DNA of 64,000 nt from positions 677,595-741,594 of the forward strand of contig OZ246416.1 in NCBI GenBank assembly GCA_965231095.1, read 5' to 3'. Positions 1 through 64,000 of this stretch are shown here, one piece after another; within the stretch, counting starts at the first letter, position 1; the number at the start of each line of letters is the position of its first letter. The DNA comes from an uncultured Gammaproteobacteria bacterium. Its GTDB lineage: Bacteria; Patescibacteriota; Patescibacteriia; XYB2-FULL-38-15. The notes under the pieces were generated by a model. The model ran no database searches. It worked only from the letters and a program-made list of their open reading frames with translations, and was not told the DNA's origin. Both the position numbers and the translations under genes were made by a program.

Positions 1-939
1 GGAAAACCACCAATCTTGACCATGATCGCGCGGACCAAAATCATAAGTAAAGTAAGCATTGTCGTTCAGTAAACTAAGCGTCAGCCCAAGACGCATTTTT
101 TTCAAATCTTTTTGGCCGGTATCGTTAGTATCAACTCCATAGATAACTAAATATTTACTGTCAGCCGCCGACAGCCCATCATCAAAGGTGGTTTTCATCT
201 GATCACCCATAAAATTTTCCATCAAATACCCGTCAAAATATTCTCCGAATTCATTAATATCGCTGACGTCTTTTCCGGCATTAAAAATAACCAATTTATT
301 TTTTGTATTCAACTTTTCTATTTTTGAAAAAATATTTTTTGTGGCACTAAGCCATTCCGCGTCACTAATTGCTTCGGGACACCACCACTGTTTCTCCGTC
401 ACCATGTCAAAAATAATTCCGTCGTGCGATGCCTGATCCAAAACGTTTTTGTAAAAAGAAGTTATTAATCCAATCCATTTTTCATTTCTCGGATCCATGG
501 CGTAAATTTCTTCCTGCCCCCATTTTTCGGAAGCCCAACCAAAAGCGCATCTTTCACTATCGGGTTTATGCAAATACATCTCCTCCGTTATTTCTATTGG
601 GTCTTTTTTCCCATAATTTGCCACTGTTGCCAAAAAACTCATCCAGTCGCGGTTATCCCAAACCCAATTGACGGATAATCCTGCCAAAATTTTCGCGTTG
701 GGATTCGCCACTTTTATTTTTTCTGCTTCCTCGGGGGTAAACCAAGCCGTCATAACCAAATCGTAAGGGTGTTTGCCGGCGATTATTTCATCCTTTTTCG
801 CAAGCCAGCTCGCGATCTTTGGAAAATTAAATTCCGCCCCCGTTTCTTGATTAGTGTTTTGCGGCACGCAGCCACTTAAAAAAATAATCGCCAAAATTGC
901 GAATGTTAAAATTGTAAAATTATAATGTTTTATTTTCAT
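1..939 (-). CDS. Lipoprotein, putative glycoside-hydrolase-like (TIM-barrel GHL-type) protein; 3' end truncated by window edge
   Basis: Minus-strand ORF starting ATG at 937-939 (MKIKHYNFTILTFAILAIIFLSGC... lipobox LSGC) with no stop before position 1; not in the ORF track because it runs off the edge. Glycosidase-like call is a weak fold-level impression only. Confidence 0.45.
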   Translation of the reverse strand, partial: MKIKHYNFTILTFAILAIIFLSGCVPQNTNQETGAEFNFPKIASWLAKKDEIIAGKHPYDLVMTAWFTPEEAEKIKVANPNAKILAGLSVNWVWDNRDWMSFLATVANYGKKDPIEITEEMYLHKPDSERCAFGWASEKWGQEEIYAMDPRNEKWIGLITSFYKNVLDQASHDGIIFDMVTEKQWWCPEAISDAEWLSATKNIFSKIEKLNTKNKLVIFNAGKDVSDINEFGEYFDGYLMENFMGDQMKTTFDDGLSAADSKYLVIYGVDTNDTGQKDLKKMRLGLTLSLLNDNAYFTYDFGPRDHGQDWWFS

Positions 940-945
940 TATTAT

Positions 946-1067
946 ATTTCGCCTAACGTTTGCGTATATCTGATGTTTCGAGGAACGTAGCGGAGCAAAA
1001 TATAGGTAAAGGCTCTCTCAAGAGCCGTAACCAGATATACGCTGTTAGCTGATGTATTCCTTTTCTT
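946..1067 (-). repeat. Leader repeat element copy A: conserved flanks around a hairpin (stem 962-972/1032-1042, nested hairpin 1003-1018), ending aacgttaggcgaaat just upstream of the ATG at 939
   Basis: Near-identical flanks (atttcgcctaacgtt ... cagata..cg.tgttagctgatgtatt) to copy B at 15043-15153. Stem gcgtatatctg/cagatatacgc here versus acgagtatctg/cagatactcgt in B, with compensatory substitutions. Confidence 0.6.
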
Positions 1068-1077
1068 TTTATAAATC

Positions 1078-1452
1078 TTAATACCAGAAATCAAATATTC
1101 TTTTAAATACTATTCTATCAACGAAGGCTGCAAGAACAACGCCCAAAGCATACATTACATAATCCAAAGGATCGAAAACTCTCGCCAAGGCATAAATGCC
1201 AAAGTATTGTAGAGTTTCAGACAAAGCACATAGAATAAATACTGCGCTTGCCTTCGTATACCATTTTTGGAATGGTTTATATTTGTCTTCTACAAGCACT
1301 AGGAGCAAGTAATAGCAGAATGGTATTGCAATATCGGCAAAATAGCTATGAAAAAGGATATGTAAAGTTTCATTCGCCCAATCAGCTCCAACTACAAAAA
1401 TAGCAGCGATAATTAGTGATGTTATAACTACAATTGTTTTCTTGTTTTTCAT
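1078..1452 (-). CDS. Small integral membrane protein (4 predicted TM helices), hypothetical
   Basis: 124-aa ORF, hydrophobic segments; flanked by 23-25 bp inverted repeats ctgttagctga[a/t][a/g]tattccttttc at 1043-1065 and 1460-1484. Confidence 0.5.
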   Translation of the reverse strand: MKNKKTIVVITSLIIAAIFVVGADWANETLHILFHSYFADIAIPFCYYLLLVLVEDKYKPFQKWYTKASAVFILCALSETLQYFGIYALARVFDPLDYVMYALGVVLAAFVDRIVFKRIFDFWY

Positions 1453-1576
1453 GTTTTTGAAAAGGAATATTTCAGCTAACAGGTATTATATAAACTAGTT
1501 ATTTTTTTGGCTTAAACCCTCAATTGTGGTATGATTTATAAAGGATTTATATGTATTTTAACAGAATTAAACAAAA

Positions 1577-2053
1577 ATGATAATACTCGGCATTGACCCA
1601 GGATTTGCGAGAACGGGCTACGGAATAATTGAAGAAAAAAATAAAAATATCCGCATGCTTGATTATGGCTGTATCACGACCCCGGCGGGTGTTCTTTTTG
1701 AAAAAAGATTAAAAAAAATCCGCGAAGAAATTAATGATCTGATAAAAAAACATAAGCCGGATATCTGCGCCGTGGAAAAAATATTCTTTTGTAAAAACGC
1801 CAAAACCGCGATTGATGTCGGGCAGGCAAGGGGCGTTGTCATCTTGACTGCCGCAGAAAAAAATCTAAAAATTCTCGAATTTACCCCGCTCCAGGTTAAA
1901 CAATTTATCACGGGCTACGGAAAAGCGGAAAAAGGACAAATCCAAAAAATGGTAAAAATTCTCTTGGGGCTAAAAGAAATCCCCAAACCCGACGATGCGG
2001 CCGATGCCTTGGCGCTCGCCATTGCCGGTTCAAATAATTTTCTTACTAAATAA
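1577..2053 (+). CDS. ruvC: Crossover junction endodeoxyribonuclease RuvC
   Basis: MIILGIDPGFARTGYGIIEE N-terminal RNase H-fold motif, acidic catalytic residues, 158 aa. Confidence 0.9.
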   Translation: MIILGIDPGFARTGYGIIEEKNKNIRMLDYGCITTPAGVLFEKRLKKIREEINDLIKKHKPDICAVEKIFFCKNAKTAIDVGQARGVVILTAAEKNLKILEFTPLQVKQFITGYGKAEKGQIQKMVKILLGLKEIPKPDDAADALALAIAGSNNFLTK

Positions 2054-2056
2054 TCT

Positions 2057-3160
2057 ATGGCCACAAAAATTACTAAAATTTCCGAAAAACAAATCCAAAA
2101 ATTAATTGAAACTTCCCGCGAAGTGATCCGCGACTCGGCGCTTGAAAACGGCGCGATTGTCGCGACCAATACCGACCAAACTTATTATCCCCGCGAAGCG
2201 GCAAATTATCGTTGGGTTTGGCCGCGTGACGCGAGCTATATCTGCGTGGCGGCGGAAATTTTAAAAATTCCCATTCAAGAACCGTTTTTTGACTGGCTCT
2301 ATTCCCGCCCGAAAGATTTTAAAAAGGAAAAACTCCTTTTTGCCAATTATTCCACCAACGGCCAGTTCGGCAGCATGGGTCGCATTCTTCAAATTGACCA
2401 AGCCGGTACGGTTCTCTGGGCAATTTATGAACATTTTAAAAATGATCTGAAGAAAGCGCAAAAATATAAAGATTTGATTGAACAACTTTCTGATGGAATA
2501 GCGGCCAATTGGAATAAAAATTTTTTCCGCCCGCACACGGTTGATCTTTGGGAAGAACCGCACCGCCAAACTTCCACCACCATAGAAAATAATTTTACTT
2601 ACTCGCTCGCGGCCTCGGCCCGCGGCCTTCTTTTAGCCTGCGAAATGCTCCCTAATTGCCTTTGGAAGGAAGCCGCCTCGCAGATGATTGAAAAAATAAA
2701 TGACGCTTATAGCCCGGCCGAAAAATATTTTTTGCGCAGCAAGGGGAAAATTTCCGACAAAAATGTTGACGCCTCGCTTCTCGGTCTCGTTTGGCCGTTT
2801 CAAATCTTTGAGGCTAAAGACGAGAGAATGGCAAATACCATCGCCAAGATGGAAGAAAAAATTGTTATGGACGGCGGCGTGCATCGTTTTGAACAAGATT
2901 ATTTTGACGGGGAGGGCTCGGCCCAAGAAGGCGGCGGCGCTTGGCCGCTATTAAATTTTTGGATGGCCGTTTATTTCGCGAAAAAAGGCGACCGCGAAAA
3001 AGCTCTATCGTATTATAATTGGGTTTTGGAGCGGATTGGAAAATTTAAAGGTTTTATTCCCGAACAAATTTTTGATGATTTCCGCGTCGGCGTTTATCCC
3101 CTTGTCTGGTCCCACGCTATGTTTATTATCGCTTCGCGCGAGCTGGGTTTTATTAAGTAA
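2057..3160 (+). CDS. Glycoside hydrolase family 15 (glucoamylase/glucodextranase-like)
   Basis: WVWPRDASY and LWEE motifs typical of GH15 (alpha/alpha)6 barrel; adjacent to glgA. Confidence 0.7.
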   Translation: MATKITKISEKQIQKLIETSREVIRDSALENGAIVATNTDQTYYPREAANYRWVWPRDASYICVAAEILKIPIQEPFFDWLYSRPKDFKKEKLLFANYSTNGQFGSMGRILQIDQAGTVLWAIYEHFKNDLKKAQKYKDLIEQLSDGIAANWNKNFFRPHTVDLWEEPHRQTSTTIENNFTYSLAASARGLLLACEMLPNCLWKEAASQMIEKINDAYSPAEKYFLRSKGKISDKNVDASLLGLVWPFQIFEAKDERMANTIAKMEEKIVMDGGVHRFEQDYFDGEGSAQEGGGAWPLLNFWMAVYFAKKGDREKALSYYNWVLERIGKFKGFIPEQIFDDFRVGVYPLVWSHAMFIIASRELGFIK

Positions 3161-3172
3161 AGATTAACAATC

Positions 3173-4660
3173 ATGAAGAAAAAGTTAAAAATCGCCGTAG
3201 TCGCCGCGGAGGTCGCGCCTTTTTCCAAAACCGGCGGGCTGGCTGATGTCACGGGCTCTTTGCCCAAGAGTTTCCAAGAAATGGGAAATGATATCGTTGT
3301 GATTACGCCGTTCTACGGAAAACTAATTGATCCCCAAAAACATTCCCTGATTCTTTTAGAGAAAAATTTTTTTATTCGGCTCGGCAAAAACCAAAAGATA
3401 AAAATCTCTCTCTGGCGGGGAGAAATTGAAAAAAATCTGCCGGTTTATTTTATTGAATACAAAAAATATTTTTCCAAAAAACAATCTCTCTACGGCTCGA
3501 CTCATGAAAATTCCCGTTTCGCCTTTTTTAACTACGCTGTTTTGGAAATTTTGAAAAAAATAAATTTCGCCGCCGACATTATTCATTGCCACGACTGGCA
3601 CGCCGGCCTTATTCCGTATTTGTTAAAAAAAGATCCGCTCTACGCGAAAGATGATTTTTTCAAAAAAGCCGCCGCGGTTTTTACCATTCATAATTTAGCT
3701 TTCCAAATGGGGGGAAATTGGTGGAATCTCCCCGCGGAAAAAAGAGATTCCGGAATAGAGCCATTGCCAAAAATCCACACCAAGGCAATGGAAAAAATTA
3801 ATTTTGCCAAACGGGCGATTCTTTTTTCTGACGCGCTAAATACTGTTTCAGAAAAATATGCCGAAGAACTTTTAACTCCGGAATTTGGCCAGGGTTTGGA
3901 AAAAAACTTGCAACATCGCCAAAAAGACTTCTTTGGAATTATAAACGGCATTGACTATTCCGTTTTTAATCCAACCATAGATAAAAATATTTCCGTAAAT
4001 TACGACTGGAATTCTCTCCGTTGCAAGAAAAAAAATAAAGTTTATCTGCAAAAAAAATTAAAGTTGGAACAAAATGTAAATATCCCCCTGATCGGATTGG
4101 CCAGCCGGCTTGCCGAACAGAAGGGATATAATCTTGTCATCGAAAGCCTCGACACTCTTTTAAAACTTCCTTTGCAAATCGTTATCATCGCGAGCGGCGG
4201 CAAAGAAGCAAAAGAATACTCGGATACTTTCAAAAAAATTGCCAAAAAATATCCAAAAAAATTCGCTTTTGTCACTCCTTACACCGAAGAAGAAGCTTCG
4301 AGGGTTTATGCCGGTTCGGACATGCTTTTGATGCCCTCGCGTTTTGAACCATGTGGACTTTCTCCGCTCATCAGTTTGCGTTACGGTTCCATTCCAATTG
4401 TCCACGAAACCGGTGGCCTCGCGGAAACCATCACTGATTTTGATCCCAAAACTGGAAAGGGCAATGGCTTCGTTTTTGAAAATTATACCCGCGAAGAATT
4501 TTTAGCCGCGCTCGTCCGGGCCTTGGAAAATTTTAAATATGAAAAAGTTTGGGAACATTTAGTTTGGCGGGCAATGAAACAATCTTTCTCTTGGGAAATT
4601 CCCGCGGAAAAGTATATCGCACTTTTTAAAAAGGCAATGAGAAATAAGTCGAAAAAATAA
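3173..4660 (+). CDS. glgA: Glycogen synthase (ADP/UDP-glucose alpha-glucan glucosyltransferase, GT5)
   Basis: N-terminal EVAPFSKTGGLADV (KTGGL) motif, 495 aa, GT-B C-terminal signature. Confidence 0.9.
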   Translation: MKKKLKIAVVAAEVAPFSKTGGLADVTGSLPKSFQEMGNDIVVITPFYGKLIDPQKHSLILLEKNFFIRLGKNQKIKISLWRGEIEKNLPVYFIEYKKYFSKKQSLYGSTHENSRFAFFNYAVLEILKKINFAADIIHCHDWHAGLIPYLLKKDPLYAKDDFFKKAAAVFTIHNLAFQMGGNWWNLPAEKRDSGIEPLPKIHTKAMEKINFAKRAILFSDALNTVSEKYAEELLTPEFGQGLEKNLQHRQKDFFGIINGIDYSVFNPTIDKNISVNYDWNSLRCKKKNKVYLQKKLKLEQNVNIPLIGLASRLAEQKGYNLVIESLDTLLKLPLQIVIIASGGKEAKEYSDTFKKIAKKYPKKFAFVTPYTEEEASRVYAGSDMLLMPSRFEPCGLSPLISLRYGSIPIVHETGGLAETITDFDPKTGKGNGFVFENYTREEFLAALVRALENFKYEKVWEHLVWRAMKQSFSWEIPAEKYIALFKKAMRNKSKK

Positions 4661-4700
4661 TTTTTAACTTTTCATTTTTAACTTTTAATTTCGCGAAGCG

Positions 4701-5924
4701 ATGTATTGGGCCAACCTCCTCCACATTTACCAGCCGCCCGGCCAAAAGAAAGAAATTACCAAAAAAGTTGCCGCCGAAAGTTATTGGCGGATTGTTGATA
4801 TTTTAAAAAAACATCCTGAGGTGAAAATTAATTTAAACATCAACGCCTCGCTTACTGAACAGCTACCGGCCGCGGGTTTAAAAAAATTAATTGACGAAAT
4901 TACCGCCCTCGCTCGACGCGGCCAGATTGAATTTACCGGCAGCGCCAAATACCATGTCATCTTGGCGCTTTTGCCCGAATCGGAAATTATCCGCCAAATT
5001 AAACTTAACGACAAAACAAATAAAAAATTCTTCGGCGCGCTCTGGCAACCAACCGGATTTTTTATTCCCGAACTTTGCTACAGCGAAAAAGTAGCGCGCA
5101 CCGTGAAAAAACTCGGATTTAAATGGATTGTTTTAGACGAAGTCGCTTACAACGGAAAATTTAATAAAATAAAATTTGATAAACTTTATAAAATCAAGAA
5201 CGTCGGCCTGCCGGTTTTTTTCCGAAACACAAAAATTTCTAATCTTTTTTTCACGGCTGAAGCAAAAACCACGGCTGACTTTTTTAAAATTTTAAAAGAA
5301 GACGGACGCTCGGAAAAATATCTGCCTACGGCCATGGACGGCGAAAATCTTGGCCATCACCAGAAAGAAATGGACAAACTTTACGCCGATCTTTTGGATA
5401 CTGGAAAATTCGAGGCGATAACTTTTTCCGATTTACTTAAAATATATAAGTCATCACAAGAAATCGCCCCCGCTCCTTCCAGCTGGTCGTCGCGAGAAGA
5501 AGACATAAGAAGAAAAGTCTACTACCCGCTTTGGAAAAATCCAAAAAATGAAATCCATCGGCTACAGTGGCAGCTGACAAACCTCGCCATTAAAATCGTC
5601 AATAAAAACTCGGCCGATACAAATTTTAAAAAATCCCGCGCGCTTCTTGACCGGGCGTTACACTCCGATCAATACTGGTGGGCCTCCGCCAACCCCTGGT
5701 GGTCGGTGGAAATTATAGAAAATGGAGGCAACATGTTGCTTAATTCTTTAAAATCTTTAAAAACCTTATCTCCAAAAATTTTACAAAAAGCAGTTTTACT
5801 TAATAAAAAAATCTCGGCCACGGCGCATAATTGGCAAGATACCGGCCGAGCGAAAAAAATAAAAGAAGCGTATTTAGCCGGAGAACCCTACGAGCGTTAC
5901 TTTGCCGGCAAAGTGATAAAATAG
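4701..5924 (+). CDS. Glycoside hydrolase family 57 protein (alpha-glucan branching enzyme/amylase-like), paralog 1
   Basis: MYWANLLHIYQPP start, TAMDGENLGHH and ALHSDQYWWAS motifs resembling GH57 regions IV/V; tandem with paralog. Confidence 0.65.
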   Translation: MYWANLLHIYQPPGQKKEITKKVAAESYWRIVDILKKHPEVKINLNINASLTEQLPAAGLKKLIDEITALARRGQIEFTGSAKYHVILALLPESEIIRQIKLNDKTNKKFFGALWQPTGFFIPELCYSEKVARTVKKLGFKWIVLDEVAYNGKFNKIKFDKLYKIKNVGLPVFFRNTKISNLFFTAEAKTTADFFKILKEDGRSEKYLPTAMDGENLGHHQKEMDKLYADLLDTGKFEAITFSDLLKIYKSSQEIAPAPSSWSSREEDIRRKVYYPLWKNPKNEIHRLQWQLTNLAIKIVNKNSADTNFKKSRALLDRALHSDQYWWASANPWWSVEIIENGGNMLLNSLKSLKTLSPKILQKAVLLNKKISATAHNWQDTGRAKKIKEAYLAGEPYERYFAGKVIK

Positions 5925-5974
5925 TTTTTAATTGTAATTTTGCCTTTTGAATTTTAAATTTTGAATTTACTATT

Positions 5975-7462
5975 ATGTATTGGGCCAACTTTTTACACAT
6001 TTACCAGCCGCCGAACCAAATGCCGGATATTTTGGAAAGAATTGCTAATGAAAGCTATAGAAAATTATTTCGCGGCTTGCTCGCGAACCCCAAGGCGAAA
6101 TTAACTTTAAACATCAACGCGGGATTGACCGAGCAATTGGACAAGTATGGCTATCACGATATTATCCGCGATATAAAAAAACTCGCGGAGCGCGGCCAGA
6201 TTGAATTTACCGAAAGCGCCAAGTACCATCCTTTTATGCCGCTCACCCCTTGGGAAGAAAACGCGCGGCAAATAAAACTAAATAACGAAACTAATAAATT
6301 TTATTTTGGAAAAATTTATAAACCCCTTGGATTTTTTCCGCCGGAAATGGCCTACAGCCGAAAAATCGCCGATCTTGTTGCCTCGCTGGGCTACCACTTT
6401 ATGGTTGCCGATGAAATTTCCTACAACGGAAAAACCGAACAACTATCTTACGACAAAGCTTATACTATCAAAGGTCTCGGTAATTTTAAAATTTTTTTCC
6501 GTGATCGACGGGTGAGCAATCTCGTAATGTCGGCCATCGTGCGCACGGGAAAATCTCTCCTTGAAGCGGTGGGCGAAGAAAAAAATAAAAACAGATATTT
6601 ACTGACGGCCATGGACGGAGAAACTTTTGGCCATCACCGCCCGGGATTAGATCAGCTGCTTTTTGAAATTTTATCCTCACCAAAATTTAGGAAAATCACT
6701 CTCTCGGAAATCGCCGAACATTTTAAAACCCAAGAAATTGTTGACCCGATTGATTCAACCTGGGCTTCCTCTGAAGAGGACATCGGGCGCGGCGTGCAGT
6801 TTCTTTCCTGGAACGATCCGGAAAATCCCATCCACGCCTGGCAATGGGAATTTACCGGTTTTGTTTTAAAAATCGTGGAAAATTTGGACAAGAAAAAAGC
6901 TTATTACAAAATCGCCCGCGCCAAAATGGATGAAGCGCTCCACTCCTGCCAATATTGGTGGGCGAGCGGAAAACCGTGGTGGTCGCTTGAGATGATTGAG
7001 GGCGGCGCTTGGAAATTGCTTGACGTTCTCTATCAAATTCCGGATGTTTCCCCAAAAAATTTGGAAAAAGGAAAAGATTTTTACGGGCGGATTGTTCTCA
7101 AGGCTTTTGAGTGGCAGCGTACCGGCTACATCAGAAAATTGGCGGGCGAGCGCGGGAAAGAGGTAAAAATTCCTTTCAAAAAACGCTCGCTTCTTGCGGG
7201 AAAACCGGAAGTCTACTATGCTTTCATCAAAACTATGGATAAAGAAATGAGCAAGGCCATAAAAAATAAAGAATTTGAAAGAGCCATTCTCTGGCGCGAT
7301 GCCATTCTAAAAATTGAAAATCAAGACGATATTTACGACGCGGTGCATGCCACCGACCTCCTCCGGATGAGCGTACCGGGCGGAGATTTGGAAAAATTAA
7401 TGGATAAATACAAGACGCAATATAAAAAAATGCGCGGCGGCCAGCCGGAACAGCGCGGCTAA
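5975..7462 (+). CDS. Glycoside hydrolase family 57 protein, paralog 2, with C-terminal extension carrying a UVR-like motif
   Basis: MYWANFLHIYQPP, TAMDGETFGHH, ALHSCQYWWAS; C-terminal KNKEFERAILWRDAILKIE resembles UvrB/UvrC UVR helical hairpin. Confidence 0.65.
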   Translation: MYWANFLHIYQPPNQMPDILERIANESYRKLFRGLLANPKAKLTLNINAGLTEQLDKYGYHDIIRDIKKLAERGQIEFTESAKYHPFMPLTPWEENARQIKLNNETNKFYFGKIYKPLGFFPPEMAYSRKIADLVASLGYHFMVADEISYNGKTEQLSYDKAYTIKGLGNFKIFFRDRRVSNLVMSAIVRTGKSLLEAVGEEKNKNRYLLTAMDGETFGHHRPGLDQLLFEILSSPKFRKITLSEIAEHFKTQEIVDPIDSTWASSEEDIGRGVQFLSWNDPENPIHAWQWEFTGFVLKIVENLDKKKAYYKIARAKMDEALHSCQYWWASGKPWWSLEMIEGGAWKLLDVLYQIPDVSPKNLEKGKDFYGRIVLKAFEWQRTGYIRKLAGERGKEVKIPFKKRSLLAGKPEVYYAFIKTMDKEMSKAIKNKEFERAILWRDAILKIENQDDIYDAVHATDLLRMSVPGGDLEKLMDKYKTQYKKMRGGQPEQRG

Positions 7463-7476
7463 TTAAATTTACTAAA

Positions 7477-8553
7477 ATGAAAAAAATAAATCATAAAATA
7501 TTTTTAGATAACGCCTGGGCGATTGGATTTATGGCTCCGCGGATTAAAAAATATTGGCCCGAAGCCAAAGAACTTCTCTCCTTGAAGATTGATGTCGTCA
7601 AAATATTTCTGGATTATGTCCGCTTTACCCTGCGCTACCGCGTTTTTATAAAAACAGTCTCCGGAAAAATCTTAGAGAAAAAAATAATTTTAAAAGTTGA
7701 ACGGCCGAAAAAATTTTCCTGGCCGCCGCGCATCGGCCGCGTAGAGCGAGATTTTTTGGCCACAAAATTTTTAACAAAACACGGGCTCAAAAATCTGCTT
7801 CCCCGCCCGCTTGAATTTCATAAACCCCTTCATGCCTATCTTTATGAAGAAGTGGGCGGCGTAACTTTAAAAGAATTTATCCGACAGGAAAACTGGCAGG
7901 TGGATTATTTTTTTAAAAACGTCCCCGCGGCCATTCGCGCCCTAAAAAAAATCCACACCATAAAAATAAAACCTCCTTACGCCAACGGCAACCACAAAAA
8001 AATAATTGAAGATGGCATCCGAGAATGGTTTCTTATTATCTCCAAATATTACCCGGCCGGACGAATCCGCGGCAAGGCGATTGTTCTGGCGCTTGAAAAA
8101 ATAGAAAAAAAATATAAAAGTTATTTTTTCAGCCGAGAAAAATATTCTACCACGCACGGCGATTTCCAGGCTGACAACATTATTATCAGCCAGGACGAAA
8201 AAATTAAATTTATTGATCTTTCAGACAGTAAATTTTTCAATCCCTTAGACGACTTGGCTTCTTTTCTCGTCCAGGCTGAACTGCACTTCAAATATGTCCA
8301 GCCAAAAAATCATAAAACTCTGACGGAAAAATTAAAAAAAATAACTTACGCCGCATATTTTGGCAAAAAAATTAAAAAAGAAAATGAATTGCAAATAGAT
8401 TTCTTCGCCGCCAAAGACGTTCTGCGCATTATCACTTTTGTTTCTTTCACTCAGCGCTCTTGGCAGACAATCCAAGACCACAGTAAAATGATGGATGAAC
8501 TTTTAACTTTTACTGAAGAAAAAATTTCTGAAATTTTGAAAAAATACCTATGA
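7477..8553 (+). CDS. Aminoglycoside-phosphotransferase-fold (protein-kinase-like) phosphotransferase; possibly a sugar kinase (maltokinase-like) given context
   Basis: Brenner motif HGDFQADNIII and downstream IDLSDS; overlaps next gene by 4 bp (ATGA). Confidence 0.5.
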   Translation: MKKINHKIFLDNAWAIGFMAPRIKKYWPEAKELLSLKIDVVKIFLDYVRFTLRYRVFIKTVSGKILEKKIILKVERPKKFSWPPRIGRVERDFLATKFLTKHGLKNLLPRPLEFHKPLHAYLYEEVGGVTLKEFIRQENWQVDYFFKNVPAAIRALKKIHTIKIKPPYANGNHKKIIEDGIREWFLIISKYYPAGRIRGKAIVLALEKIEKKYKSYFFSREKYSTTHGDFQADNIIISQDEKIKFIDLSDSKFFNPLDDLASFLVQAELHFKYVQPKNHKTLTEKLKKITYAAYFGKKIKKENELQIDFFAAKDVLRIITFVSFTQRSWQTIQDHSKMMDELLTFTEEKISEILKKYL

Positions 8554-9440
8554 AATACATTGATCTCCACCTCCACTCCACTTTTTCCGAAGGCGACCTC
8601 TCGCCGCGGCAAATCATTGAACGCGCCAAAAAAGAAAATTTCGCCGTAATTTCTTTGGCTGACCACAACACCATCGACGGTGTCGCTGCCGTGATTCAAG
8701 AAGGGGCGAAAGAAAAAATTGAGGTCGTCCCTGGCGTGGAAATTTACACGGAATTCTCCGGAAAACGTTTACATCTTTTGGGATATAATTTTAATTTGGA
8801 GGATAAAAAATTAAATGACTTACTCTGGCAATCGCAAATCCACCATTTAGAATGGGCGAAAAAATCTTTAAAAAAAATGGCGGAAATTGGGCTTCAGATT
8901 GATTTTCCGGATTTAGAAAAATTAAAATCAAAGTATTGCGGCTTTCGGCACCTAAAAACCATCGTGGAAAAATATCCCGATAACATCCAAAGAATGATCG
9001 CGGATATCCGTCCGCAATTTGGCAAACCAACCTTGTTTGAATTTATAAATTTTTATTTTGCCGAAGGAAAATTCGCCCATATTCCGGAAATAAATATGCC
9101 AATCGACACGACGCTGGCGATAAAAATTATCTCCGAGGCCGGCGGCCTTCCGGTTCTTGCCCATCCGGGCCAACAACTCTCCTGGGGCGATGATCATTTA
9201 ATTTCCGAATTAAAAAATGCCGGCCTCCGCGGTTTGGAGGTTTTGTCTCCATATCACAATTGGCACCAAACCGAACATTACCAAAAATTGGCCAATGATT
9301 TAGACCTCGTGATTACCGGCGGCTCGGATTTTCACGGCGACCTTGTGGACTTTTCCCTCAAACACCAATTTGTCAAAAGCGCCTGGGATTATTTCCGCGT
9401 CCCCTGCGCCGTTTACGAAAATTTAAAAAGATATTTATAA
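8550..9440 (+). CDS. PHP-domain (polymerase/histidinol-phosphatase family) metal-dependent phosphoesterase
   Basis: N-terminal IDLHLHSTFSEGD and LADHNTIDG His-rich PHP motifs. Confidence 0.8.
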   Translation: MKYIDLHLHSTFSEGDLSPRQIIERAKKENFAVISLADHNTIDGVAAVIQEGAKEKIEVVPGVEIYTEFSGKRLHLLGYNFNLEDKKLNDLLWQSQIHHLEWAKKSLKKMAEIGLQIDFPDLEKLKSKYCGFRHLKTIVEKYPDNIQRMIADIRPQFGKPTLFEFINFYFAEGKFAHIPEINMPIDTTLAIKIISEAGGLPVLAHPGQQLSWGDDHLISELKNAGLRGLEVLSPYHNWHQTEHYQKLANDLDLVITGGSDFHGDLVDFSLKHQFVKSAWDYFRVPCAVYENLKRYL

Positions 9441-9453
9441 AATTTCTCAGGAT

Positions 9454-9527
9454 CGGCTTCAAAAAAGAAGTCGTTTTTTTTAATTAAAAAAGCTGCGCAA
9501 CTTTTTCTTGTCGCGCAGCGGTTTTTG
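9454..9527. terminator. Two rho-independent terminator hairpins (cggcttc/gaagtcg + T9; gctgcgc/gcgcagc with T-runs on both strands) separating PHP gene from the GC-rich island
   Basis: Inverted repeats followed by T tracts read directly from sequence. Confidence 0.6.
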
Positions 9528-9542
9528 TATCCTCCTCGAGAT

Positions 9543-10121
9543 CTATCCCGTCTTCAACCGACCGAGATAGAAGATCTTCGGTTCTCTCCAAAAATCTTCT
9601 CGCGCCGCCCCGATGTTCAAGGTCCTCCCCCTTAGTAACGGATAGTACAGGCCGAACTCCTCCTTGGAGATCGGCGTACCCAGGGCAACCACGGGAATTT
9701 CCCACGAAAAAACTGAGTCCCAGCGGGCGAGGCGCAGAAGATCAGAGAGCGTTCCAGGAAGAAGGTTCATGCCCCTGAGGCGCGCTTCGATTTCCAGGAC
9801 GGTCCAATGGCCCGGAACATTCTGCACTCTAAGTCGTTCAAGCTTCTCGCCTCGCTCGTCCGTTTCCTCCGGCTTCCAGGGGAAGTCTTCCTCTCGAAGA
9901 CCATCCGCGAGCGCCAGATTGCTCGTTATGAGCGCTCCACTAAACGTAGGTATGTCGCATGGCCTGAGGCTGTTGAACCAAACCGCGTCCAAAACCCGCC
10001 AGGGATCTTCGAGGAAGAACTGGAAAAGGTCGTGGTGCATCTGCCCCACCCCGACCATCTCGTGAAACTTTTCCATCTGCTCCATGCTCGGCTTTACGAA
10101 CTGCCCGGTTCCTCTTATCAT
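9543..10121 (-). CDS. Hypothetical protein encoded in GC-rich island 1 (192 aa from the AAGGAG-preceded ATG; longer TTG-initiated frame to 10247 possible)
   Basis: ~58% GC versus ~40% surroundings; SD AAGGAG 8 nt upstream of ATG at 10119-10121; consensus promoter TTGACA-17-TAAAAT at ~10238-10205 on minus strand. Confidence 0.5.
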   Translation of the reverse strand: MIRGTGQFVKPSMEQMEKFHEMVGVGQMHHDLFQFFLEDPWRVLDAVWFNSLRPCDIPTFSGALITSNLALADGLREEDFPWKPEETDERGEKLERLRVQNVPGHWTVLEIEARLRGMNLLPGTLSDLLRLARWDSVFSWEIPVVALGTPISKEEFGLYYPLLRGRTLNIGAAREDFWREPKIFYLGRLKTG

Positions 10122-10587
10122 CGTTGCCGCTCCTTTGACCCGCCAGTAGTCAGACCGCGACAGAGCCCCATGCTCCGACTTCGGCTGATACGCTGGGCGA
10201 GACAGTTGAATTTTAATCTCCTTCTTGTCCGCTGTCAACCGCCGCAAAGGGGTTTGCCAAAAGGCCTATTTTTTGTTAAAATAAATACAATTTATGAGCT
10301 TAATCGCCAATTACTAAGCAATGTCCTTAGCCCACAAAACCCAATCCCCGCAGAACTGGAGAGAAAGACCTTCTCGCCGGATTTTTAATAAATTAAAACT
10401 TGATAAAGTTAAAGAATTTTCCGCGCGGCTTCTGGGTTCTATAAAAAATAAATGGTCAAAAAATCTGTCGGCTGCTTCTCCAAATTCATCCACGGCGCGA
10501 CCAACTAATGCTCCTCTTACTCCACCCCTCCCGCCTTCCGCCGACCCAAAAAACTTTTTTTCTAAAATATTTCAAACTATTATTTTT

Positions 10588-13434
10588 ATGGCAAAAAAAA
10601 TTCGCTACAAGGCCGGAAGCTACCGCCGTAAATTCGGCTGGAATAAAATTATCGGCTATGGCATTGCCGGCATTTTATTTTGTGTTTTAATCAGCGGCGT
10701 CGTGGGCGTCGGGGCTCTGGCCTGGTTTTCCCGCGATCTTCCCGATCCTGACAAATTGCTTGACCGCCAAGTGGCGCAAAGCACAAAAATTTTTGACCGC
10801 ACCAGCGAGCACGTACTTTATGAAATTTACAGCGACCAGAAGCGCACCATGATTGAACTTGAAGACATTCCTGAATACGTAAAACAAGCGACCATTGTCG
10901 CCGAAGACCGCGGATTCTATACTCATCATGGTTTTGATTGGAAAGGAATTTTGCGTTCCGTCTGGCTGGATATTTTTAAGGGACAAAAAGTCGGCGGCTC
11001 AACCATCACTCAACAACTCGTGAAAAACGCCATTCTTTCTCCGGAAAAAACTTTCACCAGAAAATTTAAAGAGTTGGCGCTTTCCATCCAGATTGAAAGA
11101 AAATTTTCCAAAGATCAGATTTTAAAAATGTATTTTAACGAAATTCCTTACGGCTCAACCGCTTATGGCATTCAATCCGCCTCGCAAACTTATTTTGGAA
11201 AAAATGCCAAAGATTTGGATCTCGCCGAAGCAGCCTTGCTCGCCGGAGTGCCCAAAGCTCCAACTTACTATTCTCCTCGCGGCAGCCACACTGACGATTT
11301 AATTTTTCGCCAGCAATATATTTTAGACGGTATGGTTGAAGAGGGTTATATCACCGAAGACGAAGCCGACGCGGCAAAAAAAATTGATATTCTTGCCAGA
11401 GTTATTGATAAAAAAGAATCAATTACCGCGCCGCACTTTGTAATGTATGTTAAAGAATTGTTGACGGAAAAGTACGGTGAAAAAATCGTGGAGCAAGGGG
11501 GTCTCAAAGTTTATACCACCCTTGATTTTGATAAACAAAAATTCGCCGAAGAAGCGATTGAGGAAAACGTGGAAAAAAATTCTACCAAATATAATGCCTG
11601 GAACGCGGCGCTCGTGGCTATTGATCCAAAAACCGGACAGATTCTTGCCATGGTCGGCTCCAAAGATTATTTTGCCGAGCCGGAGCCGGAAGGATGCGAC
11701 CCGGGAGTAAATTGTAAATTTGAACCGAACGTCAACGTCACTCTTCGCCCGCGCCAGCCGGGATCTTCTTTCAAGCCAATCGTCTACGCTACGGCATATC
11801 AAAAAGGTTTTACTCCGGAAACTACGCTTTTTGATTTGGTGACAACTTTTAAAACCGACACCAAAGATTATACCCCGCACAATTACGATGACAAAGAACA
11901 TGGCCCGGTTTCTATGCGGTCTGCTATGGCCGGCTCGCTGAATATTCCCGCCGTGAAAACTTTGTATCTCGCGGGGATTGATAATGTCCTAAATTTGGCT
12001 CAAGCCATGGGCTATACAACCTTAAACGACCGCTCGCGTTTTGGGCTTTCTCTTGTTTTGGGCGGCGGCGAAGTGCGCTTAATGGAGCACGCTGCGGCTT
12101 TCGGCGTTTTCGCCAACGACGGAGTACTTCATACTACAACTCCAATTTTAAAAATTGAAGATGCCAAGGGACAAGTGCTTGAAGAATGGAAAGAAGACGC
12201 GGGCAAAGAAGTGATGTCAAAGCAAACCGCGCGGCAAATTCAAAGTGTAATGTCTGACGACGCGGCGCGCGCTTTCATCTTCGGAGCAGGAGGTCCGCTT
12301 ACTCTTCCCGGCCGGCCAGTCGGCGCGAAAACCGGTACGACCAATGATTGGCATGACGGCTGGACAATGGGTTATACTCCCTCGCTTGTCGCCGGCGTTT
12401 GGGCGGGAAATAATAATAACGACGCGATGAAGCGCGGAGCCGACGGGGTGTTTGTCGCCGCTCCGATTTGGAACGCGTTTATGAAAAAAGCGCTGGAAGG
12501 AACGCCGGTGGAAAATTTCCGATCGCCAGAACCGACGGAAACCGATAAACCGATTTTAAAAGGCGAACTGGGCGCGGAAACTATTATAAAAATTGACCGC
12601 ATCTCGGGAAAATTAGCCACGGAAAATACTCCGCCCTCCACAACTATTGAAAAAAAATTCCGCGAAGTGCATACCATTTTATTTTACATAAATAAAGACG
12701 ATCCAAACGGCCCGCCTCCGGCAAATCCGGCCGACGATCCGCAATTTGCCAATTGGGAAGCGCCGATTGCCAAGTGGGCCGAGGAGCAAGGATACACGAT
12801 TAATACCCAAGAAATTCCGACCGGCTACGACGACGTTCATCTGCCGCAAAATAAACCAACTGTTTCTATTACAAGTCCCGCGCCGAATGCGACGATAAAC
12901 TCGCGCGAAGCAATTGTCTCGGTTTTCGTCTCCGCGCCGCGCGGCGTAATTTCCCGCGTAGAATATTTTGTTGACGGACAAAAAGTGGGGATGTCTAATG
13001 TTACGCCATACACTGCGACGCTTATGATCCCAAATTCTATCAGCAATGGTTACCATACGTTGCGCGCCACGGCCTACGATGATATTGATAATTTCAATTC
13101 CGCGGAAATTACAATCAACTTGCTCGCGGAAAATCTCCCGCCGCAAATTAATTTTACGGCCCCAAGAAACGGCGCGAATTTCTACGCTTCCATGTTTCCT
13201 CTTTCGGTCACCGCCGAAGCAGATGATATCGGAAACATCGCGGAAATTTCTTTTTATGCTAAAGGTTCCGGCGAACCGGAATTGCTGAAAACATATTCCG
13301 CACCAACTGAAACCTCTTTCTCTTTCCGTTGGGACACTTCTCCCGCGCCGGGTTCTTACCAACTCTACGCCGAGGTAACCGACAAATCCGGCGCCACCAC
13401 CCGATCCAGACCGATTTCGGTGACGGTGTTGTAA
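10588..13434 (+). CDS. mrcA: Penicillin-binding protein 1A (bifunctional transglycosylase/transpeptidase) with two C-terminal Ig-like domains
   Basis: TM anchor after MAKKIRYK; GT51 motif EDRGFYTHHGFDW; transpeptidase SSFK, SLN, KTGT motifs; in-frame upstream extension from 10321 judged unlikely. Confidence 0.9.
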   Translation: MAKKIRYKAGSYRRKFGWNKIIGYGIAGILFCVLISGVVGVGALAWFSRDLPDPDKLLDRQVAQSTKIFDRTSEHVLYEIYSDQKRTMIELEDIPEYVKQATIVAEDRGFYTHHGFDWKGILRSVWLDIFKGQKVGGSTITQQLVKNAILSPEKTFTRKFKELALSIQIERKFSKDQILKMYFNEIPYGSTAYGIQSASQTYFGKNAKDLDLAEAALLAGVPKAPTYYSPRGSHTDDLIFRQQYILDGMVEEGYITEDEADAAKKIDILARVIDKKESITAPHFVMYVKELLTEKYGEKIVEQGGLKVYTTLDFDKQKFAEEAIEENVEKNSTKYNAWNAALVAIDPKTGQILAMVGSKDYFAEPEPEGCDPGVNCKFEPNVNVTLRPRQPGSSFKPIVYATAYQKGFTPETTLFDLVTTFKTDTKDYTPHNYDDKEHGPVSMRSAMAGSLNIPAVKTLYLAGIDNVLNLAQAMGYTTLNDRSRFGLSLVLGGGEVRLMEHAAAFGVFANDGVLHTTTPILKIEDAKGQVLEEWKEDAGKEVMSKQTARQIQSVMSDDAARAFIFGAGGPLTLPGRPVGAKTGTTNDWHDGWTMGYTPSLVAGVWAGNNNNDAMKRGADGVFVAAPIWNAFMKKALEGTPVENFRSPEPTETDKPILKGELGAETIIKIDRISGKLATENTPPSTTIEKKFREVHTILFYINKDDPNGPPPANPADDPQFANWEAPIAKWAEEQGYTINTQEIPTGYDDVHLPQNKPTVSITSPAPNATINSREAIVSVFVSAPRGVISRVEYFVDGQKVGMSNVTPYTATLMIPNSISNGYHTLRATAYDDIDNFNSAEITINLLAENLPPQINFTAPRNGANFYASMFPLSVTAEADDIGNIAEISFYAKGSGEPELLKTYSAPTETSFSFRWDTSPAPGSYQLYAEVTDKSGATTRSRPISVTVL

Positions 13435-13500
13435 TTAAAACAGGCACTTGATTACATAGCTTGAAAAACTTTTTAATTAAAATTAAATAAAAAAATTAAT

Positions 13501-13575
13501 AGTTTATATAATACCCGTTAGCTGAAATATTAAAAAATTCTTTTCGGCCTTTGCGGGCATTTAATCGGGGCAAAT
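13501..13575 (-). repeat. Inverted-repeat arm (left) of the UvrA-like cassette; contains gttagctgaaatatt core shared with repeats at 1043-1065, 1460-1484 and 15002-15071
   Basis: 13514-13575 is the near-exact reverse complement of 15002-15071 (perfect 16-bp tttaatcggggcaaat/atttgccccgattaaa at the gene boundaries). Confidence 0.7.
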
Positions 13576-13606
13576 TTATTTTTAAAGATTTAGAATTCGG
13601 AAAATT

Positions 13607-14995
13607 ATGAAATACATAACAGTAAAAAATATCACCAAGAATAATCTGAAACGATTTTCAGTTAAAATACCATTGCAAAAACTGGTCGCCATTGTTGGTC
13701 CGAGCGGAAGCGGCAAGTCTACGTTGGTTCATGAAGTGTTATATAACAATTCAATCAAAAAAGAGTGGGATATAAAAAATCTACCGAAAATTGTTGATAT
13801 TCTTGAACAAAAAGTAATTCTTCCAAGGGATTCAAAGTTGAGTCTAGGTGAATTTAACTTTGATAAATTAAAAAAGAAATTATCCGCAATTCATAAGGAA
13901 GATTTGTTGATTGTTGATGAACCCTGTGCTGGATTTTGTGAGAAAGAGCGAAAGACAATTTTGAAAATGTTAAAAGATAAAGTTAAGCAGGGATATTCAA
14001 TAATTGCAGTTGAACATAATAAGGAAATTATTGCTAATGCTGATTATGTAATTGAGCTTGGTCCCGGGGCTGGACGATATGGCGGAAAATTGATTTTTGA
14101 GGGAAATCTAAATGAATTTAAAAAGTCTGGCACAATTACGGCTGAACATGTTTTTAAGGCAAACAAAGACGCGGTAAAGCAAGGAACTTTTGAGAAAGGC
14201 AAAGAAGTTACAATTTCAAAAATATCTGCTGGAAATTTTAAAAATTACAGTTTTACATTTCCGCTCATAAGTATAGTTTGTTTAACTGGCTGTTCTGGTA
14301 GCGGAAAATCAACCTTATTGGATGTCGCTTATCGTGCTTTATTTAAAGGAAAAAATGCTTGGAAAATTAGATTAAAAACGGTTAACGTTAATGGAAAAAC
14401 TAATGTACGTAGGTCGTTTATTGTTCCACAATCTTCGATTGGAGATCATCCATCAAGCACGCTCGCGACCTATGCAAAAGTTTGGGATAACATAAGGGAG
14501 ATTTTTGCGAATGAAAAACTGGCAAAGCAGTTAAGATTAACGAAATCAGATTTCATTATTTCAAAAAGTATTTTGGAATCAAAAAGTGATTTTTCAAAGG
14601 ATGTTTTAAAAGTTTGCTATCAAAGGAAAAATATCAAAGAAGTTGCAAATCTTACGATTGATGAGGCATTAGAAATATTTGAAACTGACACTCTAATAGT
14701 GAGAAAATTGAAATTTTTACAGGAAGTAGGCTTAGGCTATTTGGTGCTTGGACAAAAATCAGGTTCTTTAAGTGGTGGAGAAGCTCAGCGAGTAAGAGTT
14801 GCAAAAATTCTTTCAAAAAAACTTGGCGATAGGTCTGTCTATATTTTTGATACTCCAACCAGAGGATTACATCTCAAAGATATTCCAGTACTAATAGATG
14901 TTTTTAGAAAAATTATAGACAAAAATAATACAATTTTAATAGCAGATAACAGAGAGGAAGTATTTCATTATTGTGACTATCGGATAAATCTTTAA
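13607..14995 (+). CDS. Minimal UvrA-like tandem ABC ATPase (two NBDs, no zinc-finger/UvrB-binding/DNA-binding insertions)
   Basis: Walker A GPSGSGKSTLVHEVLY and CLTGCSGSGKSTLLDVAY (UvrA-style), degenerate signature LSLGE, Walker B LLIVDEP...VEHN...GPGAG; signature LSGGEAQRVRVA and VYIFDTPTRGLHLKD (UvrA C-terminus-like, Glu to Thr); ~31% GC. Confidence 0.7.
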   Translation: MKYITVKNITKNNLKRFSVKIPLQKLVAIVGPSGSGKSTLVHEVLYNNSIKKEWDIKNLPKIVDILEQKVILPRDSKLSLGEFNFDKLKKKLSAIHKEDLLIVDEPCAGFCEKERKTILKMLKDKVKQGYSIIAVEHNKEIIANADYVIELGPGAGRYGGKLIFEGNLNEFKKSGTITAEHVFKANKDAVKQGTFEKGKEVTISKISAGNFKNYSFTFPLISIVCLTGCSGSGKSTLLDVAYRALFKGKNAWKIRLKTVNVNGKTNVRRSFIVPQSSIGDHPSSTLATYAKVWDNIREIFANEKLAKQLRLTKSDFIISKSILESKSDFSKDVLKVCYQRKNIKEVANLTIDEALEIFETDTLIVRKLKFLQEVGLGYLVLGQKSGSLSGGEAQRVRVAKILSKKLGDRSVYIFDTPTRGLHLKDIPVLIDVFRKIIDKNNTILIADNREEVFHYCDYRINL

Positions 14996-15001
14996 AAATG
15001 C

Positions 15002-15153
15002 ATTTGCCCCGATTAAATCTTTTGCCTTTAGGTAAAAGCCGAAAAGAATTTTTTAATACATCAGCTAACAACGAGTATCTGGTTTCGACTTTTTACAAAA
15101 GTCTCCACCCAAATGCTACGCACTTCAGATACTCGTAACGTTAGGCGAAATGA
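15002..15153 (+). repeat. Right inverted-repeat arm of the UvrA-like cassette fused to leader repeat copy B (hairpin stem 15072-15081/15127-15136, nested hairpin gacttttgtaaaaagtc) ending ...aacgttaggcgaaATG
   Basis: Matches 13514-13575 in inverted orientation and copy A (946-1067) in flanks and stem register. Confidence 0.65.
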
Positions 15154-15815
15154 TTCATTTATCACCCACCATGTCAAACACTATCCTTCAAGAAAAAGAC
15201 AGCGTGATTTACGCCAATTGTATGGCGGAATTGAAGGATCGTCTAAACAAAATAGAGTCTTCGCTGGATAAAAATTTTTCATTAGATATTTTTTTACTAG
15301 AATTTATTTGTCTACAATTCAGAAAAATATGCGAACTATTCGCTTTCGGAACTTTGATAGCTAGTAAAGATCTTTACAGACAAGTCAGAAAAGATTTCAG
15401 TAATGATTGGAACTTTGCTAGAATATTAACAACTGTAGAAAAAATTAATCCACGATACTTTCCAAAACCATTAAAATATGAGGGCAACAAAGCCTTTGCC
15501 GTCGTAACAAATGACTTTCTACTTCAAAAAAATATTATAGATATTTACGATGAATGTTCCGACATGATAAATGCCCAAAATCATTTCAAAGATTTGAAAA
15601 ATTTTTATCCAAATAGTGATGAGAAAAGAGATATTTGGCGTAAAAAATTCACAGAATGGAAAGAAAAATTTATTAAATTATTTGACTGCCATACAATTGG
15701 CATAAAGACTGATTTATATACAAAAGTTTTTATCACCTTCATGTATATAAATAATCCGAGCAAAGATATCAATGTTATCGCAGCGGATGTCATTCCAAAG
15801 CCAAAAGATAAATAA
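15150..15815 (+). CDS. Hypothetical protein, AT-rich, partner of UvrA-like ATPase (alternative start 15171)
   Basis: 221-aa ORF directly after repeat copy B; no recognisable motif; composition matches upstream AT-rich gene. Confidence 0.45.
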   Translation: MIHLSPTMSNTILQEKDSVIYANCMAELKDRLNKIESSLDKNFSLDIFLLEFICLQFRKICELFAFGTLIASKDLYRQVRKDFSNDWNFARILTTVEKINPRYFPKPLKYEGNKAFAVVTNDFLLQKNIIDIYDECSDMINAQNHFKDLKNFYPNSDEKRDIWRKKFTEWKEKFIKLFDCHTIGIKTDLYTKVFITFMYINNPSKDINVIAADVIPKPKDK

Positions 15816-15847
15816 ATCACATCTCCTCTTCTCGGACGTTAAATAAA

Positions 15848-16705
15848 GTGGCCAAAATGGAAATCGCTATCCCTTCGCCAGAAAATCTAGAAAAACTAAA
15901 ATCCGCTATCCGAAATGATGGGCCGGAAAATTTTCATGTTCTGGCTGACTTTGATCAAACTTTGACCAAAGCTTTTATCGGCGGGCGGTTCGTGCCATCG
16001 CTTATTTCCGTCTTGCGCGATGGAAGTTATCTAACCGCCGACTACGCAAAAAAATCACATGAACTTTTTAACAAATATCACCCGATAGAAATTGATACTT
16101 CTCTCCCGCCCGAAGTTAAAGACCGGGCAATGGTCCAATGGTGGAAGGAACATTTTGAAATTCTTTTCCAGGCCGGGCTCAAGAGAGGAGACGTTGAATC
16201 AATTGTTAATTCCGGAAAAATAAAATTGCGCGAGGGGCTTTGCGACTTTATCCATTTTCTCGGCAAAAGAAAAATCCCGCTTGTCATCATGTCTTCAAGC
16301 GGCTTGGGCGGCGACGCGCTTGGAATGCTTTTGGAAAAAGAGGGGTGTTCCAACGGTAATACCTTTTTTATCACGAACACTCTTATCTGGGACGACGAAG
16401 GAAAAGCTGTCGGCGTCAAAGAGCCGATAATTCACTCAATGAACAAGGACGAAACCATCCTTAAAAACTTTCCCGCTTTTCAAAAAATAAAAGACAGGAA
16501 AAATGTTTTGCTTTTAGGTAATACAGTTGAAGATGTTGGCATGGCCGCCGGAGTTCCTTACAAAAACCTTTTGAAAATTGGATTTTTAAATGAAAAGGTG
16601 GAAGAAAATCTGGAAGAATTTAAAAAAACTTTTGACGTTGTCTTGACGGGCGATCCGGGAATGGAATATATAAATAATTTATTAAAAGAAATTTTTTCGC
16701 ACTAA
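15848..16705 (+). CDS. HAD-superfamily pyrimidine 5'-nucleotidase-like hydrolase
   Basis: DFDQT (DxDxT) motif I near N-terminus, 285 aa, UMPH-1-like arrangement. Confidence 0.65.
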   Translation: MAKMEIAIPSPENLEKLKSAIRNDGPENFHVLADFDQTLTKAFIGGRFVPSLISVLRDGSYLTADYAKKSHELFNKYHPIEIDTSLPPEVKDRAMVQWWKEHFEILFQAGLKRGDVESIVNSGKIKLREGLCDFIHFLGKRKIPLVIMSSSGLGGDALGMLLEKEGCSNGNTFFITNTLIWDDEGKAVGVKEPIIHSMNKDETILKNFPAFQKIKDRKNVLLLGNTVEDVGMAAGVPYKNLLKIGFLNEKVEENLEEFKKTFDVVLTGDPGMEYINNLLKEIFSH

Positions 16706-16708
16706 CCT

Positions 16709-17188
16709 ATGTTAAGCTCATCTCTAAAAACCGGTTTGAGTTTTGGCCTGACCTCCGGCGTGATCACCACTCTCGGACTTTTGGTGGGCCTTGCGGCGGG
16801 CACTTCCTCGCGCCTCGCCGTCCTCGGGGGAATTTTGACGATTGCCTTGGCCGACGCTTTTTCCGACGCGCTCGGAATCCATATGTCCGAAGAATCGGAA
16901 AACGTACATACGCCCCGCGAAATTTGGCAATCAACTTTCGCCGCCTTCTTCACCAAACTTTTCTTTGCCTTAACTTTTGCCGTCCCGGTTTTATTTTTGG
17001 ATTTAAAACTCGCAGTCATAATTTCCGTAATCTGGGGATTTTTAGTTCTTACTATCACTAATTTCCTTATCGCCAAAATGGAAAAAATCGCCCAATGGAA
17101 AGTGATTGGCGAACATCTCCTAATCGCCGCGGTCGTAGTCGTCGCGACTTATTTTTTGGGCGGCCTCATTGCCCAACTCTTCGCCTAA
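16709..17188 (+). CDS. Small polytopic membrane protein (VIT1/CCC1-like glycine-rich TM helices), hypothetical
   Basis: GLSFGLTSGVITTLGLLVGL and further TM segments; family assignment weak. Confidence 0.35.
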   Translation: MLSSSLKTGLSFGLTSGVITTLGLLVGLAAGTSSRLAVLGGILTIALADAFSDALGIHMSEESENVHTPREIWQSTFAAFFTKLFFALTFAVPVLFLDLKLAVIISVIWGFLVLTITNFLIAKMEKIAQWKVIGEHLLIAAVVVVATYFLGGLIAQLFA

Positions 17189-17206
17189 AATAATCTTCAT
17201 AAACAA

Positions 17207-17237
17207 AACGCCCACCAACTTCGGTGGACGTTTTTTA
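17207..17237. terminator. Bidirectional terminator between convergent genes
   Basis: aacgcccacc-aacttc-ggtggacgtttttt hairpin with T-run. Confidence 0.5.
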
Positions 17238-17274
17238 TTTTCTAATTACTAATCACTATTTACCAGTTACTCAA

Positions 17275-18423
17275 TTACTTTTTTATCGGCATGACGATAT
17301 AGAGATAATCAGATTTTTCTGTTTTTGACCGGAGAAGGCACGGGCTTTCGCTGGAAGTTAATTCCAGCGCCACCTCTTCCACCTCCATGGCGCCGAGCCC
17401 GTCTAAAAGATATCTGTAATTTAAAGTTATTTCATTTTCTTTTCCCTCAACTTCCGCTTCAAGTTTTGCTGTGTTTTCGCCAAACTGTGAGTTCGCCGAG
17501 GATAAAACCAACTCGCCTGATTTTTCTTTTCCCGGTTTAAAACCAAAAGTGACATCAAAAATTCCGGGCTTGGCGAAAAGACTGGCGGTTTTTACAACCT
17601 TAATCAGTTCGTTGCGATTAAAGCCGGCCTTGGTTTCATAACTCGCCGGAATAATTTGTTTGTAATCGGGATACTGGCCGTCAATTACCCTCGAGACAAG
17701 ATCCACCCCGTTTAGGGAAAACATAATTTGATTTTCCGCCAGATATATTTTCACCAAATTTGGCGCATCGGGATCATCGCTCTCTCGAAAAACGGATAAA
17801 ATTCTCAAGACTTCTTGCATGGTTCTGGCCGGGACAATCACGTCGCGGGAATTTTCGTTTTCTTTTCCGGTGAGGGCCAGGGTTTTTTCCGCCAAGCGGT
17901 AACTGTCGGTCGCGGCGACCACAACTTTCATCCCGGCTCCGTCAAAATGCATTAAAATGCCGCTGATTTCCGGCCGGATTTCGTTGGTGGACGTCGCGAA
18001 AACCACCTGGGTCACTGCCTCACGAAATTTTCCCGCGTCCAGGCTGTACCCGGCGGTTTTTTCCACTTCGGGGATCAATGGGAATTCGCTCGTTGCCGCG
18101 CCGCGAAGCCGCGTCTCGTAATTTTTACATTTTATTTCCAGGGTTTGGTCTTGCAAATCCAAATCAATTTTGTCGTTTGGCAGGGAGCCAACGTAATCGG
18201 CAAAAAGTTTTGCCGGCAGAGTTATTGCTCCGTCAGCTTCAATTTTCCCCCGCACCTCGCACTTAATTCCAATCTCAAGATTTGTCGCGATAAGCGTAAT
18301 TACTCCGCCCTCGGCGCGAAATAAAATATTATTTAAAATGGGCAGATTAACGTTTTTGCTCGCGATGTGGCTTGAAATTAAAAGCCCCCGATTTAAATTT
18401 TCTTGAGTACAGGAGAGTTTCAT
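17275..18423 (-). CDS. dnaN: DNA polymerase III beta sliding clamp
   Basis: 382 aa, MKLSCTQENLNRGLLISSHIASKNVNLPILNNILF N-terminus typical of DnaN; downstream of dnaA. Confidence 0.9.
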   Translation of the reverse strand: MKLSCTQENLNRGLLISSHIASKNVNLPILNNILFRAEGGVITLIATNLEIGIKCEVRGKIEADGAITLPAKLFADYVGSLPNDKIDLDLQDQTLEIKCKNYETRLRGAATSEFPLIPEVEKTAGYSLDAGKFREAVTQVVFATSTNEIRPEISGILMHFDGAGMKVVVAATDSYRLAEKTLALTGKENENSRDVIVPARTMQEVLRILSVFRESDDPDAPNLVKIYLAENQIMFSLNGVDLVSRVIDGQYPDYKQIIPASYETKAGFNRNELIKVVKTASLFAKPGIFDVTFGFKPGKEKSGELVLSSANSQFGENTAKLEAEVEGKENEITLNYRYLLDGLGAMEVEEVALELTSSESPCLLRSKTEKSDYLYIVMPIKK

Positions 18424-18712
18424 AAAAATGTTTTAGTTTTATTTGTTGGTTGTATGTTTTGCACAATCAATCTTTTGTTTTATATTTTTAAAATATAGTA
18501 ATAACAAGCGTTTTGATTTTTGTGGATAGTTTTTGAAAAACGTTTTTGTTTAAAGAAAATTTTCATCTAGGCGGCTGTGGAAGAAAAATTTTTAGTTGTG
18601 GAAGTTTGGTGGAGAAAATTTGTGCCTTGGAGTTTTTTGGTTTTTTATCCCCATCTTAACAATTTTCTTCCACACAATTTTCCACCGAGTTTTGCACAGC
18701 CACTTTTTATTT
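18424..18712. promoter_or_regulatory. oriC: Candidate oriC: AT-rich dnaA-dnaN intergenic region with at least 6 DnaA-box-like 9-mers
   Basis: TGTGGATAG 18521-29, CTGTGGAAG 18575-83, TTGTGGAAG 18596-604, TTATCCCCA 18645-53, TTCCACACA 18668-76, TTTCCACCG 18680-88 (consensus TTATCCACA). Confidence 0.55.
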
Positions 18713-20074
18713 TTAGTTGTACAATCTTTGTTTTATTTGTTCTATTTCTTGTTTCAGCCGGTCGCTTGTTTCCACCTCGCGAGTGATTTTATCAAAGGCG
18801 TGCATGGCGGTTGTATGATCGCGGCCGCCGAGCTCCTGGCCGATCGCCGGGTATGAACTTTCTAATTCTTTTCTCATCAAATACATCACAATTTGTCTCG
18901 GAAAAGCCAGGCGTTTCTCGCGGGATTGTCCCAAAAGATCGTCAAGCCTTAAATCATAAAATTCCGCGACGGTATTTATCAGTTGTTTTGGTGTGGCGGA
19001 TTTTCTTCCGGAAACGACGTGGCTTATAAGAATTTTTTTTACTAAATCAAGCGTTAGCGGAACATGTTGGAACTGTTCGTAAGCAATAATTTTGTTTAGG
19101 GCGCCCTCAAGTTCTCTGATGTTGTTTTGGATAATGAGCGCAATGTGATCAACAATGTTTTGATCTAAAATAAGCCCCTTTTCAGCACATTTTGCTTTTA
19201 AAATAGCAATGCGCGTTTCATAATCCGGTTGGGAAATATCTGCAATCATCCCCCACTCAAAGCGGGAGATAAGCCGTTGTTCAAGCGCCGGAATCGCTTT
19301 GGGCGGTCGATCGGAAGACATAACAATTTGTTTGTCGGCTTGATGTAGGTCGTTAAAAGTATGAAAAAATTCTTGCTGGGTTCCGTCTTTCGCGGCCATG
19401 AACTGCACGTCATCAATTAAAAGAAGATCGGGGGTGCGGTAAGTTTGTTTAAATTTTTCCGTGGTTCGGGAGCGGATGGCCTGGACATAATCATTGGTAA
19501 ATTTTTCGCTCGTGGTATAAAGAACTTTTTTGCTCGGGTCGGCTTCTAAAATCGCGTGGCCGATTCCTTGGAGAAGATGCGTCTTCCCCAGCCCCACGCC
19601 GCCATAAATAAATAAAGGATTGTAAGTGCTCTTCCCGGGATTTTTGGAAACAGCTTGCGCCGCGGCATGAGCCAATTCATTATTTTTTCCGACAACGAAA
19701 CTCGGGAAAGTATATTTTGGATTTAATCCGAAGCGATTGCTCGGGACTTCGGCCGAGGCTGTTGGTTTTTCGGTTGGTTCGTGCGTCGCGGCGGAAGGAA
19801 TTTCCACCCGTTGTGTTTGAGGCTTTACTGCCTCCACGCGATAGGCAACTTCCTTGATGTGGCAGCCGACGATTTTTTGTAAAGTTTTTAAAATGGATTG
19901 GTGATATTTATTTTCCAACCACGCTTTGGTAAAAGTATTTGGCACGCCGACCGTAATCTTTTCTCCATCAATAAGAGAAATAGCGGTGTTTTTAAACCAA
20001 GTGGTAAAGTTGGCTTTTGTGAGAGAGAGTTCAAGCTCGCCCAGAACCGCCTGCCAAAGTTGAAGGTTTGTCAT
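18713..20074 (-). CDS. dnaA: Chromosomal replication initiator protein DnaA
   Basis: AAA+ Walker A GVGLGKTHLL, sensor motifs, C-terminal HTH; 453 aa. Confidence 0.95.
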   Translation of the reverse strand: MTNLQLWQAVLGELELSLTKANFTTWFKNTAISLIDGEKITVGVPNTFTKAWLENKYHQSILKTLQKIVGCHIKEVAYRVEAVKPQTQRVEIPSAATHEPTEKPTASAEVPSNRFGLNPKYTFPSFVVGKNNELAHAAAQAVSKNPGKSTYNPLFIYGGVGLGKTHLLQGIGHAILEADPSKKVLYTTSEKFTNDYVQAIRSRTTEKFKQTYRTPDLLLIDDVQFMAAKDGTQQEFFHTFNDLHQADKQIVMSSDRPPKAIPALEQRLISRFEWGMIADISQPDYETRIAILKAKCAEKGLILDQNIVDHIALIIQNNIRELEGALNKIIAYEQFQHVPLTLDLVKKILISHVVSGRKSATPKQLINTVAEFYDLRLDDLLGQSREKRLAFPRQIVMYLMRKELESSYPAIGQELGGRDHTTAMHAFDKITREVETSDRLKQEIEQIKQRLYN

Positions 20075-20231
20075 AAGGAGAAGAGTTATGATCTGCTGTC
20101 ACCTTTTCTAATATATCACAGATAGAGAAGTGATAAAATGGGGTGTAAAGAGGTAAAAAGTGAATAAGGTGTTGATGAGTTGGGGAAAACTATTTTAAAA
20201 TTTCTTAAGAAAAAATTAAAATCAGATTTTT

Positions 20232-20486
20232 CTATTTTAAGGGGTCAAAACCACCCTTGGAAAATGGATTGCAGCGCATGATTCGCCAAAGAGCCTTCGC
20301 TCCTCCGCGGAAAACACCATATTTTTCTATTGCCGCATAGCCAAATTCAGAGCAAGTCGGGTGGAAACGGCAAAAACCGTGGGGAAAAAGGGAGGAAAAG
20401 AAGCCGTGATCAAAAGAAAGGGTTTTTTGATAAATTTTAATGATTTTTAGGACGGTTTTTCTGGCGATAAGGGTAGTAAAAATCAT
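20232..20486 (-). CDS. yidD: Membrane protein insertion efficiency factor YidD
   Basis: CRFHPTCSEFGYAA...RIMRCNPFSKGGFDP motif. Confidence 0.8.
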   Translation of the reverse strand: MIFTTLIARKTVLKIIKIYQKTLSFDHGFFSSLFPHGFCRFHPTCSEFGYAAIEKYGVFRGGAKALWRIMRCNPFSKGGFDPLK

Positions 20487-20827
20487 TTTTTGGTTAGATT
20501 AAAGTGCTCTAATCCCGAAATTACGTCTTTTTTTAGATCTTCGTGGGTTTTTCCCGGGGCTCCCGACAAAACCGTGATGACAAAATCATATCCCGGCGGG
20601 ATTTTTCCCATTTTTTCTTTAATTATTTCCCGGATTTGCCGCTTTAGCCGGTTTCGTACGGTCGCGAGTTTGGAAATTTTAGTTCCGACGACGATTCCAA
20701 AACGAGAAACGGACAAATTATTTTGTAAAACCCTGAAACCAAGATTTTTGGTATAAAAACCCAGTCCCCTTTTCCAAATTTTTTGGAAATCCTTGTCAGA
20801 TAGTAAACGATGGGGTTTTGGGAGCAT
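20483..20827 (-). CDS. rnpA: Ribonuclease P protein component
   Basis: 114 aa basic protein, LPKPHRLLSDKDFQKIWKRG; between rpmH and yidD. Confidence 0.85.
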   Translation of the reverse strand: MLPKPHRLLSDKDFQKIWKRGLGFYTKNLGFRVLQNNLSVSRFGIVVGTKISKLATVRNRLKRQIREIIKEKMGKIPPGYDFVITVLSGAPGKTHEDLKKDVISGLEHFNLTKK

Positions 20828-20842
20828 GATTTTGGGAAAATT

Positions 20843-20983
20843 TTAAACAGTCAGTTTCTTTCTTCCTTTGGCCATTCTTCTTTTTAGGACATTGCGGCCG
20901 CCCGGCGAAGACATTCTCTTTAAAAATCCGTGCACCTTTTTGCGGTGAATTTTTTTGGGCTGGTAAGTTCTTTTTGTTGCCAT
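20843..20983 (-). CDS. rpmH: 50S ribosomal protein L34
   Basis: Manual translation [46 protein letters not shown] (46 aa); not in ORF track (below size cutoff). Confidence 0.85.
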
Positions 20984-21009
20984 AAATTTTTTTATTTATA
21001 ATTAATTTT

Positions 21010-21510
21010 TTATAATTTTTCCAATATTTTTAACTCTAGTTTGTCGGTGGAGGTATCGTAAACCGCGAAAGTCGCTTTGTAAAACATTCCCGCGAGCGTT
21101 CCGGGATTTACGAGCCGAGTTTTACCGATTTTTTCTTCCCACGGTTTGTGCGTATGGCCGTAAAAGACAAAATCAAACACATTTTTTTTGGCTAATTCAA
21201 GGGCTTTTTCCGGGAAATGGGTAAAAGCGATTTTTTTATCATCAACTTCAATTTCTCCGATCATTCCGTGGACTGCGACATTTTTAAAATTCTTGGCAAG
21301 TTCTTCCAGAAGATCGGGATCGCCGACATTTCCGTGGACAAAATGAAATTCCCCGGAAAATTTTGGCGCGATGACTTTAGGGAGTATTGCCGGCGCCGCG
21401 AGATCGCCGCAGTGGATTATGAAATTGATTTTTTCTTTGGCGATCCAGTCCAAAAACTTAAGAAAATTAGGGACGTTGTCGTGGCTGTCGGAGATAATCG
21501 TAAGGCGCAT
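21010..21510 (-). CDS. YfcE/MJ0936-family metallophosphoesterase
   Basis: MRLTIISDSHDN...HCGDL...GNVGDP...GHTH motifs. Confidence 0.75.
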   Translation of the reverse strand: MRLTIISDSHDNVPNFLKFLDWIAKEKINFIIHCGDLAAPAILPKVIAPKFSGEFHFVHGNVGDPDLLEELAKNFKNVAVHGMIGEIEVDDKKIAFTHFPEKALELAKKNVFDFVFYGHTHKPWEEKIGKTRLVNPGTLAGMFYKATFAVYDTSTDKLELKILEKL

Positions 21511-22790
21511 TATTTTGTGGCTAAGTTTTTGAGGATGAGAACCGCTTTTCGGTTTTTAATAATATTTCCAAGGTATTGTTTTGATTCCTCCGAGCGCACT
21601 CGTTCCAGAAGATCGGGCTCGTTTTTGTAAGCTTCACATAATTTTGTTATCTCTTCATCAATTTCCGCGTCCGTCGCTTCAATTTTTTCCGCGGCGGCAA
21701 TTTCTTTGATGGCCAGCGCCGTTTTTATCCGCTCCACCGCTCGCGGAGCAAAGTCTAACATTAATTGGCCTTCGGTCTTTTTGATATTTTTTAAATAATC
21801 ATCAAAATTGACCCCGCGTCCCGCCAAAGATTCTTCCAGTTCATGCACCATCTTGTGCGCCTCGGAATTAACAAGGGCTTCGGGGATGTCTTCCACTCTG
21901 GCTCCGGCGACAACTTGTTTTAAAACCTCTTCTTCCAGTCGCGCTTCTTCCTCGTTTTCCATTTCTTTAAGCAAATTTTCGCGGAGCAGATTCTTCAGTT
22001 TATCCATAGATTCCTGCCCCAAAGCTTTGGCAAAAGCATCGTCCATGGCCGGCGGCTGGAGCTCAAAAACCGAACTGATTTTTATTTTAAAATCAACATT
22101 TTTTCCGGCAAGATTTTTTTGATAATGCTCTTTGGGAAAAGAGAGAGAAAATTCCTTGCAATCTCCGGCAGAGAGGCCGATTAATTGATCGGTAAGGCCC
22201 GGAACATAATAGGCCTCGGCCATATAAATAGCGTGATTTTTTGTTTGTCCGCCTTCAAGCGCCACTTTGTCCAAAAACATTTCCATATCCAAAACAACTT
22301 TGTCGGCTTTTCCCGCCGGACGGCTGGCTAAAACTTCTTTGGTCTGCATTTTTTGTAAATCATGAAGTGCGGCGTCAATCTTTTTATCATCTACGTCGCT
22401 TTTTTTGCGGGAGATTTTTATTTTATGGTAATCACCAAGCTGGATGTGCGGCAGGAGAGAAACTTTAGCCTTGTAAACCAGAGGATTTCCCGGCGCAAGT
22501 TTTAAAACAGAAATTTCCGGAGAGCCGAGCGTTTCCAGATGCTCATCTTTTACAATTTTTGGATAAGTTTTTTCCACGGCGAGTTCCGCGGCCTTTTCAT
22601 AAATTGTCATTTCGCCGACGTGTTTTGCCAGAACGTCAAAAGGAATTTTTTCCGGGCGAAAGCCGTCAATTTTCACTTCAAGCGCAAGGGCGGCGGCAGC
22701 TTTATCCAAAAAAGGTTTTAGCTCTTCGGGGGGAATTTCTATTTCCAGCTCCGCGGTATTTTTTTGTAGAGTTTTTGAGTTTAGTTTCAT
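21510..22790 (-). CDS. tig: Trigger factor
   Basis: 426 aa; ribosome-binding N-domain (FRPEKIP), PPIase-like middle, C-terminal arm architecture. Confidence 0.85.
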   Translation of the reverse strand: MKLNSKTLQKNTAELEIEIPPEELKPFLDKAAAALALEVKIDGFRPEKIPFDVLAKHVGEMTIYEKAAELAVEKTYPKIVKDEHLETLGSPEISVLKLAPGNPLVYKAKVSLLPHIQLGDYHKIKISRKKSDVDDKKIDAALHDLQKMQTKEVLASRPAGKADKVVLDMEMFLDKVALEGGQTKNHAIYMAEAYYVPGLTDQLIGLSAGDCKEFSLSFPKEHYQKNLAGKNVDFKIKISSVFELQPPAMDDAFAKALGQESMDKLKNLLRENLLKEMENEEEARLEEEVLKQVVAGARVEDIPEALVNSEAHKMVHELEESLAGRGVNFDDYLKNIKKTEGQLMLDFAPRAVERIKTALAIKEIAAAEKIEATDAEIDEEITKLCEAYKNEPDLLERVRSEESKQYLGNIIKNRKAVLILKNLATK

Positions 22791-22955
22791 TTTGATTGGG
22801 GGAAAAATTGATTAGGTTTTTCTTTGATAAGTTTAAAGAAAAACTGTTTTTTTGTCAACAAATTTAGAGAAATCCACAAAATATCCACAGGGGGAGATTT
22901 TTAATAAAAAAGCCCGGCGATTTGTAGTCGCAGGGCGGGGAGGCCGGCAGGGGCG

Positions 22956-23168
22956 TCAGCTGCAAAGAATCTGGTGGCAGCCGTCTTCGCCCGGATCGTT
23001 GGGACAGCCGCAGCGCGGGCAAAGATGGGCTTCCGGCGATTGCTCCTCTTCGGGCAGACCGTCGGGAGGCAGGTATGTGCCGGGCAGACCGTAGAGAAGC
23101 CATTCGCCGACTTCTTCGTCCGTCACCCCAGAGGGAGATGGTTTTTGCAGCACTCTCTTGCTTGCCAT
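22956..23168 (-). CDS. Small zinc-ribbon protein (CPRCGCPNDPGEDGCHQ), GC-rich island 2
   Basis: 70-aa ORF with AGGAGG SD 5 nt upstream; ~63% GC. Confidence 0.45.
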   Translation of the reverse strand: MASKRVLQKPSPSGVTDEEVGEWLLYGLPGTYLPPDGLPEEEQSPEAHLCPRCGCPNDPGEDGCHQILCS

Positions 23169-23297
23169 GGTTTCCTCCTTTCCGTGGCATACAGATTAAT
23201 ATACTCGGGAAGAGGTTGTTTGTCAAGGTTATAAATAAAAAACAGGGCGGGCGATGCATTGGCTTCCGAAGAAACCTTGCATCACCCGCCCGAGCTG

Positions 23298-23738
23298 TCA
23301 AGCCGCCACCGTTGAGGCGGCCTCGCTGTCCTCCTTCTTGGGGAGAAAGGTCGTGGTGGCCCGCTGGCCATCCCCTTTCGCCCCCCTCGCCGCGTCGAGC
23401 ACCAGGCTCACGGCCGTGAGCCGCCGTCCGACCGTCTCGGTATACGCCCGTTCCGCGGGGGTCCACTTTTCCGGCTCGCCGCCGAGCAAGAGCTCGACCT
23501 CTTCTCGGAGAGTGGCGAACTCCGCCTCGCGCCTCGCCCTGATCGTCTGGATATCGGTGTCCGTGAGCTTGGCGGCCCACACCGCGAACCAGTCGACCGG
23601 ACCCTTGCCGCGCGTGACCTGGGCCGCGAGACCCTGGGTCACCGCCAACTCGTAGATGTCCACGATTGGCTCGGCCTTCGGCTTGCCTCCGAGTACCCCT
23701 CCCAGCCACTGTCCGAGCTCCGTGTCTTTTCCGCTCAT
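23298..23738 (-). CDS. Hypothetical protein, GC-rich island 2
   Basis: 146-aa ORF, GGAGGAGGAG SD; consensus promoter TTGACA-17-TATAAT on minus strand at ~23846-23818 overlapping palindrome tttgtcaa-gagctt-ttgacaaa. Confidence 0.5.
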   Translation of the reverse strand: MSGKDTELGQWLGGVLGGKPKAEPIVDIYELAVTQGLAAQVTRGKGPVDWFAVWAAKLTDTDIQTIRARREAEFATLREEVELLLGGEPEKWTPAERAYTETVGRRLTAVSLVLDAARGAKGDGQRATTTFLPKKEDSEAASTVAA

Positions 23739-23817
23739 TTTCTCCTCCTCCCGTCTGGCGGAAAGCTACTTTTCCGCACAATTTGCCAATCATGTAGCTT
23801 TTTATTATATAATAAGG

Positions 23818-23848
23818 TTAAGATTTTGTCAAGAGCTTTTGACAAAAA
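23818..23848 (-). promoter_or_regulatory. Consensus sigma70 promoter (TTGACA-17-TATAAT) with overlapping 8-6-8 palindromic operator-like site driving island 2 genes
   Basis: Read from reverse complement of 23790-23860. Confidence 0.6.
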
Positions 23849-23904
23849 TGGTTAAAAATAGCTTAAATTAGAGAAAAAAGAGGTGTTTTTATCCAAAAAC
23901 AAAA

Positions 23905-23930
23905 AACGGCCCTTCGGCCGTTAAATTTTT
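23905..23930. terminator. Perfect hairpin aacggcc-cttc-ggccgtt with flanking T/A runs
   Basis: Downstream of minus-strand gene ending 23943. Confidence 0.55.
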
Positions 23931-23942
23931 GTAAATTTATGT

Positions 23943-24257
23943 TTAATTAAGTCCGGAAATTTTCTTTTTTTTCACTTCTTCTTTAAATGCTCCTGCGTCT
24001 TGCTCCGCCTCGGCGCGGGCTTCATTTAAAATTTTAGTAATCATTTCGCGCGGTAGAATATCAGAGTTATCCAGGGAGTCCAAATATCTTTCGTACGCTT
24101 CATGTGCTTTTTCCGTCTCAATGTCGTCGCCCCTTCCAATTTGTGAAAGGTAATAGTTAAACCAAAAATCTCCGGCCAGCGTCCTTAATTTTTTTTCCGC
24201 CGCTTCTCTTTCGGGATCATTTTCTTGGTCAGGATTTTTTGGTTCCCTTTCCGCCAT
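23943..24257 (-). CDS. Hypothetical acidic protein
   Basis: 104-aa ORF, upstream of clpP on same strand. Confidence 0.4.
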   Translation of the reverse strand: MAEREPKNPDQENDPEREAAEKKLRTLAGDFWFNYYLSQIGRGDDIETEKAHEAYERYLDSLDNSDILPREMITKILNEARAEAEQDAGAFKEEVKKKKISGLN

Positions 24258-24261
24258 AAAT

Positions 24262-24870
24262 TTATTTTTTAATAATTTTATCTACGATTCCGTACTTCAA
24301 CGCTTCCTCCGCCGTCATAAAATAGTCGCGGTCTGTGTCTTTATCAATTTTGGCGATCGGCTGACCGGTGTGTTTGGCCAAAATTTCATTCAAGCGATCT
24401 TTAATTCTCAAAATATGTTCCGCTCGAATTTTTATATCAACGGCTTGGCCTTCGGCGCCGCCCATCACCTGATGAATCATTACTTCCGCGTTTGGCAACA
24501 AAAATCTTTTTCCTTTCGCGCCCGCCGCCAAAAGTGTCGCGGCCATTGACGCGGCCATGCCAACGCAAATTGTGGAAACATCTGGCTTGATGTATTGCAT
24601 GGTGTCGTAAATCGCAAGACCCGCCGTGACTGATCCGCCGGGGCTATTGATATACAATTTAATATCTTTATCTTTGTCTTGGCTTTCTAAAAATAAAAGT
24701 TGGGCAATGATCGTGTTGGCCGCGCCATCATCAATTTGGTCGCCCAAAAAGACAATCCGGTCTTTCAAGAGTCGGGAATAAATATCATAAGCCCGCTCAC
24801 CGTAAGTTGATTTTTCAATCACGGTCGGGATTAAATATTGTGAATTCGGTTCGTTATTTTTTGGAGTCAT
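24262..24870 (-). CDS. clpP: ATP-dependent Clp protease proteolytic subunit
   Basis: [19 protein letters not shown], catalytic GMAASMAA Ser region, MIHQ His. Confidence 0.9.
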
Positions 24871-24934
24871 ATTTATATTAAATTTTTAATTTTTTAATTT
24901 TTAAAGAATGTCTTAATTTTTAATTTTCAAAACT

Positions 24935-25357
24935 TTACGCCGCTTCTTTCCGCAGTTCTTTTCTGGTCGCTTCTCGTCCGGGCTTCGCTGGTTTTTTCCC
25001 ATGTCGATGACCTCTTCTTTCTGCCCCTTCCCTCTTCCCTTCATCGATTTTTCGCGATTGATCTTGTTTGGCTGCCACCTCTTCGTATGGGGGAGTTTCG
25101 GCAGATATTTTTTCGTGTTGATATTCTTTTTCTTCAAATTCTCGGCGGCGTTCGGCATCTTTTTGGAGACGTTCTTTTCTTGCGGATAAAGCTTGCTCAG
25201 CCACTTCTTCCGTGAATGGGCCTCGCGCGGCTAATTGTTTGCGGCGTTTTTCTTCTTCTCTTTGGCGCACGCCCCCTTGAAATTCAGCTCTTAGCCGAGC
25301 CCTTTCTTTATTTTTAGCCATTTCTTCTTCGTTGGGGGAAAAGATTTCTCGTTCCAT
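24935..25357 (-). CDS. Hypothetical highly charged (E/R/K-rich) protein
   Basis: 140-aa low-complexity ORF; alternative overlapping frame 24913-25158 exists. Confidence 0.3.
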   Translation of the reverse strand: MEREIFSPNEEEMAKNKERARLRAEFQGGVRQREEEKRRKQLAARGPFTEEVAEQALSARKERLQKDAERRREFEEKEYQHEKISAETPPYEEVAAKQDQSRKIDEGKREGAERRGHRHGKKPAKPGREATRKELRKEAA

Positions 25358-25387
25358 CTATTTAGTAATTAGATATTAGAAAATTTT

Positions 25388-26353
25388 TTATTCTACCATC
25401 CATCCACCGTTTATTTTAACCAATTTTCCCGGAATGGTAAACCCGGCGGCTTTGGCATGCCCGCCGCCGCCGAAAGTTTTTGCCAGGCGCGAAACATCAA
25501 TTCCCGGGGTTGTCGTTCTAAAACTTCCCTTGATTTTTCCGTCTTCCAGGGCTTTTAAAACTAAAACCATTTTTGCCCCTTTTAAATTATTCAAAAAATT
25601 CGTCACGCCCTCAAGCGCTTCTTCATCCAAGTTTGCCAGTTCCAAATCTTCTTGCGTAATGACGGTCGTCACAATACCCAAGTCTTTGTTTTCCGTCAGC
25701 CGTGACAAAATCACTCCCCAAAATTTTAAAACATCCAGAGATTTATTTTGTAAAACATTGGAAGAAATTTCTCCAAGCTTGGCTCCGCGGGCGAGAAGTT
25801 TTCCGGCGGCTTCAAGCGAAGAAAAGGTTGTGGCCGGGTTGCTGAAATTTGCCGTGTCGGTGATGAGGCCGGTCAAAAGCAATGTGGCCGCGTCTTTGCT
25901 AAAAGAAAAATTTAATTGTTCGAAAAGGGAAAAAACAATTTCTGCCGCGGAAGAAGATTCGGGGTCAACAATATTTAATACTCCAAAATTTTCATTGGTT
26001 TGGTGATGATCAATATTGATAATAGGAAATTCGGCGGGCAGGGTGCGGAGCTCGGGCTCAATTCCGGTTTGTTTGAAATCGCCGCAATCCAACATTATAA
26101 TCAAGTCGTAACAAGAAAGAGAAATCTCATCAAAATCATCTTTGATTTTTTTTCGGCCGGGCAAAAAATCCCCGGTGGAAGAAATCGGGCCAAGGGCGAA
26201 AAAGTCATTCTGCTTTCCAAGTGCGTCTAAAAATTCCGCGAAAGCCAAGCCGGAACCCAGCGCGTCGCCGTCCGGTTTTTGGTGCGTCATGACTAGGATT
26301 TTTTTGGCGGCTAAGATTAGCTGCTCTAATTTGTTAATTAATATTTGGTTCAT
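25388..26353 (-). CDS. nrnA: DHH-family phosphoesterase (NrnA-like oligoribonuclease/pAp phosphatase)
   Basis: HQKPDGDALGS, DCGD, IDHHQTN (DHH) motifs and GGGH in DHHA1 part. Confidence 0.75.
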   Translation of the reverse strand: MNQILINKLEQLILAAKKILVMTHQKPDGDALGSGLAFAEFLDALGKQNDFFALGPISSTGDFLPGRKKIKDDFDEISLSCYDLIIMLDCGDFKQTGIEPELRTLPAEFPIINIDHHQTNENFGVLNIVDPESSSAAEIVFSLFEQLNFSFSKDAATLLLTGLITDTANFSNPATTFSSLEAAGKLLARGAKLGEISSNVLQNKSLDVLKFWGVILSRLTENKDLGIVTTVITQEDLELANLDEEALEGVTNFLNNLKGAKMVLVLKALEDGKIKGSFRTTTPGIDVSRLAKTFGGGGHAKAAGFTIPGKLVKINGGWMVE

Positions 26354-26687
26354 CTTCTTTAACTTGGTTAATCAAATTTTCCACCACTTCGGCCTTTTTC
26401 TCGGTGATGTCAATTTTAAAATTTATCCTCGGCGTAAATTTGGTGTTCATTTTTCTGAATAATTTTTTCTGAAACTCGCGGACGGCGCGACCGGCGATCG
26501 CAAGGCAGGTTCCCGTGAATTTATCGGGCAAAACTGAAAGCCAGACCGTGGCGTATTTCAGGTCGTCGGAAACTTCGGCTCGGGTTAGGGTAACCAAGCA
26601 TTCAAGGGGAAATTCAACTTCCCGCGCGAAAAACTCGCTAAGTTCCCGGATAATTAATTCTTCAAATTGTTCTGTTCTTAGAGACAT
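26334..26687 (-). CDS. rbfA: Ribosome-binding factor A
   Basis: 117 aa, KH-like RbfA pattern (LTRAEVSDDLKYATVWLSVL). Confidence 0.8.
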   Translation of the reverse strand: MSLRTEQFEELIIRELSEFFAREVEFPLECLVTLTRAEVSDDLKYATVWLSVLPDKFTGTCLAIAGRAVREFQKKLFRKMNTKFTPRINFKIDITEKKAEVVENLINQVKEDEPNIN

Positions 26688-26952
26688 AAAGAAAATTTCT
26701 AATTTCCAATTTCCAATAAATGTTCAATAACCAGCGCCCGGATTCAAGCTTTGTCATTTAACATTTTAAATTTTGATTTTATTAGAAATTAGGCATTAGT
26801 AATTGGGAATTAAATTAATGGTCTATCTTAATACTATCACGAATTTCTGTCAAAGGCATGAGGACGGGGGTGAAAAGATAGCGGGACATTTTTATCTGTG
26901 GGCGGGTGCTAATTCTTGCCAAAGAATCCGTGAAAATGTAAAATACATCAAT

Positions 26953-29211
26953 ATGTATTTACAGAAACTAGAAATTCAAGGATTTAAGTCTTTTGCCAAT
27001 AAGACCGTTTTGGAATTTACTCCGAAAGATAAGGGTGGAAAAAGTATTACGGCGGTGGTTGGGCCAAACGGTTCGGGCAAATCAAATATTGCCGATGCCG
27101 TTCGTTGGGTTTTGGGCGAGCAGAGTTTGAAATTGCTTCGCGGAAAAAAGTCGGAAGATGTGATTTTTTCCGGATCGCCCAAAAAGCCGCGCATGGGTTT
27201 TGCTGAAGTTTCGCTGTATTTGAATAATGAAGACGGCTCCTCGCCGATTGATTTTCGCGAAGTGGTTTTGACCCGCCGGGTTTATCGCTCGGGCGAGAGT
27301 GAGTATTTGATAAATAAAAGTAAAGTGCGGCTTTCAGATGTCTTGCTCCTTTTGGCGCAATCAAATTTTGGCCAAAAAACTTATGCCATCATCGGCCAAG
27401 GAATGGTGGACGCGATGTTACTTGCCACGCCGCTCGAGCGCAAAGAATTTTTTGATGAAGCAACCGGCGTTGAGCAATACCAAATGAAACGCGATCAGGC
27501 GATGAATAAATTAAAAGCCAGTGAAGAAAATTTAGGTCAGGCGGAAACGCTTTTCGCGGAAATCGAGCCGCGGGTAAAATCTCTGACGCGGCAAATGAAA
27601 CGCCTGGCCGAGCGGAGCCAAGTTGAAGCCGAACTGAAAAATTTGCAGAAAAAATATTATAGCCATCTTTGGAAAGAGTTGAACAGTAAAATGAAAACCG
27701 AGGAAACACGACTCGCCCCGCTTTTAGCTAAAAAGAAAAAATTGGAAGAAGAAGTTGCCCTAGCCGAAGGAAAATTAAAGACCATGGAAAAAGAGCAGCC
27801 GACCTCCGACGTTTTTCGAAAACTTCAAACTGAGTACGAAAAATTATTTGAAGAAAAAAATCATTTGCGCGAGCGGGATATGGCCATAAAAAATAAGATG
27901 GCGCTCGCGGAGCACGCGGAACTTGTCCGGCCCATGGCCATGCCGGCCAATGAAATTGAAATGACCGTGGAAGATTTGTTTAAAAGTTATGAAAATTTTG
28001 TTAAAAAATTAGTGAACGCCAAGACCGAGGGCGCGATCGCGGATTTGAAAAAAGAAGCGGAAGAATTGAGGAAAGAATTCGCGGCTTTTTTTGCCAAATT
28101 AAAACGCGAGCCGGCCAAACGCGAAGCAACAAAGATTGATCCGTCGCTTCCGAAAGAACTTGAGAAAATTTCCGGAGAAATTGAAAATATAAATCGGGCG
28201 TTAACCGAGGTCCAAGTAAAAATTGAAAATTTTAATCGCGAGCAGGAAGCCGAGCGGAGAAGTTTTTTTGAGCTGCAAAGAAATCTCCAATTAAAACAGC
28301 ACGAGCTTTATCTTTTATCTTCGGAAATTAACGCGATTCAGGTGGAGGGGGCGGGCGCGGCGGCGCGGCGGGAAGATTTGGAAAGAGAAATTAGGCAGGA
28401 AGTGGGCGAGCCGGGGGAACTTGGCGAGCCGGAAGGATTTGAGCCGGATTGGCACGAGAAAATTTTTAAATTTAAGCATCAGCTGGAGTTGATTGGCGGA
28501 ATTGATCCGGAAACGGAAAAGGAATATAAAGAATCAAGCGAGCGTTATGAATTTTTAAAAACCCAGATCGGGGATTTACGCGGAGCGATTGATTCTTTGA
28601 TGAAAGTGATTGGCGAGTTGGATGGAATTATTAAAAAACAATTTGACACGGCTTTTCATAAGATCAACGACGAATTTGAAAAATATTTTAAGATTTTGTT
28701 TGGCGGGGGCAAGGCCCAATTGATTTTGAAAAAAGAAATTAAAGTTCCCGAAGAGGAAGCAGCGGCTGAAGGAGAAGAAATGTCAGCGGAAGAAAATGAA
28801 CCCGCCTCCGCTAAAGCTACGGCGGACAGGAAGAAGGGTGAAGAATTTATCGCCGGAATTGAAGTTGAAGCGACTCCCCCGGGAAAACGGCTAAAAGGAA
28901 TTGGCATGCTCTCGGGCGGCGAACGGGCGCTAACTTCTATCGCACTTCTCTCGGCAATTATTTCCCAGAATCCCGCGCCGTTTGTTGTTTTGGATGAAGT
29001 GGACGCGGCGCTTGATGAATCAAATTCCATCCGCTTTGCCAATGTTTTTGATGAGCTGACCGCGAAGACCCAATTTATTTTGATCACTCATAATCGCGCC
29101 ACAATGCAAAAAGCCAGTATTTTGTATGGTGTGACCATGGAGGCGGACGGCGTCTCGCGGCTTTTGAGTTTAAATCTGGAACAAGCGGAAAAAGCGGTAC
29201 GGTCCGCTTGA
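26953..29211 (+). CDS. smc: SMC-family chromosome segregation ATPase, unusually short (752 aa)
   Basis: MYLQKLEIQGFKSF start, Walker A GPNGSGKSN, long coiled coil, C-terminal LSGGERALTSIALL signature and VVLDEVDAALD Walker B; start trimmed from 26803. Confidence 0.75.
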   Translation: MYLQKLEIQGFKSFANKTVLEFTPKDKGGKSITAVVGPNGSGKSNIADAVRWVLGEQSLKLLRGKKSEDVIFSGSPKKPRMGFAEVSLYLNNEDGSSPIDFREVVLTRRVYRSGESEYLINKSKVRLSDVLLLLAQSNFGQKTYAIIGQGMVDAMLLATPLERKEFFDEATGVEQYQMKRDQAMNKLKASEENLGQAETLFAEIEPRVKSLTRQMKRLAERSQVEAELKNLQKKYYSHLWKELNSKMKTEETRLAPLLAKKKKLEEEVALAEGKLKTMEKEQPTSDVFRKLQTEYEKLFEEKNHLRERDMAIKNKMALAEHAELVRPMAMPANEIEMTVEDLFKSYENFVKKLVNAKTEGAIADLKKEAEELRKEFAAFFAKLKREPAKREATKIDPSLPKELEKISGEIENINRALTEVQVKIENFNREQEAERRSFFELQRNLQLKQHELYLLSSEINAIQVEGAGAAARREDLEREIRQEVGEPGELGEPEGFEPDWHEKIFKFKHQLELIGGIDPETEKEYKESSERYEFLKTQIGDLRGAIDSLMKVIGELDGIIKKQFDTAFHKINDEFEKYFKILFGGGKAQLILKKEIKVPEEEAAAEGEEMSAEENEPASAKATADRKKGEEFIAGIEVEATPPGKRLKGIGMLSGGERALTSIALLSAIISQNPAPFVVLDEVDAALDESNSIRFANVFDELTAKTQFILITHNRATMQKASILYGVTMEADGVSRLLSLNLEQAEKAVRSA

Positions 29212-29292
29212 CAAAAAAGCGGCAATATAGCAAAATAGCAATACGGTCAAAATAATTTTTTAAAAGAGAATAATTTAACAGAAAAAGAAACT

Positions 29293-29676
29293 ATGTTGGT
29301 AATTCGTTTATCGCGTACGGGCAAGAACGCGCAGCCAAGCTACCGCGTGATTGTTTCGGAAAAATCTAAAGATCCTTGGGGAAAATATTTAGAAATCCTC
29401 GGGCATTATTATCCAAAAAAAGAAGCCAAATTAGTTGATCTTAAAGAAGAAAGATTAAAATATTGGATTGGCAAGGGCGCCCAACTTTCTGAAACCGTGA
29501 ATAATATTTTGGTTAATCAAGGAGTGGTAAATGCGCCAAAAGTTAGAATGGTAAAAATCAGTAAACGGCGCGCGGCTAAGGCGGCGGAAAGTAAAAAAGC
29601 CGAAGCAGCTACCTCGGCGGCTCCGAAGACTGAAGCTCCGGCCGAAGCGGCGAAAACAGAAGCGCCGAAGGCCTAA
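29293..29676 (+). CDS. rpsP: 30S ribosomal protein S16 with Ala/Lys-rich C-terminal tail
   Basis: MLVIRLSRTGKNAQPSYRVIV. Confidence 0.9.
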   Translation: MLVIRLSRTGKNAQPSYRVIVSEKSKDPWGKYLEILGHYYPKKEAKLVDLKEERLKYWIGKGAQLSETVNNILVNQGVVNAPKVRMVKISKRRAAKAAESKKAEAATSAAPKTEAPAEAAKTEAPKA

Positions 29677-29799
29677 TAGAGATCCCGGACTTGACTTTTT
29701 TTGAAAAAAATGTTATTGTAATAATATAAATAGCTCTTCTGTGCATGGTCGAACAGCAAAGAAGCTATCTTAAGAACATTAAACAAAGAAAAGAAACGT

Positions 29800-30123
29800 A
29801 TGGCAGAACGAGATCAAGAGTTCGTTGAATACATCGTGAAGCAGATCGTCAATCATCCGGAAGACGTCAAGACCGAAAGAACGGTCGACGAAATGGGAGT
29901 TTTAATCACTCTCAAAATCAACCAGGAAGACATGGGTTACGTGATTGGCAAGCAGGGTCAAACCGCTCGCTCAATCAGAACTCTGTTGAAGATTGTCGGC
30001 GCGAAAGAAAAAGCCAGAGTCAATTTGAAGATCTACGAACCGGAAGGTTCAAGGATGAATCGAAGAGGCCCGGCTCCTTCTTCTTCCGATGTTGACGCGG
30101 ATGTTGAAGACTTGAAAATCTAA
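29800..30123 (+). CDS. KH-domain RNA-binding protein (YlqC/UPF0109-like)
   Basis: VIGKQGQTARSIRTLL KH GxxG motif; conserved position between rpsP and trmD. Confidence 0.7.
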   Translation: MAERDQEFVEYIVKQIVNHPEDVKTERTVDEMGVLITLKINQEDMGYVIGKQGQTARSIRTLLKIVGAKEKARVNLKIYEPEGSRMNRRGPAPSSSDVDADVEDLKI

Positions 30124-30142
30124 AACATCAATATATAAAAAT

Positions 30143-30175
30143 AACACACCACAAGCTGGTGTGTTATTTTGTTTC
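30143..30175 (+). terminator. Rho-independent terminator aacacacca-caagc-tggtgtgtt + T-run
   Basis: Perfect 9-bp stem, after KH gene. Confidence 0.6.
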
Positions 30176-30215
30176 AGGGCTCGACAGGATACGGTAAAAA
30201 CAATATAATAAGACC

Positions 30216-30878
30216 ATGATAAATTTTGACATCATTACAATTTTTCCCGAAATTTTTAGTTCTTACTTTTCCGAGAGCATGATTTTGCGTGGGCAAAAAA
30301 AGAAGTTGATAAAAATAAATATCCACGATTTGCGGAAGTGGACGACCGACAAACGTAAAACGGTTGATGATAAACAGTATGGTGGAGGCCCCGGAATGGT
30401 GATGAAACCAGAGCCGATCGCCAAGGCGCTCCGTGCATTGAAAAAAAATAAGAAATCAAAAGTGATTTTATTCTCCGCCGGCGGGAAACAATTTAATAAC
30501 GGCGTGGCGGCGGATTTTGCAGAGAAATATGATCGCCTGATTTTAATTTGCGGACATTATGAAGGGGTTGATGAACGGGTGAAAAAAATAATTAAAGATT
30601 TAGGTTTTGAATTTTCGGAAATTTCCATCGGGCCGTATGTTTTGACCGGCGGAGAGCTTCCGGCTATGGTTTTAGTCGATGCCGTGGCGCGACAGATTCC
30701 CGGCGTGCTCGGCAAAGCAGAATCGCTTGAAGAAAAACGTTTGGGTGTCGGCGTGCCGGCCTACACCCGCCCGGAAATTTTTAAATTTAAAAATAAAAAA
30801 TATCAAGTGCCGAAAGTTTTATTGTCCGGCGATCATAAAAAAATTGAGGAGTGGCGAAAGGGACAAATAAAAAAATAA
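30216..30878 (+). CDS. trmD: tRNA (guanine37-N1)-methyltransferase
   Basis: MINFDIITIFPE..., GGGPGMVM SAM-binding motif. Confidence 0.9.
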   Translation: MINFDIITIFPEIFSSYFSESMILRGQKKKLIKINIHDLRKWTTDKRKTVDDKQYGGGPGMVMKPEPIAKALRALKKNKKSKVILFSAGGKQFNNGVAADFAEKYDRLILICGHYEGVDERVKKIIKDLGFEFSEISIGPYVLTGGELPAMVLVDAVARQIPGVLGKAESLEEKRLGVGVPAYTRPEIFKFKNKKYQVPKVLLSGDHKKIEEWRKGQIKK

Positions 30879-30955
30879 AAAAACACCCCGGGAGCGTATG
30901 ACGTTCCAAGGGTGGCAAACGGTCGACGTGACGAACACGCGAAGCGCGACACCTC

Positions 30956-31222
30956 CTATCGCTTCGCCGCGGGAATCTGCCGCAGCACAGCTTCGGTGCA
31001 GGGAACATTGGCCAAGGCTGGCCCTCCTGTCCCACCGGTGCCGAAGTAGGCGAAACAGAGGTCGGTTCTCGGATCCTTCGCGTAGACCATGTTCCCGACC
31101 CAGTAGTTGACCTCCCCGCCGAGTTGCTCGGACACTGACACTGGCGGGTCATAGCAGCTCGCGCAGAATGTGAAAACGCCGAGCAGAAGAGCTAACGCCA
31201 AAAGCGACCAAAACTTCTTCAT
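30956..31222 (-). CDS. Small secreted lipoprotein-like protein, GC-rich island 3
   Basis: MKKFWSLLALALLLGVFTFCASC signal/lipobox; GGAGGA SD before ATG 31220-31222; ~58% GC; own promoter TTGACT-17-TACATT (minus). Confidence 0.5.
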   Translation of the reverse strand: MKKFWSLLALALLLGVFTFCASCYDPPVSVSEQLGGEVNYWVGNMVYAKDPRTDLCFAYFGTGGTGGPALANVPCTEAVLRQIPAAKR

Positions 31223-31344
31223 CTCTCTTCCTCCTCGTCCAGGGAAGATGATTTTCACCCAGACAAACCAATGTAACACGATCTTACATACAAGTCAAGG
31301 TTAGTGTAGGAAAAATGATTGTGGAAAAACTGGGGAAAAGCCCC

Positions 31345-31373
31345 TTGACATAAAAAAATAAAGGAGTTAAAAT
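31345..31373 (+). promoter_or_regulatory. rRNA promoter P1 TTGACA-17-TAAAAT
   Basis: Spacing and hexamers read directly. Confidence 0.55.
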
Positions 31374-31448
31374 ACACGTGTTCTTGAAAGTTGTTGCGTT
31401 TTTTACTTTATTATTAAAGAAAAAAACAGCCGAACATACATTTCACGA

Positions 31449-31477
31449 TTGACAATTTAAAAAGAACGTTTTAATAT
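31449..31477 (+). promoter_or_regulatory. rRNA promoter P2 TTGACA-17-TAATAT
   Basis: Spacing and hexamers read directly. Confidence 0.55.
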
Positions 31478-31624
31478 ACTATTGTCGCTAGAAATAGCGA
31501 CATTTAGTATCCGTTTCTTTGACAACTTAAAGTAACAGAAGTACGCCAATTTGTTCTAGTTCTCAAACTAGAACACTCCGTCGAAAGACGGAGCCTTAAG
31601 TATTTAAATTTTTATTTGAATACT

Positions 31625-33161
<1,537 letters not shown>

Positions 33162-33357
33162 AGGGAGAAAAAAATATTGTCCCCCTCACGGGACAAGATT
33201 GGTCGAAGTTTCATTTATTTGAAACTTTCAAAGTTATTAGGTGTGAAAAGATAAGAAAGCCGTACTTCTGTTACTTCAAGTTGTCAAATGCAAAAATGAT
33301 TGGTAAACTCTTGCAAGAACCAATCATTTTTGTTATCATTTTAGAAGTATATTTCGT

Positions 33358-33434
33358 GGGCGCGTAGCTCAGTCGGTTAGAGCGCGTCACTGATAATGAC
33401 GAGGTCGGAGGTTCGATTCCTCCCGCGCCCACCA
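33358..33434 (+). tRNA. tRNA-Ile (GAT), CCA encoded
   Basis: Cloverleaf folded by hand: acceptor gggcgcg/cgcgccc, anticodon loop ctGATaa. Confidence 0.9.
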
Positions 33435-33443
33435 TGAATTTTT

Positions 33444-33650
33444 ATGAAAGAAAGAGAACACGGACCAGAAAGAAAGTTGAATAAATATACCTATTGTGAT
33501 AATTCGGCGAAGGGTGAAGTTATTTTTGAATGCGTTGCTGAAAATATACTTGAAGCGGATAAACTCTACGAGGCGGCAACGGGCAAAAATCCGGAAAAGC
33601 AAAATCATGTTGGGTGCTCCGTAGAAAAAATAGAAGAAAATAAAATTTAA
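33444..33650 (+). CDS. Small hypothetical ORF between tRNA-Ile and tRNA-Phe
   Basis: 68-aa ORF only; no motif. Confidence 0.2.
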   Translation: MKEREHGPERKLNKYTYCDNSAKGEVIFECVAENILEADKLYEAATGKNPEKQNHVGCSVEKIEENKI

Positions 33651-33658
33651 TTATTCTT

Positions 33659-33730
33659 GCCGGGGTAGCTCAGTGGTAGAGCGAAGGACTGAAAATCCTT
33701 GCGTCGTGAGTCCGATTCTCACCCCCGGCA
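33659..33730 (+). tRNA. tRNA-Phe (GAA)
   Basis: acceptor gccgggg/ccccggc, anticodon loop ctGAAaa. Confidence 0.9.
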
Positions 33731-33746
33731 TTTGGCATTTTAAAAC

Positions 33747-33817
33747 CGGGGTGTAGTACAACGGTAGTATGCATGCTTTGGGAGCATGAGACCCGGGTTC
33801 AATTCCCGGCACCCCGA
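33747..33817 (+). tRNA. tRNA-Pro (TGG)
   Basis: acceptor cggggtg/caccccg, anticodon stem catgc/gcatg, loop ttTGGga. Confidence 0.85.
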
Positions 33818-33844
33818 TAAAAGTCCCGTGACGGGAATTAAATT

Positions 33845-34165
33845 ATGGAAAACGACAAAGATCTCGAAATTTTACCCCCAGAAGAAGTAGCGGAGAAAAT
33901 AAAAAATTTTCCCGGTTGGATTTATGCGAACGATAAAATAACAAAAACTTTTTTGTTTCCGACTTTTGATGATGGGCTGGCTTTAGTCGGCGAGCTCGCG
34001 CCTTTTTCCAATAGAATTGATCACCATCCGGATATTCATATTTATTATAAAAAAATAGTTTTTGATCTGCAGCGTTTTAGCGTTGGCGGAAAAGTGACTG
34101 AGCGAGATTTTACAGTCGCAGAAGAAATCGAACGTTTATACGCGGCGAAAAATTATAATTTATAA
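33845..34165 (+). CDS. Pterin-4a-carbinolamine dehydratase (PCD/DCoH)
   Basis: EIERLYAAKNY and DHHPDIHIYYKK match PCD signature [EDKH]x3H[HN]Px5-6[YW]. Confidence 0.7.
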   Translation: MENDKDLEILPPEEVAEKIKNFPGWIYANDKITKTFLFPTFDDGLALVGELAPFSNRIDHHPDIHIYYKKIVFDLQRFSVGGKVTERDFTVAEEIERLYAAKNYNL

Positions 34166-34169
34166 AATT

Positions 34170-34241
34170 GCGGGCGTCGTATAATGGCTATTATGTCACC
34201 CTTCCAAGGTGAAAATGCCGGTTCGATTCCGGTCGCCCGCT
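34170..34241 (+). tRNA. tRNA-Gly (TCC)
   Basis: acceptor gcgggcg/cgcccgc, anticodon stem tcacc/ggtga, loop ctTCCaa; D-stem imperfect. Confidence 0.75.
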
Positions 34242-34271
34242 TTTGAAAATAGTTTATTTGTATTATTTTAA

Positions 34272-34766
34272 ATGAGTTATTTAATTATCATTAGAGGTCC
34301 GCTTGGCTGCGGCAAAACAACGATAGCAAAAAAATTAGCTTCTCGGATTGGTGGTAAATATTTTTCCGTTGATAGAATTCTTAAAAAATATAAGCTGGGG
34401 TATGATGTTGAGGATGGTAATATTTCTCAAAAAAGTTTCTTGAAGACAAATGAAGTACTGTTCCCGGAAGCTAAAAAGTTTTTAAATAAAAATAAACCGG
34501 TTATTTTTGACGGAAATTTTTACTGGAAATCTCATATTGAAGATTTAATAAAAAAGTTGAATGTACCTTATTATATATTCACACTGCACGCTCCACTGGA
34601 GATTTGTATAGAACGTGATAAAAAAAGATTTAAGACTTATGGAGTCGAAGCCGCTATGGCGGTTTATGGAAGATCCACGGCATTAAATTATGGGGTGGAG
34701 ATTGATACTACTCAGCCGATTGAACATACAATTAAAAAAATTATAACTTTTTTACCAAAACCATAG
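34272..34766 (+). CDS. P-loop NTPase, AAA_33/zeta-toxin-like small kinase
   Basis: IIIRGPLGCGKTT Walker A, 164 aa. Confidence 0.55.
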   Translation: MSYLIIIRGPLGCGKTTIAKKLASRIGGKYFSVDRILKKYKLGYDVEDGNISQKSFLKTNEVLFPEAKKFLNKNKPVIFDGNFYWKSHIEDLIKKLNVPYYIFTLHAPLEICIERDKKRFKTYGVEAAMAVYGRSTALNYGVEIDTTQPIEHTIKKIITFLPKP

Positions 34767-34818
34767 TATAAGCTCTAACGCCATTCGATAAAGTGATTTT
34801 TTTAAAATAAATTTTTTT

Positions 34819-35562
34819 ATGACTCCCCTATTTTGGATAATCGGCAGCACGGTGGTTGTTAGTTTAATTTCTCTTATTGGTGTTTTAACTTTGGCGTTGC
34901 GAGAAAAATATTTAGAAAAAATTCTGCTTGTTTTAGTAGCTCTCGCGTCGGGCGCTCTGATGGGTGGGGCGTTTATTCATCTTCTTCCGGAGGCGGTAGA
35001 AAAAAACGATGGTCAATCGGTTTTTCTTTGGGTGCTTATTGCCTTTGTAGTTTTTTTTATCGTAGAAAAATTTTTTCAATGGCGGCATTGCCACGAAGAA
35101 CATTGTGAAGTCCACACTTTTGGATACATGACTTTGATTGGCGACGGTTTGCATAATTTTATTGATGGTTTAATTATCGCCGCGGCTTTTGTGGAGGGCA
35201 CTGGTTTGGGAATTGTTGTGACCGCCGTAGTTGTTTTGCACGAAGTACCGCAAGAAATCGGTGATTTTGGCACGCTTCTATATTCCGGTTTCAAAAAAAG
35301 AAGAGCTCTTTTTATGAATTTTTTGAGTGCGGTGACGGCAATGGCGGGCGGAGTGATTGGTTATTTTTTGGCCAACGCTTCAGAAAATTTTATTAATATT
35401 TTACTCCCCTTCGCGGCTGGCGGATTTATTTACATCGGAGCCTCGGATCTTTTGCCGGAAATCAGAAAAACAACAAAGTTAAAAGAATCAGTGGGCACGT
35501 TGGTGATGTTTACTTTGGGAATAGTTCTTATTTATTTAATGAAATTTTTGGATGTTGAGTAG
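34819..35562 (+). CDS. zupT: ZIP-family divalent metal (zinc) transporter
   Basis: HNFIDGLIIAAAF and HEVPQEIGDFGTLL motifs, 8 TM. Confidence 0.85.
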   Translation: MTPLFWIIGSTVVVSLISLIGVLTLALREKYLEKILLVLVALASGALMGGAFIHLLPEAVEKNDGQSVFLWVLIAFVVFFIVEKFFQWRHCHEEHCEVHTFGYMTLIGDGLHNFIDGLIIAAAFVEGTGLGIVVTAVVVLHEVPQEIGDFGTLLYSGFKKRRALFMNFLSAVTAMAGGVIGYFLANASENFINILLPFAAGGFIYIGASDLLPEIRKTTKLKESVGTLVMFTLGIVLIYLMKFLDVE

Positions 35563-35624
35563 GAGTTCAAAATAGAAGATGTGCGATTTGAAATAATTTA
35601 TAAAGAGGGAGGAAAAAAGAAGGG

Positions 35625-35681
35625 TTGACAAAATAGCCAAAATATGGTATATTAAAAAGTCCCCAAAATAAGGGATTTTTT
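35625..35681 (+). promoter_or_regulatory. Promoter TTGACA-17-TATATT followed within the leader by terminator-like hairpin tcccc-aaaataa-ggga + T6 (possible attenuator) upstream of 3D-domain gene
   Basis: Read from sequence 35625-35681. Confidence 0.4.
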
Positions 35682-35696
35682 AAATCTAAAACCAAA

Positions 35697-36200
35697 ATGA
35701 AGAACTTAACTCAAATTATGAAATCAAACAAACAAAAACCAAATCTTGTCCATTTTGTTGTTATTTTAGCCATTGTGGCGGACTTATTGTTTCCTAAGGC
35801 CACGGCGGCCGATAGCATGGTTCCGTCTTTTACGGCCATGGGCAATGAAGCTGTTTTAGAGGTTATAGAGAGCGAGCCCGCTCATCTTGTGCGCGCTCAT
35901 GATCGTGAGCCGAAAAAGGTAATTTATGTTACTGTGACGGCGTATTCTAGTACGCCGGACCAGACTGACGACTCGCCGTTTATCACAGCCAATGGCACGT
36001 GGGTTCATGACGGAACTTTGGCCGCGAATTTTTTGCGCTTTGGGACAAAAGTTCGTTTGCCGGAATATTCCGGAGACAAAGTTTACGTAGTTGAGGACAG
36101 AATGAATCAACGCTATGATTACCGCGCTGACATCTGGATGGAATCGCGCGAAGCAGCCAAGCAGTTTGGAGTGAAGTATTTAAAAATGGAAATTTACTAA
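35697..36200 (+). CDS. 3D-domain protein (MltA/RlpA-like double-psi beta-barrel), secreted; probable peptidoglycan-binding/lytic
   Basis: Signal-anchor, then VTAYSSTPDQTDDSPFITANG...VVEDRMNQRYDYRADIWM with the three conserved Asp. Confidence 0.7.
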   Translation: MKNLTQIMKSNKQKPNLVHFVVILAIVADLLFPKATAADSMVPSFTAMGNEAVLEVIESEPAHLVRAHDREPKKVIYVTVTAYSSTPDQTDDSPFITANGTWVHDGTLAANFLRFGTKVRLPEYSGDKVYVVEDRMNQRYDYRADIWMESREAAKQFGVKYLKMEIY

Positions 36201-36261
36201 AGAAAAATAAAGAAACAAAAAGGGTTGCCAAAAGCAGCCTTTTTTGTTAAATTTAGTAAAC

Positions 36262-36333
36262 GGCCACGTAGCCAAGTGGTAAGGCAGGAGTCTGCAAAAC
36301 TCCTATACGCCGGTTCAATTCCGGCCGTGGCCT
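36262..36333 (+). tRNA. tRNA-Cys (GCA)
   Basis: acceptor ggccacg/cgtggcc, 3-bp D-stem, anticodon loop ctGCAaa, discriminator U. Confidence 0.9.
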
Positions 36334-36342
36334 TTTTAAAAT

Positions 36343-37257
36343 ATGGAAAAAAAATTTATTATCATTGATGGCAATGCGATCTTGCATCGCGCCTGGCATG
36401 CCCTGCCGCCGCTTACAACGCCGACAGGTGAGCCGGTAAATGCGGCATATGGTTTTACTTTGATTTTGATGAAAGCAATAAAGGATATCAAGCCAGCGTA
36501 CGCGGCCGTAACTTTTGACCGCAAAGAAAAAACTTTTCGTCATGAAATGTACGCCGAATATAAAGCGACGCGGGTGAAACAGCCGGATGAACTTTACGCC
36601 CAAATTCCCATCATTAAAAAAATTGTGACGGCGTTTGGTTTGCCGATTTATGAAAAAGAACGTTTTGAAGCCGACGATGTAATTGCCACAATTTGTAAAA
36701 ATAAAGAAGTTAATAAACCGGAAGTGGAGTCAATCGTCGTGACGGGCGACATGGACGCGCTGCAGCTAGTTGATGATAATACAAAAGTTTACGCGTTGCG
36801 CAAAGGAATTACCGACACGGTAATTTACGATGAGGCCGCGGTTTTTCTAAAATACGGATTGAGGCCGGATCAGTTGAATGATTTTAAAGCAATGCGAGGC
36901 GATCCGTCGGATAATATCCCGGGCGCGAAAGGAATCGGCGAGGTTGGCGCGGCGGCACTTATTAAGGAATTTGGATCAATCGAAAAAATGTATGAAGCGA
37001 TTGAAAAAAATGATGCACGTTTCCAAAAATTTAAACCGCGGATAATTGATATTTTGAAAAAAGAAAAAGACAATGTTTTTTTAGGAAAAAAATTGGTGAC
37101 GTTGGTTTTTGATGCGCCGGTGGATTTTAACCTCGAAGCGTGTAAAGTAAAAATTGATCCGAGTTCTGTGGTAGAAATTTTCAAAGACTTGGGTTTTACC
37201 TCGCTTCTTAAAAAAGTTGATGAATTGGCCGGCGGCGCGCAGAGTAATTTGTTATAA
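36343..37257 (+). CDS. 5'-3' exonuclease / flap endonuclease (stand-alone Pol I N-terminal domain homolog)
   Basis: IIDGNAILHRAWHALPP, FDRKEKTFRHEMYAEYKATR, H3TH region GIGEVGAAALI. Confidence 0.85.
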   Translation: MEKKFIIIDGNAILHRAWHALPPLTTPTGEPVNAAYGFTLILMKAIKDIKPAYAAVTFDRKEKTFRHEMYAEYKATRVKQPDELYAQIPIIKKIVTAFGLPIYEKERFEADDVIATICKNKEVNKPEVESIVVTGDMDALQLVDDNTKVYALRKGITDTVIYDEAAVFLKYGLRPDQLNDFKAMRGDPSDNIPGAKGIGEVGAAALIKEFGSIEKMYEAIEKNDARFQKFKPRIIDILKKEKDNVFLGKKLVTLVFDAPVDFNLEACKVKIDPSSVVEIFKDLGFTSLLKKVDELAGGAQSNLL

Positions 37258-37281
37258 AATTTTCGGCGAGAGTTTATTTAT

Positions 37282-39063
37282 ATGATTACGGAAATTATTG
37301 ATAGTCAGAGAAAAATAAAAGATTTAGAAAAAAAGCTCGCTAAACAAAGAGCTTTTGTTTTTAATATTGAAACGGAAGAACAATCACCTTTTACTTCAAA
37401 AATTTTAGGCATGAGTTTTTGCTTAGAGGAAGGAGGCGCGTTTTATGTCCCCTGCCCTAAAGCGGAGATTTTGAATTTTAAATCCATTTTAGAAAATTCA
37501 AAAATTGAAAAATACGGACATGATTTAAAACATAATCTTCGAGTGTTGCGTGAGAATGGCGTAAATTTAACCGGCATCGCGTTTGACACCATGCTCGCCG
37601 CTTACTTACTTAATTCCGGCGCCAAAAATTATGAATTGCAAGACTTAGTTTCAGTGAAGTTTGGAGAAAAAATTACGCCGATCGAAAATTTGGTTGGCGA
37701 GGGGAGAAAAAAAATTAGCCTCGGTCAAGTGTCAACAGAAAAAATAGCAGCTTATTGTGGGGAGCGGGCGGAAGCGATTTGGCGCTTGGTGGAAGTTTTA
37801 AAAACAGAGTTGGAAGAAAATAATCTTCTAAAACTTTTTTATAATTTGGAAATGCCGCTTTTGCCGATTTTGGCCGAAATGGAATCCAACGGCGTGAAAA
37901 TCGACGCGGAGGTTTTGAAAAAAAATTCTAAACAAGTAGAAAAAAGGTTGGCAAAAATTTCAGAAAAAATTTTTAAACTGACAAAAACAAAATTTAATTT
38001 AGATTCCCCTATTCAACTTCGAGAAGTTTTATTTGAAAAATTAGAAATCAATCCGGCCGGCCTGCGGCGCGGTAAAACCGGTATTTCTACCGAAGCGGGT
38101 GAGCTTGCTAAATTAAAGGATAAACATCCGGTTATTGATTTAATTTTGGAATATCGCGAATTGGCAAAGCTGCTTTCAACTTATCTTCTCGCCCTTCCAA
38201 AACTTATAAACCCGGCTACAAAAAGAATTCATACAAATTTTAATCAAACGGTGACAGCTACCGGCCGACTTTCTTCCTCAAATCCAAATTTACAAAATAT
38301 CCCGGCTAAAGGAGAAATGGCGGAGGCGATTAGAAAAGCTTTTGTCGCGCCGCGCGGTTTTAAAATTCTGGCCGCGGATTATTCTCATATTGATTTACGG
38401 GTTGTGGCCTCGCTCGCCAACGACCCGAATATGATTAAAGCTTTTTGCGCCGGCGCCGATATCCATCAGGAAACTGCTTCGCAAATTTGGAATATTCCTC
38501 CGGAAAAAGTTACCCCCGAACTTCGCAAGGCGGCGAAAACTATTAATTTCGGCGTGACATATGGGATGGGGGCAAAGGCGCTTGCTCTTGGCGCGGGCAT
38601 TACTTTTGATGAAGCAAAACAATTCATCAGCAAATATTTTACTGTTTATGAGGGCGTTAGAAATTTTCTAGAAGAAACGCGGCAAAAGGCCCACGACCTA
38701 GGGTTTGTGGAAACTCTTTTTGGCCGACGGCGTTATTTGCCGGAAATTTATTCGCCCGTTCCCCAGATCGCCGCCGAAGCCGAGCGAATGGCGATTAATA
38801 TGCCGGTTCAAGGCACGGCCGCCGATATTATGAAATTAGCAATGATAAAAATCGTCGCGGAATTGCCCGAGGTCAGCCCTTCTTCCAAAATGATTTTACA
38901 AGTTCATGACGAATTGGTTTTTGAAGTTCCGGATAAAGATATAAAAAAAGTCGCGAGTTTTGTCAAAAAAACAATGGCTGGCGCGACAAAACTTAAAGTA
39001 CCACTCGCTTCTAAAATTGAAGTTGGGGAAAATTGGGGAGAGATGAAGAAGTTGGAATTATGA
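37282..39063 (+). CDS. polA: DNA polymerase I, Klenow-like fragment (3'-5' exo-like domain + polymerase domain)
   Basis: Motif A DYSHIDLRV, motif B RKAAKTINFGVTYGMG, motif C QVHDELVFE. Confidence 0.9.
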   Translation: MITEIIDSQRKIKDLEKKLAKQRAFVFNIETEEQSPFTSKILGMSFCLEEGGAFYVPCPKAEILNFKSILENSKIEKYGHDLKHNLRVLRENGVNLTGIAFDTMLAAYLLNSGAKNYELQDLVSVKFGEKITPIENLVGEGRKKISLGQVSTEKIAAYCGERAEAIWRLVEVLKTELEENNLLKLFYNLEMPLLPILAEMESNGVKIDAEVLKKNSKQVEKRLAKISEKIFKLTKTKFNLDSPIQLREVLFEKLEINPAGLRRGKTGISTEAGELAKLKDKHPVIDLILEYRELAKLLSTYLLALPKLINPATKRIHTNFNQTVTATGRLSSSNPNLQNIPAKGEMAEAIRKAFVAPRGFKILAADYSHIDLRVVASLANDPNMIKAFCAGADIHQETASQIWNIPPEKVTPELRKAAKTINFGVTYGMGAKALALGAGITFDEAKQFISKYFTVYEGVRNFLEETRQKAHDLGFVETLFGRRRYLPEIYSPVPQIAAEAERMAINMPVQGTAADIMKLAMIKIVAELPEVSPSSKMILQVHDELVFEVPDKDIKKVASFVKKTMAGATKLKVPLASKIEVGENWGEMKKLEL

Positions 39064-39080
39064 ATTAAGAATTAGGAATT

Positions 39081-40073
39081 ATGATTTTTTTTCTTTACGG
39101 CGAAGATAGTTATAGTTCGCGAAAAAAATTAAAACAGATTGAGGAGAAATTTAAAAAAACCGACAAGAGTCGGGTGAATTTTGTTAGGATAGACGGGGAA
39201 AAGAATTTATGGAAAAATATAGAAAAAGAAATTCTATCTCCGCCGTTTTTGCATGATAAAAAATTATTAGTGGTGGAAAATTTTTTGAAAAAACGCGGAC
39301 AAAAATTTGATGAGGCAATAGCTTTTTTGAAAGGAGAAAAAATTCCCGCCGGAACAGTGGTGGTTTTTTGGGAAGATAATAAACCAGACGAGCGCACGGC
39401 GATTTTTAAATTTTTGGCCAAGCCGAGCCAGGCGGAGAGATTTAATTTTCTCGACGCGCCAAAATTGAGAAAATGGATTGTGGGAGCGGCCGCGGAAAAA
39501 GACTTAAAGATTAACGCTGGAGCCATAGAGGAGCTGGTTGGTTTAATTGGTCCGGATCTTTGGCAGATGGCAAGCGAGCTTGATAAATTAGCGGCTTATG
39601 TTCGCGGAAGAAAAGAAAAAGACGACATTGTTTCCGCCAAAGATATCGCGCTTTTTGTGAAAGGAAAATTTGATGAAAATATTTTTTCTCTGACGGACGC
39701 CCTTGGTTCTAAAAATAAGAAGTTAGTTTTTAAAATATTAAATGAGCAAATTGAGGCCGGTCTTGGCGAAGGATATATTTTTGCGATGCTCGTGCGGCAA
39801 TTTAGAATTTTGTTGCAGATAAAAGAATTAGTCGCCGTTGATTTTCCTTTTCTTTCGGCGAGCGACCCCGGCATAAAACAAAAAATTTCTTTAGAGCTCG
39901 GATTGCATCCGTATGTTATTCAAAAAACTCTTTATCAGGTAAAAAATTTTTCTCTTCCGGAATTGAAAAAAATTTACGGAAAATTATTGGCTCTTGATAT
40001 GAAAATGAAGAGAGGTAATTTTAACCCGCGGGCGTTTTTAGAGTTATTTATTGCCGAAGTTTGTTCTGCGTAA
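39081..40073 (+). CDS. holA: DNA polymerase III delta subunit
   Basis: MIFFLYGEDSYSS start typical of HolA, 330 aa, follows polA. Confidence 0.7.
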   Translation: MIFFLYGEDSYSSRKKLKQIEEKFKKTDKSRVNFVRIDGEKNLWKNIEKEILSPPFLHDKKLLVVENFLKKRGQKFDEAIAFLKGEKIPAGTVVVFWEDNKPDERTAIFKFLAKPSQAERFNFLDAPKLRKWIVGAAAEKDLKINAGAIEELVGLIGPDLWQMASELDKLAAYVRGRKEKDDIVSAKDIALFVKGKFDENIFSLTDALGSKNKKLVFKILNEQIEAGLGEGYIFAMLVRQFRILLQIKELVAVDFPFLSASDPGIKQKISLELGLHPYVIQKTLYQVKNFSLPELKKIYGKLLALDMKMKRGNFNPRAFLELFIAEVCSA

Positions 40074-40121
40074 TAAAATAGATTATAAGTATAGCGCTTA
40101 TTATTTTTTAAAAAATATTTT

Positions 40122-40463
40122 ATGACAACTTTTTTCTTTTTGGAGTTGGTTGTTATCGCCCTGTTAAATGCCGCGGCGCAGGTTTTTATCAAAAAAGCGA
40201 GCATTGTTAATTGGTTTGACTGGTCAACGATTTCCAATAAAAATTTATGGCTGGGGGGATTGCTTTATGTCGCGGGGTTTTTCCTCTGGGTAAAAGCTCT
40301 GAATCAAGGAGAGCTTACATTTATTGTCCCTCTTACGACAAGTTTAATGTATATTGCCACGATATTTTTTGGTTGGTATTTTTTTAAAGAACAAATGACG
40401 TTAATCAGGGTGGTGGGAATTTTTGTGATTTGTGCAGGGATGTTTTTGGTGATGAAAAAATAA
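40122..40463 (+). CDS. Small 4-TM membrane protein, DMT/EamA-SMR-like
   Basis: 113 aa, four hydrophobic helices. Confidence 0.45.
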   Translation: MTTFFFLELVVIALLNAAAQVFIKKASIVNWFDWSTISNKNLWLGGLLYVAGFFLWVKALNQGELTFIVPLTTSLMYIATIFFGWYFFKEQMTLIRVVGIFVICAGMFLVMKK

Positions 40464-40522
40464 ATTTTATTAAAAATAAAAAACTACCCCGCATAATTTG
40501 CGGGGTAGTTTTTGTAATAATT

Positions 40523-40792
40523 TTATTTTTTCATCAGAGAATTGAGTTTTTTCATCAATCTGGATTTTTTTCTGCCGCCGGTATTTTTTTTGATAATACC
40601 TTTTGAAATCGCTCGATCAATTTCCTTGATTGCCTGTTTGATGATTTTTTGGGCTTCATTAATTTTTTTTGTCTCAAGCAGCTTTTGCGCCCCCTTTAGA
40701 TTTTTTTTCAGGCTATTTTTTATTTTTAAATTACGGGCCATTCTTTTTTTGCTTTGCCTCAAATCTTTAAAACTTGCTTTCTTAATCGGCAT
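40523..40792 (-). CDS. rpsT: 30S ribosomal protein S20
   Basis: MPIKKASFKDLRQSKKRMARNLKIKNSLKK, 89 aa basic helical protein. Confidence 0.85.
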   Translation of the reverse strand: MPIKKASFKDLRQSKKRMARNLKIKNSLKKNLKGAQKLLETKKINEAQKIIKQAIKEIDRAISKGIIKKNTGGRKKSRLMKKLNSLMKK

Positions 40793-40917
40793 GTTCCTTC
40801 GCTTCGCTCAGTCAAATGCAAAATGAAAAATTCAAAATGTAAAATGGCTGAGGGAATATTGATTTATCAAATATTAGTATATTTAGATTAGCAAAAGGCT
40901 TTATTTTTGTCAACCGC

Positions 40918-41985
40918 CTAAGCGTCCGTTTTTGGTTTATCAATTAACATTGGCTCTATTTGACTTTCGCCGCCGGCGATTTTAATAACATCCTTATCTA
41001 TTTTTTTTAATTCGCTGGAGGCGGAATTATAGGCACCGACGGTGGTGCCAAGATGATTTCCGAGTTTTACAAAATATTCATCATAGGCGTTTAAGTGTTT
41101 TCCCAAGTCCCCTACTCTTTTTATAATTTCCTTAACTGACTCGCTAATTTTCATCCGGCGCAGGCCTTCGGCAAAAAGTTGAAGATAAACATGAAAGGTT
41201 GTTGGGGAAACAATAATGACGTGTTTTTCGCGGTTCGCATATTCCACAAGATCGCGAGTGTTAATTTTTATCGCGCCGATTTGATTTACCAGCAGATCAT
41301 AATAAATTGCTTCGGCGGGAATGAACATAAACGCGTATTCAACGGTTCCCTCTTCGGGCCGCACGTATTTGGCCGTTTCATCAATTCTGTTTTTTAAATC
41401 TTGTTTAAAAAGTTTTTCAAATTTTTCCCGCTCCGTTGGGTCGTGTTCCGCGATAATTTTATTATAATTTTCTAAACTGAATTTTGAATCTATGGGAATA
41501 ATTTGTTCGCCCAAAAAAATCACGGCATCAACAATTTCTCCATCTTTAAATTTATATTGCATTTGGTAAGCGGTCGGCGGCAGAACATTTTTTAAAACAG
41601 TTTCCAAATAGTATTCGCCGAGAATTCCCCGCTGCTTTGGATTTTTTAAAATATCTTCCAAGCTTTGAAGTTGTCCGGCAAAATTTACGATTTGTTTTCC
41701 CGTTTCATCAAGTTTAGTTAATTTTTCGGTGACCTCTTGGATGATTTTTGTGCTAGCGCCAAACTGTGCTTGGACAGACCGGTGATTTTCAGATAATTTA
41801 GTATCAACCGTTTTAACAAGCTCGTTAATTTGATTTTGTAGAAGGAGGAGGGATTTGTCATTTTGGGCCCCCTCTTTAAGCTCGCGTATTTTTTGGCTAA
41901 GGAAATAAAAAATTAACGCCAGGGCGGCAACAATTACAAATGCGGCGATAAAAATATAAGTACCCATGCTTTGACTTTTAATCAA
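40918..41985 (-). CDS. rmuC: DNA recombination protein RmuC
   Basis: N-terminal TM, coiled coil, conserved C-terminal ...IPIDSKFSLENY... RmuC region. Confidence 0.75.
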   Translation of the reverse strand: MIKSQSMGTYIFIAAFVIVAALALIFYFLSQKIRELKEGAQNDKSLLLLQNQINELVKTVDTKLSENHRSVQAQFGASTKIIQEVTEKLTKLDETGKQIVNFAGQLQSLEDILKNPKQRGILGEYYLETVLKNVLPPTAYQMQYKFKDGEIVDAVIFLGEQIIPIDSKFSLENYNKIIAEHDPTEREKFEKLFKQDLKNRIDETAKYVRPEEGTVEYAFMFIPAEAIYYDLLVNQIGAIKINTRDLVEYANREKHVIIVSPTTFHVYLQLFAEGLRRMKISESVKEIIKRVGDLGKHLNAYDEYFVKLGNHLGTTVGAYNSASSELKKIDKDVIKIAGGESQIEPMLIDKPKTDA

Positions 41986-42184
41986 TTCTTTATTAAGATT
42001 ATATCAGAAAAAGGATGTGGCAGTAAAGGGCTTATTTAAAAAATAAGAAAATTTTTGTAATAGTAAGTAAAAGATTAAGAAAAAAAGAGAAGAAAAAACC
42101 TATCTTATATTTTACGACACTTGATTTTATTTAATATAAGGTAAAATTTAAGGAAGACGTTCAAAATATAAATTGTTCTCCCCT

Positions 42185-42256
42185 GCCCTCGTAGCTCAAC
42201 GGATAGAGCAAACCCGTCCTAAGGGTGAGATGGGGGTTCAATTCCCTCCGGGGGCA
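42185..42256 (+). tRNA. tRNA-Arg (CCT)
   Basis: acceptor gccctcg/cgggggc (one GU), anticodon loop gtCCTaa, T-loop ttcaatt. Confidence 0.8.
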
Positions 42257-42268
42257 AAAAATAATCTT

Positions 42269-42775
42269 ATGGCCGGAAAAGATAGATATATTATCGCTAA
42301 AAATTGGCCATTTGTTGTGGTTGGCTGTCTTGTAGTAAGGGGCGATAAAGTGCTTTTAGTCAAGGAGGCGAGAAAAGAAGCCGGGAGTTGGAATCAGCCA
42401 GCCGGTTGGTTAGAAAAATATGAAAATCCTGTTGTTGGGGCTAAAAGAGAAGCAGAGGAAGAAACAGGTTTTAGAATTAAAATTAAGGGGTTTTTGGGAG
42501 TTTACAGTTTGGATCGTAGAAAAGTAAAAAGATGGCAAAGGGCGGGGCCAGTTGATCTACATGCTATTAAATTTTTATTTATCGCAAAAGTGGTAGGAAG
42601 GGGGCAAAAATTAAATCCTCTAGAAATTGCCGAAGTTAGGTGGTTTAGTTTAAAAGAGATTAAAAACCTTCATAAGCAGAAAATTTTGCGCGATCCGGAT
42701 ATGATCAATGAGGTTCAAGATTATTTGGCGGGTAGAAGTTATGACCTTAAATTAGTTCGTCATCTTATAGTTTAA
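42269..42775 (+). CDS. NUDIX hydrolase
   Basis: Nudix box GWLEKYENPVVGAKREAEEETGF; start trimmed from 42173 because the longer frame overlaps tRNA-Arg. Confidence 0.75.
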   Translation: MAGKDRYIIAKNWPFVVVGCLVVRGDKVLLVKEARKEAGSWNQPAGWLEKYENPVVGAKREAEEETGFRIKIKGFLGVYSLDRRKVKRWQRAGPVDLHAIKFLFIAKVVGRGQKLNPLEIAEVRWFSLKEIKNLHKQKILRDPDMINEVQDYLAGRSYDLKLVRHLIV

Positions 42776-42789
42776 ATTATTTATTTCGC

Positions 42790-42860
42790 GGGCCCGTAGT
42801 AAAGTGGTATTACGCCGCATTCGCATTGCGGAGGCGGGAGTTCGATTCTCCCCGGGTCCA
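42790..42860 (+). tRNA. tRNA-Ala (CGC)
   Basis: G3:U70 identity pair (gggcccg/cgggtcc), anticodon loop ttCGCat, discriminator A. Confidence 0.85.
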
Positions 42861-42864
42861 CTTT

Positions 42865-42890
42865 AAAACCCACCAATTATGGTGGGTTTT
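42865..42890 (+). terminator. Perfect hairpin aaaacccacc-aattat-ggtgggtttt
   Basis: 10-bp stem after tRNA-Ala. Confidence 0.55.
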
Positions 42891-42960
42891 AAAATTGTTT
42901 CACGTGAAACAATTTTGATAAAGAAAGGTTTTTAAAGCAATTGTTTCACGTGAAACAATT
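42891..42960. promoter_or_regulatory. Two copies of a perfect 22-26 bp palindrome AATTGTTTCACGTGAAACAATT (CACGTG core), 21 bp apart; candidate dimeric transcription-factor operator
   Basis: 42891-42916 and 42939-42960 are exact self-complementary copies. Confidence 0.5.
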
Positions 42961-43255
42961 AATAAATTACATATTTTAATAAATTAAATGTTTTTAATTA
43001 TTATAAAATATAGATTATTTTTTTGATTAATGATAAATTTTTTATTTGTGAAAAGAACGATGACATTTTGTGGATAACTTGTAAGTAAAATTTACCGTAT
43101 CGCTAGGAAACTGGTTTTATCGGCGTTGGGGGGGGTGGGATAGAGGGTGAGTGGTGTCGAGTGGTTTTTAACAAAAAAGTGAACATTAATCTTAACACAA
43201 TGTGTAGAATAACTTACACATAGTCAATGAACTAAAAAGTTGTTCACATCTGCGA

Positions 43256-43284
43256 TTGACTTTTTCGTAAAATCGTGGTATAAT
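43256..43284 (+). promoter_or_regulatory. Textbook sigma70 promoter TTGACT-17-(TGg)TATAAT heading the surface-protein operon, followed by ~250-nt structured leader
   Basis: Hexamers, 17-bp spacer and extended -10 TG read directly. Confidence 0.6.
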
Positions 43285-43539
43285 AATTATGTAAGTTATG
43301 ATAGTTAATAGGGAAAGGAGATTTTGTTTCTTTTTCCTGATAGTTATCAACAATTTAATATAAAAGGTAGCAGAGGTTAAGGTTTCTTTCCCAATCAAGG
43401 TCGTTTTCAAAAACGATCTCGTCCCGGAGGCGGCGTTTGTCGGCCGGGAGTGCCCGTTAGTACCCCAAAGGTGCTTGTACCCGAGTACCTTGGAACAGAA
43501 ATTTTAATCTTAGGTTTACCTTGAAATAGGTGATCGACG

Positions 43540-44223
43540 TTGTTTATGAAATATTTTTTCATAAAACTCATTATAATCACTTTTGTTTTTATTTCTCTCA
43601 TTGCTCTGTGGAAGGCGCCAGTTAGCTTGGCCCTGATGAATTCGGAGAGTTATATTAACTGGATGGATTCGCTGAATTTTGGGGGAGAAGAAACCTCCAC
43701 TTCAACAAACTATAGATTCCAAGATACTTTAGGAGAGATTGGGACAGGGGAAATTTCGAGCACCAATTATGCCGGCTTGATAGGTTTTCGCCAATCTGAC
43801 GCGGATCCCAAGATGACTTTTTCCATTTCCGATACTTCAGTGGACTTTGGTACATTGTCTACGAGCGCGGTTTCTTCGGACAGCATTACGATTACAAGTA
43901 CGACAAACGCGGTGGATGGATATATTACAACAATTTTTGAAACAGAAAATTTAAAAACCGGGGCAGGTGCGGATATTGATGATGTGGCCGATGGAACAGT
44001 GACGGCCGGTTCGGAAGAATACGGTGTCAGAACTTCCGGCGCTGACGGACAGATGAACGGGGCGGACACGGGGATTACAACTTCGCCGCAAACAGTTGCT
44101 TCTAACGCGAGTTGGATAAATGGAAGCGCGGTGACAATAACTTTTAAGGCAGCAATTTCATCGCTTACGTCCGCAGGGGCTTACGCGCACAATGTCACAT
44201 TGATTTCCACCGGAAGATTTTAA
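43540..44223 (+). CDS. Secreted beta-rich surface protein, paralog A (C-terminal ...LISTGRF)
   Basis: Signal peptide; shares ANDGY/AVDGY, EE(Y/F)GV(R/S)TS and C-terminal (F/L)ISTG(T/R)F with next gene. Confidence 0.6.
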   Translation: MFMKYFFIKLIIITFVFISLIALWKAPVSLALMNSESYINWMDSLNFGGEETSTSTNYRFQDTLGEIGTGEISSTNYAGLIGFRQSDADPKMTFSISDTSVDFGTLSTSAVSSDSITITSTTNAVDGYITTIFETENLKTGAGADIDDVADGTVTAGSEEYGVRTSGADGQMNGADTGITTSPQTVASNASWINGSAVTITFKAAISSLTSAGAYAHNVTLISTGRF

Positions 44224-44254
44224 AAATTCGCAGTTTATTATTTTTTAAAAATAT

Positions 44255-45358
44255 ATGGAAAGAAAAAAATTAGTTAAAAAAATTGTTTGGGGGACTCTTC
44301 TGAGTTTAATTTTGATGTTGGGTTTTCCGTCGGTTCCGGCGCGCGCGACGCACAGTGTTATTAAAGATACGATGAGCCGCCTCAAGGCGTCCACCGCGTC
44401 AAATCACACAATTACTTTTACGCTGGATGCGTCAACAAATATTATTGAGAATGAAACAATCACTATTACTTTTGCCGCGTCTTGGGTAGATGGGTTAAAC
44501 AGCATTGATTGCGAGGATATTGATATTTTGGATGATGGTGTGGAAGAATCAATTGCTGAGGTGGCCGTAGAGGCTTGCGCGGCCGATGCCGATGAATGGG
44601 GGGCTGTGGTTGCGGGAGATGTTCTTACTTTGACTGCTCCGTCTACGGGCTCAACTTATATTGATGCGAGCTCGGTAGTAATCATAGAAATTGGTACAAA
44701 TGCAACAGAAGAACATACTGGCAATACGCAGATTACAAATCCGGTCGCGGCTAATAATTTGGTTGTGAATATTGGCGGTACGGGTGATAGCGGAACAGAT
44801 CCGGACGGGCAATTCGCGGTTTCGATTATCGCGGAAGATCAGGTGACAGTGACGGCCACGGTTTTGCCGACTTTTACTTTTACAATTAGCGCAAGTACGT
44901 GTGCCCTAGGGGACTTGACTCTTGGCACAGTGCAAACCTGCGGTGTAACTTTAACAACGACAACCAATGCCAACGATGGTTATGCCACGACGATAGTTGG
45001 AACGGCTTCTGGCGCAGAGATGGTGCATTCCAACGCCACAGATAACATTGATAATGCCGGGGGTACAGTGGTTAGTCCTAATTCGGAAGAGTTCGGCGTG
45101 AGCACGAGCGATTCGTTGGTAGATATTGAACAATTAACTACGCACGGTAGTTGTGTATTGGCCGATGGTGTCGCTGTTGATGTTAGTGGTGTATCAATTG
45201 ATACACTTGGCGATAATACGGCCGCTTCAATCGCCTCAAATACCGTTCCGGTTTCCGCGGAAGCAACAACCGCCTGCTTTGTCGCTTCTGCCGCGGCAAC
45301 AACGGCTGCCGGCGAATATTCTTCTACGGTAACATTTATTTCTACCGGCACATTTTAA
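44255..45358 (+). CDS. Secreted surface protein, paralog B; N-terminal module duplicated in the 756-aa dockerin protein
   Basis: Signal peptide; DTMSRLK...ENETITITF...GLNSIDCEDIDILDDGVEE...CAADADEWGA...LTLTAPST module also at start of 46533 gene; ends TFISTGTF. Confidence 0.6.
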   Translation: MERKKLVKKIVWGTLLSLILMLGFPSVPARATHSVIKDTMSRLKASTASNHTITFTLDASTNIIENETITITFAASWVDGLNSIDCEDIDILDDGVEESIAEVAVEACAADADEWGAVVAGDVLTLTAPSTGSTYIDASSVVIIEIGTNATEEHTGNTQITNPVAANNLVVNIGGTGDSGTDPDGQFAVSIIAEDQVTVTATVLPTFTFTISASTCALGDLTLGTVQTCGVTLTTTTNANDGYATTIVGTASGAEMVHSNATDNIDNAGGTVVSPNSEEFGVSTSDSLVDIEQLTTHGSCVLADGVAVDVSGVSIDTLGDNTAASIASNTVPVSAEATTACFVASAAATTAAGEYSSTVTFISTGTF

Positions 45359-45431
45359 TTTTTATAAAATAATGTTTTTCCCCGCGGTAATTTACGCGGA
45401 AAGAAAAACCATAATTTAAAATAGGGGGACT

Positions 45432-46454
45432 ATGAAAAAAGTTTTTTTCGCGATTACTCTGGCTGCTTTAATTTTTGGCTTGGCGCCGGCGATCGCCTCC
45501 GCGACAACAATTTCTCCGCCGGTCATAGAATTTGACGCGCGGCCGGGGGATACAATTGTTGATGTTATTAAATTGTTTAATGAGACGGCTGAAGAAGTTA
45601 CCTTGACCGGAGAGGTGAGAACTTTTAAAGCGTTGAATGAAACCGGCGCGCCGTCATTTCTTCCCCCTGAAGAATCAACTGATTTGGCAACTTGGTTAAA
45701 ACTTGACGAGGCGACAGTCACTCTGCCGGCTGACGAGAGAAAAGATATTTTGTTTAGTATTAATGTTCCGGAAAACGCCGAGCCGGGCGGACACTTTGCC
45801 GGAATTCTTTGGACGCCGACTGGCGCACCAGCATTAGAAGGAAGCGGAGTTGGCATTACCATGAAAACCGGAACTTTGGTTTTGGTTCGCGTGGCAGGAG
45901 ATGTTAATGAGACCGGACGGCTGGCGAGTTTTACGGCCGACAGAGCTTCTTATAATTATTTGCCTGTTAATTTTTCAGTTCGTTTTGAAAATTTAGGAAA
46001 TGTTCATTTAAAACCGGCGGGCGTGATTGAAATTAAAAATTTGTTAGGAAGAAAAGTCGCCGCGCTTCCGGTGAATGGAGATTTATCAAACGTTCTCCCC
46101 GAGTCAATAAGAAAATTTGATGCGACTTGGCAAAAAACAGAAGTGCCGCTTGGCGCGTCCGAATGGCAAAGAGAAATGGACAATTTTGCTTGGGGAAAAT
46201 ATACCGCCACGCTTATTTTGGATTATGGAATAGATGGGCAACAAACATCCGCCTCGCTCGCTTTCTGGGTTTTTCCGTGGCGCGTGACTCTTTTCTATCT
46301 GGCCATAGCGATAATAATTATTCTCTTAATTATCATTGGTATTAGAAGCTATAATAAGTGGGTTATAAAAAAATTCAGTCAGCAAAACAATCAACAAAAT
46401 AATCCTCCAAGCGATTTGCCAACCGACGGAGTTGACGATCAAAAAATGGAGTAG
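45432..46454 (+). CDS. Surface protein with signal peptide, beta-rich ectodomain and single C-terminal TM anchor + Q/N-rich tail (DUF916/DUF3324, CscA-like architecture)
   Basis: MKKVFFAITLAALIFGLAPAIASA signal; C-terminal VTLFYLAIAIIIILLIIIGIRSY TM; family call by architecture only. Confidence 0.5.
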   Translation: MKKVFFAITLAALIFGLAPAIASATTISPPVIEFDARPGDTIVDVIKLFNETAEEVTLTGEVRTFKALNETGAPSFLPPEESTDLATWLKLDEATVTLPADERKDILFSINVPENAEPGGHFAGILWTPTGAPALEGSGVGITMKTGTLVLVRVAGDVNETGRLASFTADRASYNYLPVNFSVRFENLGNVHLKPAGVIEIKNLLGRKVAALPVNGDLSNVLPESIRKFDATWQKTEVPLGASEWQREMDNFAWGKYTATLILDYGIDGQQTSASLAFWVFPWRVTLFYLAIAIIIILLIIIGIRSYNKWVIKKFSQQNNQQNNPPSDLPTDGVDDQKME

Positions 46455-46532
46455 GGGATTCGCGCGGAAAAAAAGAAATTTATAGAGCTTAGATAAAAGC
46501 GTAAAAACAAAAATCAAAATTAAAAAACGTCA

Positions 46533-48803
46533 ATGGGGGAGTTTGTAAGAAAAAAAAGTATTGGTATTTTAATCACGGTTCTTACCCTGACAAGTTTTTT
46601 CGTTGGATTCAATCAATCTGCTGCCAGCAAACTTTCTTCGGTCAGCGACACGATGAGCAGGCAGAAAATCGGAGTATCCGCCAATCATGAAATTATTTTT
46701 ACTTTAGCCGGCGGATCGGCAGTCACGGAAAATGAAACGATTACGATTATTTTTCCGACTGGTTTTGCTTCGGGGTTAAATAGTATAGAGTGTGGTGATG
46801 TTGATTTATTGGATGATGGAGTTCAAGAAAATTTTGCGGCGTCGCCCGGATGCGCGGCGGATGCGGACGAATGGGGCGCGGCGGTCAGTACAAGGACATT
46901 GACACTTACGGCGCCGTCTACGGCCGCGACTTATATTAATGCGAGCTCAGTTGTCACTTTGCGGGTTGGAACAAATACAACAGAAGAAGGGGTAGGCAAT
47001 GCGCAGATTGTTAATCCTGGGAGCGCGGGAAGTAAGGTAATAAATATTGGGGGAACTTTTGGCGATTCAATCGAGATTGCCATTGCCATTGTGACAAATG
47101 ATCAAGCCGCGGTTATCGGGACTATTCCGACAGGCGATACTCCGGGCGGCGGTTCACCCGGGTCAGACACGACGCCGCCAATTATTTCAAATTTAAGAGT
47201 GGAAAATATTTTACAAACTTCGGCCACGGTTCTTTGGGACACAAATGAACCGGCGACTTCAAGAGTGAATTATGGCTTGACGAGTGGCTATGGATCGTCC
47301 ACTACGGGCGACGGCGGAGGATTAGTTCTTAGCCATAGAGTTGATCTGACCGGACTCACGGCAGATACAATTTATCATTTTAATGTAGTGACAGCCGATT
47401 CGCTTGGACATACAACGACTACAGTTGACGATACTTTTAGAACGCTTTCCGGCCTAGATATTACCGCTCCTGTAATTTCCAATATTCAAGTTATAAATAT
47501 TACGGAGACCGGCGCGACTGTGACATGGACAACAAATGAGCCGGCAAATTCAAAAGTAGAATATGGTTTGACCGACGCGTATGAATTGGGAGAAATAACC
47601 GCCGCGGATTTTGTGGCTTCGCATAGTTTGCCGCTCGCGGGATTAACAGGAAACACAACATATCATTTCCGCGTGACGTCGGCTGATTCTTCCGGTAATG
47701 CCGCGACTTCTCCTGACGGCACTTTTACGACAATTGCTCCGGCAGACCTGACAGCGCCAATTATTTCAAATATCAGAGTTATAAATATTACAGAAAATTC
47801 CGCGACTGTTACTTGGGACACGAATGAGGCGGCAAATTCAAGGGTGCGATATGGTTTGACGGCAACTTACGGATTGGGAAATATTTTTTCCGCCGATTTA
47901 GTTTTGGCACACAGTATAAATTTAAGTTCCTTGACTCGCAGCACAATTTATCATTTTGAAATTACTTCATCTGACAGCTCGGGGAACACGGCCGTTTCCG
48001 GAGACAGAACTTTTTCAACTTTACCGGATATAATTCCGCCGGGAAATGTGACAGATTTTTTAGCCACGCCAACTGCGGCGAGAACAATTTTATTGACCTG
48101 GGTTAATCCAACTGATACTGATTTTGCCGGAGTTTTAATTAAGAGAAGTTTTACTGGGTATCCGGCAAGTCCGGCTGACGGAGAATTAGTTTTTGACGGA
48201 GTAGCAACCTCCTTTCCCGATACAGCAATCACTCCCGCAAATTATAACCGACCAATTTACTACACAGCTTTTGCCTATGACACAACTGGAAATTTTGCTT
48301 CAGGCGCTCTGGCAGAAGCGACGATTGAAGTGTCCCTGACATTAGACGTTAAGGCCTGGCCGGAAAAAAGATGGCCGCGAAGCGGAAATTGGTCAACCAG
48401 AGGCGCGGTGGAATTGAGGGATGTGGCAACATCAAATATTTTATATGAAGATACTGTTGCGACCTCAGACCTTGGTTTGGGCTCGGTGGAATTTCCCACG
48501 GCACCGATTGTAAATTATGATATTAGCTTTAAAGGTTTGTCGCATTTAAGAAAAATTTTGCGCGACGCTCCACTTTCGGGCGGAGTAAATTCATTGGATT
48601 TTACTTTAGCAAATACTTTTTATCTTTTGGCCGGAGACGTTCATCGCTCGTCTGATAATATGGTAAACGCCCTGGATATTTCCACCCTGCTCGGTTCTCT
48701 TTCCACCGGCAACGAAGTTACTGATTTGAATCATGACACCGGAGTCAATTCTTTGGATATAAATATTTTATTGGCCAACCTGATGGTCAGGGGAGACGAA
48801 TAA
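46533..48803 (+). CDS. Secreted multidomain protein: paralog-B-like N-module, three FN3-like repeats, C-terminal dockerin
   Basis: Three ~100-aa repeats (P(V/I)ISN(L/I)(R/Q)V...TV(L/T)W(D/T)TNE...YHF.(V/I)TS(A/S)DS.GN); C-terminal SDNMVNALDISTLL and DLNHDTGVNSLDINILLANL match dockerin Ca-binding DxNxDGxVNxxD repeats. Confidence 0.7.
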   Translation: MGEFVRKKSIGILITVLTLTSFFVGFNQSAASKLSSVSDTMSRQKIGVSANHEIIFTLAGGSAVTENETITIIFPTGFASGLNSIECGDVDLLDDGVQENFAASPGCAADADEWGAAVSTRTLTLTAPSTAATYINASSVVTLRVGTNTTEEGVGNAQIVNPGSAGSKVINIGGTFGDSIEIAIAIVTNDQAAVIGTIPTGDTPGGGSPGSDTTPPIISNLRVENILQTSATVLWDTNEPATSRVNYGLTSGYGSSTTGDGGGLVLSHRVDLTGLTADTIYHFNVVTADSLGHTTTTVDDTFRTLSGLDITAPVISNIQVINITETGATVTWTTNEPANSKVEYGLTDAYELGEITAADFVASHSLPLAGLTGNTTYHFRVTSADSSGNAATSPDGTFTTIAPADLTAPIISNIRVINITENSATVTWDTNEAANSRVRYGLTATYGLGNIFSADLVLAHSINLSSLTRSTIYHFEITSSDSSGNTAVSGDRTFSTLPDIIPPGNVTDFLATPTAARTILLTWVNPTDTDFAGVLIKRSFTGYPASPADGELVFDGVATSFPDTAITPANYNRPIYYTAFAYDTTGNFASGALAEATIEVSLTLDVKAWPEKRWPRSGNWSTRGAVELRDVATSNILYEDTVATSDLGLGSVEFPTAPIVNYDISFKGLSHLRKILRDAPLSGGVNSLDFTLANTFYLLAGDVHRSSDNMVNALDISTLLGSLSTGNEVTDLNHDTGVNSLDINILLANLMVRGDE

Positions 48804-48807
48804 AGAT

Positions 48808-51435
48808 ATGAGGAGGATAATTTATACAATTGCTGCGATTGGTTTCAGTTTTCTTCTCGGCCAAGCCGCGCTTGCCGCTCGCTTTGAATTATCTCCCGCT
48901 TCAACTGGTTTTATTACCGGATGCGATTCGGCGGTGAGCATTGAAATTGATACTGAAGGAGTAACTTCTGATGCGGCAAATGTTTTGGTTCATTATGATC
49001 CAACAAAAATTGAAATAGTTGATACAAATCCATCGGCAGCCGGAATCCAAATCAGAAATGGAAATGCTTACGAGGCTTATGCTGACAATACTGTTTTGTC
49101 GGGAAGCGGAGTGATTCGCTTAACTGGATTTTCTTTTATAAGTCATCTTTCCGGCCGAGCAACTTTCGGAACAATTATTTTCCGCGGACGACCCGGAGCA
49201 GCTGATGCAAATTTCACAATTGAATATGTGGCAGGTAGCACAACCGACAGCAATATTGCCGAATATCTTACAAGTGATGACCTTTTAACCGGAGTAGGAA
49301 ACGGCGCTTACACTTTTCGCGGCGGATCGTGCGTGGCCGACGTTGTCCCACCAAATGTTTTAAACCCAACTCCCGCACCAGATGAACGCGACGTGCCGCT
49401 TGATACAAATATTACTTTTGATATTCGCGACGCTCAGTCCGGAGTTGACTTGGATACCTTAACAATAAATGTTGACGGAACAATTTATACGCGCGACGGA
49501 TTAAGCAGATTTTCTTTTGTCGGGACGCCGGCGTCCTATGCCGTGGCAATAAACCCCAACACAGATTTTATTTTAGGTTCGCCGGTGCTTGTGGAAATCA
49601 ATGCTTCTGATTTTTCCGGAAACAGCATGGCTCCGTATCGTTATATTTTTAATCAGCCGGCCGCTCCGCCGCCAGTTCCGCCATCATGCGCCGCGCTTGG
49701 TTGCGCCACTCCGACTGAATGTACCGCCGATCCGGTTTTGCCGGAAGATATTGATGAAGAACCGACCGTTCCTGAATCGCAACAACTTTCTTTCTCGGAT
49801 TTTTCTTTTTACGGCGCTGATGGAACAATCCAACTTTTACCAAATCGAAATAATGAAATAACAACTCTCGCCGGGAGCTCGGTAATTGTTTCCGCCGCGG
49901 CGAGCAAATTTCCTCGTGAGGTGGCGCGGGTCGTCATAACCCTAAACGGTCGGTCGTATCTTCTCGGTTATAATTTGACGGCAGATGCGTATCAAACAAT
50001 TTTGCAAATGCCCGCCGCCGGATTGCATTCTTCAATAATTTTGATTGATTACGCGGACGATTCGCACGATCGCGTAGAGGGCGCTTTTTCACTTTTATCC
50101 CAAGGTTTTGTTTGGCAAGGAACAACGGCAAATAAATTATCCGGCGCAACCGTCACGCTTTACGAAAGTTCTCCCGCGTCTCGCGTTTGGGATGCCGCTC
50201 TTTATCGTCAAGATAATCCAATAACAACTAATGCGTCCGGCCAATTTTCATATCTCGTTCCGTTAGGTCGTTATTATTTAGTAATTTCAAAAGAGGGCTA
50301 TCGCGACCAAACCACGCCGGTTTTTGAAGTCGCAAACAATGTTGTAAATCCGAGCGTGGAAATTCTCGTCGTCCCTCCGCCGCTTGCCGAAGTTTGGGAT
50401 CCGGCCGCGCCCGTCACGGAAAATTTACAAAATGTTATTGAAAATTTAGGCCAAAAAACAATTTACGCAAGTGAAGTTTTACAAAAAGATGTTTTGGATA
50501 ATCCGGCGGTGGAAGAAAGTACGGAAAATATTGCCGCGCCGGCCGTGGCCGCCGTGGCCGTTGTCACTTACGGCACCGCCATTTCTCTTGGTTCGCTTTT
50601 GCCATTTTTACAATTACTTTTTACCCAACCGATTTTACTTCTTTTTCCAAAACGGAGAAAAGGTTGGGGAACGGTTTATCATTCTTTATCAAAAATGCCG
50701 GTGGATTTGGCGATTGTTCGTTTGTATGAAAAAGTGACAAATCGCTTGGTGCAAACTCGCGTGACGGATAAAGAAGGGCGCTTCGCGTTTTTCGTCCAGC
50801 CCGGACAATATTTTATCAAAGTAATAAAACCCAATTTTTCTTTCCCGACAAATTTTTTGAAAAATACAAAAGAAGATGTTAAATATTTTGATCTTTATCA
50901 CGGCGAAGAAATTACCGTGACGGAAAAAAATACTCTCGTCACGCCAAACATTCCGATTGATCCGGAGGGAGAGGGGAAAATGTCGCCTGACAAAAAAGTT
51001 CTCTTTGTTCATTTTGGAAGAAAAATTCAAAACATTATCGCGCCGTTGGGAATTGTCGCCGCCACTATTTCAGTTTTGGTCTCGCCGCAAATTTGGATGG
51101 TCGCGATTTTGGCCGGACACTGTTTACTCTATGCTCTTTTCCGACGATTGGCGAGAAGTAAAAAACCAAAGAGCTGGGGAATTGTTTATGAAAGTAAAAC
51201 TAAATCTCCGGTCGGACTCACTGTCGCAAGAATTTTTGAAACCGAATACAACAAACTTTTGGAAACACAAGTGACCGACGGCCGCGGCAGATATTCATTC
51301 TTGGTCGGCTCGAACGCCTACTACGTGACTTTCAGCAAACCGGGTTTTGAACCGAAGAGAACCGAGACGGTTGATCTTCGCGGAGCAAAAGAAGGAGGAG
51401 CGGTGGGGTTGGATGTGGGGTTGGATAAAGTATAG
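48808..51435 (+). CDS. Membrane-anchored scaffold-like protein: N-terminal cohesin-like domain, Ig-like region, carboxypeptidase-regulatory-like domains, two TM segments
   Basis: Signal peptide; FELSPASTGFITGCDSAVSIEIDTEGVTSDAANVLVHYDPTKIEIVD...FGTIIFRG resembles type-I cohesin (YDPxxLEI); CarbopepD_reg-like (TVTLYESSPAS...SGQFSYLVPLGRYYLVISKEGY; VRLYEKVTNRL...GRFAFFVQPGQYFIKV); TM ~50500-50640 and ~51050-51130. Confidence 0.65.
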   Translation: MRRIIYTIAAIGFSFLLGQAALAARFELSPASTGFITGCDSAVSIEIDTEGVTSDAANVLVHYDPTKIEIVDTNPSAAGIQIRNGNAYEAYADNTVLSGSGVIRLTGFSFISHLSGRATFGTIIFRGRPGAADANFTIEYVAGSTTDSNIAEYLTSDDLLTGVGNGAYTFRGGSCVADVVPPNVLNPTPAPDERDVPLDTNITFDIRDAQSGVDLDTLTINVDGTIYTRDGLSRFSFVGTPASYAVAINPNTDFILGSPVLVEINASDFSGNSMAPYRYIFNQPAAPPPVPPSCAALGCATPTECTADPVLPEDIDEEPTVPESQQLSFSDFSFYGADGTIQLLPNRNNEITTLAGSSVIVSAAASKFPREVARVVITLNGRSYLLGYNLTADAYQTILQMPAAGLHSSIILIDYADDSHDRVEGAFSLLSQGFVWQGTTANKLSGATVTLYESSPASRVWDAALYRQDNPITTNASGQFSYLVPLGRYYLVISKEGYRDQTTPVFEVANNVVNPSVEILVVPPPLAEVWDPAAPVTENLQNVIENLGQKTIYASEVLQKDVLDNPAVEESTENIAAPAVAAVAVVTYGTAISLGSLLPFLQLLFTQPILLLFPKRRKGWGTVYHSLSKMPVDLAIVRLYEKVTNRLVQTRVTDKEGRFAFFVQPGQYFIKVIKPNFSFPTNFLKNTKEDVKYFDLYHGEEITVTEKNTLVTPNIPIDPEGEGKMSPDKKVLFVHFGRKIQNIIAPLGIVAATISVLVSPQIWMVAILAGHCLLYALFRRLARSKKPKSWGIVYESKTKSPVGLTVARIFETEYNKLLETQVTDGRGRYSFLVGSNAYYVTFSKPGFEPKRTETVDLRGAKEGGAVGLDVGLDKV

Positions 51436-51451
51436 AAGCAGATTCAGTAGT

Positions 51452-51489
51452 TCCCCTCCCTTGATGGGAGGGGATTGAGGGGAGGGTGG
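51452..51489. repeat. G/C palindrome tcccctccc-ttgat-gggagggga + ttgaggggagggtgg upstream of DUF559 gene
   Basis: Mirror partner at 51826-51863 (cacccctctccc ... ccctctccc-acaa-gggagaggg). Confidence 0.6.
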
Positions 51490-51492
51490 TAA

Positions 51493-51840
51493 ATGAATCA
51501 TTTAATCACATTTGCCAAAAATTTAAGAGAAAATTCCACTGACGCAGAGAGATTATTGTGGCACTACCTTAGAGCAAAACAATTTGGTGATTTAAAGTTT
51601 AGAAGACAGCAGATCATTGGAAAATATATCGTAGATTTTGTTTGTTTTGCTAAGAAGATTGTTATTGAACTTGATGGAAGTCAACACGCAGATGTAGATA
51701 ACAAACTAAAAGATAAAATAAGAGATAGGTGGTTAGGAAGTCAAGGATTTATTGTTCTTCGTTTTTGGGACAATGATGTTTTAAAAAATATTGAAGGAGT
51801 TTGGGGTGAAATTGAAAAGCAGTTACACCCCTCTCCCTAA
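51493..51840 (+). CDS. DUF559 endonuclease-domain protein (Vsr/restriction-endonuclease-like fold), probable selfish element
   Basis: 115 aa, ...DFVCFAKKIVIELDGSQHAD...; flanked by CCCTCCC/GGGAGGG palindromes; strong GGAGG SD unlike neighbours. Confidence 0.7.
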   Translation: MNHLITFAKNLRENSTDAERLLWHYLRAKQFGDLKFRRQQIIGKYIVDFVCFAKKIVIELDGSQHADVDNKLKDKIRDRWLGSQGFIVLRFWDNDVLKNIEGVWGEIEKQLHPSP

Positions 51841-51998
51841 CCCTCTCCCACAAGGGGAGAGGGGAAAAACACAACGTTCTTCGGCAGAGATTTCATCGTT
51901 TAGTTGTTTCTAAAAGTAAGACAAAAAGGTAGAAATAAAAACCCCGCCTTCGCTAAAGCTATGGCGGGCGAGGAAAAACAAAAACAAAAAGTACCCAT

Positions 51999-54900
51999 AT
52001 GTTTAGTCCAGGAGGAGAAAAACCTAATATTGTAATTAAATCCCAAGGCGGAACCAACTTGACTCTGTTGGTGTTTGTCTTGGGTATTTTGTCATTAACG
52101 AGCGTTGGAATAATGACGCTCTCGGTCGTGGAGCAACTCCGGCCGGTGGCTTTTACGGCAATCAATAAACAACTTAATTATCAAGGCAAACTGCAAAACG
52201 CGGGGGGTATCACCCTTCCAGACGGGAATTATTCAATGAAGTTTTCCGTCTACGACGCGGCCGCGGCCGGCACGCGGCTTTGGACAGAATGCGGTACGGT
52301 CGGCACGCCAACGGCGCGAACCGTCGCGGTCGCGAACGGAGTTTTTTCGGTGCTGCTCGGCGATACGGCTTCCGGCGCTTGCCCGGGCCCGGCGAATGCC
52401 AACGCCATCACTTTGGATTTTAACAGCGACGCATATTATCTCGGTTTGACGGTTGAAGCCGACTCGGAAATGACGCCGAGAAAACGTCTCGGCGCTTCGG
52501 GCTATGCTTTTAACGCCGATTTATTGGACGGCCTTAATACTTCCGCCGCCGGCGGCTCAAACGCTTTCGTGCCGGTGACGGACGCGAGCGGCCATTTAAC
52601 TTTGACACAAAATTTAACTTTGGGCGGAGTGTTTAAAAATTCCGACGGCTCTGCCGCTTCGCCTTCCTATACTTTTACGAACGATCCCAACACAGGTTTT
52701 TATAGCGCGGCGGGAAATAATATTGGAGTCGCGGCAAATGGCGCGATGATTGCATATTTGATGGCGACGACCAATTACACTGATTCGTATTTCTATTCTC
52801 CAAGATTTATCACGCCGGCAACAACAAATTACCCGATGACTTTGACCGGAAGAATAGATGATGGAGCAGCCGCGGTCGGAGTGATTTTAGACAACTCCAC
52901 AACTTTGGCAACGGCGGGCGCGAAGATTGTCTCCTTTAAAAACAACACCACCGAAAAAGCCGCCATAGGTTTGAATGGCGAAGTTATGGCAGGGGCTGGG
53001 ACGGCTTTATTGCCCGCCCTTTCATTTTTAGGAGATCCAAATACCGGTTTTTATACCTACTCGGCAAATCAAATAGGAATCGCCAACGATGGAGGAATCA
53101 CCGGCGTCTTTTCTTCGGGTTCTCTATATATCAATTATATATTGGCGCTTTCCGGGAACACTTTAAACCTTACCGGTTCAATGGCAGACGGAGGAACGGC
53201 AGTTGGCGTGAAATTGGGTTCTTCTGTAGACCTTACAGTTGCGGGAAGTAAGATTGCTTCTTTTGTAGACAATAACACGACCGAAAAATCCGCTATTGGG
53301 CTTAATGGCGAAATAATGGCCGGAGCGGGAACAGCGTTGTTGCCTTCATTAAGTTTTCTCGGCGACCCGAATTCTGGAATGTATACTTACGCTTCCGATA
53401 CTTTGGGTTTTGCCGTAGGGGGGACAGCAGTCGGAGTCTGGGACGGCTCCACGATTTATGTTCCGGCGGTTCATCCTCTCGCTACTACGGCGTTGACTTT
53501 GAAGGGTAGGGTAGCAGACGGCGGAACCGCGGTAGGCGTGATTTTGGACAACACAACTTCCCTGACAACTGCAGGAGCAAAATTAGTTAGCATTAAAAAT
53601 GCTACAGTAGAAAAAGCATATATTGATAAGGATGGTAACGCCTACCTCCCCGGATTAAATGTTTCCGGCCTCACCGCCTCTTTAGCTGTCTACACCGACG
53701 GATCAAAAAATTTAACCTCAACCGCTCCGACTTCCGGCGCGATTGGATATTGGTCTCGCGCCACGACAACTTTGTCTCCAACAACGGCGAATGATAATAT
53801 TTCGGTTAGTTCAAATGTTACCGGAGCGGCGATTACCGGAACAGCTTCCGCCACCGGCGCGGTCATAAACTATGGCGTCTACGGCACTGCCGCAGGCAAC
53901 TCCGCCAAGGGCGTTTACGGAAGTGCCACCGCCACCGGCGCAGTGTTAAATTTCGGCGGAGATTTTTACGCGGCGGGCAATAGCGGCCAGGCCGTGCGCG
54001 GAACGGCTTCCGCCACCGGCGCGGTGACAAACTACGGCGGCGTTTTCTATGCCGCGGGTGACACGGGTTTTGGTATTGTTGCCGACGCGACATCAACTAA
54101 TGCCGGACAAAATTTTGGCGGATATTTTTATGCCAGAGGCACTACCGGCGTTGCTGTTTTTGGCAATGCCCCGGCCACCGGTGCTGTCACAAACTACGGC
54201 GGTAGTTTCCAGGCGGCGGGCAATAGCGGCCAAGCGGTGCGCGGCAATGCCACGGCCACCGGCGCGGCGGCAAACTATGGCGGCACATTTTATTCAGCGG
54301 GTAATTCCGGCGTAGCGGTTTATGGCTCGGCTTCCGCCACCGGCGCGGTCACAAACTACGGCGGGCAGTTTTATTCAGCCGGCGATACTGGTATGGCCGT
54401 TTTTGGTTACGCCACCGGCGCTGGCCTAAACTATGGCATTTATGGTTCCACAAATTCTGCCTCCGGATGGAGCGGATATTTTAACGGCGGTTTGGGTATG
54501 TATGCTTCCGCGGCGAGAATTAATTCTCTCACCGCTTCTTCCGCGGTCTATACCGACGCGTCAAAAAATTTAACTTCCACCGCTCCGACTTCCGGCGCGA
54601 TTGGATATTGGTCTCGGAGCAGTACAACATTAAGTACGGCTACAGCCGGCGACATAGTTTCTCTTTCCGGCGGTTTGAATATGAACGCGAGTCCGATTAC
54701 CGCTTCGTATATTTCCACAAATCCTTGGGGAACAAACTCGGTTGGTTCGGCAAACGGCGTGGGCCTGCAGATGAATCGGTTGCTCGGCGCGAACACCGGA
54801 CGCTATACCGTCACTTCAAGCGGCATTAATACAACCTCTGTTTTGTTTGATAATTTTTATGATTCCGCGGGAACCATTGCGGTCGGGGACACGGGCGTTA

Positions 54901-57900
54901 TTACAGTTGATTTTAATCCTCAACTTGCTTGGACAGCCAGCACGGCAACAGGTTTTGTTTATCAGAACGGAATAATTGTAATGAGTTTTTATAATACAGT
55001 TATACCGACCGACGTGACAGTGGAAGTTTATAGATGTTCGCCAAACGTTGATTGCGCGGCCGGGACAGGAACTGACGCTTGGGTGACGATTTACAGCACA
55101 ACAACCAACGATAAAAATCCTTTGGTTATCAGCCCGACTCCGTCTGTCAATTATATTAAGAGAATAAGATTTACTTTTGCCGATGGCGATCCGACTTATG
55201 GTTCATGGATTTCTGAATTGGAATGGTTTCCGACTCGTGACGCTTCGGCAAACCAATTGGCTGTTCTTCCAAAATATTTCAACCAAAGCCTAGACGTTTC
55301 CTGGACGAGTTGGAATATGAAAAAAGTTGCCGACTGGAGCACGACCGCGACAATTTCAAACGCCGGCGCGGCGTATTTTGCCGGACCGGTTGGTGTAAAT
55401 GATGCCGGACCCGACGCTTCTTTGGAAGTTGTAAATGACGGCTCGGGGGATTCTTTCTTGGTCGCCGATACTAATGATGGAGATGCTACGCCATTTGTGA
55501 TTCAAGCAGATGGGGATGTTGGTATTGGAACAGCGGCACCAGCTGCTTTATTACACATAGCAAAAGACTCAACATACAATAGTGAGGCAGCGGCAGGCAT
55601 AAAAATAACTGATTCAACTTTAACTGATACTGGTCTTCTTTTGGGCGCCGACGCGACAAACGATATTGCCTACATCCAATCAATGGATCCGGGAACGGGT
55701 TACACTAGGGCGCTTTCAATAAATCCTAATGGCGGAATGACAAGATTATTTATGAACAGGGGCGCAGCGGCTGGAACAGGTATTTCTTGGTATTTACCAA
55801 CTTTTACGGCGTGGGCGGAATACATGGCTCAGGCGACGCAAACCCTAGCCGGTCCGACGGCAAACATTACTGCTCCTTCGGGAACGATTGTTACCTCGTG
55901 GGCACTCAGAAGTTTTATTGAAAATGCCTCTAATTACGGTTGGACTTTTGAATCGGGAACATCAACTGGTCAGCCGAGTGTAGTGGCGGAAATTAGATCT
56001 AGCGACGGAACAATCAGATCAAATACTAGCGTTCTCGCTGCCGTGAGTATGGGCATCGGCGACGATACCCCCGACGCTTCTTTGGAAGTTGTGAACGACG
56101 GTTCGGGAGATTCGTTCTTGGTCGCCGATACAAATGATGGCGACGCTACGCCTTTTGTAATTGACCCCGACGGAGATGTTGGCATTGGAACAACAGGACC
56201 TCTCACTAAATTTCATGTAAATAGCGCGAATACATTAACCGGTTCTTATCATCAGGCCGTGATAACCTCAAGTGATACGGCGGCGATTGATAAGGGCGGG
56301 TCAATTGGTTTTGGCGGAGCTTATACGGGAACAACCCTGACACAGTGGGCGGGCATCTCGGGAAGAAAGGAAAATGTGACGGCCGGAAATTATGCCGGCT
56401 ATCTTGCTTTGGAAACAAGAGCAAATGGTGGAAATCTTACGGAACAAGTGCGTATTGATTCCGCGGGAAGTGTTGGTATTGGAACAACCGGACCGGACAG
56501 AAAATTGGATGTGTTGGCCGCCTCAAGCCCGCAATTGCGTTTGACTCAAGTTGACAATACCACTTACGCAGATTTTCAAGTTGATTCCAACGGTGATTTG
56601 ATAATGAATGTTGATGGCATCTCAAGCCAACTGGTTTTAGATAATGGCGGGAATATCGGGATTGGAACCGCGGCGCCGGCCGGGGCCTTGGATATAGTTT
56701 CCGCAAACGCCCCCACCTTGCGTCTCGCGACGAACGCGACCGACGCTACGGTTAAATACGGGTATGTCGCTTCTCGCCATTATACGAATGCCGAGCAAGA
56801 TCTTATGGTATTTATGAGTGGAAGTTCCGCCACGGAAAATAGCATTCGTTTGGGCGGAGGATCAGGATCTTTTAATGCGACAAATAGAATATCTTTTTAT
56901 ACGGCCGCGGATCAAATAACTTTGGACGGAACCGAAAGAATGAAGATAGATTCATCGGGCAACATTTGGATAAATTCTCTTGACGCCTCTTCAATCGTCT
57001 ACACTGACGCTTCAAAAAATTTAACTTCAACTCCTCCGGGTGCGGGAACGATCGGATATTGGTCTCGAGGTGGGACGACTTTATCTCCGGCGACGGCGAA
57101 TGATGTGGTTTCCGTTTCGGGCACTGGCGCGACAGCGATTACCGGCACAAGTTCAGCCGCGGGAGGCAAAGGAATTTATGGCACAGCGACCGACGCGACT
57201 GCTGTTGCAAATTACGGAGTTTATGGAACAGCCGCTGGGACAGGAGCTCTTTCTGCCGGCGTTTACGGCGTAGCTTCGGGCGCGGCGAATTCCGTTACCG
57301 GCGTATATGCTGAGGCTTCGAATACGGGCGCTTATGAAAATTACGGCGGAGCCTTTTTTGCGCGGGGAGAGACCGGCGTCGGCATCTACGGCGAAGGAGT
57401 TTCTACTGCCGCGGCTGTAAATTACGGCGGAAAATTTTCTGCTCATGGTAAGGCCACTGGTTCAGCCGCTGTTTACGGTGCGGCGCCCGAGGCCGGAGCG
57501 TTCACAAGTTATGGCGGATATTTTACGACAGTTAGCGATACCGGCAGAGGTGTTTACGGCTCGGCTACGGCTTCCGGCGCAGTCACAAACTACGGCGGAT
57601 ATTTTACCTCGGCCGGAACAGGCATTCTGACAAGTGGTGTTTACGGAGAAGCTTCTGGCGCGGCAAATAATATCGCAGGAATTTATGGCAAGGCGTCAAA
57701 TACAGGGGCTTATACAAATTTCGGCGGGGTGTTTTACGCCGCCGGAGAAACGGGCATTGGTATTCGCGGTGAGGCTACTTCCACCGCGGCGGCCATAAAT
57801 TTTGGCGCAAAGTTTTACGCGAATGGCGCAGCATCAGGTACGGCTGGCGTTTATGGACAAGGCGTTGATACCACTGCCATCGTTAATTATGGAGGATATT

Positions 57901-60900
57901 TTAATGCAAGAGGAACCGCTACCGGAGCAAGCGGTGTTTATGGAGAAGCAAGCGGCGCGGGCGCGGTTTACGGAGTTTATGGAAACGCTTCAGCCACCGG
58001 CGCAGTCACAAACTACGGCGGCGTTTTTTACGCCGCAGGTGATTCCGGCAGAGGTCTCTATAGTAACGCCACCGCCACCGGCGCGGTCACAAACTACGGC
58101 GGTTATTTTTCCGCCGCGGGTAATTCCGGCGCTGGTATTTACGGCACGGCCACCGCCACCGGCGCGATCACAAATTACGGCGGCGTTTTTTACGCCGCGG
58201 GTGATTCCGGCGCTGGCGTGTACGGCACGGCGACGTCTACTACGGGGACAAATTTCGGCGGATATTTTATTGCGGCCGGAACGGGTAGCGATACGGCCGG
58301 GGTTTATGGTTCATCTACCGGCACAGGAGGGACCAAAGCGCTCTATGGCGGGCGTTTTATCGCGGCAGGGGCGGTTACGGGAACAGCCGGCGTTTACGGT
58401 TCGGCGTCCGGCGCGGGAACGGTTTATGGCGTTCAGGGAAATGCTTCGGACACCGGCGCGGTGACAAATTATGGCGGATATTTTACGGCGGCGGGCGATA
58501 CCGGTCGCGGCGTCTACGGCGCGGCAACCGACTCGGGTGCGGTTGCAAATTACGGCGGATATTTTACAGCCGCGGGGACAAGCAGTGCGTCCGGAATTTA
58601 TGCTGAAGCAACGGGCGCAGGTCTGGTTAGCGGTGTTTATGGGTTAGCTAGTGACGCGACTGCCGGAACAGCTAATTTTGGAGGGTATTTTGAAGCTAGG
58701 GGTCCTCACAGCTGGAGTTATGGAGTCAAAGGTTATATTCCGAATAGCGTTGGTGGCAAAGCCGTTTGGGGCCACGCCGCGGAAACAACTTCAACAAATT
58801 ACGGAGGTTATTTTAAAGCGGATGGCGCGGGTGCCGCGGCGGCTGGTGTTTATGGCTGGGCTTCGGGGGCGGCCGCGGTCTACGGCGTTCAGGGGTATGC
58901 TTCAGATGCTACCGCCGTGACAAACTATGGCGGGTATTTTTCTGGTGGCGGGCAAACCGGGCGCGGGGTTTATGGTTCGGCCACTTATACTGGTGCGACG
59001 ACAAATTATGGTGGATTTTTTGAAGCGGCTGGAACTTCTTTCGCGACGGGCGTTTATGGCCGAGCGACTGGGGCGGGCACGGTCTACGGTGTTCAGGGAA
59101 TCGCAAGCGACACCACTGCTGTGACAAACTATGGCGGATATTTTATAGGATGGGGAGATACGGGATATGGTGTTTACGGCGAAGCGGGAGATACCGGCGC
59201 GGGCGCAAACTACGGCGGATATTTTAAGGGAAGAGGGAGCGGAGGAGCTTACGGGGTTTATGCTCTTGCTGACGCGGCATCCGGAACAAACTATGCTGTT
59301 TATGGCAACGTAACTTCTTCAACCGGTTACGGCGGTTATTTTACCGGCGGTTATGGACTTTACGGAAGCCGCGGACAAATTGCTAGAGCGCCGAGCGGTA
59401 ATGATACTTCTTATGCCCTGGTTGTTGAGGGCGCGGTTTGTATTGATGATAGTTCGGCAAATTGTCCGAGTACGCCAACTTCGGGCACGCTTTATACTGA
59501 AGGCGCGGCTTTGCAAACTTTTGACTTAGCCGAACTTTATGAATCAACCGAAGCGCTCGCGGCAGGTGATGTGGTAAGTGTTGATACCGGTAGCGCGAGA
59601 AAAATAGTGAAGTCAACCGAAGCATATCAAAATACAACAATGGGAGTTATTTCTACCGCTCCGGGTATTACTTTGGGCGGATGGAGCGCCGGACCAAATC
59701 AATATCCGGTGGCTTTGGCTGGCCGCGTGCCGGTAAAAGTGAGCGATGAAAATGGACCGATCGCGATCGGCGATATTTTAACTTCGTCTTCTACAACAGG
59801 CGTGGCAATGAAAGCAACTCGTCCGGGACAAAAAATCGGCGTGGCGCTTGAAGCGTGGAGCGGAACGGGCGTTGGAGTTCTTGAAGTATTTATGGCCCCC
59901 GGCTGGGATTCTGCCGGAACAATTGCCACTGATGGCACAGCAATTTTCTTGAATGATACTTTTACTTTTAATAAATTGGATACTGCGGATAATATTATTC
60001 AGGGGTATGGTTCAAAAGGTTTGTCTTTCCGCGGATCAGGATGGGACGGCACGGCAGGGCAAAATGTTGAAATGAAACTTTTGAGTAAAGTTACTGACGC
60101 GACAAATTATAAACTCGCAGTTTTAAATAATGCGGGTGAAGAAGTGGCTTATGTTGGAGGAGATGGATCGTTTGGAGTTACCGGAAAATTTTATCCGGCG
60201 GCAACGACCGGAGCGCAAACTGACGCGTATATTTTCTATGCCGCAAATTATATGCGAACCAATGCTGATGGTTGGTCAACCGGTTCGTTTGATTTCGCGG
60301 AAATGTTTTTGTCGCACGAGTTGCTCGAAGCCGGCGACATTGTCACGCTTGATGAAGCAACAAATGAGTATGTTAAAAAATCAGTCGCGGCTTATGATAA
60401 TATGGCGCTTGGTATTGTTTCCACAAAACCGGGATTTTTAGCCGGAACAAACGTTGACTTTAATAATCCTTCGGCAGACCAAGGGTATCCGATTGCCTTA
60501 GCCGGACGCGTGCCGACCAAGGTTTCCGCGGAAAACGGGCCGATTCGTCCGGGCGACTTTTTAACAACTTCCGCGACCTCGGGGGTAGCGATGAAGGCGA
60601 CCGAGTCGGGAATGATTTTGGGCACGGCGCTTGAAAGTTTTGACGGGCAGGGAATCGGGCTGGTAAAAGTTTTTGTAAATTTATCTTGGTACAACGTGGC
60701 AAGCGAATCAACACCGGTTGGTGAAATGGCGCAGCTCACGTTGACGGGCGATTTGAACATGGCGGGAAATTATATTTTAAATGTTGGGAAAATTGTCGGG
60801 GTGGATGAAAAATGGAGTATTGATGAAAATGGAATTTTGAAAGTGAAATTGATAGCGGAAGACGCGAGCGAGAAAGAAATGTTTGGATTGACTTCGGCCA

Positions 60901-61355
60901 AAGTGGAATTGACATTGTCCGGTACCGGTCGATTGGAAAATGGCACGAGCATGATTGATTTAAGTTTAATTGATCCTGATTTTGCCAAAAATATTTCCGC
61001 GGAAACACCGATAAAAGTGATAGTCACCTTAACTGAACCTGCGAATGGTATATATGTCGCGGAAAAATCCGCTTATGGTTTCCGAGTGGCGGAATTGAAT
61101 GCCGGAACAACGGACGCGGCGTTTGATTGGATTGTTATTGCGAGAAGAAAAGGATATGAAGATGTGTTGGCTGGCGGCGAGGTTCCTCTCCCGAGCGAAC
61201 CGGCGCCAAGCGCGCCCGCTCCGTCAGAACCCGTGCCTTCCGAGCCGGCACCAGAAGTTCCTCCGAGCGAACCGCCTCCGGAAGTTCCTCCGTCAGAACC
61301 GGCACCAAGCGAGACGCCTCCTCCAGAGCCAGCACCGACAGAGCCCACGCCATAG
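51999..61355 (+). CDS. Giant (3118 aa) N-terminally membrane-anchored cell-surface fibre/adhesin-like protein with ~27-aa Gly-rich repeat arrays, tail-fibre-like xVGIGTxxP motifs, duplicated C-terminal beta modules and Pro-rich tail
   Basis: TM anchor LTLLVFVLGILSLTSVGIMTL; repeats consensus TGAVTNYGGYF.AAGDSG.GVYG.A.A (blocks ~53810-54480 and ~57120-59345); duplicated 125-bp segment 55420-55545/56075-56200; duplicated ~110-aa modules ~59520-59900 and ~60290-60650; PxxPSEP tail. Confidence 0.8.
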   Translation: MFSPGGEKPNIVIKSQGGTNLTLLVFVLGILSLTSVGIMTLSVVEQLRPVAFTAINKQLNYQGKLQNAGGITLPDGNYSMKFSVYDAAAAGTRLWTECGTVGTPTARTVAVANGVFSVLLGDTASGACPGPANANAITLDFNSDAYYLGLTVEADSEMTPRKRLGASGYAFNADLLDGLNTSAAGGSNAFVPVTDASGHLTLTQNLTLGGVFKNSDGSAASPSYTFTNDPNTGFYSAAGNNIGVAANGAMIAYLMATTNYTDSYFYSPRFITPATTNYPMTLTGRIDDGAAAVGVILDNSTTLATAGAKIVSFKNNTTEKAAIGLNGEVMAGAGTALLPALSFLGDPNTGFYTYSANQIGIANDGGITGVFSSGSLYINYILALSGNTLNLTGSMADGGTAVGVKLGSSVDLTVAGSKIASFVDNNTTEKSAIGLNGEIMAGAGTALLPSLSFLGDPNSGMYTYASDTLGFAVGGTAVGVWDGSTIYVPAVHPLATTALTLKGRVADGGTAVGVILDNTTSLTTAGAKLVSIKNATVEKAYIDKDGNAYLPGLNVSGLTASLAVYTDGSKNLTSTAPTSGAIGYWSRATTTLSPTTANDNISVSSNVTGAAITGTASATGAVINYGVYGTAAGNSAKGVYGSATATGAVLNFGGDFYAAGNSGQAVRGTASATGAVTNYGGVFYAAGDTGFGIVADATSTNAGQNFGGYFYARGTTGVAVFGNAPATGAVTNYGGSFQAAGNSGQAVRGNATATGAAANYGGTFYSAGNSGVAVYGSASATGAVTNYGGQFYSAGDTGMAVFGYATGAGLNYGIYGSTNSASGWSGYFNGGLGMYASAARINSLTASSAVYTDASKNLTSTAPTSGAIGYWSRSSTTLSTATAGDIVSLSGGLNMNASPITASYISTNPWGTNSVGSANGVGLQMNRLLGANTGRYTVTSSGINTTSVLFDNFYDSAGTIAVGDTGVITVDFNPQLAWTASTATGFVYQNGIIVMSFYNTVIPTDVTVEVYRCSPNVDCAAGTGTDAWVTIYSTTTNDKNPLVISPTPSVNYIKRIRFTFADGDPTYGSWISELEWFPTRDASANQLAVLPKYFNQSLDVSWTSWNMKKVADWSTTATISNAGAAYFAGPVGVNDAGPDASLEVVNDGSGDSFLVADTNDGDATPFVIQADGDVGIGTAAPAALLHIAKDSTYNSEAAAGIKITDSTLTDTGLLLGADATNDIAYIQSMDPGTGYTRALSINPNGGMTRLFMNRGAAAGTGISWYLPTFTAWAEYMAQATQTLAGPTANITAPSGTIVTSWALRSFIENASNYGWTFESGTSTGQPSVVAEIRSSDGTIRSNTSVLAAVSMGIGDDTPDASLEVVNDGSGDSFLVADTNDGDATPFVIDPDGDVGIGTTGPLTKFHVNSANTLTGSYHQAVITSSDTAAIDKGGSIGFGGAYTGTTLTQWAGISGRKENVTAGNYAGYLALETRANGGNLTEQVRIDSAGSVGIGTTGPDRKLDVLAASSPQLRLTQVDNTTYADFQVDSNGDLIMNVDGISSQLVLDNGGNIGIGTAAPAGALDIVSANAPTLRLATNATDATVKYGYVASRHYTNAEQDLMVFMSGSSATENSIRLGGGSGSFNATNRISFYTAADQITLDGTERMKIDSSGNIWINSLDASSIVYTDASKNLTSTPPGAGTIGYWSRGGTTLSPATANDVVSVSGTGATAITGTSSAAGGKGIYGTATDATAVANYGVYGTAAGTGALSAGVYGVASGAANSVTGVYAEASNTGAYENYGGAFFARGETGVGIYGEGVSTAAAVNYGGKFSAHGKATGSAAVYGAAPEAGAFTSYGGYFTTVSDTGRGVYGSATASGAVTNYGGYFTSAGTGILTSGVYGEASGAANNIAGIYGKASNTGAYTNFGGVFYAAGETGIGIRGEATSTAAAINFGAKFYANGAASGTAGVYGQGVDTTAIVNYGGYFNARGTATGASGVYGEASGAGAVYGVYGNASATGAVTNYGGVFYAAGDSGRGLYSNATATGAVTNYGGYFSAAGNSGAGIYGTATATGAITNYGGVFYAAGDSGAGVYGTATSTTGTNFGGYFIAAGTGSDTAGVYGSSTGTGGTKALYGGRFIAAGAVTGTAGVYGSASGAGTVYGVQGNASDTGAVTNYGGYFTAAGDTGRGVYGAATDSGAVANYGGYFTAAGTSSASGIYAEATGAGLVSGVYGLASDATAGTANFGGYFEARGPHSWSYGVKGYIPNSVGGKAVWGHAAETTSTNYGGYFKADGAGAAAAGVYGWASGAAAVYGVQGYASDATAVTNYGGYFSGGGQTGRGVYGSATYTGATTNYGGFFEAAGTSFATGVYGRATGAGTVYGVQGIASDTTAVTNYGGYFIGWGDTGYGVYGEAGDTGAGANYGGYFKGRGSGGAYGVYALADAASGTNYAVYGNVTSSTGYGGYFTGGYGLYGSRGQIARAPSGNDTSYALVVEGAVCIDDSSANCPSTPTSGTLYTEGAALQTFDLAELYESTEALAAGDVVSVDTGSARKIVKSTEAYQNTTMGVISTAPGITLGGWSAGPNQYPVALAGRVPVKVSDENGPIAIGDILTSSSTTGVAMKATRPGQKIGVALEAWSGTGVGVLEVFMAPGWDSAGTIATDGTAIFLNDTFTFNKLDTADNIIQGYGSKGLSFRGSGWDGTAGQNVEMKLLSKVTDATNYKLAVLNNAGEEVAYVGGDGSFGVTGKFYPAATTGAQTDAYIFYAANYMRTNADGWSTGSFDFAEMFLSHELLEAGDIVTLDEATNEYVKKSVAAYDNMALGIVSTKPGFLAGTNVDFNNPSADQGYPIALAGRVPTKVSAENGPIRPGDFLTTSATSGVAMKATESGMILGTALESFDGQGIGLVKVFVNLSWYNVASESTPVGEMAQLTLTGDLNMAGNYILNVGKIVGVDEKWSIDENGILKVKLIAEDASEKEMFGLTSAKVELTLSGTGRLENGTSMIDLSLIDPDFAKNISAETPIKVIVTLTEPANGIYVAEKSAYGFRVAELNAGTTDAAFDWIVIARRKGYEDVLAGGEVPLPSEPAPSAPAPSEPVPSEPAPEVPPSEPPPEVPPSEPAPSETPPPEPAPTEPTP
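53810..59345 (+). repeat. Coding tandem repeat arrays (81-bp / 27-aa Gly-rich units, >30 copies in two blocks) inside giant gene
   Basis: Recurrent aactacggcgg(a/c)tattttac...gccgcgggtgattccggc... units. Confidence 0.8.
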
Positions 61356-61397
61356 CTTGTCATTCTGAGCCGTAGTGAAGCAATATATAAAGATATA

Positions 61398-61849
61398 AAT
61401 CCAAAATCTAAATTTCAAATGTCAAACCAAGCCCAAAATCCAAATGATAAAAAGAAATATGATCTCGAGGAAAGAACAGCGAAGTTTGGCGAGGACATCA
61501 TAAAATTTGCCTGCGCTTTATCCGCCACACCGGTTAATCGACCATTAATCAGTCAAATTGTCCGTTCGGGCACGAGCGTCGGAGCAAATTACATGGAAGC
61601 CGACGGTGCTGAATCTAAAAAAGATTTCCATCATAAAATCGGCATTTGTAAAAAAGAATCGAAAGAGACAATGCATTGGTTTAGAATGATTGCTATGGCA
61701 AACCCGACGAAGAAAGATGAGTGTCGCAATCTTTGGAAAGAAGCCCACGAACTTTCTTTAATCTTTTCGGCGATTATTAGAAAGAAAAAGCAATTTGGAT
61801 TTTAGGTTTGGGATTTGGTTTGGCCTTTGGATTTTGACATTTGGGTTTT
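61398..61849. mobile_element. Four-helix-bundle gene cassette bounded by ~45-bp imperfect inverted repeats built of CCAAAAT-like units (61398-61446 / 61801-61849)
   Basis: revcomp(61801-61849)=aaaacccaaatgtcaaaatccaaaggccaaaccaaatcccaaacctaaa versus 61398-61446 aaatccaaaatctaaatttcaaatgtcaaaccaagcccaaaatccaaat. Confidence 0.55.
61419..61805 (+). CDS. Four-helix-bundle protein (rRNA intervening-sequence-type protein family)
   Basis: 128 aa; TAKFGEDIIKF...RSGTSVGANYMEA...KKDFHHKIGICKKESKETMHWF pattern typical of this family. Confidence 0.7.
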   Translation: MSNQAQNPNDKKKYDLEERTAKFGEDIIKFACALSATPVNRPLISQIVRSGTSVGANYMEADGAESKKDFHHKIGICKKESKETMHWFRMIAMANPTKKDECRNLWKEAHELSLIFSAIIRKKKQFGF

Positions 61850-62066
61850 ACAAATAGCAAATTGTAAGCGAGTTGTGCCTTCGGGTACGGGTCATAACTC
61901 GTATATAATATCAACTCCCCACCGCAAGGTGAGGAGTTGTTGTATTCAATTAAATATTTTTATTTTTTGTGGTATAATATATGAAAGAGGAGGATTAGTG
62001 GATAAGCTGAAGAAAGAGAAAAAAACAGAGAAAAACAAAATTTAATATAAATACATAAGTTTTTCT

Positions 62067-64000
62067 TATGTTTGACAAAGTTTCCAAGGTAGAAAAAGAA
62101 AATAACCCCGGAGGTTATTGTTTGCGGAGGAAGAAGAGTAATTTACGCCCTCTAGTTTTGATTTTGGGTTTTTTTGCCATGGCGAGCCTTGGGGTTATTG
62201 CTTTTGCCTTATTGCAAAAATGGAACGTGCCAGCTTCCGCCGCTCCGGGAATTTATAAAACTTTAAATTATCAAGGAAAGTTAGAAGACGCGGACGGCGT
62301 GACGGTCGCCGACGGGGCGTACAACATTAAATTTACAATTTACGACGCGGCCGCGGTTGGAAACGTTTTGTGGACAGCGCGCGAATCAGATGCTTGCGGC
62401 GCGGCTTTTAACCCATCGGCAAAATCTGTCACAACCTCGCTCGGAGTTTTTTCCACGCAACTTGGCGAGTCTGGGGACTGTCCAATAAATTTGGATTTTA
62501 ATGACGACTCATATTATTTGGGCATAACAGTTGGCGCGGATTCAGAAATGACGCCGCGGAAAAGGCTTGGCGCGGCCGGTTATGCTTTTAATGCAGATCT
62601 TTTAGATGGTCTTAATACTTCTGCGGTGGGTGGCGCTTCGGCTTTTGTCCCGGCGACTGATTCGTCCGGGAATTTGGTTTTGACCGGTAACATTACTTTC
62701 GATACCACAACTTTTTACCTTGATTCCGCAAACGATAATATTGGTATTGGCACTGTGGCGCCGGAGATCTTTCGCACCGTGGATTTAGTAACAGCAAAAA
62801 AATACGGAGTTTACGCTTCATCAAGTTCGGCCGTAAATCATATGGCGGTAATTTACGCGGAAGCGACAGATACGACAAACATTAATCAAATGGGCGGATC
62901 TTTTTCTGTGGCAAGTCCGAGCGGTAAGGGTGTTTTGGGTACAGCCATCACGTCAGGGAATCCTCTCGTTGCAAATTACGGTGGATATTTTACCGCGGCA
63001 GGCGATTCCGGAGTCGGCGTTTATGGCGAAGCATCGGCGAGCGGCGTTGGTCTTACTAATTACGGTGGCTCTTTTACAGCAAACGGCGATACGGGTCGCG
63101 GCGTTTACGGCTTGGCCATTGCAACAGATGGGGTAAATTACGGCGGAAATTTTAGAGCGAATGGAGCGGGCGGATACGGCGTTTACGGTTTGGCTGCGAG
63201 CGCGGCTGCTACCGCAAATTACGGCGGATATTTCAAGGCGGCGGGTCAGGGCGCGTATGGCGCTTATGGTTGGGCTTCAAATACCGCAGTAGCAAATTAC
63301 GGCGGATATTTTAAATCAGATGGCGCAGGCGGCTACGCTGTTTATGGAACAGCAACCGACGCGACGGCGGCAACTAATTACGGAGGATATTTTTTGGCGG
63401 CGGGTCAGGGTGGTTATGGCGCTTATGGTTACGCGAGTGAGGCGACGATAGTAAACACCGGTGTTTATGGGCAGGCCGACGGTCCGGCCGGATATGGCGT
63501 CTATGGCTACGCGGCAAATGTGGCCGGCGGAAATTATGGTGGATATTTTTTGGGTGCCGCTGCGGCGAGTTATGGCGCTTATGGAAAAGCAACGGGCACT
63601 GGCGGCTACGGCGTTTATGGCTGGGCTTCAAATACTGCGGCAACAAATTATGGAGGATATTTTAAATCAGACGGAGCGGGCGGCTACGGGGTTTACGCTT
63701 CAGCCACCGACGTTACAGCTGTTGTAAATTACGGAGGATTTTTTCAAGCCAATGGGCGGGGCGGAATAGGCGTTTACGGCGCTGCCCCTGACTCCACGGC
63801 CTTAGCAGTAAATTTTGGAGGCTACTTTGTTACGAACGGAGTCGGCACGGGGTCAGCCGGAGTTTATGGACAAGCATCAGGGGCAGGGACAGTGGCCGGT
63901 GTTTATGGACTTGCCGCTGACAGCGCCGGAGGCACGGCAAATTACGGAGGATTTTTTCAAGCCAATGGACAGGGCGGCGCGCGCGGTGTTTATGGTAAAG
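62067..64000 (+). CDS. Second giant surface fibre-like protein (paralog of 51999-61355), 3' end beyond window
   Basis: ATG 62067; TM anchor LVLILGFFAMASLGVIAF; shared N-module LNYQGKLEDADGVTVADGAYNIKFTIYDAAAVGNVLW...PRKRLGAAGYAFNADLLDGLNTSA; then NIGIGTVAPE and 27-aa Gly-rich repeats; absent from ORF track because no stop in window. Confidence 0.75.

Follow-up and report, generated by a model that had tools for sequence, protein, structure and literature searches.

Two adjacent genes in the window (the whole stretch of DNA analysed, 64 kb) most likely reuse a cellulosome-type connector to clip a pilus base subunit to a membrane anchor. One encodes a 756-aa FN3 protein whose C-terminus carries a predicted X-module–dockerin dyad (X-Doc), and the other an 875-aa membrane protein that begins with a cohesin-like module. 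In our preferred reading, to which we assign a probability of roughly 0.7, the two products are halves of a pilus base joined non-covalently through cohesin and dockerin, with the 756-aa protein acting as the terminator. Cohesin–dockerin pairs are best known as connectors of the cellulosome. CPR bacteria live attached to host cells and, to our knowledge, have neither an outer membrane nor sortase-type anchoring. The pair is located inside a Pam-like pilus operon, a setting that is new: our literature search for cohesin or dockerin together with pilus, or with Patescibacteria/CPR, returned no earlier description of the arrangement.

The gene pair lies in a Pam-like pilus operon

Both open reading frames were verified as earlier described (46533-48803, 756 aa, and 48808-51435, 875 aa; adjacent, + strand), and the CPR origin proposed in the first-pass annotation was supported. 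The genes of the locus are as follows.

43540..44223, + strand: PamT-like tip pilin, 227 aa (NCBIfam CPR_pilus_PamT, E = 4.1e-18; CPR_Pam_pilin_C, E = 5.7e-9)
44255..45358, + strand: Pam-like pilin, 367 aa (CPR_Pam_pilin_C at residues 213-367, E = 2.4e-7, sub-threshold)
45432..46454, + strand: putative membrane-tethered pilus chaperone, 340 aa (hydropathy: signal peptide, C-terminal TM segment at residues 276-312)
46533..48803, + strand: candidate terminator/base subunit, 756 aa (signal peptide, pilin N-domain, donor strand, four FN3-type domains, X module, dockerin)
48808..51435, + strand: membrane anchor, 875 aa (signal peptide, cohesin, Big_5, Pro-rich linker, β-sandwich, CarboxypepD_reg, TM segment, CarboxypepD_reg, TM hairpin, CarboxypepD_reg)
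51999..61355, + strand: giant repeat protein, 3118 aa, with its own N-terminal TM segment (conserved downstream neighbour of the operon)

Using the NCBIfam Pam pilus models NF058579 and NF058581, we obtained 65.7 bits for the tip pilin against CPR_pilus_PamT (cut-off 240) and 30.9 bits for the pilin against CPR_Pam_pilin_C (cut-off 55); pilin and tip-pilin matches in related loci also fall below the curated cut-offs, and the tip pilin gene is kept across syntenic loci. The pilin comprises an N-terminal β-sandwich, a linker (donor) strand and a C-terminal acceptor domain at residues ~207-367, a layout assigned after the Pam preprint (bioRxiv 10.64898/2026.03.03.709456), and a search of PDB sequences detected no relative of it among solved structures. 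The putative chaperone shares its operon position and C-terminal TM segment with PamC/PamD and has homologues at E = 1e-42 to 1e-61 within syntenic loci, with no informative Pfam, NCBIfam or PDB sequence match. Homologues of the giant protein occur 3' of the terminator gene in three related loci (L001, L003 and L009).

The 756-aa protein resembles a pilus terminator

The modules of the 756-aa protein are arranged from the N- to the C-terminus as follows.

46617..47132, + strand: pilin-like N-terminal β-sandwich and linker/donor strand, approximately residues 29-200 (similarity to the upstream pilin)
47169..48320, + strand: FN3 stalk, approximately residues 213-596 (three FN3/Pur_ac_phosph_N repeats and a fourth FN3-like domain)
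48321..48617, + strand: X-like β-sandwich module, residues 597-695, directly N-terminal to the dockerin
48618..48800, + strand: dockerin module, residues 696-756 (first loop GDVHRSSDNMVNALD atypical, second loop DLNHDTGVNSLD canonical, a helix after each)

The first-pass annotation had described a secreted FN3 protein. Export and the FN3 domains (Pfam fn3, E = 3.4e-17; Pur_ac_phosph_N, E = 1.2e-22) hold, but the description is too generic, since the N-terminal ~200 aa share 49% identity with pilin residues 3-206, spanning N-domain and linker strand (E = 4e-52), suggesting a pilus base or terminator; the linker strand lies at residues ~180-200. Hydropathy analysis indicated no TM segment, and the acceptor domain model CPR_Pam_pilin_C (NCBIfam) was not matched anywhere in the protein. 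With a pilin N-domain and donor strand and no acceptor domain, the 756-aa protein therefore looks, from its sequence, like a pilus terminator or base subunit.

The C-terminus carries an X module and a dockerin

When the last 60 aa were searched in isolation, the sole Pfam match was Dockerin_1 (PF00404; E = 0.0012, 19.4 bits, below the cut-off of 22.9). All 26 ortholog tails match the same family, the best at E = 4.5e-6, and a further homologue (P0049) has a precomputed PF00404 match. A profile built from the ortholog tails retrieved only dockerin-bearing chains from the PDB, led by 5k39_B (E = 1.5e-5), with alignments spanning both X module and dockerin in 5k39_B, 4wi0_B, 2b59_B, 3kcp_A and 5g5d_B. 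The dockerin proposed in the first-pass annotation is thereby confirmed; its identity is clear at the family level, with the window sequence alone remaining sub-threshold, and the dyad as a whole is, by these comparisons, a likely counterpart of type II cellulosomal X-Docs. Of the two Ca-binding segments originally proposed, the second stands without change: in loop DLNHDTGVNSLD, D135/N137/D139/V142/N143/D146 (corresponding to D1/N3/D5/V8/N9/D12) are invariant among the 26 sequences. The first, GDVHRSSDNMVNALD, is atypical, keeping D5/N9/D12 while showing a two-residue insertion or non-canonical positions 1 and 3; a comparable insertion is present in the known XDoc 5k39_B.

In AlphaFold2 (AF2) models, the X-like module forms a seven-strand β-sandwich (pLDDT 72-90), whose fold matches are modest and not specific. 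In the 160-aa construct, the dockerin helices appear where expected (117-127 and 144-153), but with pLDDT values of 43-59. An X module accompanies the dockerin in all 32 dockerin-bearing homologues.

The 875-aa membrane anchor begins with a cohesin

The following features were assigned in the 875-aa protein.

48877..49362, + strand: cohesin module, residues 24-185 (AF2 model, Foldseek, Pfam Cohesin in relatives)
49363..49677, + strand: Big_5-like Ig domain, invariably after the cohesin (Pfam Big_5, E = 0.047)
49765..51432, + strand: membrane-anchor region common to fused homologues, residues 320-875 (P0029 alignment)
50530..50646, + strand: hydrophobic span 1, residues 575-613, followed by KRRK (Kyte-Doolittle)
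51025..51129, + strand: hydrophobic span 2, residues 740-774, probably a TM hairpin, with K/R-rich flanks (Kyte-Doolittle, charge)

Residues 24-183 gave Cohesin (PF00963) as their only Pfam match, at E = 0.036 and 14.7 bits against a cut-off of 24.1. Among 39 relatives gathered with the module profile at E ≤ 1e-40, 20 match Pfam Cohesin (best E = 1.1e-8), which is the only family that recurs. The AF2 model is all-β (pLDDT 79, pTM 0.75), and its top 39 Foldseek matches in the PDB are all cohesins (E = 1.6e-6 to 1e-3; TM scores of 0.6-0.7, up to 0.71), comprising types I, II and III at similar scores as well as archaeal and C. perfringens cohesins. By sequence, the module and its profiles (phmmer, hmmsearch) produced only chance-level PDB matches, such as HIV gp120 and LptA, with a weak profile match to the cohesin chain 1g1k_A (E = 0.46). 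A word-indexed homologue search returned nothing for the isolated module; the full-length protein as query did find homologues. The cohesin assignment is thus supported by ortholog profiles, a confident fold model and transitive homology, the window sequence lying below the Pfam threshold.

These results uphold the cohesin that the first-pass annotation had placed at the start of this gene, but not its type I label, as the dockerin best matches type II XDoc chains and the cohesin model fits types I, II and III about equally. In Pfam, each module matches only the family predicted for it, yet both scores stay under the gathering cut-offs; structure prediction, likewise, agrees with the proposal for the cohesin and is of low confidence for the dockerin. 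The peptides quoted earlier lie where indicated, at residues ~700-756 (48630-48800) and ~24-175 (48877-49330), and the boundaries are refined here to 48618-48800 for the dockerin and 48877-49362 for the cohesin. The carboxypeptidase-regulatory-like domains (Pfam CarboxypepD_reg, E = 1.2e-19) and TM spans described for the remainder of the protein were also recovered; those of the CarboxypepD_reg domains nearest the C-terminus may face the cytoplasm. Big_5 is present in all 32 cohesin-bearing homologues and in most of 145 representatives; some relatives contain a tandem pair of cohesin–Big_5 (Coh-Big5) units, and the anchor in this window has a single cohesin.

Split and fused homologues differ precisely at the junction

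Patescibacteria also encode fused homologues (n = 29), single proteins that combine the pilin-like N-domain, FN3 domains and membrane anchor; none of the 29 contains dockerin, X module, cohesin or Big5. One of these, P0029, matches the 756-aa protein over residues 29-597 of the latter, and its residues 537-1090 align to residues 320-870 of the 875-aa protein with 35% identity over 563 aa (E = 8e-97), so that it lacks precisely X-Doc and Coh-Big5, the modules at the junction. Conversely, the 32 dockerin-bearing homologues include 31 with the pilin N-domain and none with the anchor, and the 32 cohesin-bearing ones include 28 with the TM anchor and none with a dockerin. The three classes are mutually exclusive among the homologues retrieved. 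The one fused gene whose neighbourhood was checked occupies a slot identical to that of the split pair: tip-pilin, pilin and chaperone homologues come ahead of it, and a homologue of the giant protein comes next. We considered whether a simple frameshift or an assembly error in a fused gene might have produced the split and rejected this, because the split forms contain ~480 extra, specific residues (X-Doc, a second signal peptide and Coh-Big5) and recur in many independent assemblies.

We then examined 23 CPR loci, which are species representatives retrieved by cohesin alone. An X-Doc-ending gene adjoins the cohesin gene in 19 of them, and in 18 of these it lies immediately upstream in the same orientation; the taxa represented are Falkowbacteria, Dojkabacteria, Saccharibacteria, Peribacteria and Gracilibacteria. 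The pairing recurs at L006 and L007, and adjacent gene pairs are available in the hundreds. The cargo bearing the X-Doc varies from minimal proteins of ~200 aa through FN3 proteins to a giant of at least 2240 aa. Together, the fusion homologues and the conserved adjacency argue for pairing of dockerin and cohesin, and they lend support, at the level of sequence, to the two-gene docking pair of the first-pass annotation, in which the secreted FN3 protein docks onto a membrane-anchored one.

It is conceivable, though unlikely, that the two modules only share cohesin- and dockerin-like folds and do not bind each other, the genes being neighbours merely through service to one surface structure. 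The dockerin-like tail would then be a Ca2+-binding stabiliser or a binder of ligands or host glycans, and the cohesin-like head would act as an adhesin domain in its own right. Non-cellulosomal modules of both kinds that have no known partner are widespread (Peer et al. 2009, cited in PMC2930009), the pairing here is deduced from sequence, and the modelled dockerin fold has the low pLDDT noted above. This explanation, however, accounts neither for the joint, junction-precise absence of X-Doc and Coh-Big5 from fused homologues nor for the placement of X-Doc genes with such diverse cargo beside cohesin genes in 19 of 23 loci.

The loci also bear on whether the anchored cohesin protein is a general socket for several dockerin-tagged proteins, including the downstream giant fibres, as the first-pass annotation had suggested for the latter. 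At the Gracilibacteria locus L029, a cohesin gene has as its direct neighbour a gene whose product, at least 2240 aa long, has a terminal X-Doc, and some relatives have the tandem Coh-Big5 units noted above. In our window, however, a six-frame HMM scan returned one dockerin and one cohesin match only, both in these two genes, and the canonical D-x-N-x-D-x-x-V-N-x-x-D loop occurs once; the window covers 64 kb of an 886-kb genome. The complete 3118-aa protein contains neither module and has its own TM segment, and the visible 647 aa of a second giant gene are free of dockerin, its C-terminus lying beyond the window end, a point in favour of the general socket. Elsewhere, there is one X-Doc gene per cohesin gene. 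As the 3118-aa protein lacks a dockerin, docking of several cargoes is unsupported in this window, and we regard it as improbable.

A model for non-covalent anchoring of the pilus

Starting from the demonstrated family-level module identities, cohesin fold, split/fused architecture and gene adjacency, we return to the two-part pilus base. The 756-aa protein would be exported and would insert its pilin-type linker strand, as the donor, into the acceptor domain of the final Pam-like pilin; lacking an acceptor domain itself, it would end filament growth. Its four-domain FN3 stalk would terminate in the X-Doc dyad, which would plug into the lone N-terminal cohesin of the 875-aa protein, probably in a Ca2+-dependent manner, the latter being held in the cytoplasmic membrane through its TM segments. 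A pull on the pilus would act on X-Doc through its N-terminus and on cohesin through its C-terminus, the arrangement in which cellulosomal XDoc:Coh anchors are highly force-resistant. What we infer is the binding itself, its dependence on Ca2+, the role as terminator and this mechanical rationale.

Alternatively, the contact might be transient and serve assembly, the anchor being a platform that brings the terminator, or else minimal X-Doc adaptors, close to the chaperone tethered in the membrane for donor-strand exchange, after which the pilus would be released or otherwise held. Pam pili have no dedicated usher or trans-envelope machine (bioRxiv 10.64898/2026.03.03.709456), several loci have chaperone-like genes close to the pair, and cellulosomal Coh-Doc affinities are "commonplace" (KD ~20 nM). 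The X-Doc dyad and the load geometry, however, fit anchoring-type cohesin–dockerin complexes, and a permanent tether is favoured because fused homologues join the same stalk covalently to the same anchor; we therefore consider a transient contact very unlikely.

More tentatively, and at somewhat less than even odds, the pair may be one case of a CPR-wide plug-and-socket system of surface anchoring, in which membrane Coh-Big5 sockets receive X-Doc plugs encoded next door and fused and split forms reflect an evolutionary switch between covalent and non-covalent linkage. Clustered at 50% identity, Coh-Big5 proteins fall into at least 2,380 groups. The plugs may include ~200-aa adaptors (a donor-strand-like segment plus X-Doc), FN3 pilus terminators and giant fibres, and the joint may anchor Pam-type pili and other host-contact filaments in a mechanically robust, exchangeable and non-covalent way. 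Should the pair indeed hold the pilus base to the membrane, an anchoring component would be added to the recently described Pam pilus model, and a function would be provided for thousands of Patescibacteria proteins annotated as "hypothetical", "Ig-like" or "FN3 domain-containing". Split and fused homologues would constitute a natural experiment in which a peptide bond is replaced by a protein–protein joint under load, and new, highly divergent cohesin–dockerin pairs would become available for protein engineering. The prediction is directly testable with two small recombinant modules.

Comparison with known systems

Cohesins and dockerins outside cellulose degradation are known from C. perfringens toxin/glycosidase complexes (PDB 2JH2, 2W1N) and from Archaeoglobus fulgidus (2XDH), all three entries being among the Foldseek matches to our cohesin model; these systems serve enzyme assembly or have no assigned role, and none is a pilus anchor or membrane-embedded socket. 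We also considered SEML1_0315 of Southlakia epibionticum, an essential "dockerin-domain" protein (PMC10633639), as part of such a pair and rejected it: it is a stand-alone 927-aa Ig/FN3-type protein beside a hydrolase gene and a tRNA gene, and therefore the link cannot be made.

Among the closest systems are the type II XDoc:cohesin anchors of C. thermocellum, in which the XDoc of CipA/CipB pairs with cohesins at the cell surface (PDB 2B59, 5K39, 5M0Y, 5G5D, 3KCP). There, anchoring relies on SLH or sortase cell-wall attachment and the cargo is an enzyme-loaded scaffoldin, whereas here an integral membrane protein, held by TM segments, would serve as the anchor, the cargo is a pilin-like FN3 protein, and carbohydrate-active modules are absent. 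The cohesin is, moreover, N-terminal and always followed by Big_5, the organism is a CPR bacterium, the sequences score under the Pfam cut-offs, and types I, II and III fit the cohesin about equally well. In the R. flavefaciens CttA XMod-Doc:ScaE cohesin complex (PDB 4IU3; PMC4266597), a single X-Doc:Coh joint bears the load between the cell and an external attachment and withstands 600-750 pN (PMC4266597). X-Doc is loaded there at its N-terminus and cohesin at its C-terminus, like the geometry predicted here, and 4iu3_A, 4iu2_A and ScaE 2zf9 are among the Foldseek matches to our cohesin model. Force resistance in our pair would follow by analogy, and cargo, anchor type and dockerin insert pattern differ.

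PamR of Ca. Mycosynbacter amalyticus, the proposed terminator/anchor of the Pam pilus, has been suggested to halt growth and tether the filament to the membrane (bioRxiv 10.64898/2026.03.03.709456). In both systems the gene belongs to a pilus operon that also encodes a tip pilin, one or more pilins and a TM-tethered chaperone, putative in our locus, and the product combines an FN3 stalk with a strand able to complete the last pilin and has no acceptor domain. PamR, however, is a single protein in which a bare N-terminal strand is followed by two FN3 domains and a TM helix at the C-terminus, whereas the 756-aa protein has a full pilin N-domain, four FN3-type domains and no TM segment, and would rely on the separate 875-aa anchor via X-Doc:Coh. 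Sequence similarity to the PamR model was not detected, and the 756-aa protein is a functional analogue of PamR rather than a family member. Finally, the single-chain homologues (P0029, P0070, P0071 and P0091, the last being MBU2613348.1, annotated as "carboxypeptidase regulatory-like domain-containing protein") have the same pilin-like domain, FN3 stalk, CarboxypepD_reg/TM anchor and operon slot, but are covalently continuous, without the X module, dockerin, second signal peptide, cohesin and Big_5 that mark the split pair.

Gene organization and domain content

The window contains a co-directional row of open reading frames (ORFs), in which the gene for the FN3 protein is followed directly by that for the membrane anchor.

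Co-directional ORFs (+ strand; from the ORF listing)
43540–44223, +, 227 aa, PamT-like match
44255–45358, +, 367 aa, Pam-like pilin
45432–46454, +, 340 aa, protein in the chaperone position
46533–48803, +, 756 aa, FN3 protein with a putative dockerin tail
48808–51435, +, 875 aa, cohesin-headed membrane anchor
51493–51840, +, 115 aa, DUF559 (Pfam E = 6e-40)
51999–61355, +, 3118 aa, giant protein

Pfam analysis of the full proteins identified FN3/Pur_ac_phosph_N repeats and a weak Dockerin_1 match in the 756-aa protein, and CarboxypepD_reg (E = 1.2e-19), SdrD_B and a weak Big_5 match in the 875-aa protein. In the latter, a K/R-rich motif, (K/R)xWG(T/I)VY, comes after each hydrophobic span and leads into a CarboxypepD_reg-like β-sandwich (residues ~614–739, 50647–51024; residues ~775–875, 51130–51432). 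By the positive-inside rule, these motifs would place both β-sandwiches in the cytoplasm, a predicted location that would be unusual for this fold.

Two paralogous giant surface proteins are encoded downstream (51999–61355 and 62059–64000, the second continuing past the window end), both with an N-terminal TM segment and extended Gly/Ala/Thr-rich repeat arrays of the NYGG type; the first has a Pro/Glu/Ser-rich C-terminal tail. Giant-protein homologues also come after the pilus operon in three related loci (L001, L003 and L009), and the window giants may correspond to the 'tail fibre-like protein' reported next to pam operons (bioRxiv 10.64898/2026.03.03.709456). The first-pass annotation had considered the giant fibres as possible docking cargo, which finds no support within the window: it holds exactly one dockerin and one cohesin, with the second giant gene seen in part (62059 to the window end). 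The DUF559/endonuclease-like gene between the anchor and giant genes (51493–51840) and an 89-aa 23S_rRNA_IVP/bAvd-family gene between the X-dockerin and cohesin genes of L003 (12329–12598) are apparently small mobile or accessory genes inserted at operon junctions.

Further upstream, a complete 16S rRNA gene (31625–33159) is followed by tRNA-Ile, Phe, Pro and Gly (33358–34241) and then by protein-coding genes; no 23S rRNA gene lies within the window, so the rRNA genes appear unlinked. The NUDIX ORF as listed (42173–42775, TTG start) overlaps tRNA-Arg (42184–42257), and its true start codon must therefore be further downstream.

A divergent cohesin in the 875-aa protein

The dockerin and cohesin peptides quoted in the first-pass annotation are present where it had located them. 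In the Pfam search it had proposed, the only match of each isolated module was the predicted family, Dockerin_1 for the 756-aa tail (E = 0.0012) and Cohesin for the 875-aa N-terminus (E = 0.036), but both scores fell below the cut-offs (19.4 versus 22.9 bits and 14.7 versus 24.1 bits, respectively). Taken alone, these single matches are suggestive of the predicted families.

Most of the 35 homologues of the 875-aa protein come from Patescibacteria, one of them under the name Candidatus Falkowbacteria, and their N-terminal module is well conserved. An AF2 model built from the homologue alignment is an all-β domain (pLDDT 79, pTM 0.75), and each of its 39 best PDB matches by Foldseek is a cohesin (E down to 1.6e-6, TM 0.6–0.7); they span types I, II and III, the cohesin of Archaeoglobus and the cohesin-like module of C. 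perfringens. Pfam Cohesin was matched by 20 of 39 diverse relatives (best E = 1.1e-8), with no other family recurring; direct sequence search against PDB cohesins gave nothing significant. An exhaustive profile search returned 2,380 cluster representatives at E ≤ 1e-3, 211 of them at E ≤ 1e-30. Almost all of the best 150 of these 2,380 share one layout, comprising a signal peptide, the cohesin, a Big_5 domain, sometimes extra Ig-like domains and a membrane anchor; a few carry two cohesin–Big_5 units, and none of the 150 contains a dockerin. We conclude that the N-terminal module is a very divergent yet genuine member of the cohesin superfamily. Five membrane-anchored relatives with a tandem cohesin–Big_5 pair (P0158, P0159, P0160, P0163 and P0164) are potential bivalent sockets.

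X-module–dockerin reading of the 756-aa C-terminus

Approximately 30 orthologs of like length share strongly conserved final 60 residues. Across 26 aligned C-terminal regions, the second dockerin loop (D-L-N-x-D-x-x-V-N-S-L-D) is invariant at every canonical Ca2+-ligand position, and the first (G-D-x-x-x-x-x-D-N-x-V-N-x-L-D) is conserved, with a two-residue insertion; all 26 regions matched Dockerin_1 (best E = 4.5e-6). All 15 PDB matches of the tail profile are dockerin-bearing chains, the best being 5k39_B (E = 1.5e-5), whose first loop has a similar insertion. Six of them (5k39_B, 4wi0_B, 2b59_B, 3kcp_A, 4u3s_B and 5g5d_B) are type II X-module–dockerin chains, and their alignments run ~60 residues beyond the N-terminal end of the dockerin, into the domain before it. 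Given these type II matches and the range of cohesin folds recovered, the 'type I' label originally proposed for the cohesin is not established. AF2 confidently modeled a seven-strand β-sandwich (pLDDT 72–90) followed by helices where expected for a dockerin, the latter at a pLDDT of only 43–59; the putative dockerin assignment therefore rests on sequence profiles. An X-module–dockerin (X-Doc) is thus a reasonable reading, less certain than the cohesin call.

Fused homologues and conserved adjacency

Three independent lines of evidence, namely fused homologues, a common operon slot and conserved adjacency, indicate that the X-Doc and the cohesin belong together. The fused single-chain homologue P0029 (1113 aa) aligns with residues 29–597 of the 756-aa protein and 320–870 of the 875-aa protein, and lacks exactly the X-Doc tail and the signal–cohesin–Big_5 head. 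Across all retrieved homologues, the three classes were mutually exclusive.

Domain content of the homologue classes
Dockerin-bearing (n = 32): X module 32, pilin-like N-domain 31, anchor 0
Cohesin-bearing (n = 32): Big_5 32, TM anchor 28, dockerin 0
Fused (n = 29): pilin-like N-domain 23; dockerin, X module, cohesin and Big_5 all 0

The fused gene of L001 and the distant split pair of L003/L004 both come after homologues of the three genes that precede the window pair and before a giant-protein homologue. DNA polymerase I is a second split-versus-fused case in this neighbourhood: it is split in the window into a 5'-3' exonuclease (304 aa, 36343–37257) and a 3'-5' exo/Pol A protein (593 aa, 37282–39063), and is one gene in the syntenic L001 and L003 (899 and 879 aa).

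With the cohesin as the only query and one genome scanned per species, 23 loci were returned, from Falkowbacteria, Dojkabacteria, Saccharibacteria, Peribacteria, Gracilibacteria and unclassified Patescibacteria. In 19 of them a neighbour of the cohesin gene encodes a protein with a C-terminal X-Doc, and in 18 this neighbour is directly upstream on the same strand; the other four include one locus without upstream sequence, one fragmented locus and one very weak match. The same pairing occurs in L006 and L007. The cargo ahead of the X-Doc varies, from a pilin-N-domain–FN3 protein (L008–L010) to proteins of 515 and 677 aa (L012 and L022). In a Gracilibacteria MAG (L029, 1–6720), the gene just upstream of the cohesin gene encodes at least 2240 aa with X-Doc at the C-terminus; in other CPR lineages, therefore, the cargo of such a system can be a giant protein. 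Three cohesin-bearing contigs (L020, L028 and L030) sit in MAGs labelled Bdellovibrionales, Gammaproteobacteria and Chloroflexota; L020 has a typical X-Doc/cohesin pair, pointing to CPR contigs that were mis-binned or to transfer beyond CPR.

The commonest X-Doc protein (200–255 aa in total) carries only a short strand-like segment between its signal peptide and the X-Doc. These segments (DVQVSARVAG-C, DVTVSANVVG-C, SVTVEAVIAG-C or TVYVRGTVVVGP) resemble the window pilin linker strands DQVTVTATVLP and DQAAVIGTIPT. Such proteins might be minimal adaptors, a donor strand plus X-Doc, a reading to which we give low weight because short β-strand patterns are easily over-read. Chaperone-like and Pam-like pilin genes lie near minimal X-Doc genes in some loci, including L007, L017, L018 and L021, and probably also at the P0033 locus.

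Pilus context and proposed role

Each Pam pilin has an N-terminal β-sandwich and a linker strand, which it donates to the adjacent pilin's open C-terminal domain. In the same system, PamT is the tip pilin, the chaperones carry a TM helix at the C-terminus, and the FN3 protein PamR, which has an N-terminal strand and a TM helix of its own, is the proposed terminator and anchor of the filament (bioRxiv 10.64898/2026.03.03.709456). In the window, the NCBIfam models of the CPR Pam pilus matched the 227-aa protein as PamT (E = 4e-18), and both this protein and the 367-aa pilin in the C-domain of Pam pilins (E = 2e-7 to 6e-9), all below curated cut-offs. The 340-aa protein in the chaperone position combines a signal peptide with a C-terminal TM segment. 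Over its first 200 residues, the 756-aa protein shares 49% identity with the pilin N-domain and linker strand (E = 4e-52); the alignment ends at the start of the pilin acceptor domain, and NCBIfam found no Pam C-domain in this protein. Such a subunit would be able to donate a strand and unable to accept one, and would thus follow the logic of a chain terminator, a role that comparative genomics suggests.

In the fused homologues, the same pilin-N-domain subunit continues into the membrane anchor. Most economically, the 756-aa protein would be the pilus base subunit, linked to its anchor covalently in some lineages and through X-Doc:cohesin here; the binding itself is likewise predicted from comparative genomics. 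The evidence draws most of its weight from the fused homologues and the pilus context, both beyond the view of the first-pass annotation.

Comparison with known systems

Non-cellulosomal cohesins and dockerins, cell-surface anchoring by X-Doc:cohesin and, since 2026, the Pam pilus are already known. We found no description in the literature of a cohesin–dockerin joint at a pilus base, of TM-anchored cohesin–Big_5 sockets or of a conserved X-Doc/cohesin gene pair in CPR, and database entries annotate these proteins only as hypothetical, 'Ig-like domain-containing' or 'fibronectin type III domain-containing'. The proposed domain order would run from the pilus through the FN3 stalk, X module, dockerin, cohesin and Big_5 to the TM segments, an order in which the X-Doc would be loaded from its N-terminus and the cohesin from its C-terminus. 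The XMod-Doc:cohesin adhesion complex of R. flavefaciens withstands 600–750 pN (PMC4266597), and its native load geometry is the one proposed here, an analogy that would offer a mechanical rationale for an X-Doc:cohesin joint.

Follow-up and report, generated by a model that had tools for sequence, protein, structure and literature searches.

A giant mosaic fibre with phage-tailspike-like parts, a putative host-attachment adhesin, encoded in a Patescibacteria chromosome

Host recognition and attachment in uncultivated Patescibacteria are largely unknown, with type IV pili and a few unnamed adhesins as the exceptions (PMC11665869, PMC10633639). A giant gene in a 64,000-nt stretch of DNA (the window) encodes a protein that looks like a phage fibre but may serve the bacterial cell. 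We propose, with a probability of roughly 0.65, that it encodes a giant secreted cell-surface fibre, with its N terminus at the cell and assembled from phage-tailspike parts (Table 1); it is probably a variant of the phage-like mosaic trimeric fibre and a putative host-attachment adhesin. A first-pass annotation of the same DNA had described a giant protein with a 27-residue repeat and duplicated modules, and this overall picture was confirmed. Among its interpretations, the tail-fibre motifs, the IMC-type module and module shuffling stood, whereas a near-exact duplication, an assembly hazard and a YadA/Hep_Hag relationship did not.

Table 1 Features of the giant fibre gene and its paralog; coordinates are window positions and residues are those of the giant protein.
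Feature	Residues	Coordinates	Strand	Basis
Giant fibre gene, 3,118 aa, one intact ORF		51999..61355	+	ORF analysis
Sole hydrophobic stretch, either signal peptide or N-terminal membrane anchor	18–46	52050..52136	+	Kyte-Doolittle scan
N-module (NYQGKL...DSEMTPRKRL...YAFNADLLDG), common to paralog	55–195	52161..52583	+	Distant Bdellovibrio MAT N-terminal relative
Three tandem ~110-aa repeats, phage virion/tail-fibre-like	217–554	52647..53660	+	PHROG matches, self-comparison
Linker module copy 1 (LTAS.AVYTD.SKNLTSTAP.SGAIGYWSR)	545–604	53631..53810	+	Self-comparison
27-aa repeat block 1, 8 units	618–835	53850..54503	+	TRF, anchors, HMM, lag analysis, AF2 model
Linker module copy 2	831–890	54489..54668	+	Self-comparison
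Unique domain U	891–1127	54669..55379	+	Without family or PDB match; in some orthologs only
GIGT-motif tail-fibre-like modules, including 123-nt duplication	1128–1660	55380..56978	+	PHROG, motif scan
Linker module copy 3	1653–1707	56955..57119	+	Self-comparison
27-aa repeat block 2, ~25 units, some extra half-length inserts	1722–2450	57162..59348	+	TRF, anchors, HMM, lag analysis
IMC module 1, phi29 gp12-type auto-chaperone	2495–2645	59481..59933	+	Profile, fold, motif
Spacer domain between IMC modules, conserved in orthologs	2646–2755	59934..60263	+	Ortholog module maps
IMC module 2	2753–2906	60255..60716	+	Self-comparison, PHROG, motif, module maps
Conserved C-terminal domain (CTD), without known family	2905–3062	60711..61184	+	Ortholog maps, searches
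Pro-rich PSEPAP tail, in orthologs too	3063–3118	61185..61352	+	Translation, orthologs
Paralog, runs off window: N-module, one GIGT motif, at least 14 27-aa units		62068..64000	+	Comparison, HMM

The C-terminal module is duplicated, with residues 2501–2636 and 2757–2897 being 49% identical over ~140–150 residues and not the 110 first estimated. Its provisional assignment to the IMC type was borne out by homology to the auto-chaperone of phi29 gp12, a protein represented by MEROPS/Pfam Peptidase_G2 (PF11962) and PDB entries 3gq7, 3gqh, 3suc and 6qz9. In sequence searches of the PDB, single segments and a profile of the N-module gave no significant match; only a profile of 31 IMC modules did so, matching gp12 chains at E values of 1.8e-4 to 3e-3. 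The window's own modules had no Pfam match at E ≤ 1, and homologous modules in P0045, P0079, P0082 and P0086 scored 32–37 bits against PF11962 (cut-off, 25 bits), over profile positions ~43–100 of 228 only. The module has the fold of the released gp12 auto-chaperone. Across the 31 modules, D25, A27 and E28 are either invariant or conserved in at least 90%, and the same is true of D-x-A-E in both module types; the motif occurs as D-L-A-E at residues 2509–2512 (nt 59523–59534) in module 1 and as D-F-A-E at residues 2765–2768 (nt 60291–60302) in module 2. This motif aligns with S691|D692-F-A-E695 of gp12, where chain 3gqh begins at DFAE and 3suc carries an E-to-Q change, and the Asp...Glu autocleavage motif of Peptidase_G2 is present at the start of both domains. 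PF13884 (S74 domain) had no match in the window protein; among its relatives, S74 occurred only in repeat-bearing or IMC-bearing ones, and in proteins of Sumerlaeota and others it is preceded by the same 27-residue repeat. The Pro-rich tail gave a weak, below-threshold NCBIfam match to BimA.

These modules could also be permanent, uncleaved trimeric beta-tulip clamps, as in phage cement or decoration proteins, which would make the C-terminal domain and Pro-rich tail a functional distal tip or a wall-spanning segment. However, the near-invariant motif coincides with both the cleavage site and the catalytic Glu of gp12, and we consider such clamps unlikely.

At the other end of the protein, the N-module follows the hydrophobic segment, and its homologs carry a classical signal peptide directly ahead of the module. 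Of 43 homologs, many are 250–340 residues long and consist of a signal peptide, the N-module and varied tips, among them the phage Collar domain PF07484. The NCBIfam model Bdello_MAT_N (NF053851; family cut-off, 60 bits) was matched by 38 of 45 members of the N-module family (best E value, 7.7e-12), yet the window protein itself scored 20.5 bits (E = 3.2e-4); this combination indicates distant homology to the MAT N-domain and not membership of the Bdellovibrio subfamily.

The middle of the protein is a series of cassettes. Residues 206–560 and the GIGT region (residues 1128–1710) matched PHROG tail-fibre families with E values down to 3e-14, and the proposed xVGIGTxxP tips were found four times, at residues 1174, 1394, 1492 and 1553. 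A linker module of ~60 residues, absent from the first-pass annotation, is a third recurring element, and its three copies bracket cassettes; copy 1 holds one arm of the longest exact DNA repeat. Domain U may be a candidate ligand-binding insert. Searches of Pfam, NCBIfam and PHROGs with the whole protein and ten segments left the repeat blocks, domain U, the C-terminal domain and the window's own IMC modules unmatched, and an exact-sequence look-up of the giant protein found no record. The internal DNA duplication, reported as nearly exact over 125 bp, does exist (55410–55532 versus 56070–56192), but it spans 123 nt at 86.2% identity, with 15 of its 17 mismatches at third codon positions and mostly synonymous. 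A 23S_rRNA_IVP (Avd-like) gene lies between the giant gene and its paralog at 61419–61805. The idea of a DGR, which this gene raised, was rejected for the 123-nt duplication: the mismatches are of mixed type and not A-specific, and we found no TR/VR pairs, nor any other long near-repeats linking intergenic regions to the gene.

The PHROG matches, the gp12-type chaperone and weak IMC-like matches in PA5oct and other jumbo Pseudomonas phages would suit a phage or prophage tail fibre or tailspike, possibly domesticated, that serves virion adsorption and not the cell. The setting of the gene argues otherwise. The window comes from a Patescibacteria chromosome and not from a phage; it contains 7 tRNAs, a 16S rRNA gene and split PolA, DNA Pol III delta and RmuC genes, and the fibre locus is preceded by the genes for rRNA, tRNA and replication. 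Among those flanking ORFs that we scanned, none encoded a capsid, terminase or tail protein. The closest loci, in Patescibacteria and Falkowbacteria MAGs, have the same gene order as the window, a seven-gene neighbourhood of the locus is also kept in one independent Patescibacteria genome, and the host itself belongs to the Patescibacteria (CPR), near Candidatus Falkowbacteria. Given also the N-terminal signal or anchor with its MAT-type cell-proximal domain, and a 27-residue repeat that had no match in 50,697 GenBank phages or in IMG/VR, a fibre made for virions is quite improbable. A promoter and terminator scan was uninformative, its counts being near those for shuffled sequence.

The repeat itself was recovered by several approaches. 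NYGG-type anchors are spaced by 27 residues in both blocks, with some spacings of 41–43 residues in block 2, and an HMM built from the units gave 33 matches, 27 of them near full length (28 under stringent settings). Identity at a lag of 27 residues was 0.508 in block 1 (0.127 ± 0.024 in shuffles) and 0.286 in block 2 (0.133 ± 0.013), exceeding shuffles by 12–16 s.d., and a non-repeat control region stayed at background. TRF reported a period of 81 nt at 54162–54388 and 57993–58231, and repeat finding also gave 81-nt spacings. The claims of more than 30 Gly-rich repeats in two blocks and of underlying 81-bp units were thus well founded. The units are rich in Gly, Ala and Tyr, have no entry in Pfam, NCBIfam or PHROGs, and form a family of 578 clusters among 1.84 billion representatives.

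An extreme repeat number could be an artefact of assembly (collapse or expansion) and not biology: the available genomes are all short-read MAGs, many homologs run off the ends of their contigs, and one ortholog contig (L002) begins 215 nt ahead of the gene. However, the 81-nt units share 44–85% nucleotide identity (mean, ~61%) and exact repeats within 12 kb reach 38 nt at most, so the hazard that had been attached to these arrays is low. The reading frame is also intact across 9.4 kb, and independent assemblies hold complete genes with different but orderly arrays. We regard an artefact as very improbable.

An AF2 model of block 1 with its linkers (pLDDT 58–66, pTM 0.53; linker modules modelled as disordered) suggests, at low confidence, that each repeat forms one coil of a three-stranded parallel beta-helix, and because the model is a monomer it does not separate handedness from an intertwined triple beta-helix. 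A trimeric-autotransporter-like (YadA/Hep_Hag) adhesin with a left-handed beta-roll head, which the short Gly-rich repeats, the fibrous adhesin-like layout and the BimA match might recall, is extremely improbable, as lag analysis found no 14-residue periodicity, ruling out the half-repeat of that family, and the C terminus (IMC–spacer–IMC–CTD–Pro-rich tail) had no match to a YadA-type membrane-anchor beta-barrel.

Module maps of the window protein, L001_A, L002_A, P0185 and P0223 supported the proposed module shuffling. Giant relatives were recovered only by a genome scan and a representative search, as the homolog search extended to matches of ~1.75 times the query length. Syntenic orthologs of 1,894–2,953 residues keep both ends and vary in their middle cassettes and repeat number (~9–26), which provides the suggested comparison of copy number in related genomes. 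The paralog shares the N-module, as first noted (54% identity over residues 19–208), but it does more than diverge afterwards, as it carries at least 14 of the same 27-residue units; its complete orthologs, of 804 and 848 residues, end in a single IMC module.

In the cell-surface fibre that we propose, the hydrophobic segment would direct Sec export and may stay as an anchor, and the beta-rich N-module of ~140 residues would adjoin the cell. The shaft would be a chain of cassettes (~110-residue repeats, GIGT modules, the unique domain and two runs of the 27-residue repeat), in which Gly would occupy the three corners of each beta-helix coil (VTNY / YFxAA / xGVYGxA). By analogy with gp12, the two chaperone domains would seed trimer formation and the folding of the beta-helix ahead of them and then cut themselves off before the Asp of D-x-A-E, at F2508|D2509 and possibly at F2764|D2765. 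The mature fibre would most likely bind surface glycans or proteins of the host cell that carries the episymbiont, and conserved ends with exchangeable, linker-bracketed cassettes could let the lineage vary fibre length and specificity. Against this scheme, the window sequence reaches no curated cut-off (no Pfam match; Bdello_MAT_N as above). No characterised protein is a precedent for two chaperones in tandem with another domain and a Pro-rich tail behind them, and maturation may therefore differ from that of gp12. Loss of the whole region C-terminal of D2509 would leave a beta-helix end, and not a recognisable binding domain, as the mature tip.

A broader reading is doubtful at present: an uncurated attachment-fibre family in Patescibacteria and other ultrasmall or contact-dependent bacteria, combining a MAT-type cell-proximal domain, the 27-residue beta-helix and tandem gp12-type self-cleaving chaperones. 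Maturation in two steps would free a separate trimeric C-terminal product (from the first IMC module to the Pro-rich tail) with its own function, and cassette exchange at the repeated linker would set host range. If true, episymbionts would have a cellular counterpart to the evolution of phage tail fibres. The locus offers a concrete, testable candidate, with a tailspike-like fibre, a predicted cleavage site, an uncatalogued repeat and natural cassette variants in syntenic genomes; the repeat and the CPR-wide tandem IMC module could be curated as families, improving the annotation of 'hypothetical' giant proteins.

Compared with known systems, the protein has no sequence relationship to autotransporter or TPS passenger beta-helices (Vag8, Fap2, EtpA, pertactin) or curli-like solenoids, to which its own model compares at low confidence, and it lacks their beta-barrel translocator and TPS domain. 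With Peptidase_S74 fibres (K1F endosialidase, T5 pb1 and bacterial 'tail fiber domain-containing proteins') it has in common the logic of a C-terminal self-cleaving trimerisation chaperone, but not S74 itself: chaperone fold and catalytic motif differ. Relative to gp12, the pre-neck appendage or tailspike of Bacillus phage phi29, it is cellular, with a signal or anchor, and 3.6 times longer; its IMC of ~140 residues (163 in gp12) is present as a tandem pair separated by a spacer, behind which come an extra domain and a Pro-rich tail, and its predicted beta-helix is built from a regular 27-residue sequence repeat, with no enzymatic site identified. The mosaic adhesive trimer (MAT) fibres of Bdellovibrio bacteriovorus (Caulton et al. 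2024, PMC10769870) are roughly 1,000 residues long, about a third of its size. Its N-domain match to them is distant, its chaperone is G2/gp12-type and not S74, its 27-residue beta-helix repeat has not been described for MATs, and its host lineage is Patescibacteria. In common with MATs, whose N-domain spans about 130 residues, it has a conserved beta-rich N-terminal domain directly behind the export signal, a long, modular, phage-like body, chaperone or exchangeable modules at the far end, and several paralogs with a common N-domain, in an organism that lives by contact with other bacteria; the gene at 62068, the ortholog maps and the Collar and other tips document the mosaic body and paralogs. 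The MAT concept, of phage-like mosaic fibres in bacteria living on bacteria, would thereby extend to a very different lineage and another type of chaperone.

The repeats reported by the first-pass annotation lie in one intact open reading frame (51999-61355, + strand) encoding a predicted surface fibre of 3118 aa, whose module order we derived from self-comparison and module searches.

Modules of the giant fibre protein, in order from the N terminus
Module	Position (aa)	Remarks
Hydrophobic segment	18-46	Sole one; N-terminal
N-module	55-195	
R110 repeats x3	217-554	~110 aa each
Linker copy 1		Between R110 repeats and 27-mer block 1
27-mer block 1, x8	618-835	NYGG anchors, HMM
Linker copy 2		Between 27-mer block 1 and domain U
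Unique domain U	891-1127	
GIGT-motif modules	1128-1660	Four xVGIGTxxP motifs; internal duplication
Linker copy 3		Between GIGT modules and 27-mer block 2
27-mer block 2, x~25	1722-2450	
IMC module 1	2495-2645	Intramolecular chaperone
Spacer		Between IMC modules 1 and 2
IMC module 2	2753-2906	Intramolecular chaperone
CTD		Conserved C-terminal domain; after IMC module 2
Pro-rich tail, PSEPAP type		Extreme C terminus, after CTD

The C-terminal region (aa 2460-2960) retrieved 802 proteins, mostly from CPR bacteria, and among the matches listed 54 of 120 carry the tandem double IMC module. Several homologues scored above the Pfam cut-off for PF11962 (Peptidase_G2, the IMC autoproteolytic cleavage domain) over approximately the first 55 residues of the module. 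Across 31 aligned modules, the positions of a D-x-A-E motif are invariant or at least 90% conserved, and the resulting profile matches the phi29 pre-neck appendage protein gp12 (6qz9, E = 1.8e-4; 3gqh, E = 2.8e-4), placing D-x-A-E on the DFAE of gp12. In the crystal structure 3gqh, the released chaperone begins exactly at the Asp of this motif, and the uncleaved form (3suc) has DFAQ there. The C-terminal domain of gp12 is needed for trimerisation and folding of the beta-helical appendage and is later cleaved off (PMC3357383, PMC4690869). Thus, of the two folds suggested earlier for this module, IMC-type was right and NfeD was wrong.

At the other end, the N-module is 54% identical to that of a paralogue starting at 62068. 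Many of its database homologues are proteins of 250-340 aa in which a classical signal peptide and the N-module are followed by differing C-terminal tips, such as the phage tail Collar domain. The giant protein itself matches NCBIfam NF053851 (Bdello_MAT_N) weakly (E = 3.2e-4, 20.5 bits against a cut-off of 60), and 38 of 45 members of the N-module family match this model, the best with E = 7.7e-12, identifying the N-module by sequence as a distant relative of this domain outside the Bdellovibrio subfamily. In Bdellovibrio, the mosaic adhesive trimer (MAT) fibres are trimeric adhesins of phage-like build (PMC10769870).

Orthologues that are syntenic or have near-identical ends share the start (N-module, R110) and the end (IMC, spacer, IMC, CTD, Pro-rich tail) and differ in the middle. 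The ortholog at syntenic locus L001 (2412 aa) has linker, an unassigned segment, linker and 26 27-mers; that at L002 (1894 aa) has two R110 repeats, GIGT modules and nine 27-mers. Two further orthologues contain six and eight 27-mers (P0223, 2214 aa) or the cassette order of the giant protein with 13 units in block 2 (P0185, 2953 aa). Short paralogues, with complete copies of 804 and 848 aa, consist of the N-module, 10-14 27-mers and an IMC module. Every cassette is bracketed by the linker module, and the linkers on either side of 27-mer block 1 contain the two copies (53721-53758 and 54579-54616) of the longest exact repeat (38 nt) in the 12 kb of DNA, making the linker a plausible recombination junction. 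Such a placement fits duplication or exchange of cassettes through recombination there.

Beyond the observed architecture, homologies, IMC fold and motif, and cassette variation, we propose that the protein would be exported by Sec, with its N terminus and MAT-like domain placed beside the cell. The C-terminal chaperones would start trimerisation, and the chain may cleave itself before D2509 and possibly also before D2765. The mature shaft left behind, beta-helical and fibrous, would attach to host-cell surface structures. The main rival keeps the IMC-like domains as permanent trimer clamps, with the CTD and Pro-rich tail, both retained among the orthologues, functional in the mature fibre; the conserved D-x-A-E at the gp12 release site points to self-cleavage.

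A genome scan with one genome per species yielded two syntenic loci, L001 in a Patescibacteria MAG and L002 in Candidatus Falkowbacteria, where both protein ends are 74-78% identical in amino acids to ours. Protein-database homologues of the N- and C-terminal regions are also overwhelmingly from Patescibacteria (Uhr-, Magasanik-, Parcu- and Woesebacteria), indicating that the host is a CPR bacterium near Falkowbacteria. The window is bacterial chromosome, with a 16S rRNA gene (31625-33159), seven tRNAs, a split Pol I, DNA Pol III delta and RmuC. Pol I is divided into a 5'-3' exonuclease gene (36343-37257) and a polymerase gene (PolA; 37282-39063). Genes for tRNA-Ile, tRNA-Phe and tRNA-Pro come after the 16S rRNA gene (31625-33817) and no 23S rRNA gene occurs anywhere within the 64 kb; the rRNA operon is unlinked in this window.

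Two stretches, aa 206-560 and aa 1128-1710, match tail-fibre families in PHROG, and the IMC module finds weak matches in PA5oct-like jumbo phages; the 27-mer has no match in 50,697 GenBank phages and none in IMG/VR. With the locus on a bacterial chromosome, we disfavour a prophage reading. In an exhaustive HMMER search, block 1 was compared with 1.84 billion representatives; 578 clusters matched at E <= 1e-3, of which 211 reached E <= 1e-10 and 26 reached E <= 1e-30. The top-150 list added 145 new proteins, which have a median of 6 and a maximum of 19 units (28 in the giant protein at the same settings); 81 carry the N-module and 38 a gp12-like IMC module. In Sumerlaeota and Ignavibacteriae, the same 27-mer stands before S74 chaperones or IMC-like domains.

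Within the repeat blocks, NYGG-type anchors are spaced 27 residues apart, now and then 41-43 in block 2, and an HMM of 16 units gave 33 matches, 27 near full length (28 at stringent settings). Block 1 had a lag-27 identity of 0.51 and block 2 one of 0.29, compared with 0.13 for shuffles (s.d. 0.024 and 0.013, respectively), bearing out the two-block repeat described earlier. Identity at lags 13, 14, 26 and 28 was no higher than background, as was lag-27 identity in a non-repeat control region. The consensus of 14 exact-length units is A-T-G-A-V-T-N-Y-G-G-Y-F-Y-A-A-G-D-S-G-x-G-V-Y-G-x-A-T, with A4, G9 and A26 invariant. An AlphaFold2 model of aa 545-895, based on an alignment that combined internal copies with database homologues, is of low confidence (repeat pLDDT 58-66, pTM 0.53; linkers modelled as disordered) and shows a strictly regular pattern of three strands per unit, on VTNY, YFxAA and xGVYGxA, and Gly-rich corners at GG, G-D/N-S-G and T-A-T-G-A. 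This regularity supports a beta-solenoid, as a single chain or an intertwined trimer of either handedness. The proposed analogy to YadA did not hold, because 14-residue periodicity and Hep_Hag matches are absent, and we disfavour reading the protein as a trimeric autotransporter adhesin. At a rise of 4.8 Å per coil, 33 units would span only ~16 nm, so the bulk of the fibre length would come from other modules.

Taken as a whole, 43540-64000 resembles a gene cluster devoted to the cell surface. Three conserved upstream ORFs (43540-46454, +; L001 1982-4830) comprise two secreted proteins (227 and 367 aa) whose C termini read ...(L/F)ISTG(R/T)F, and a 340-aa protein that has a C-terminal TM helix as well as a signal peptide and a weak WxLIP_PGBD/DUF916-like domain (E = 0.0024). 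Their layout recalls the pilin subunits and membrane-anchored chaperone of the recently reported CPR Pam pilus (bioRxiv 10.64898/2026.03.03.709456). Two large predicted surface proteins, of 756 aa (46533-48803, +; fn3/purple-acid-phosphatase-N-like domains; L001 4989-7256) and 875 aa (48808-51435, +; CarboxypepD_reg/SdrD_B-like domains; L001 7275-9914), are encoded next, on the upstream side of the giant gene, and are syntenic in L001. A DUF559 gene (Vsr/MTES_1575-type endonuclease-like; 51493-51840, +) follows, immediately before the giant gene; L001 has no space for it between the end of an 879-aa gene (9914) and the start of the giant ortholog (10001), and it is therefore probably a small insertion of a mobile or selfish kind. 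Between the giant gene and the paralogue lie a 128-aa 23S_rRNA_IVP protein (61419-61805, +; PF05635, E = 4.7e-15) and, at 61912-61939 (-), a strong intergenic hairpin (12-bp stem, seven G-C pairs) that may be a bidirectional terminator or regulatory element. PF05635 includes DGR Avd proteins; in L001 and L002 the gene is missing from the equivalent position. The window yielded no TR/VR repeat pair, and we disfavour the giant gene as a DGR target. Elsewhere, inverted near-repeats (1466-1508 versus 13531-13489, 43 nt, 93%; 13517-13592 versus 15069-14985, 76-85 nt, 81%) flank ORFs 10321-13434 (1037 aa) and 13607-14995 (462 aa), and GC is low (0.33) at 14001-16000.

The arrays have a DNA period of 81 (TRF), and their 81-nt units share 44-85% pairwise identity (mean 61%); the 27-mer array is old and diverged. 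With such units and no exact repeat beyond 38 nt, it is a weak substrate for collapse, the assembly hazard raised earlier was overstated and an artefactual origin is disfavoured. The internal duplication, previously called nearly exact, is only 86.2% identical over 123 nt; 15 of 17 mismatches fall at third codon positions, which marks it as a duplicated coding module of the ordinary kind, kept under purifying selection.

The sequence-regular 27-aa repeat with its modelled beta-helix has no entry in Pfam, NCBIfam or PHROGs and no description in the literature searched. In the libraries and literature searched, we likewise found no description of the conserved tandem IMC-spacer-IMC-CTD-Pro-rich cassette, nor the combination of MAT-like N-domain, 27-mer and tandem IMC in giant Patescibacteria proteins. 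Bacterial mosaic trimeric fibres of phage-like type are already known, as are auto-chaperones of the gp12 type, and the main value of the giant protein is as a concrete candidate adhesin for the attachment of CPR bacteria to their hosts.
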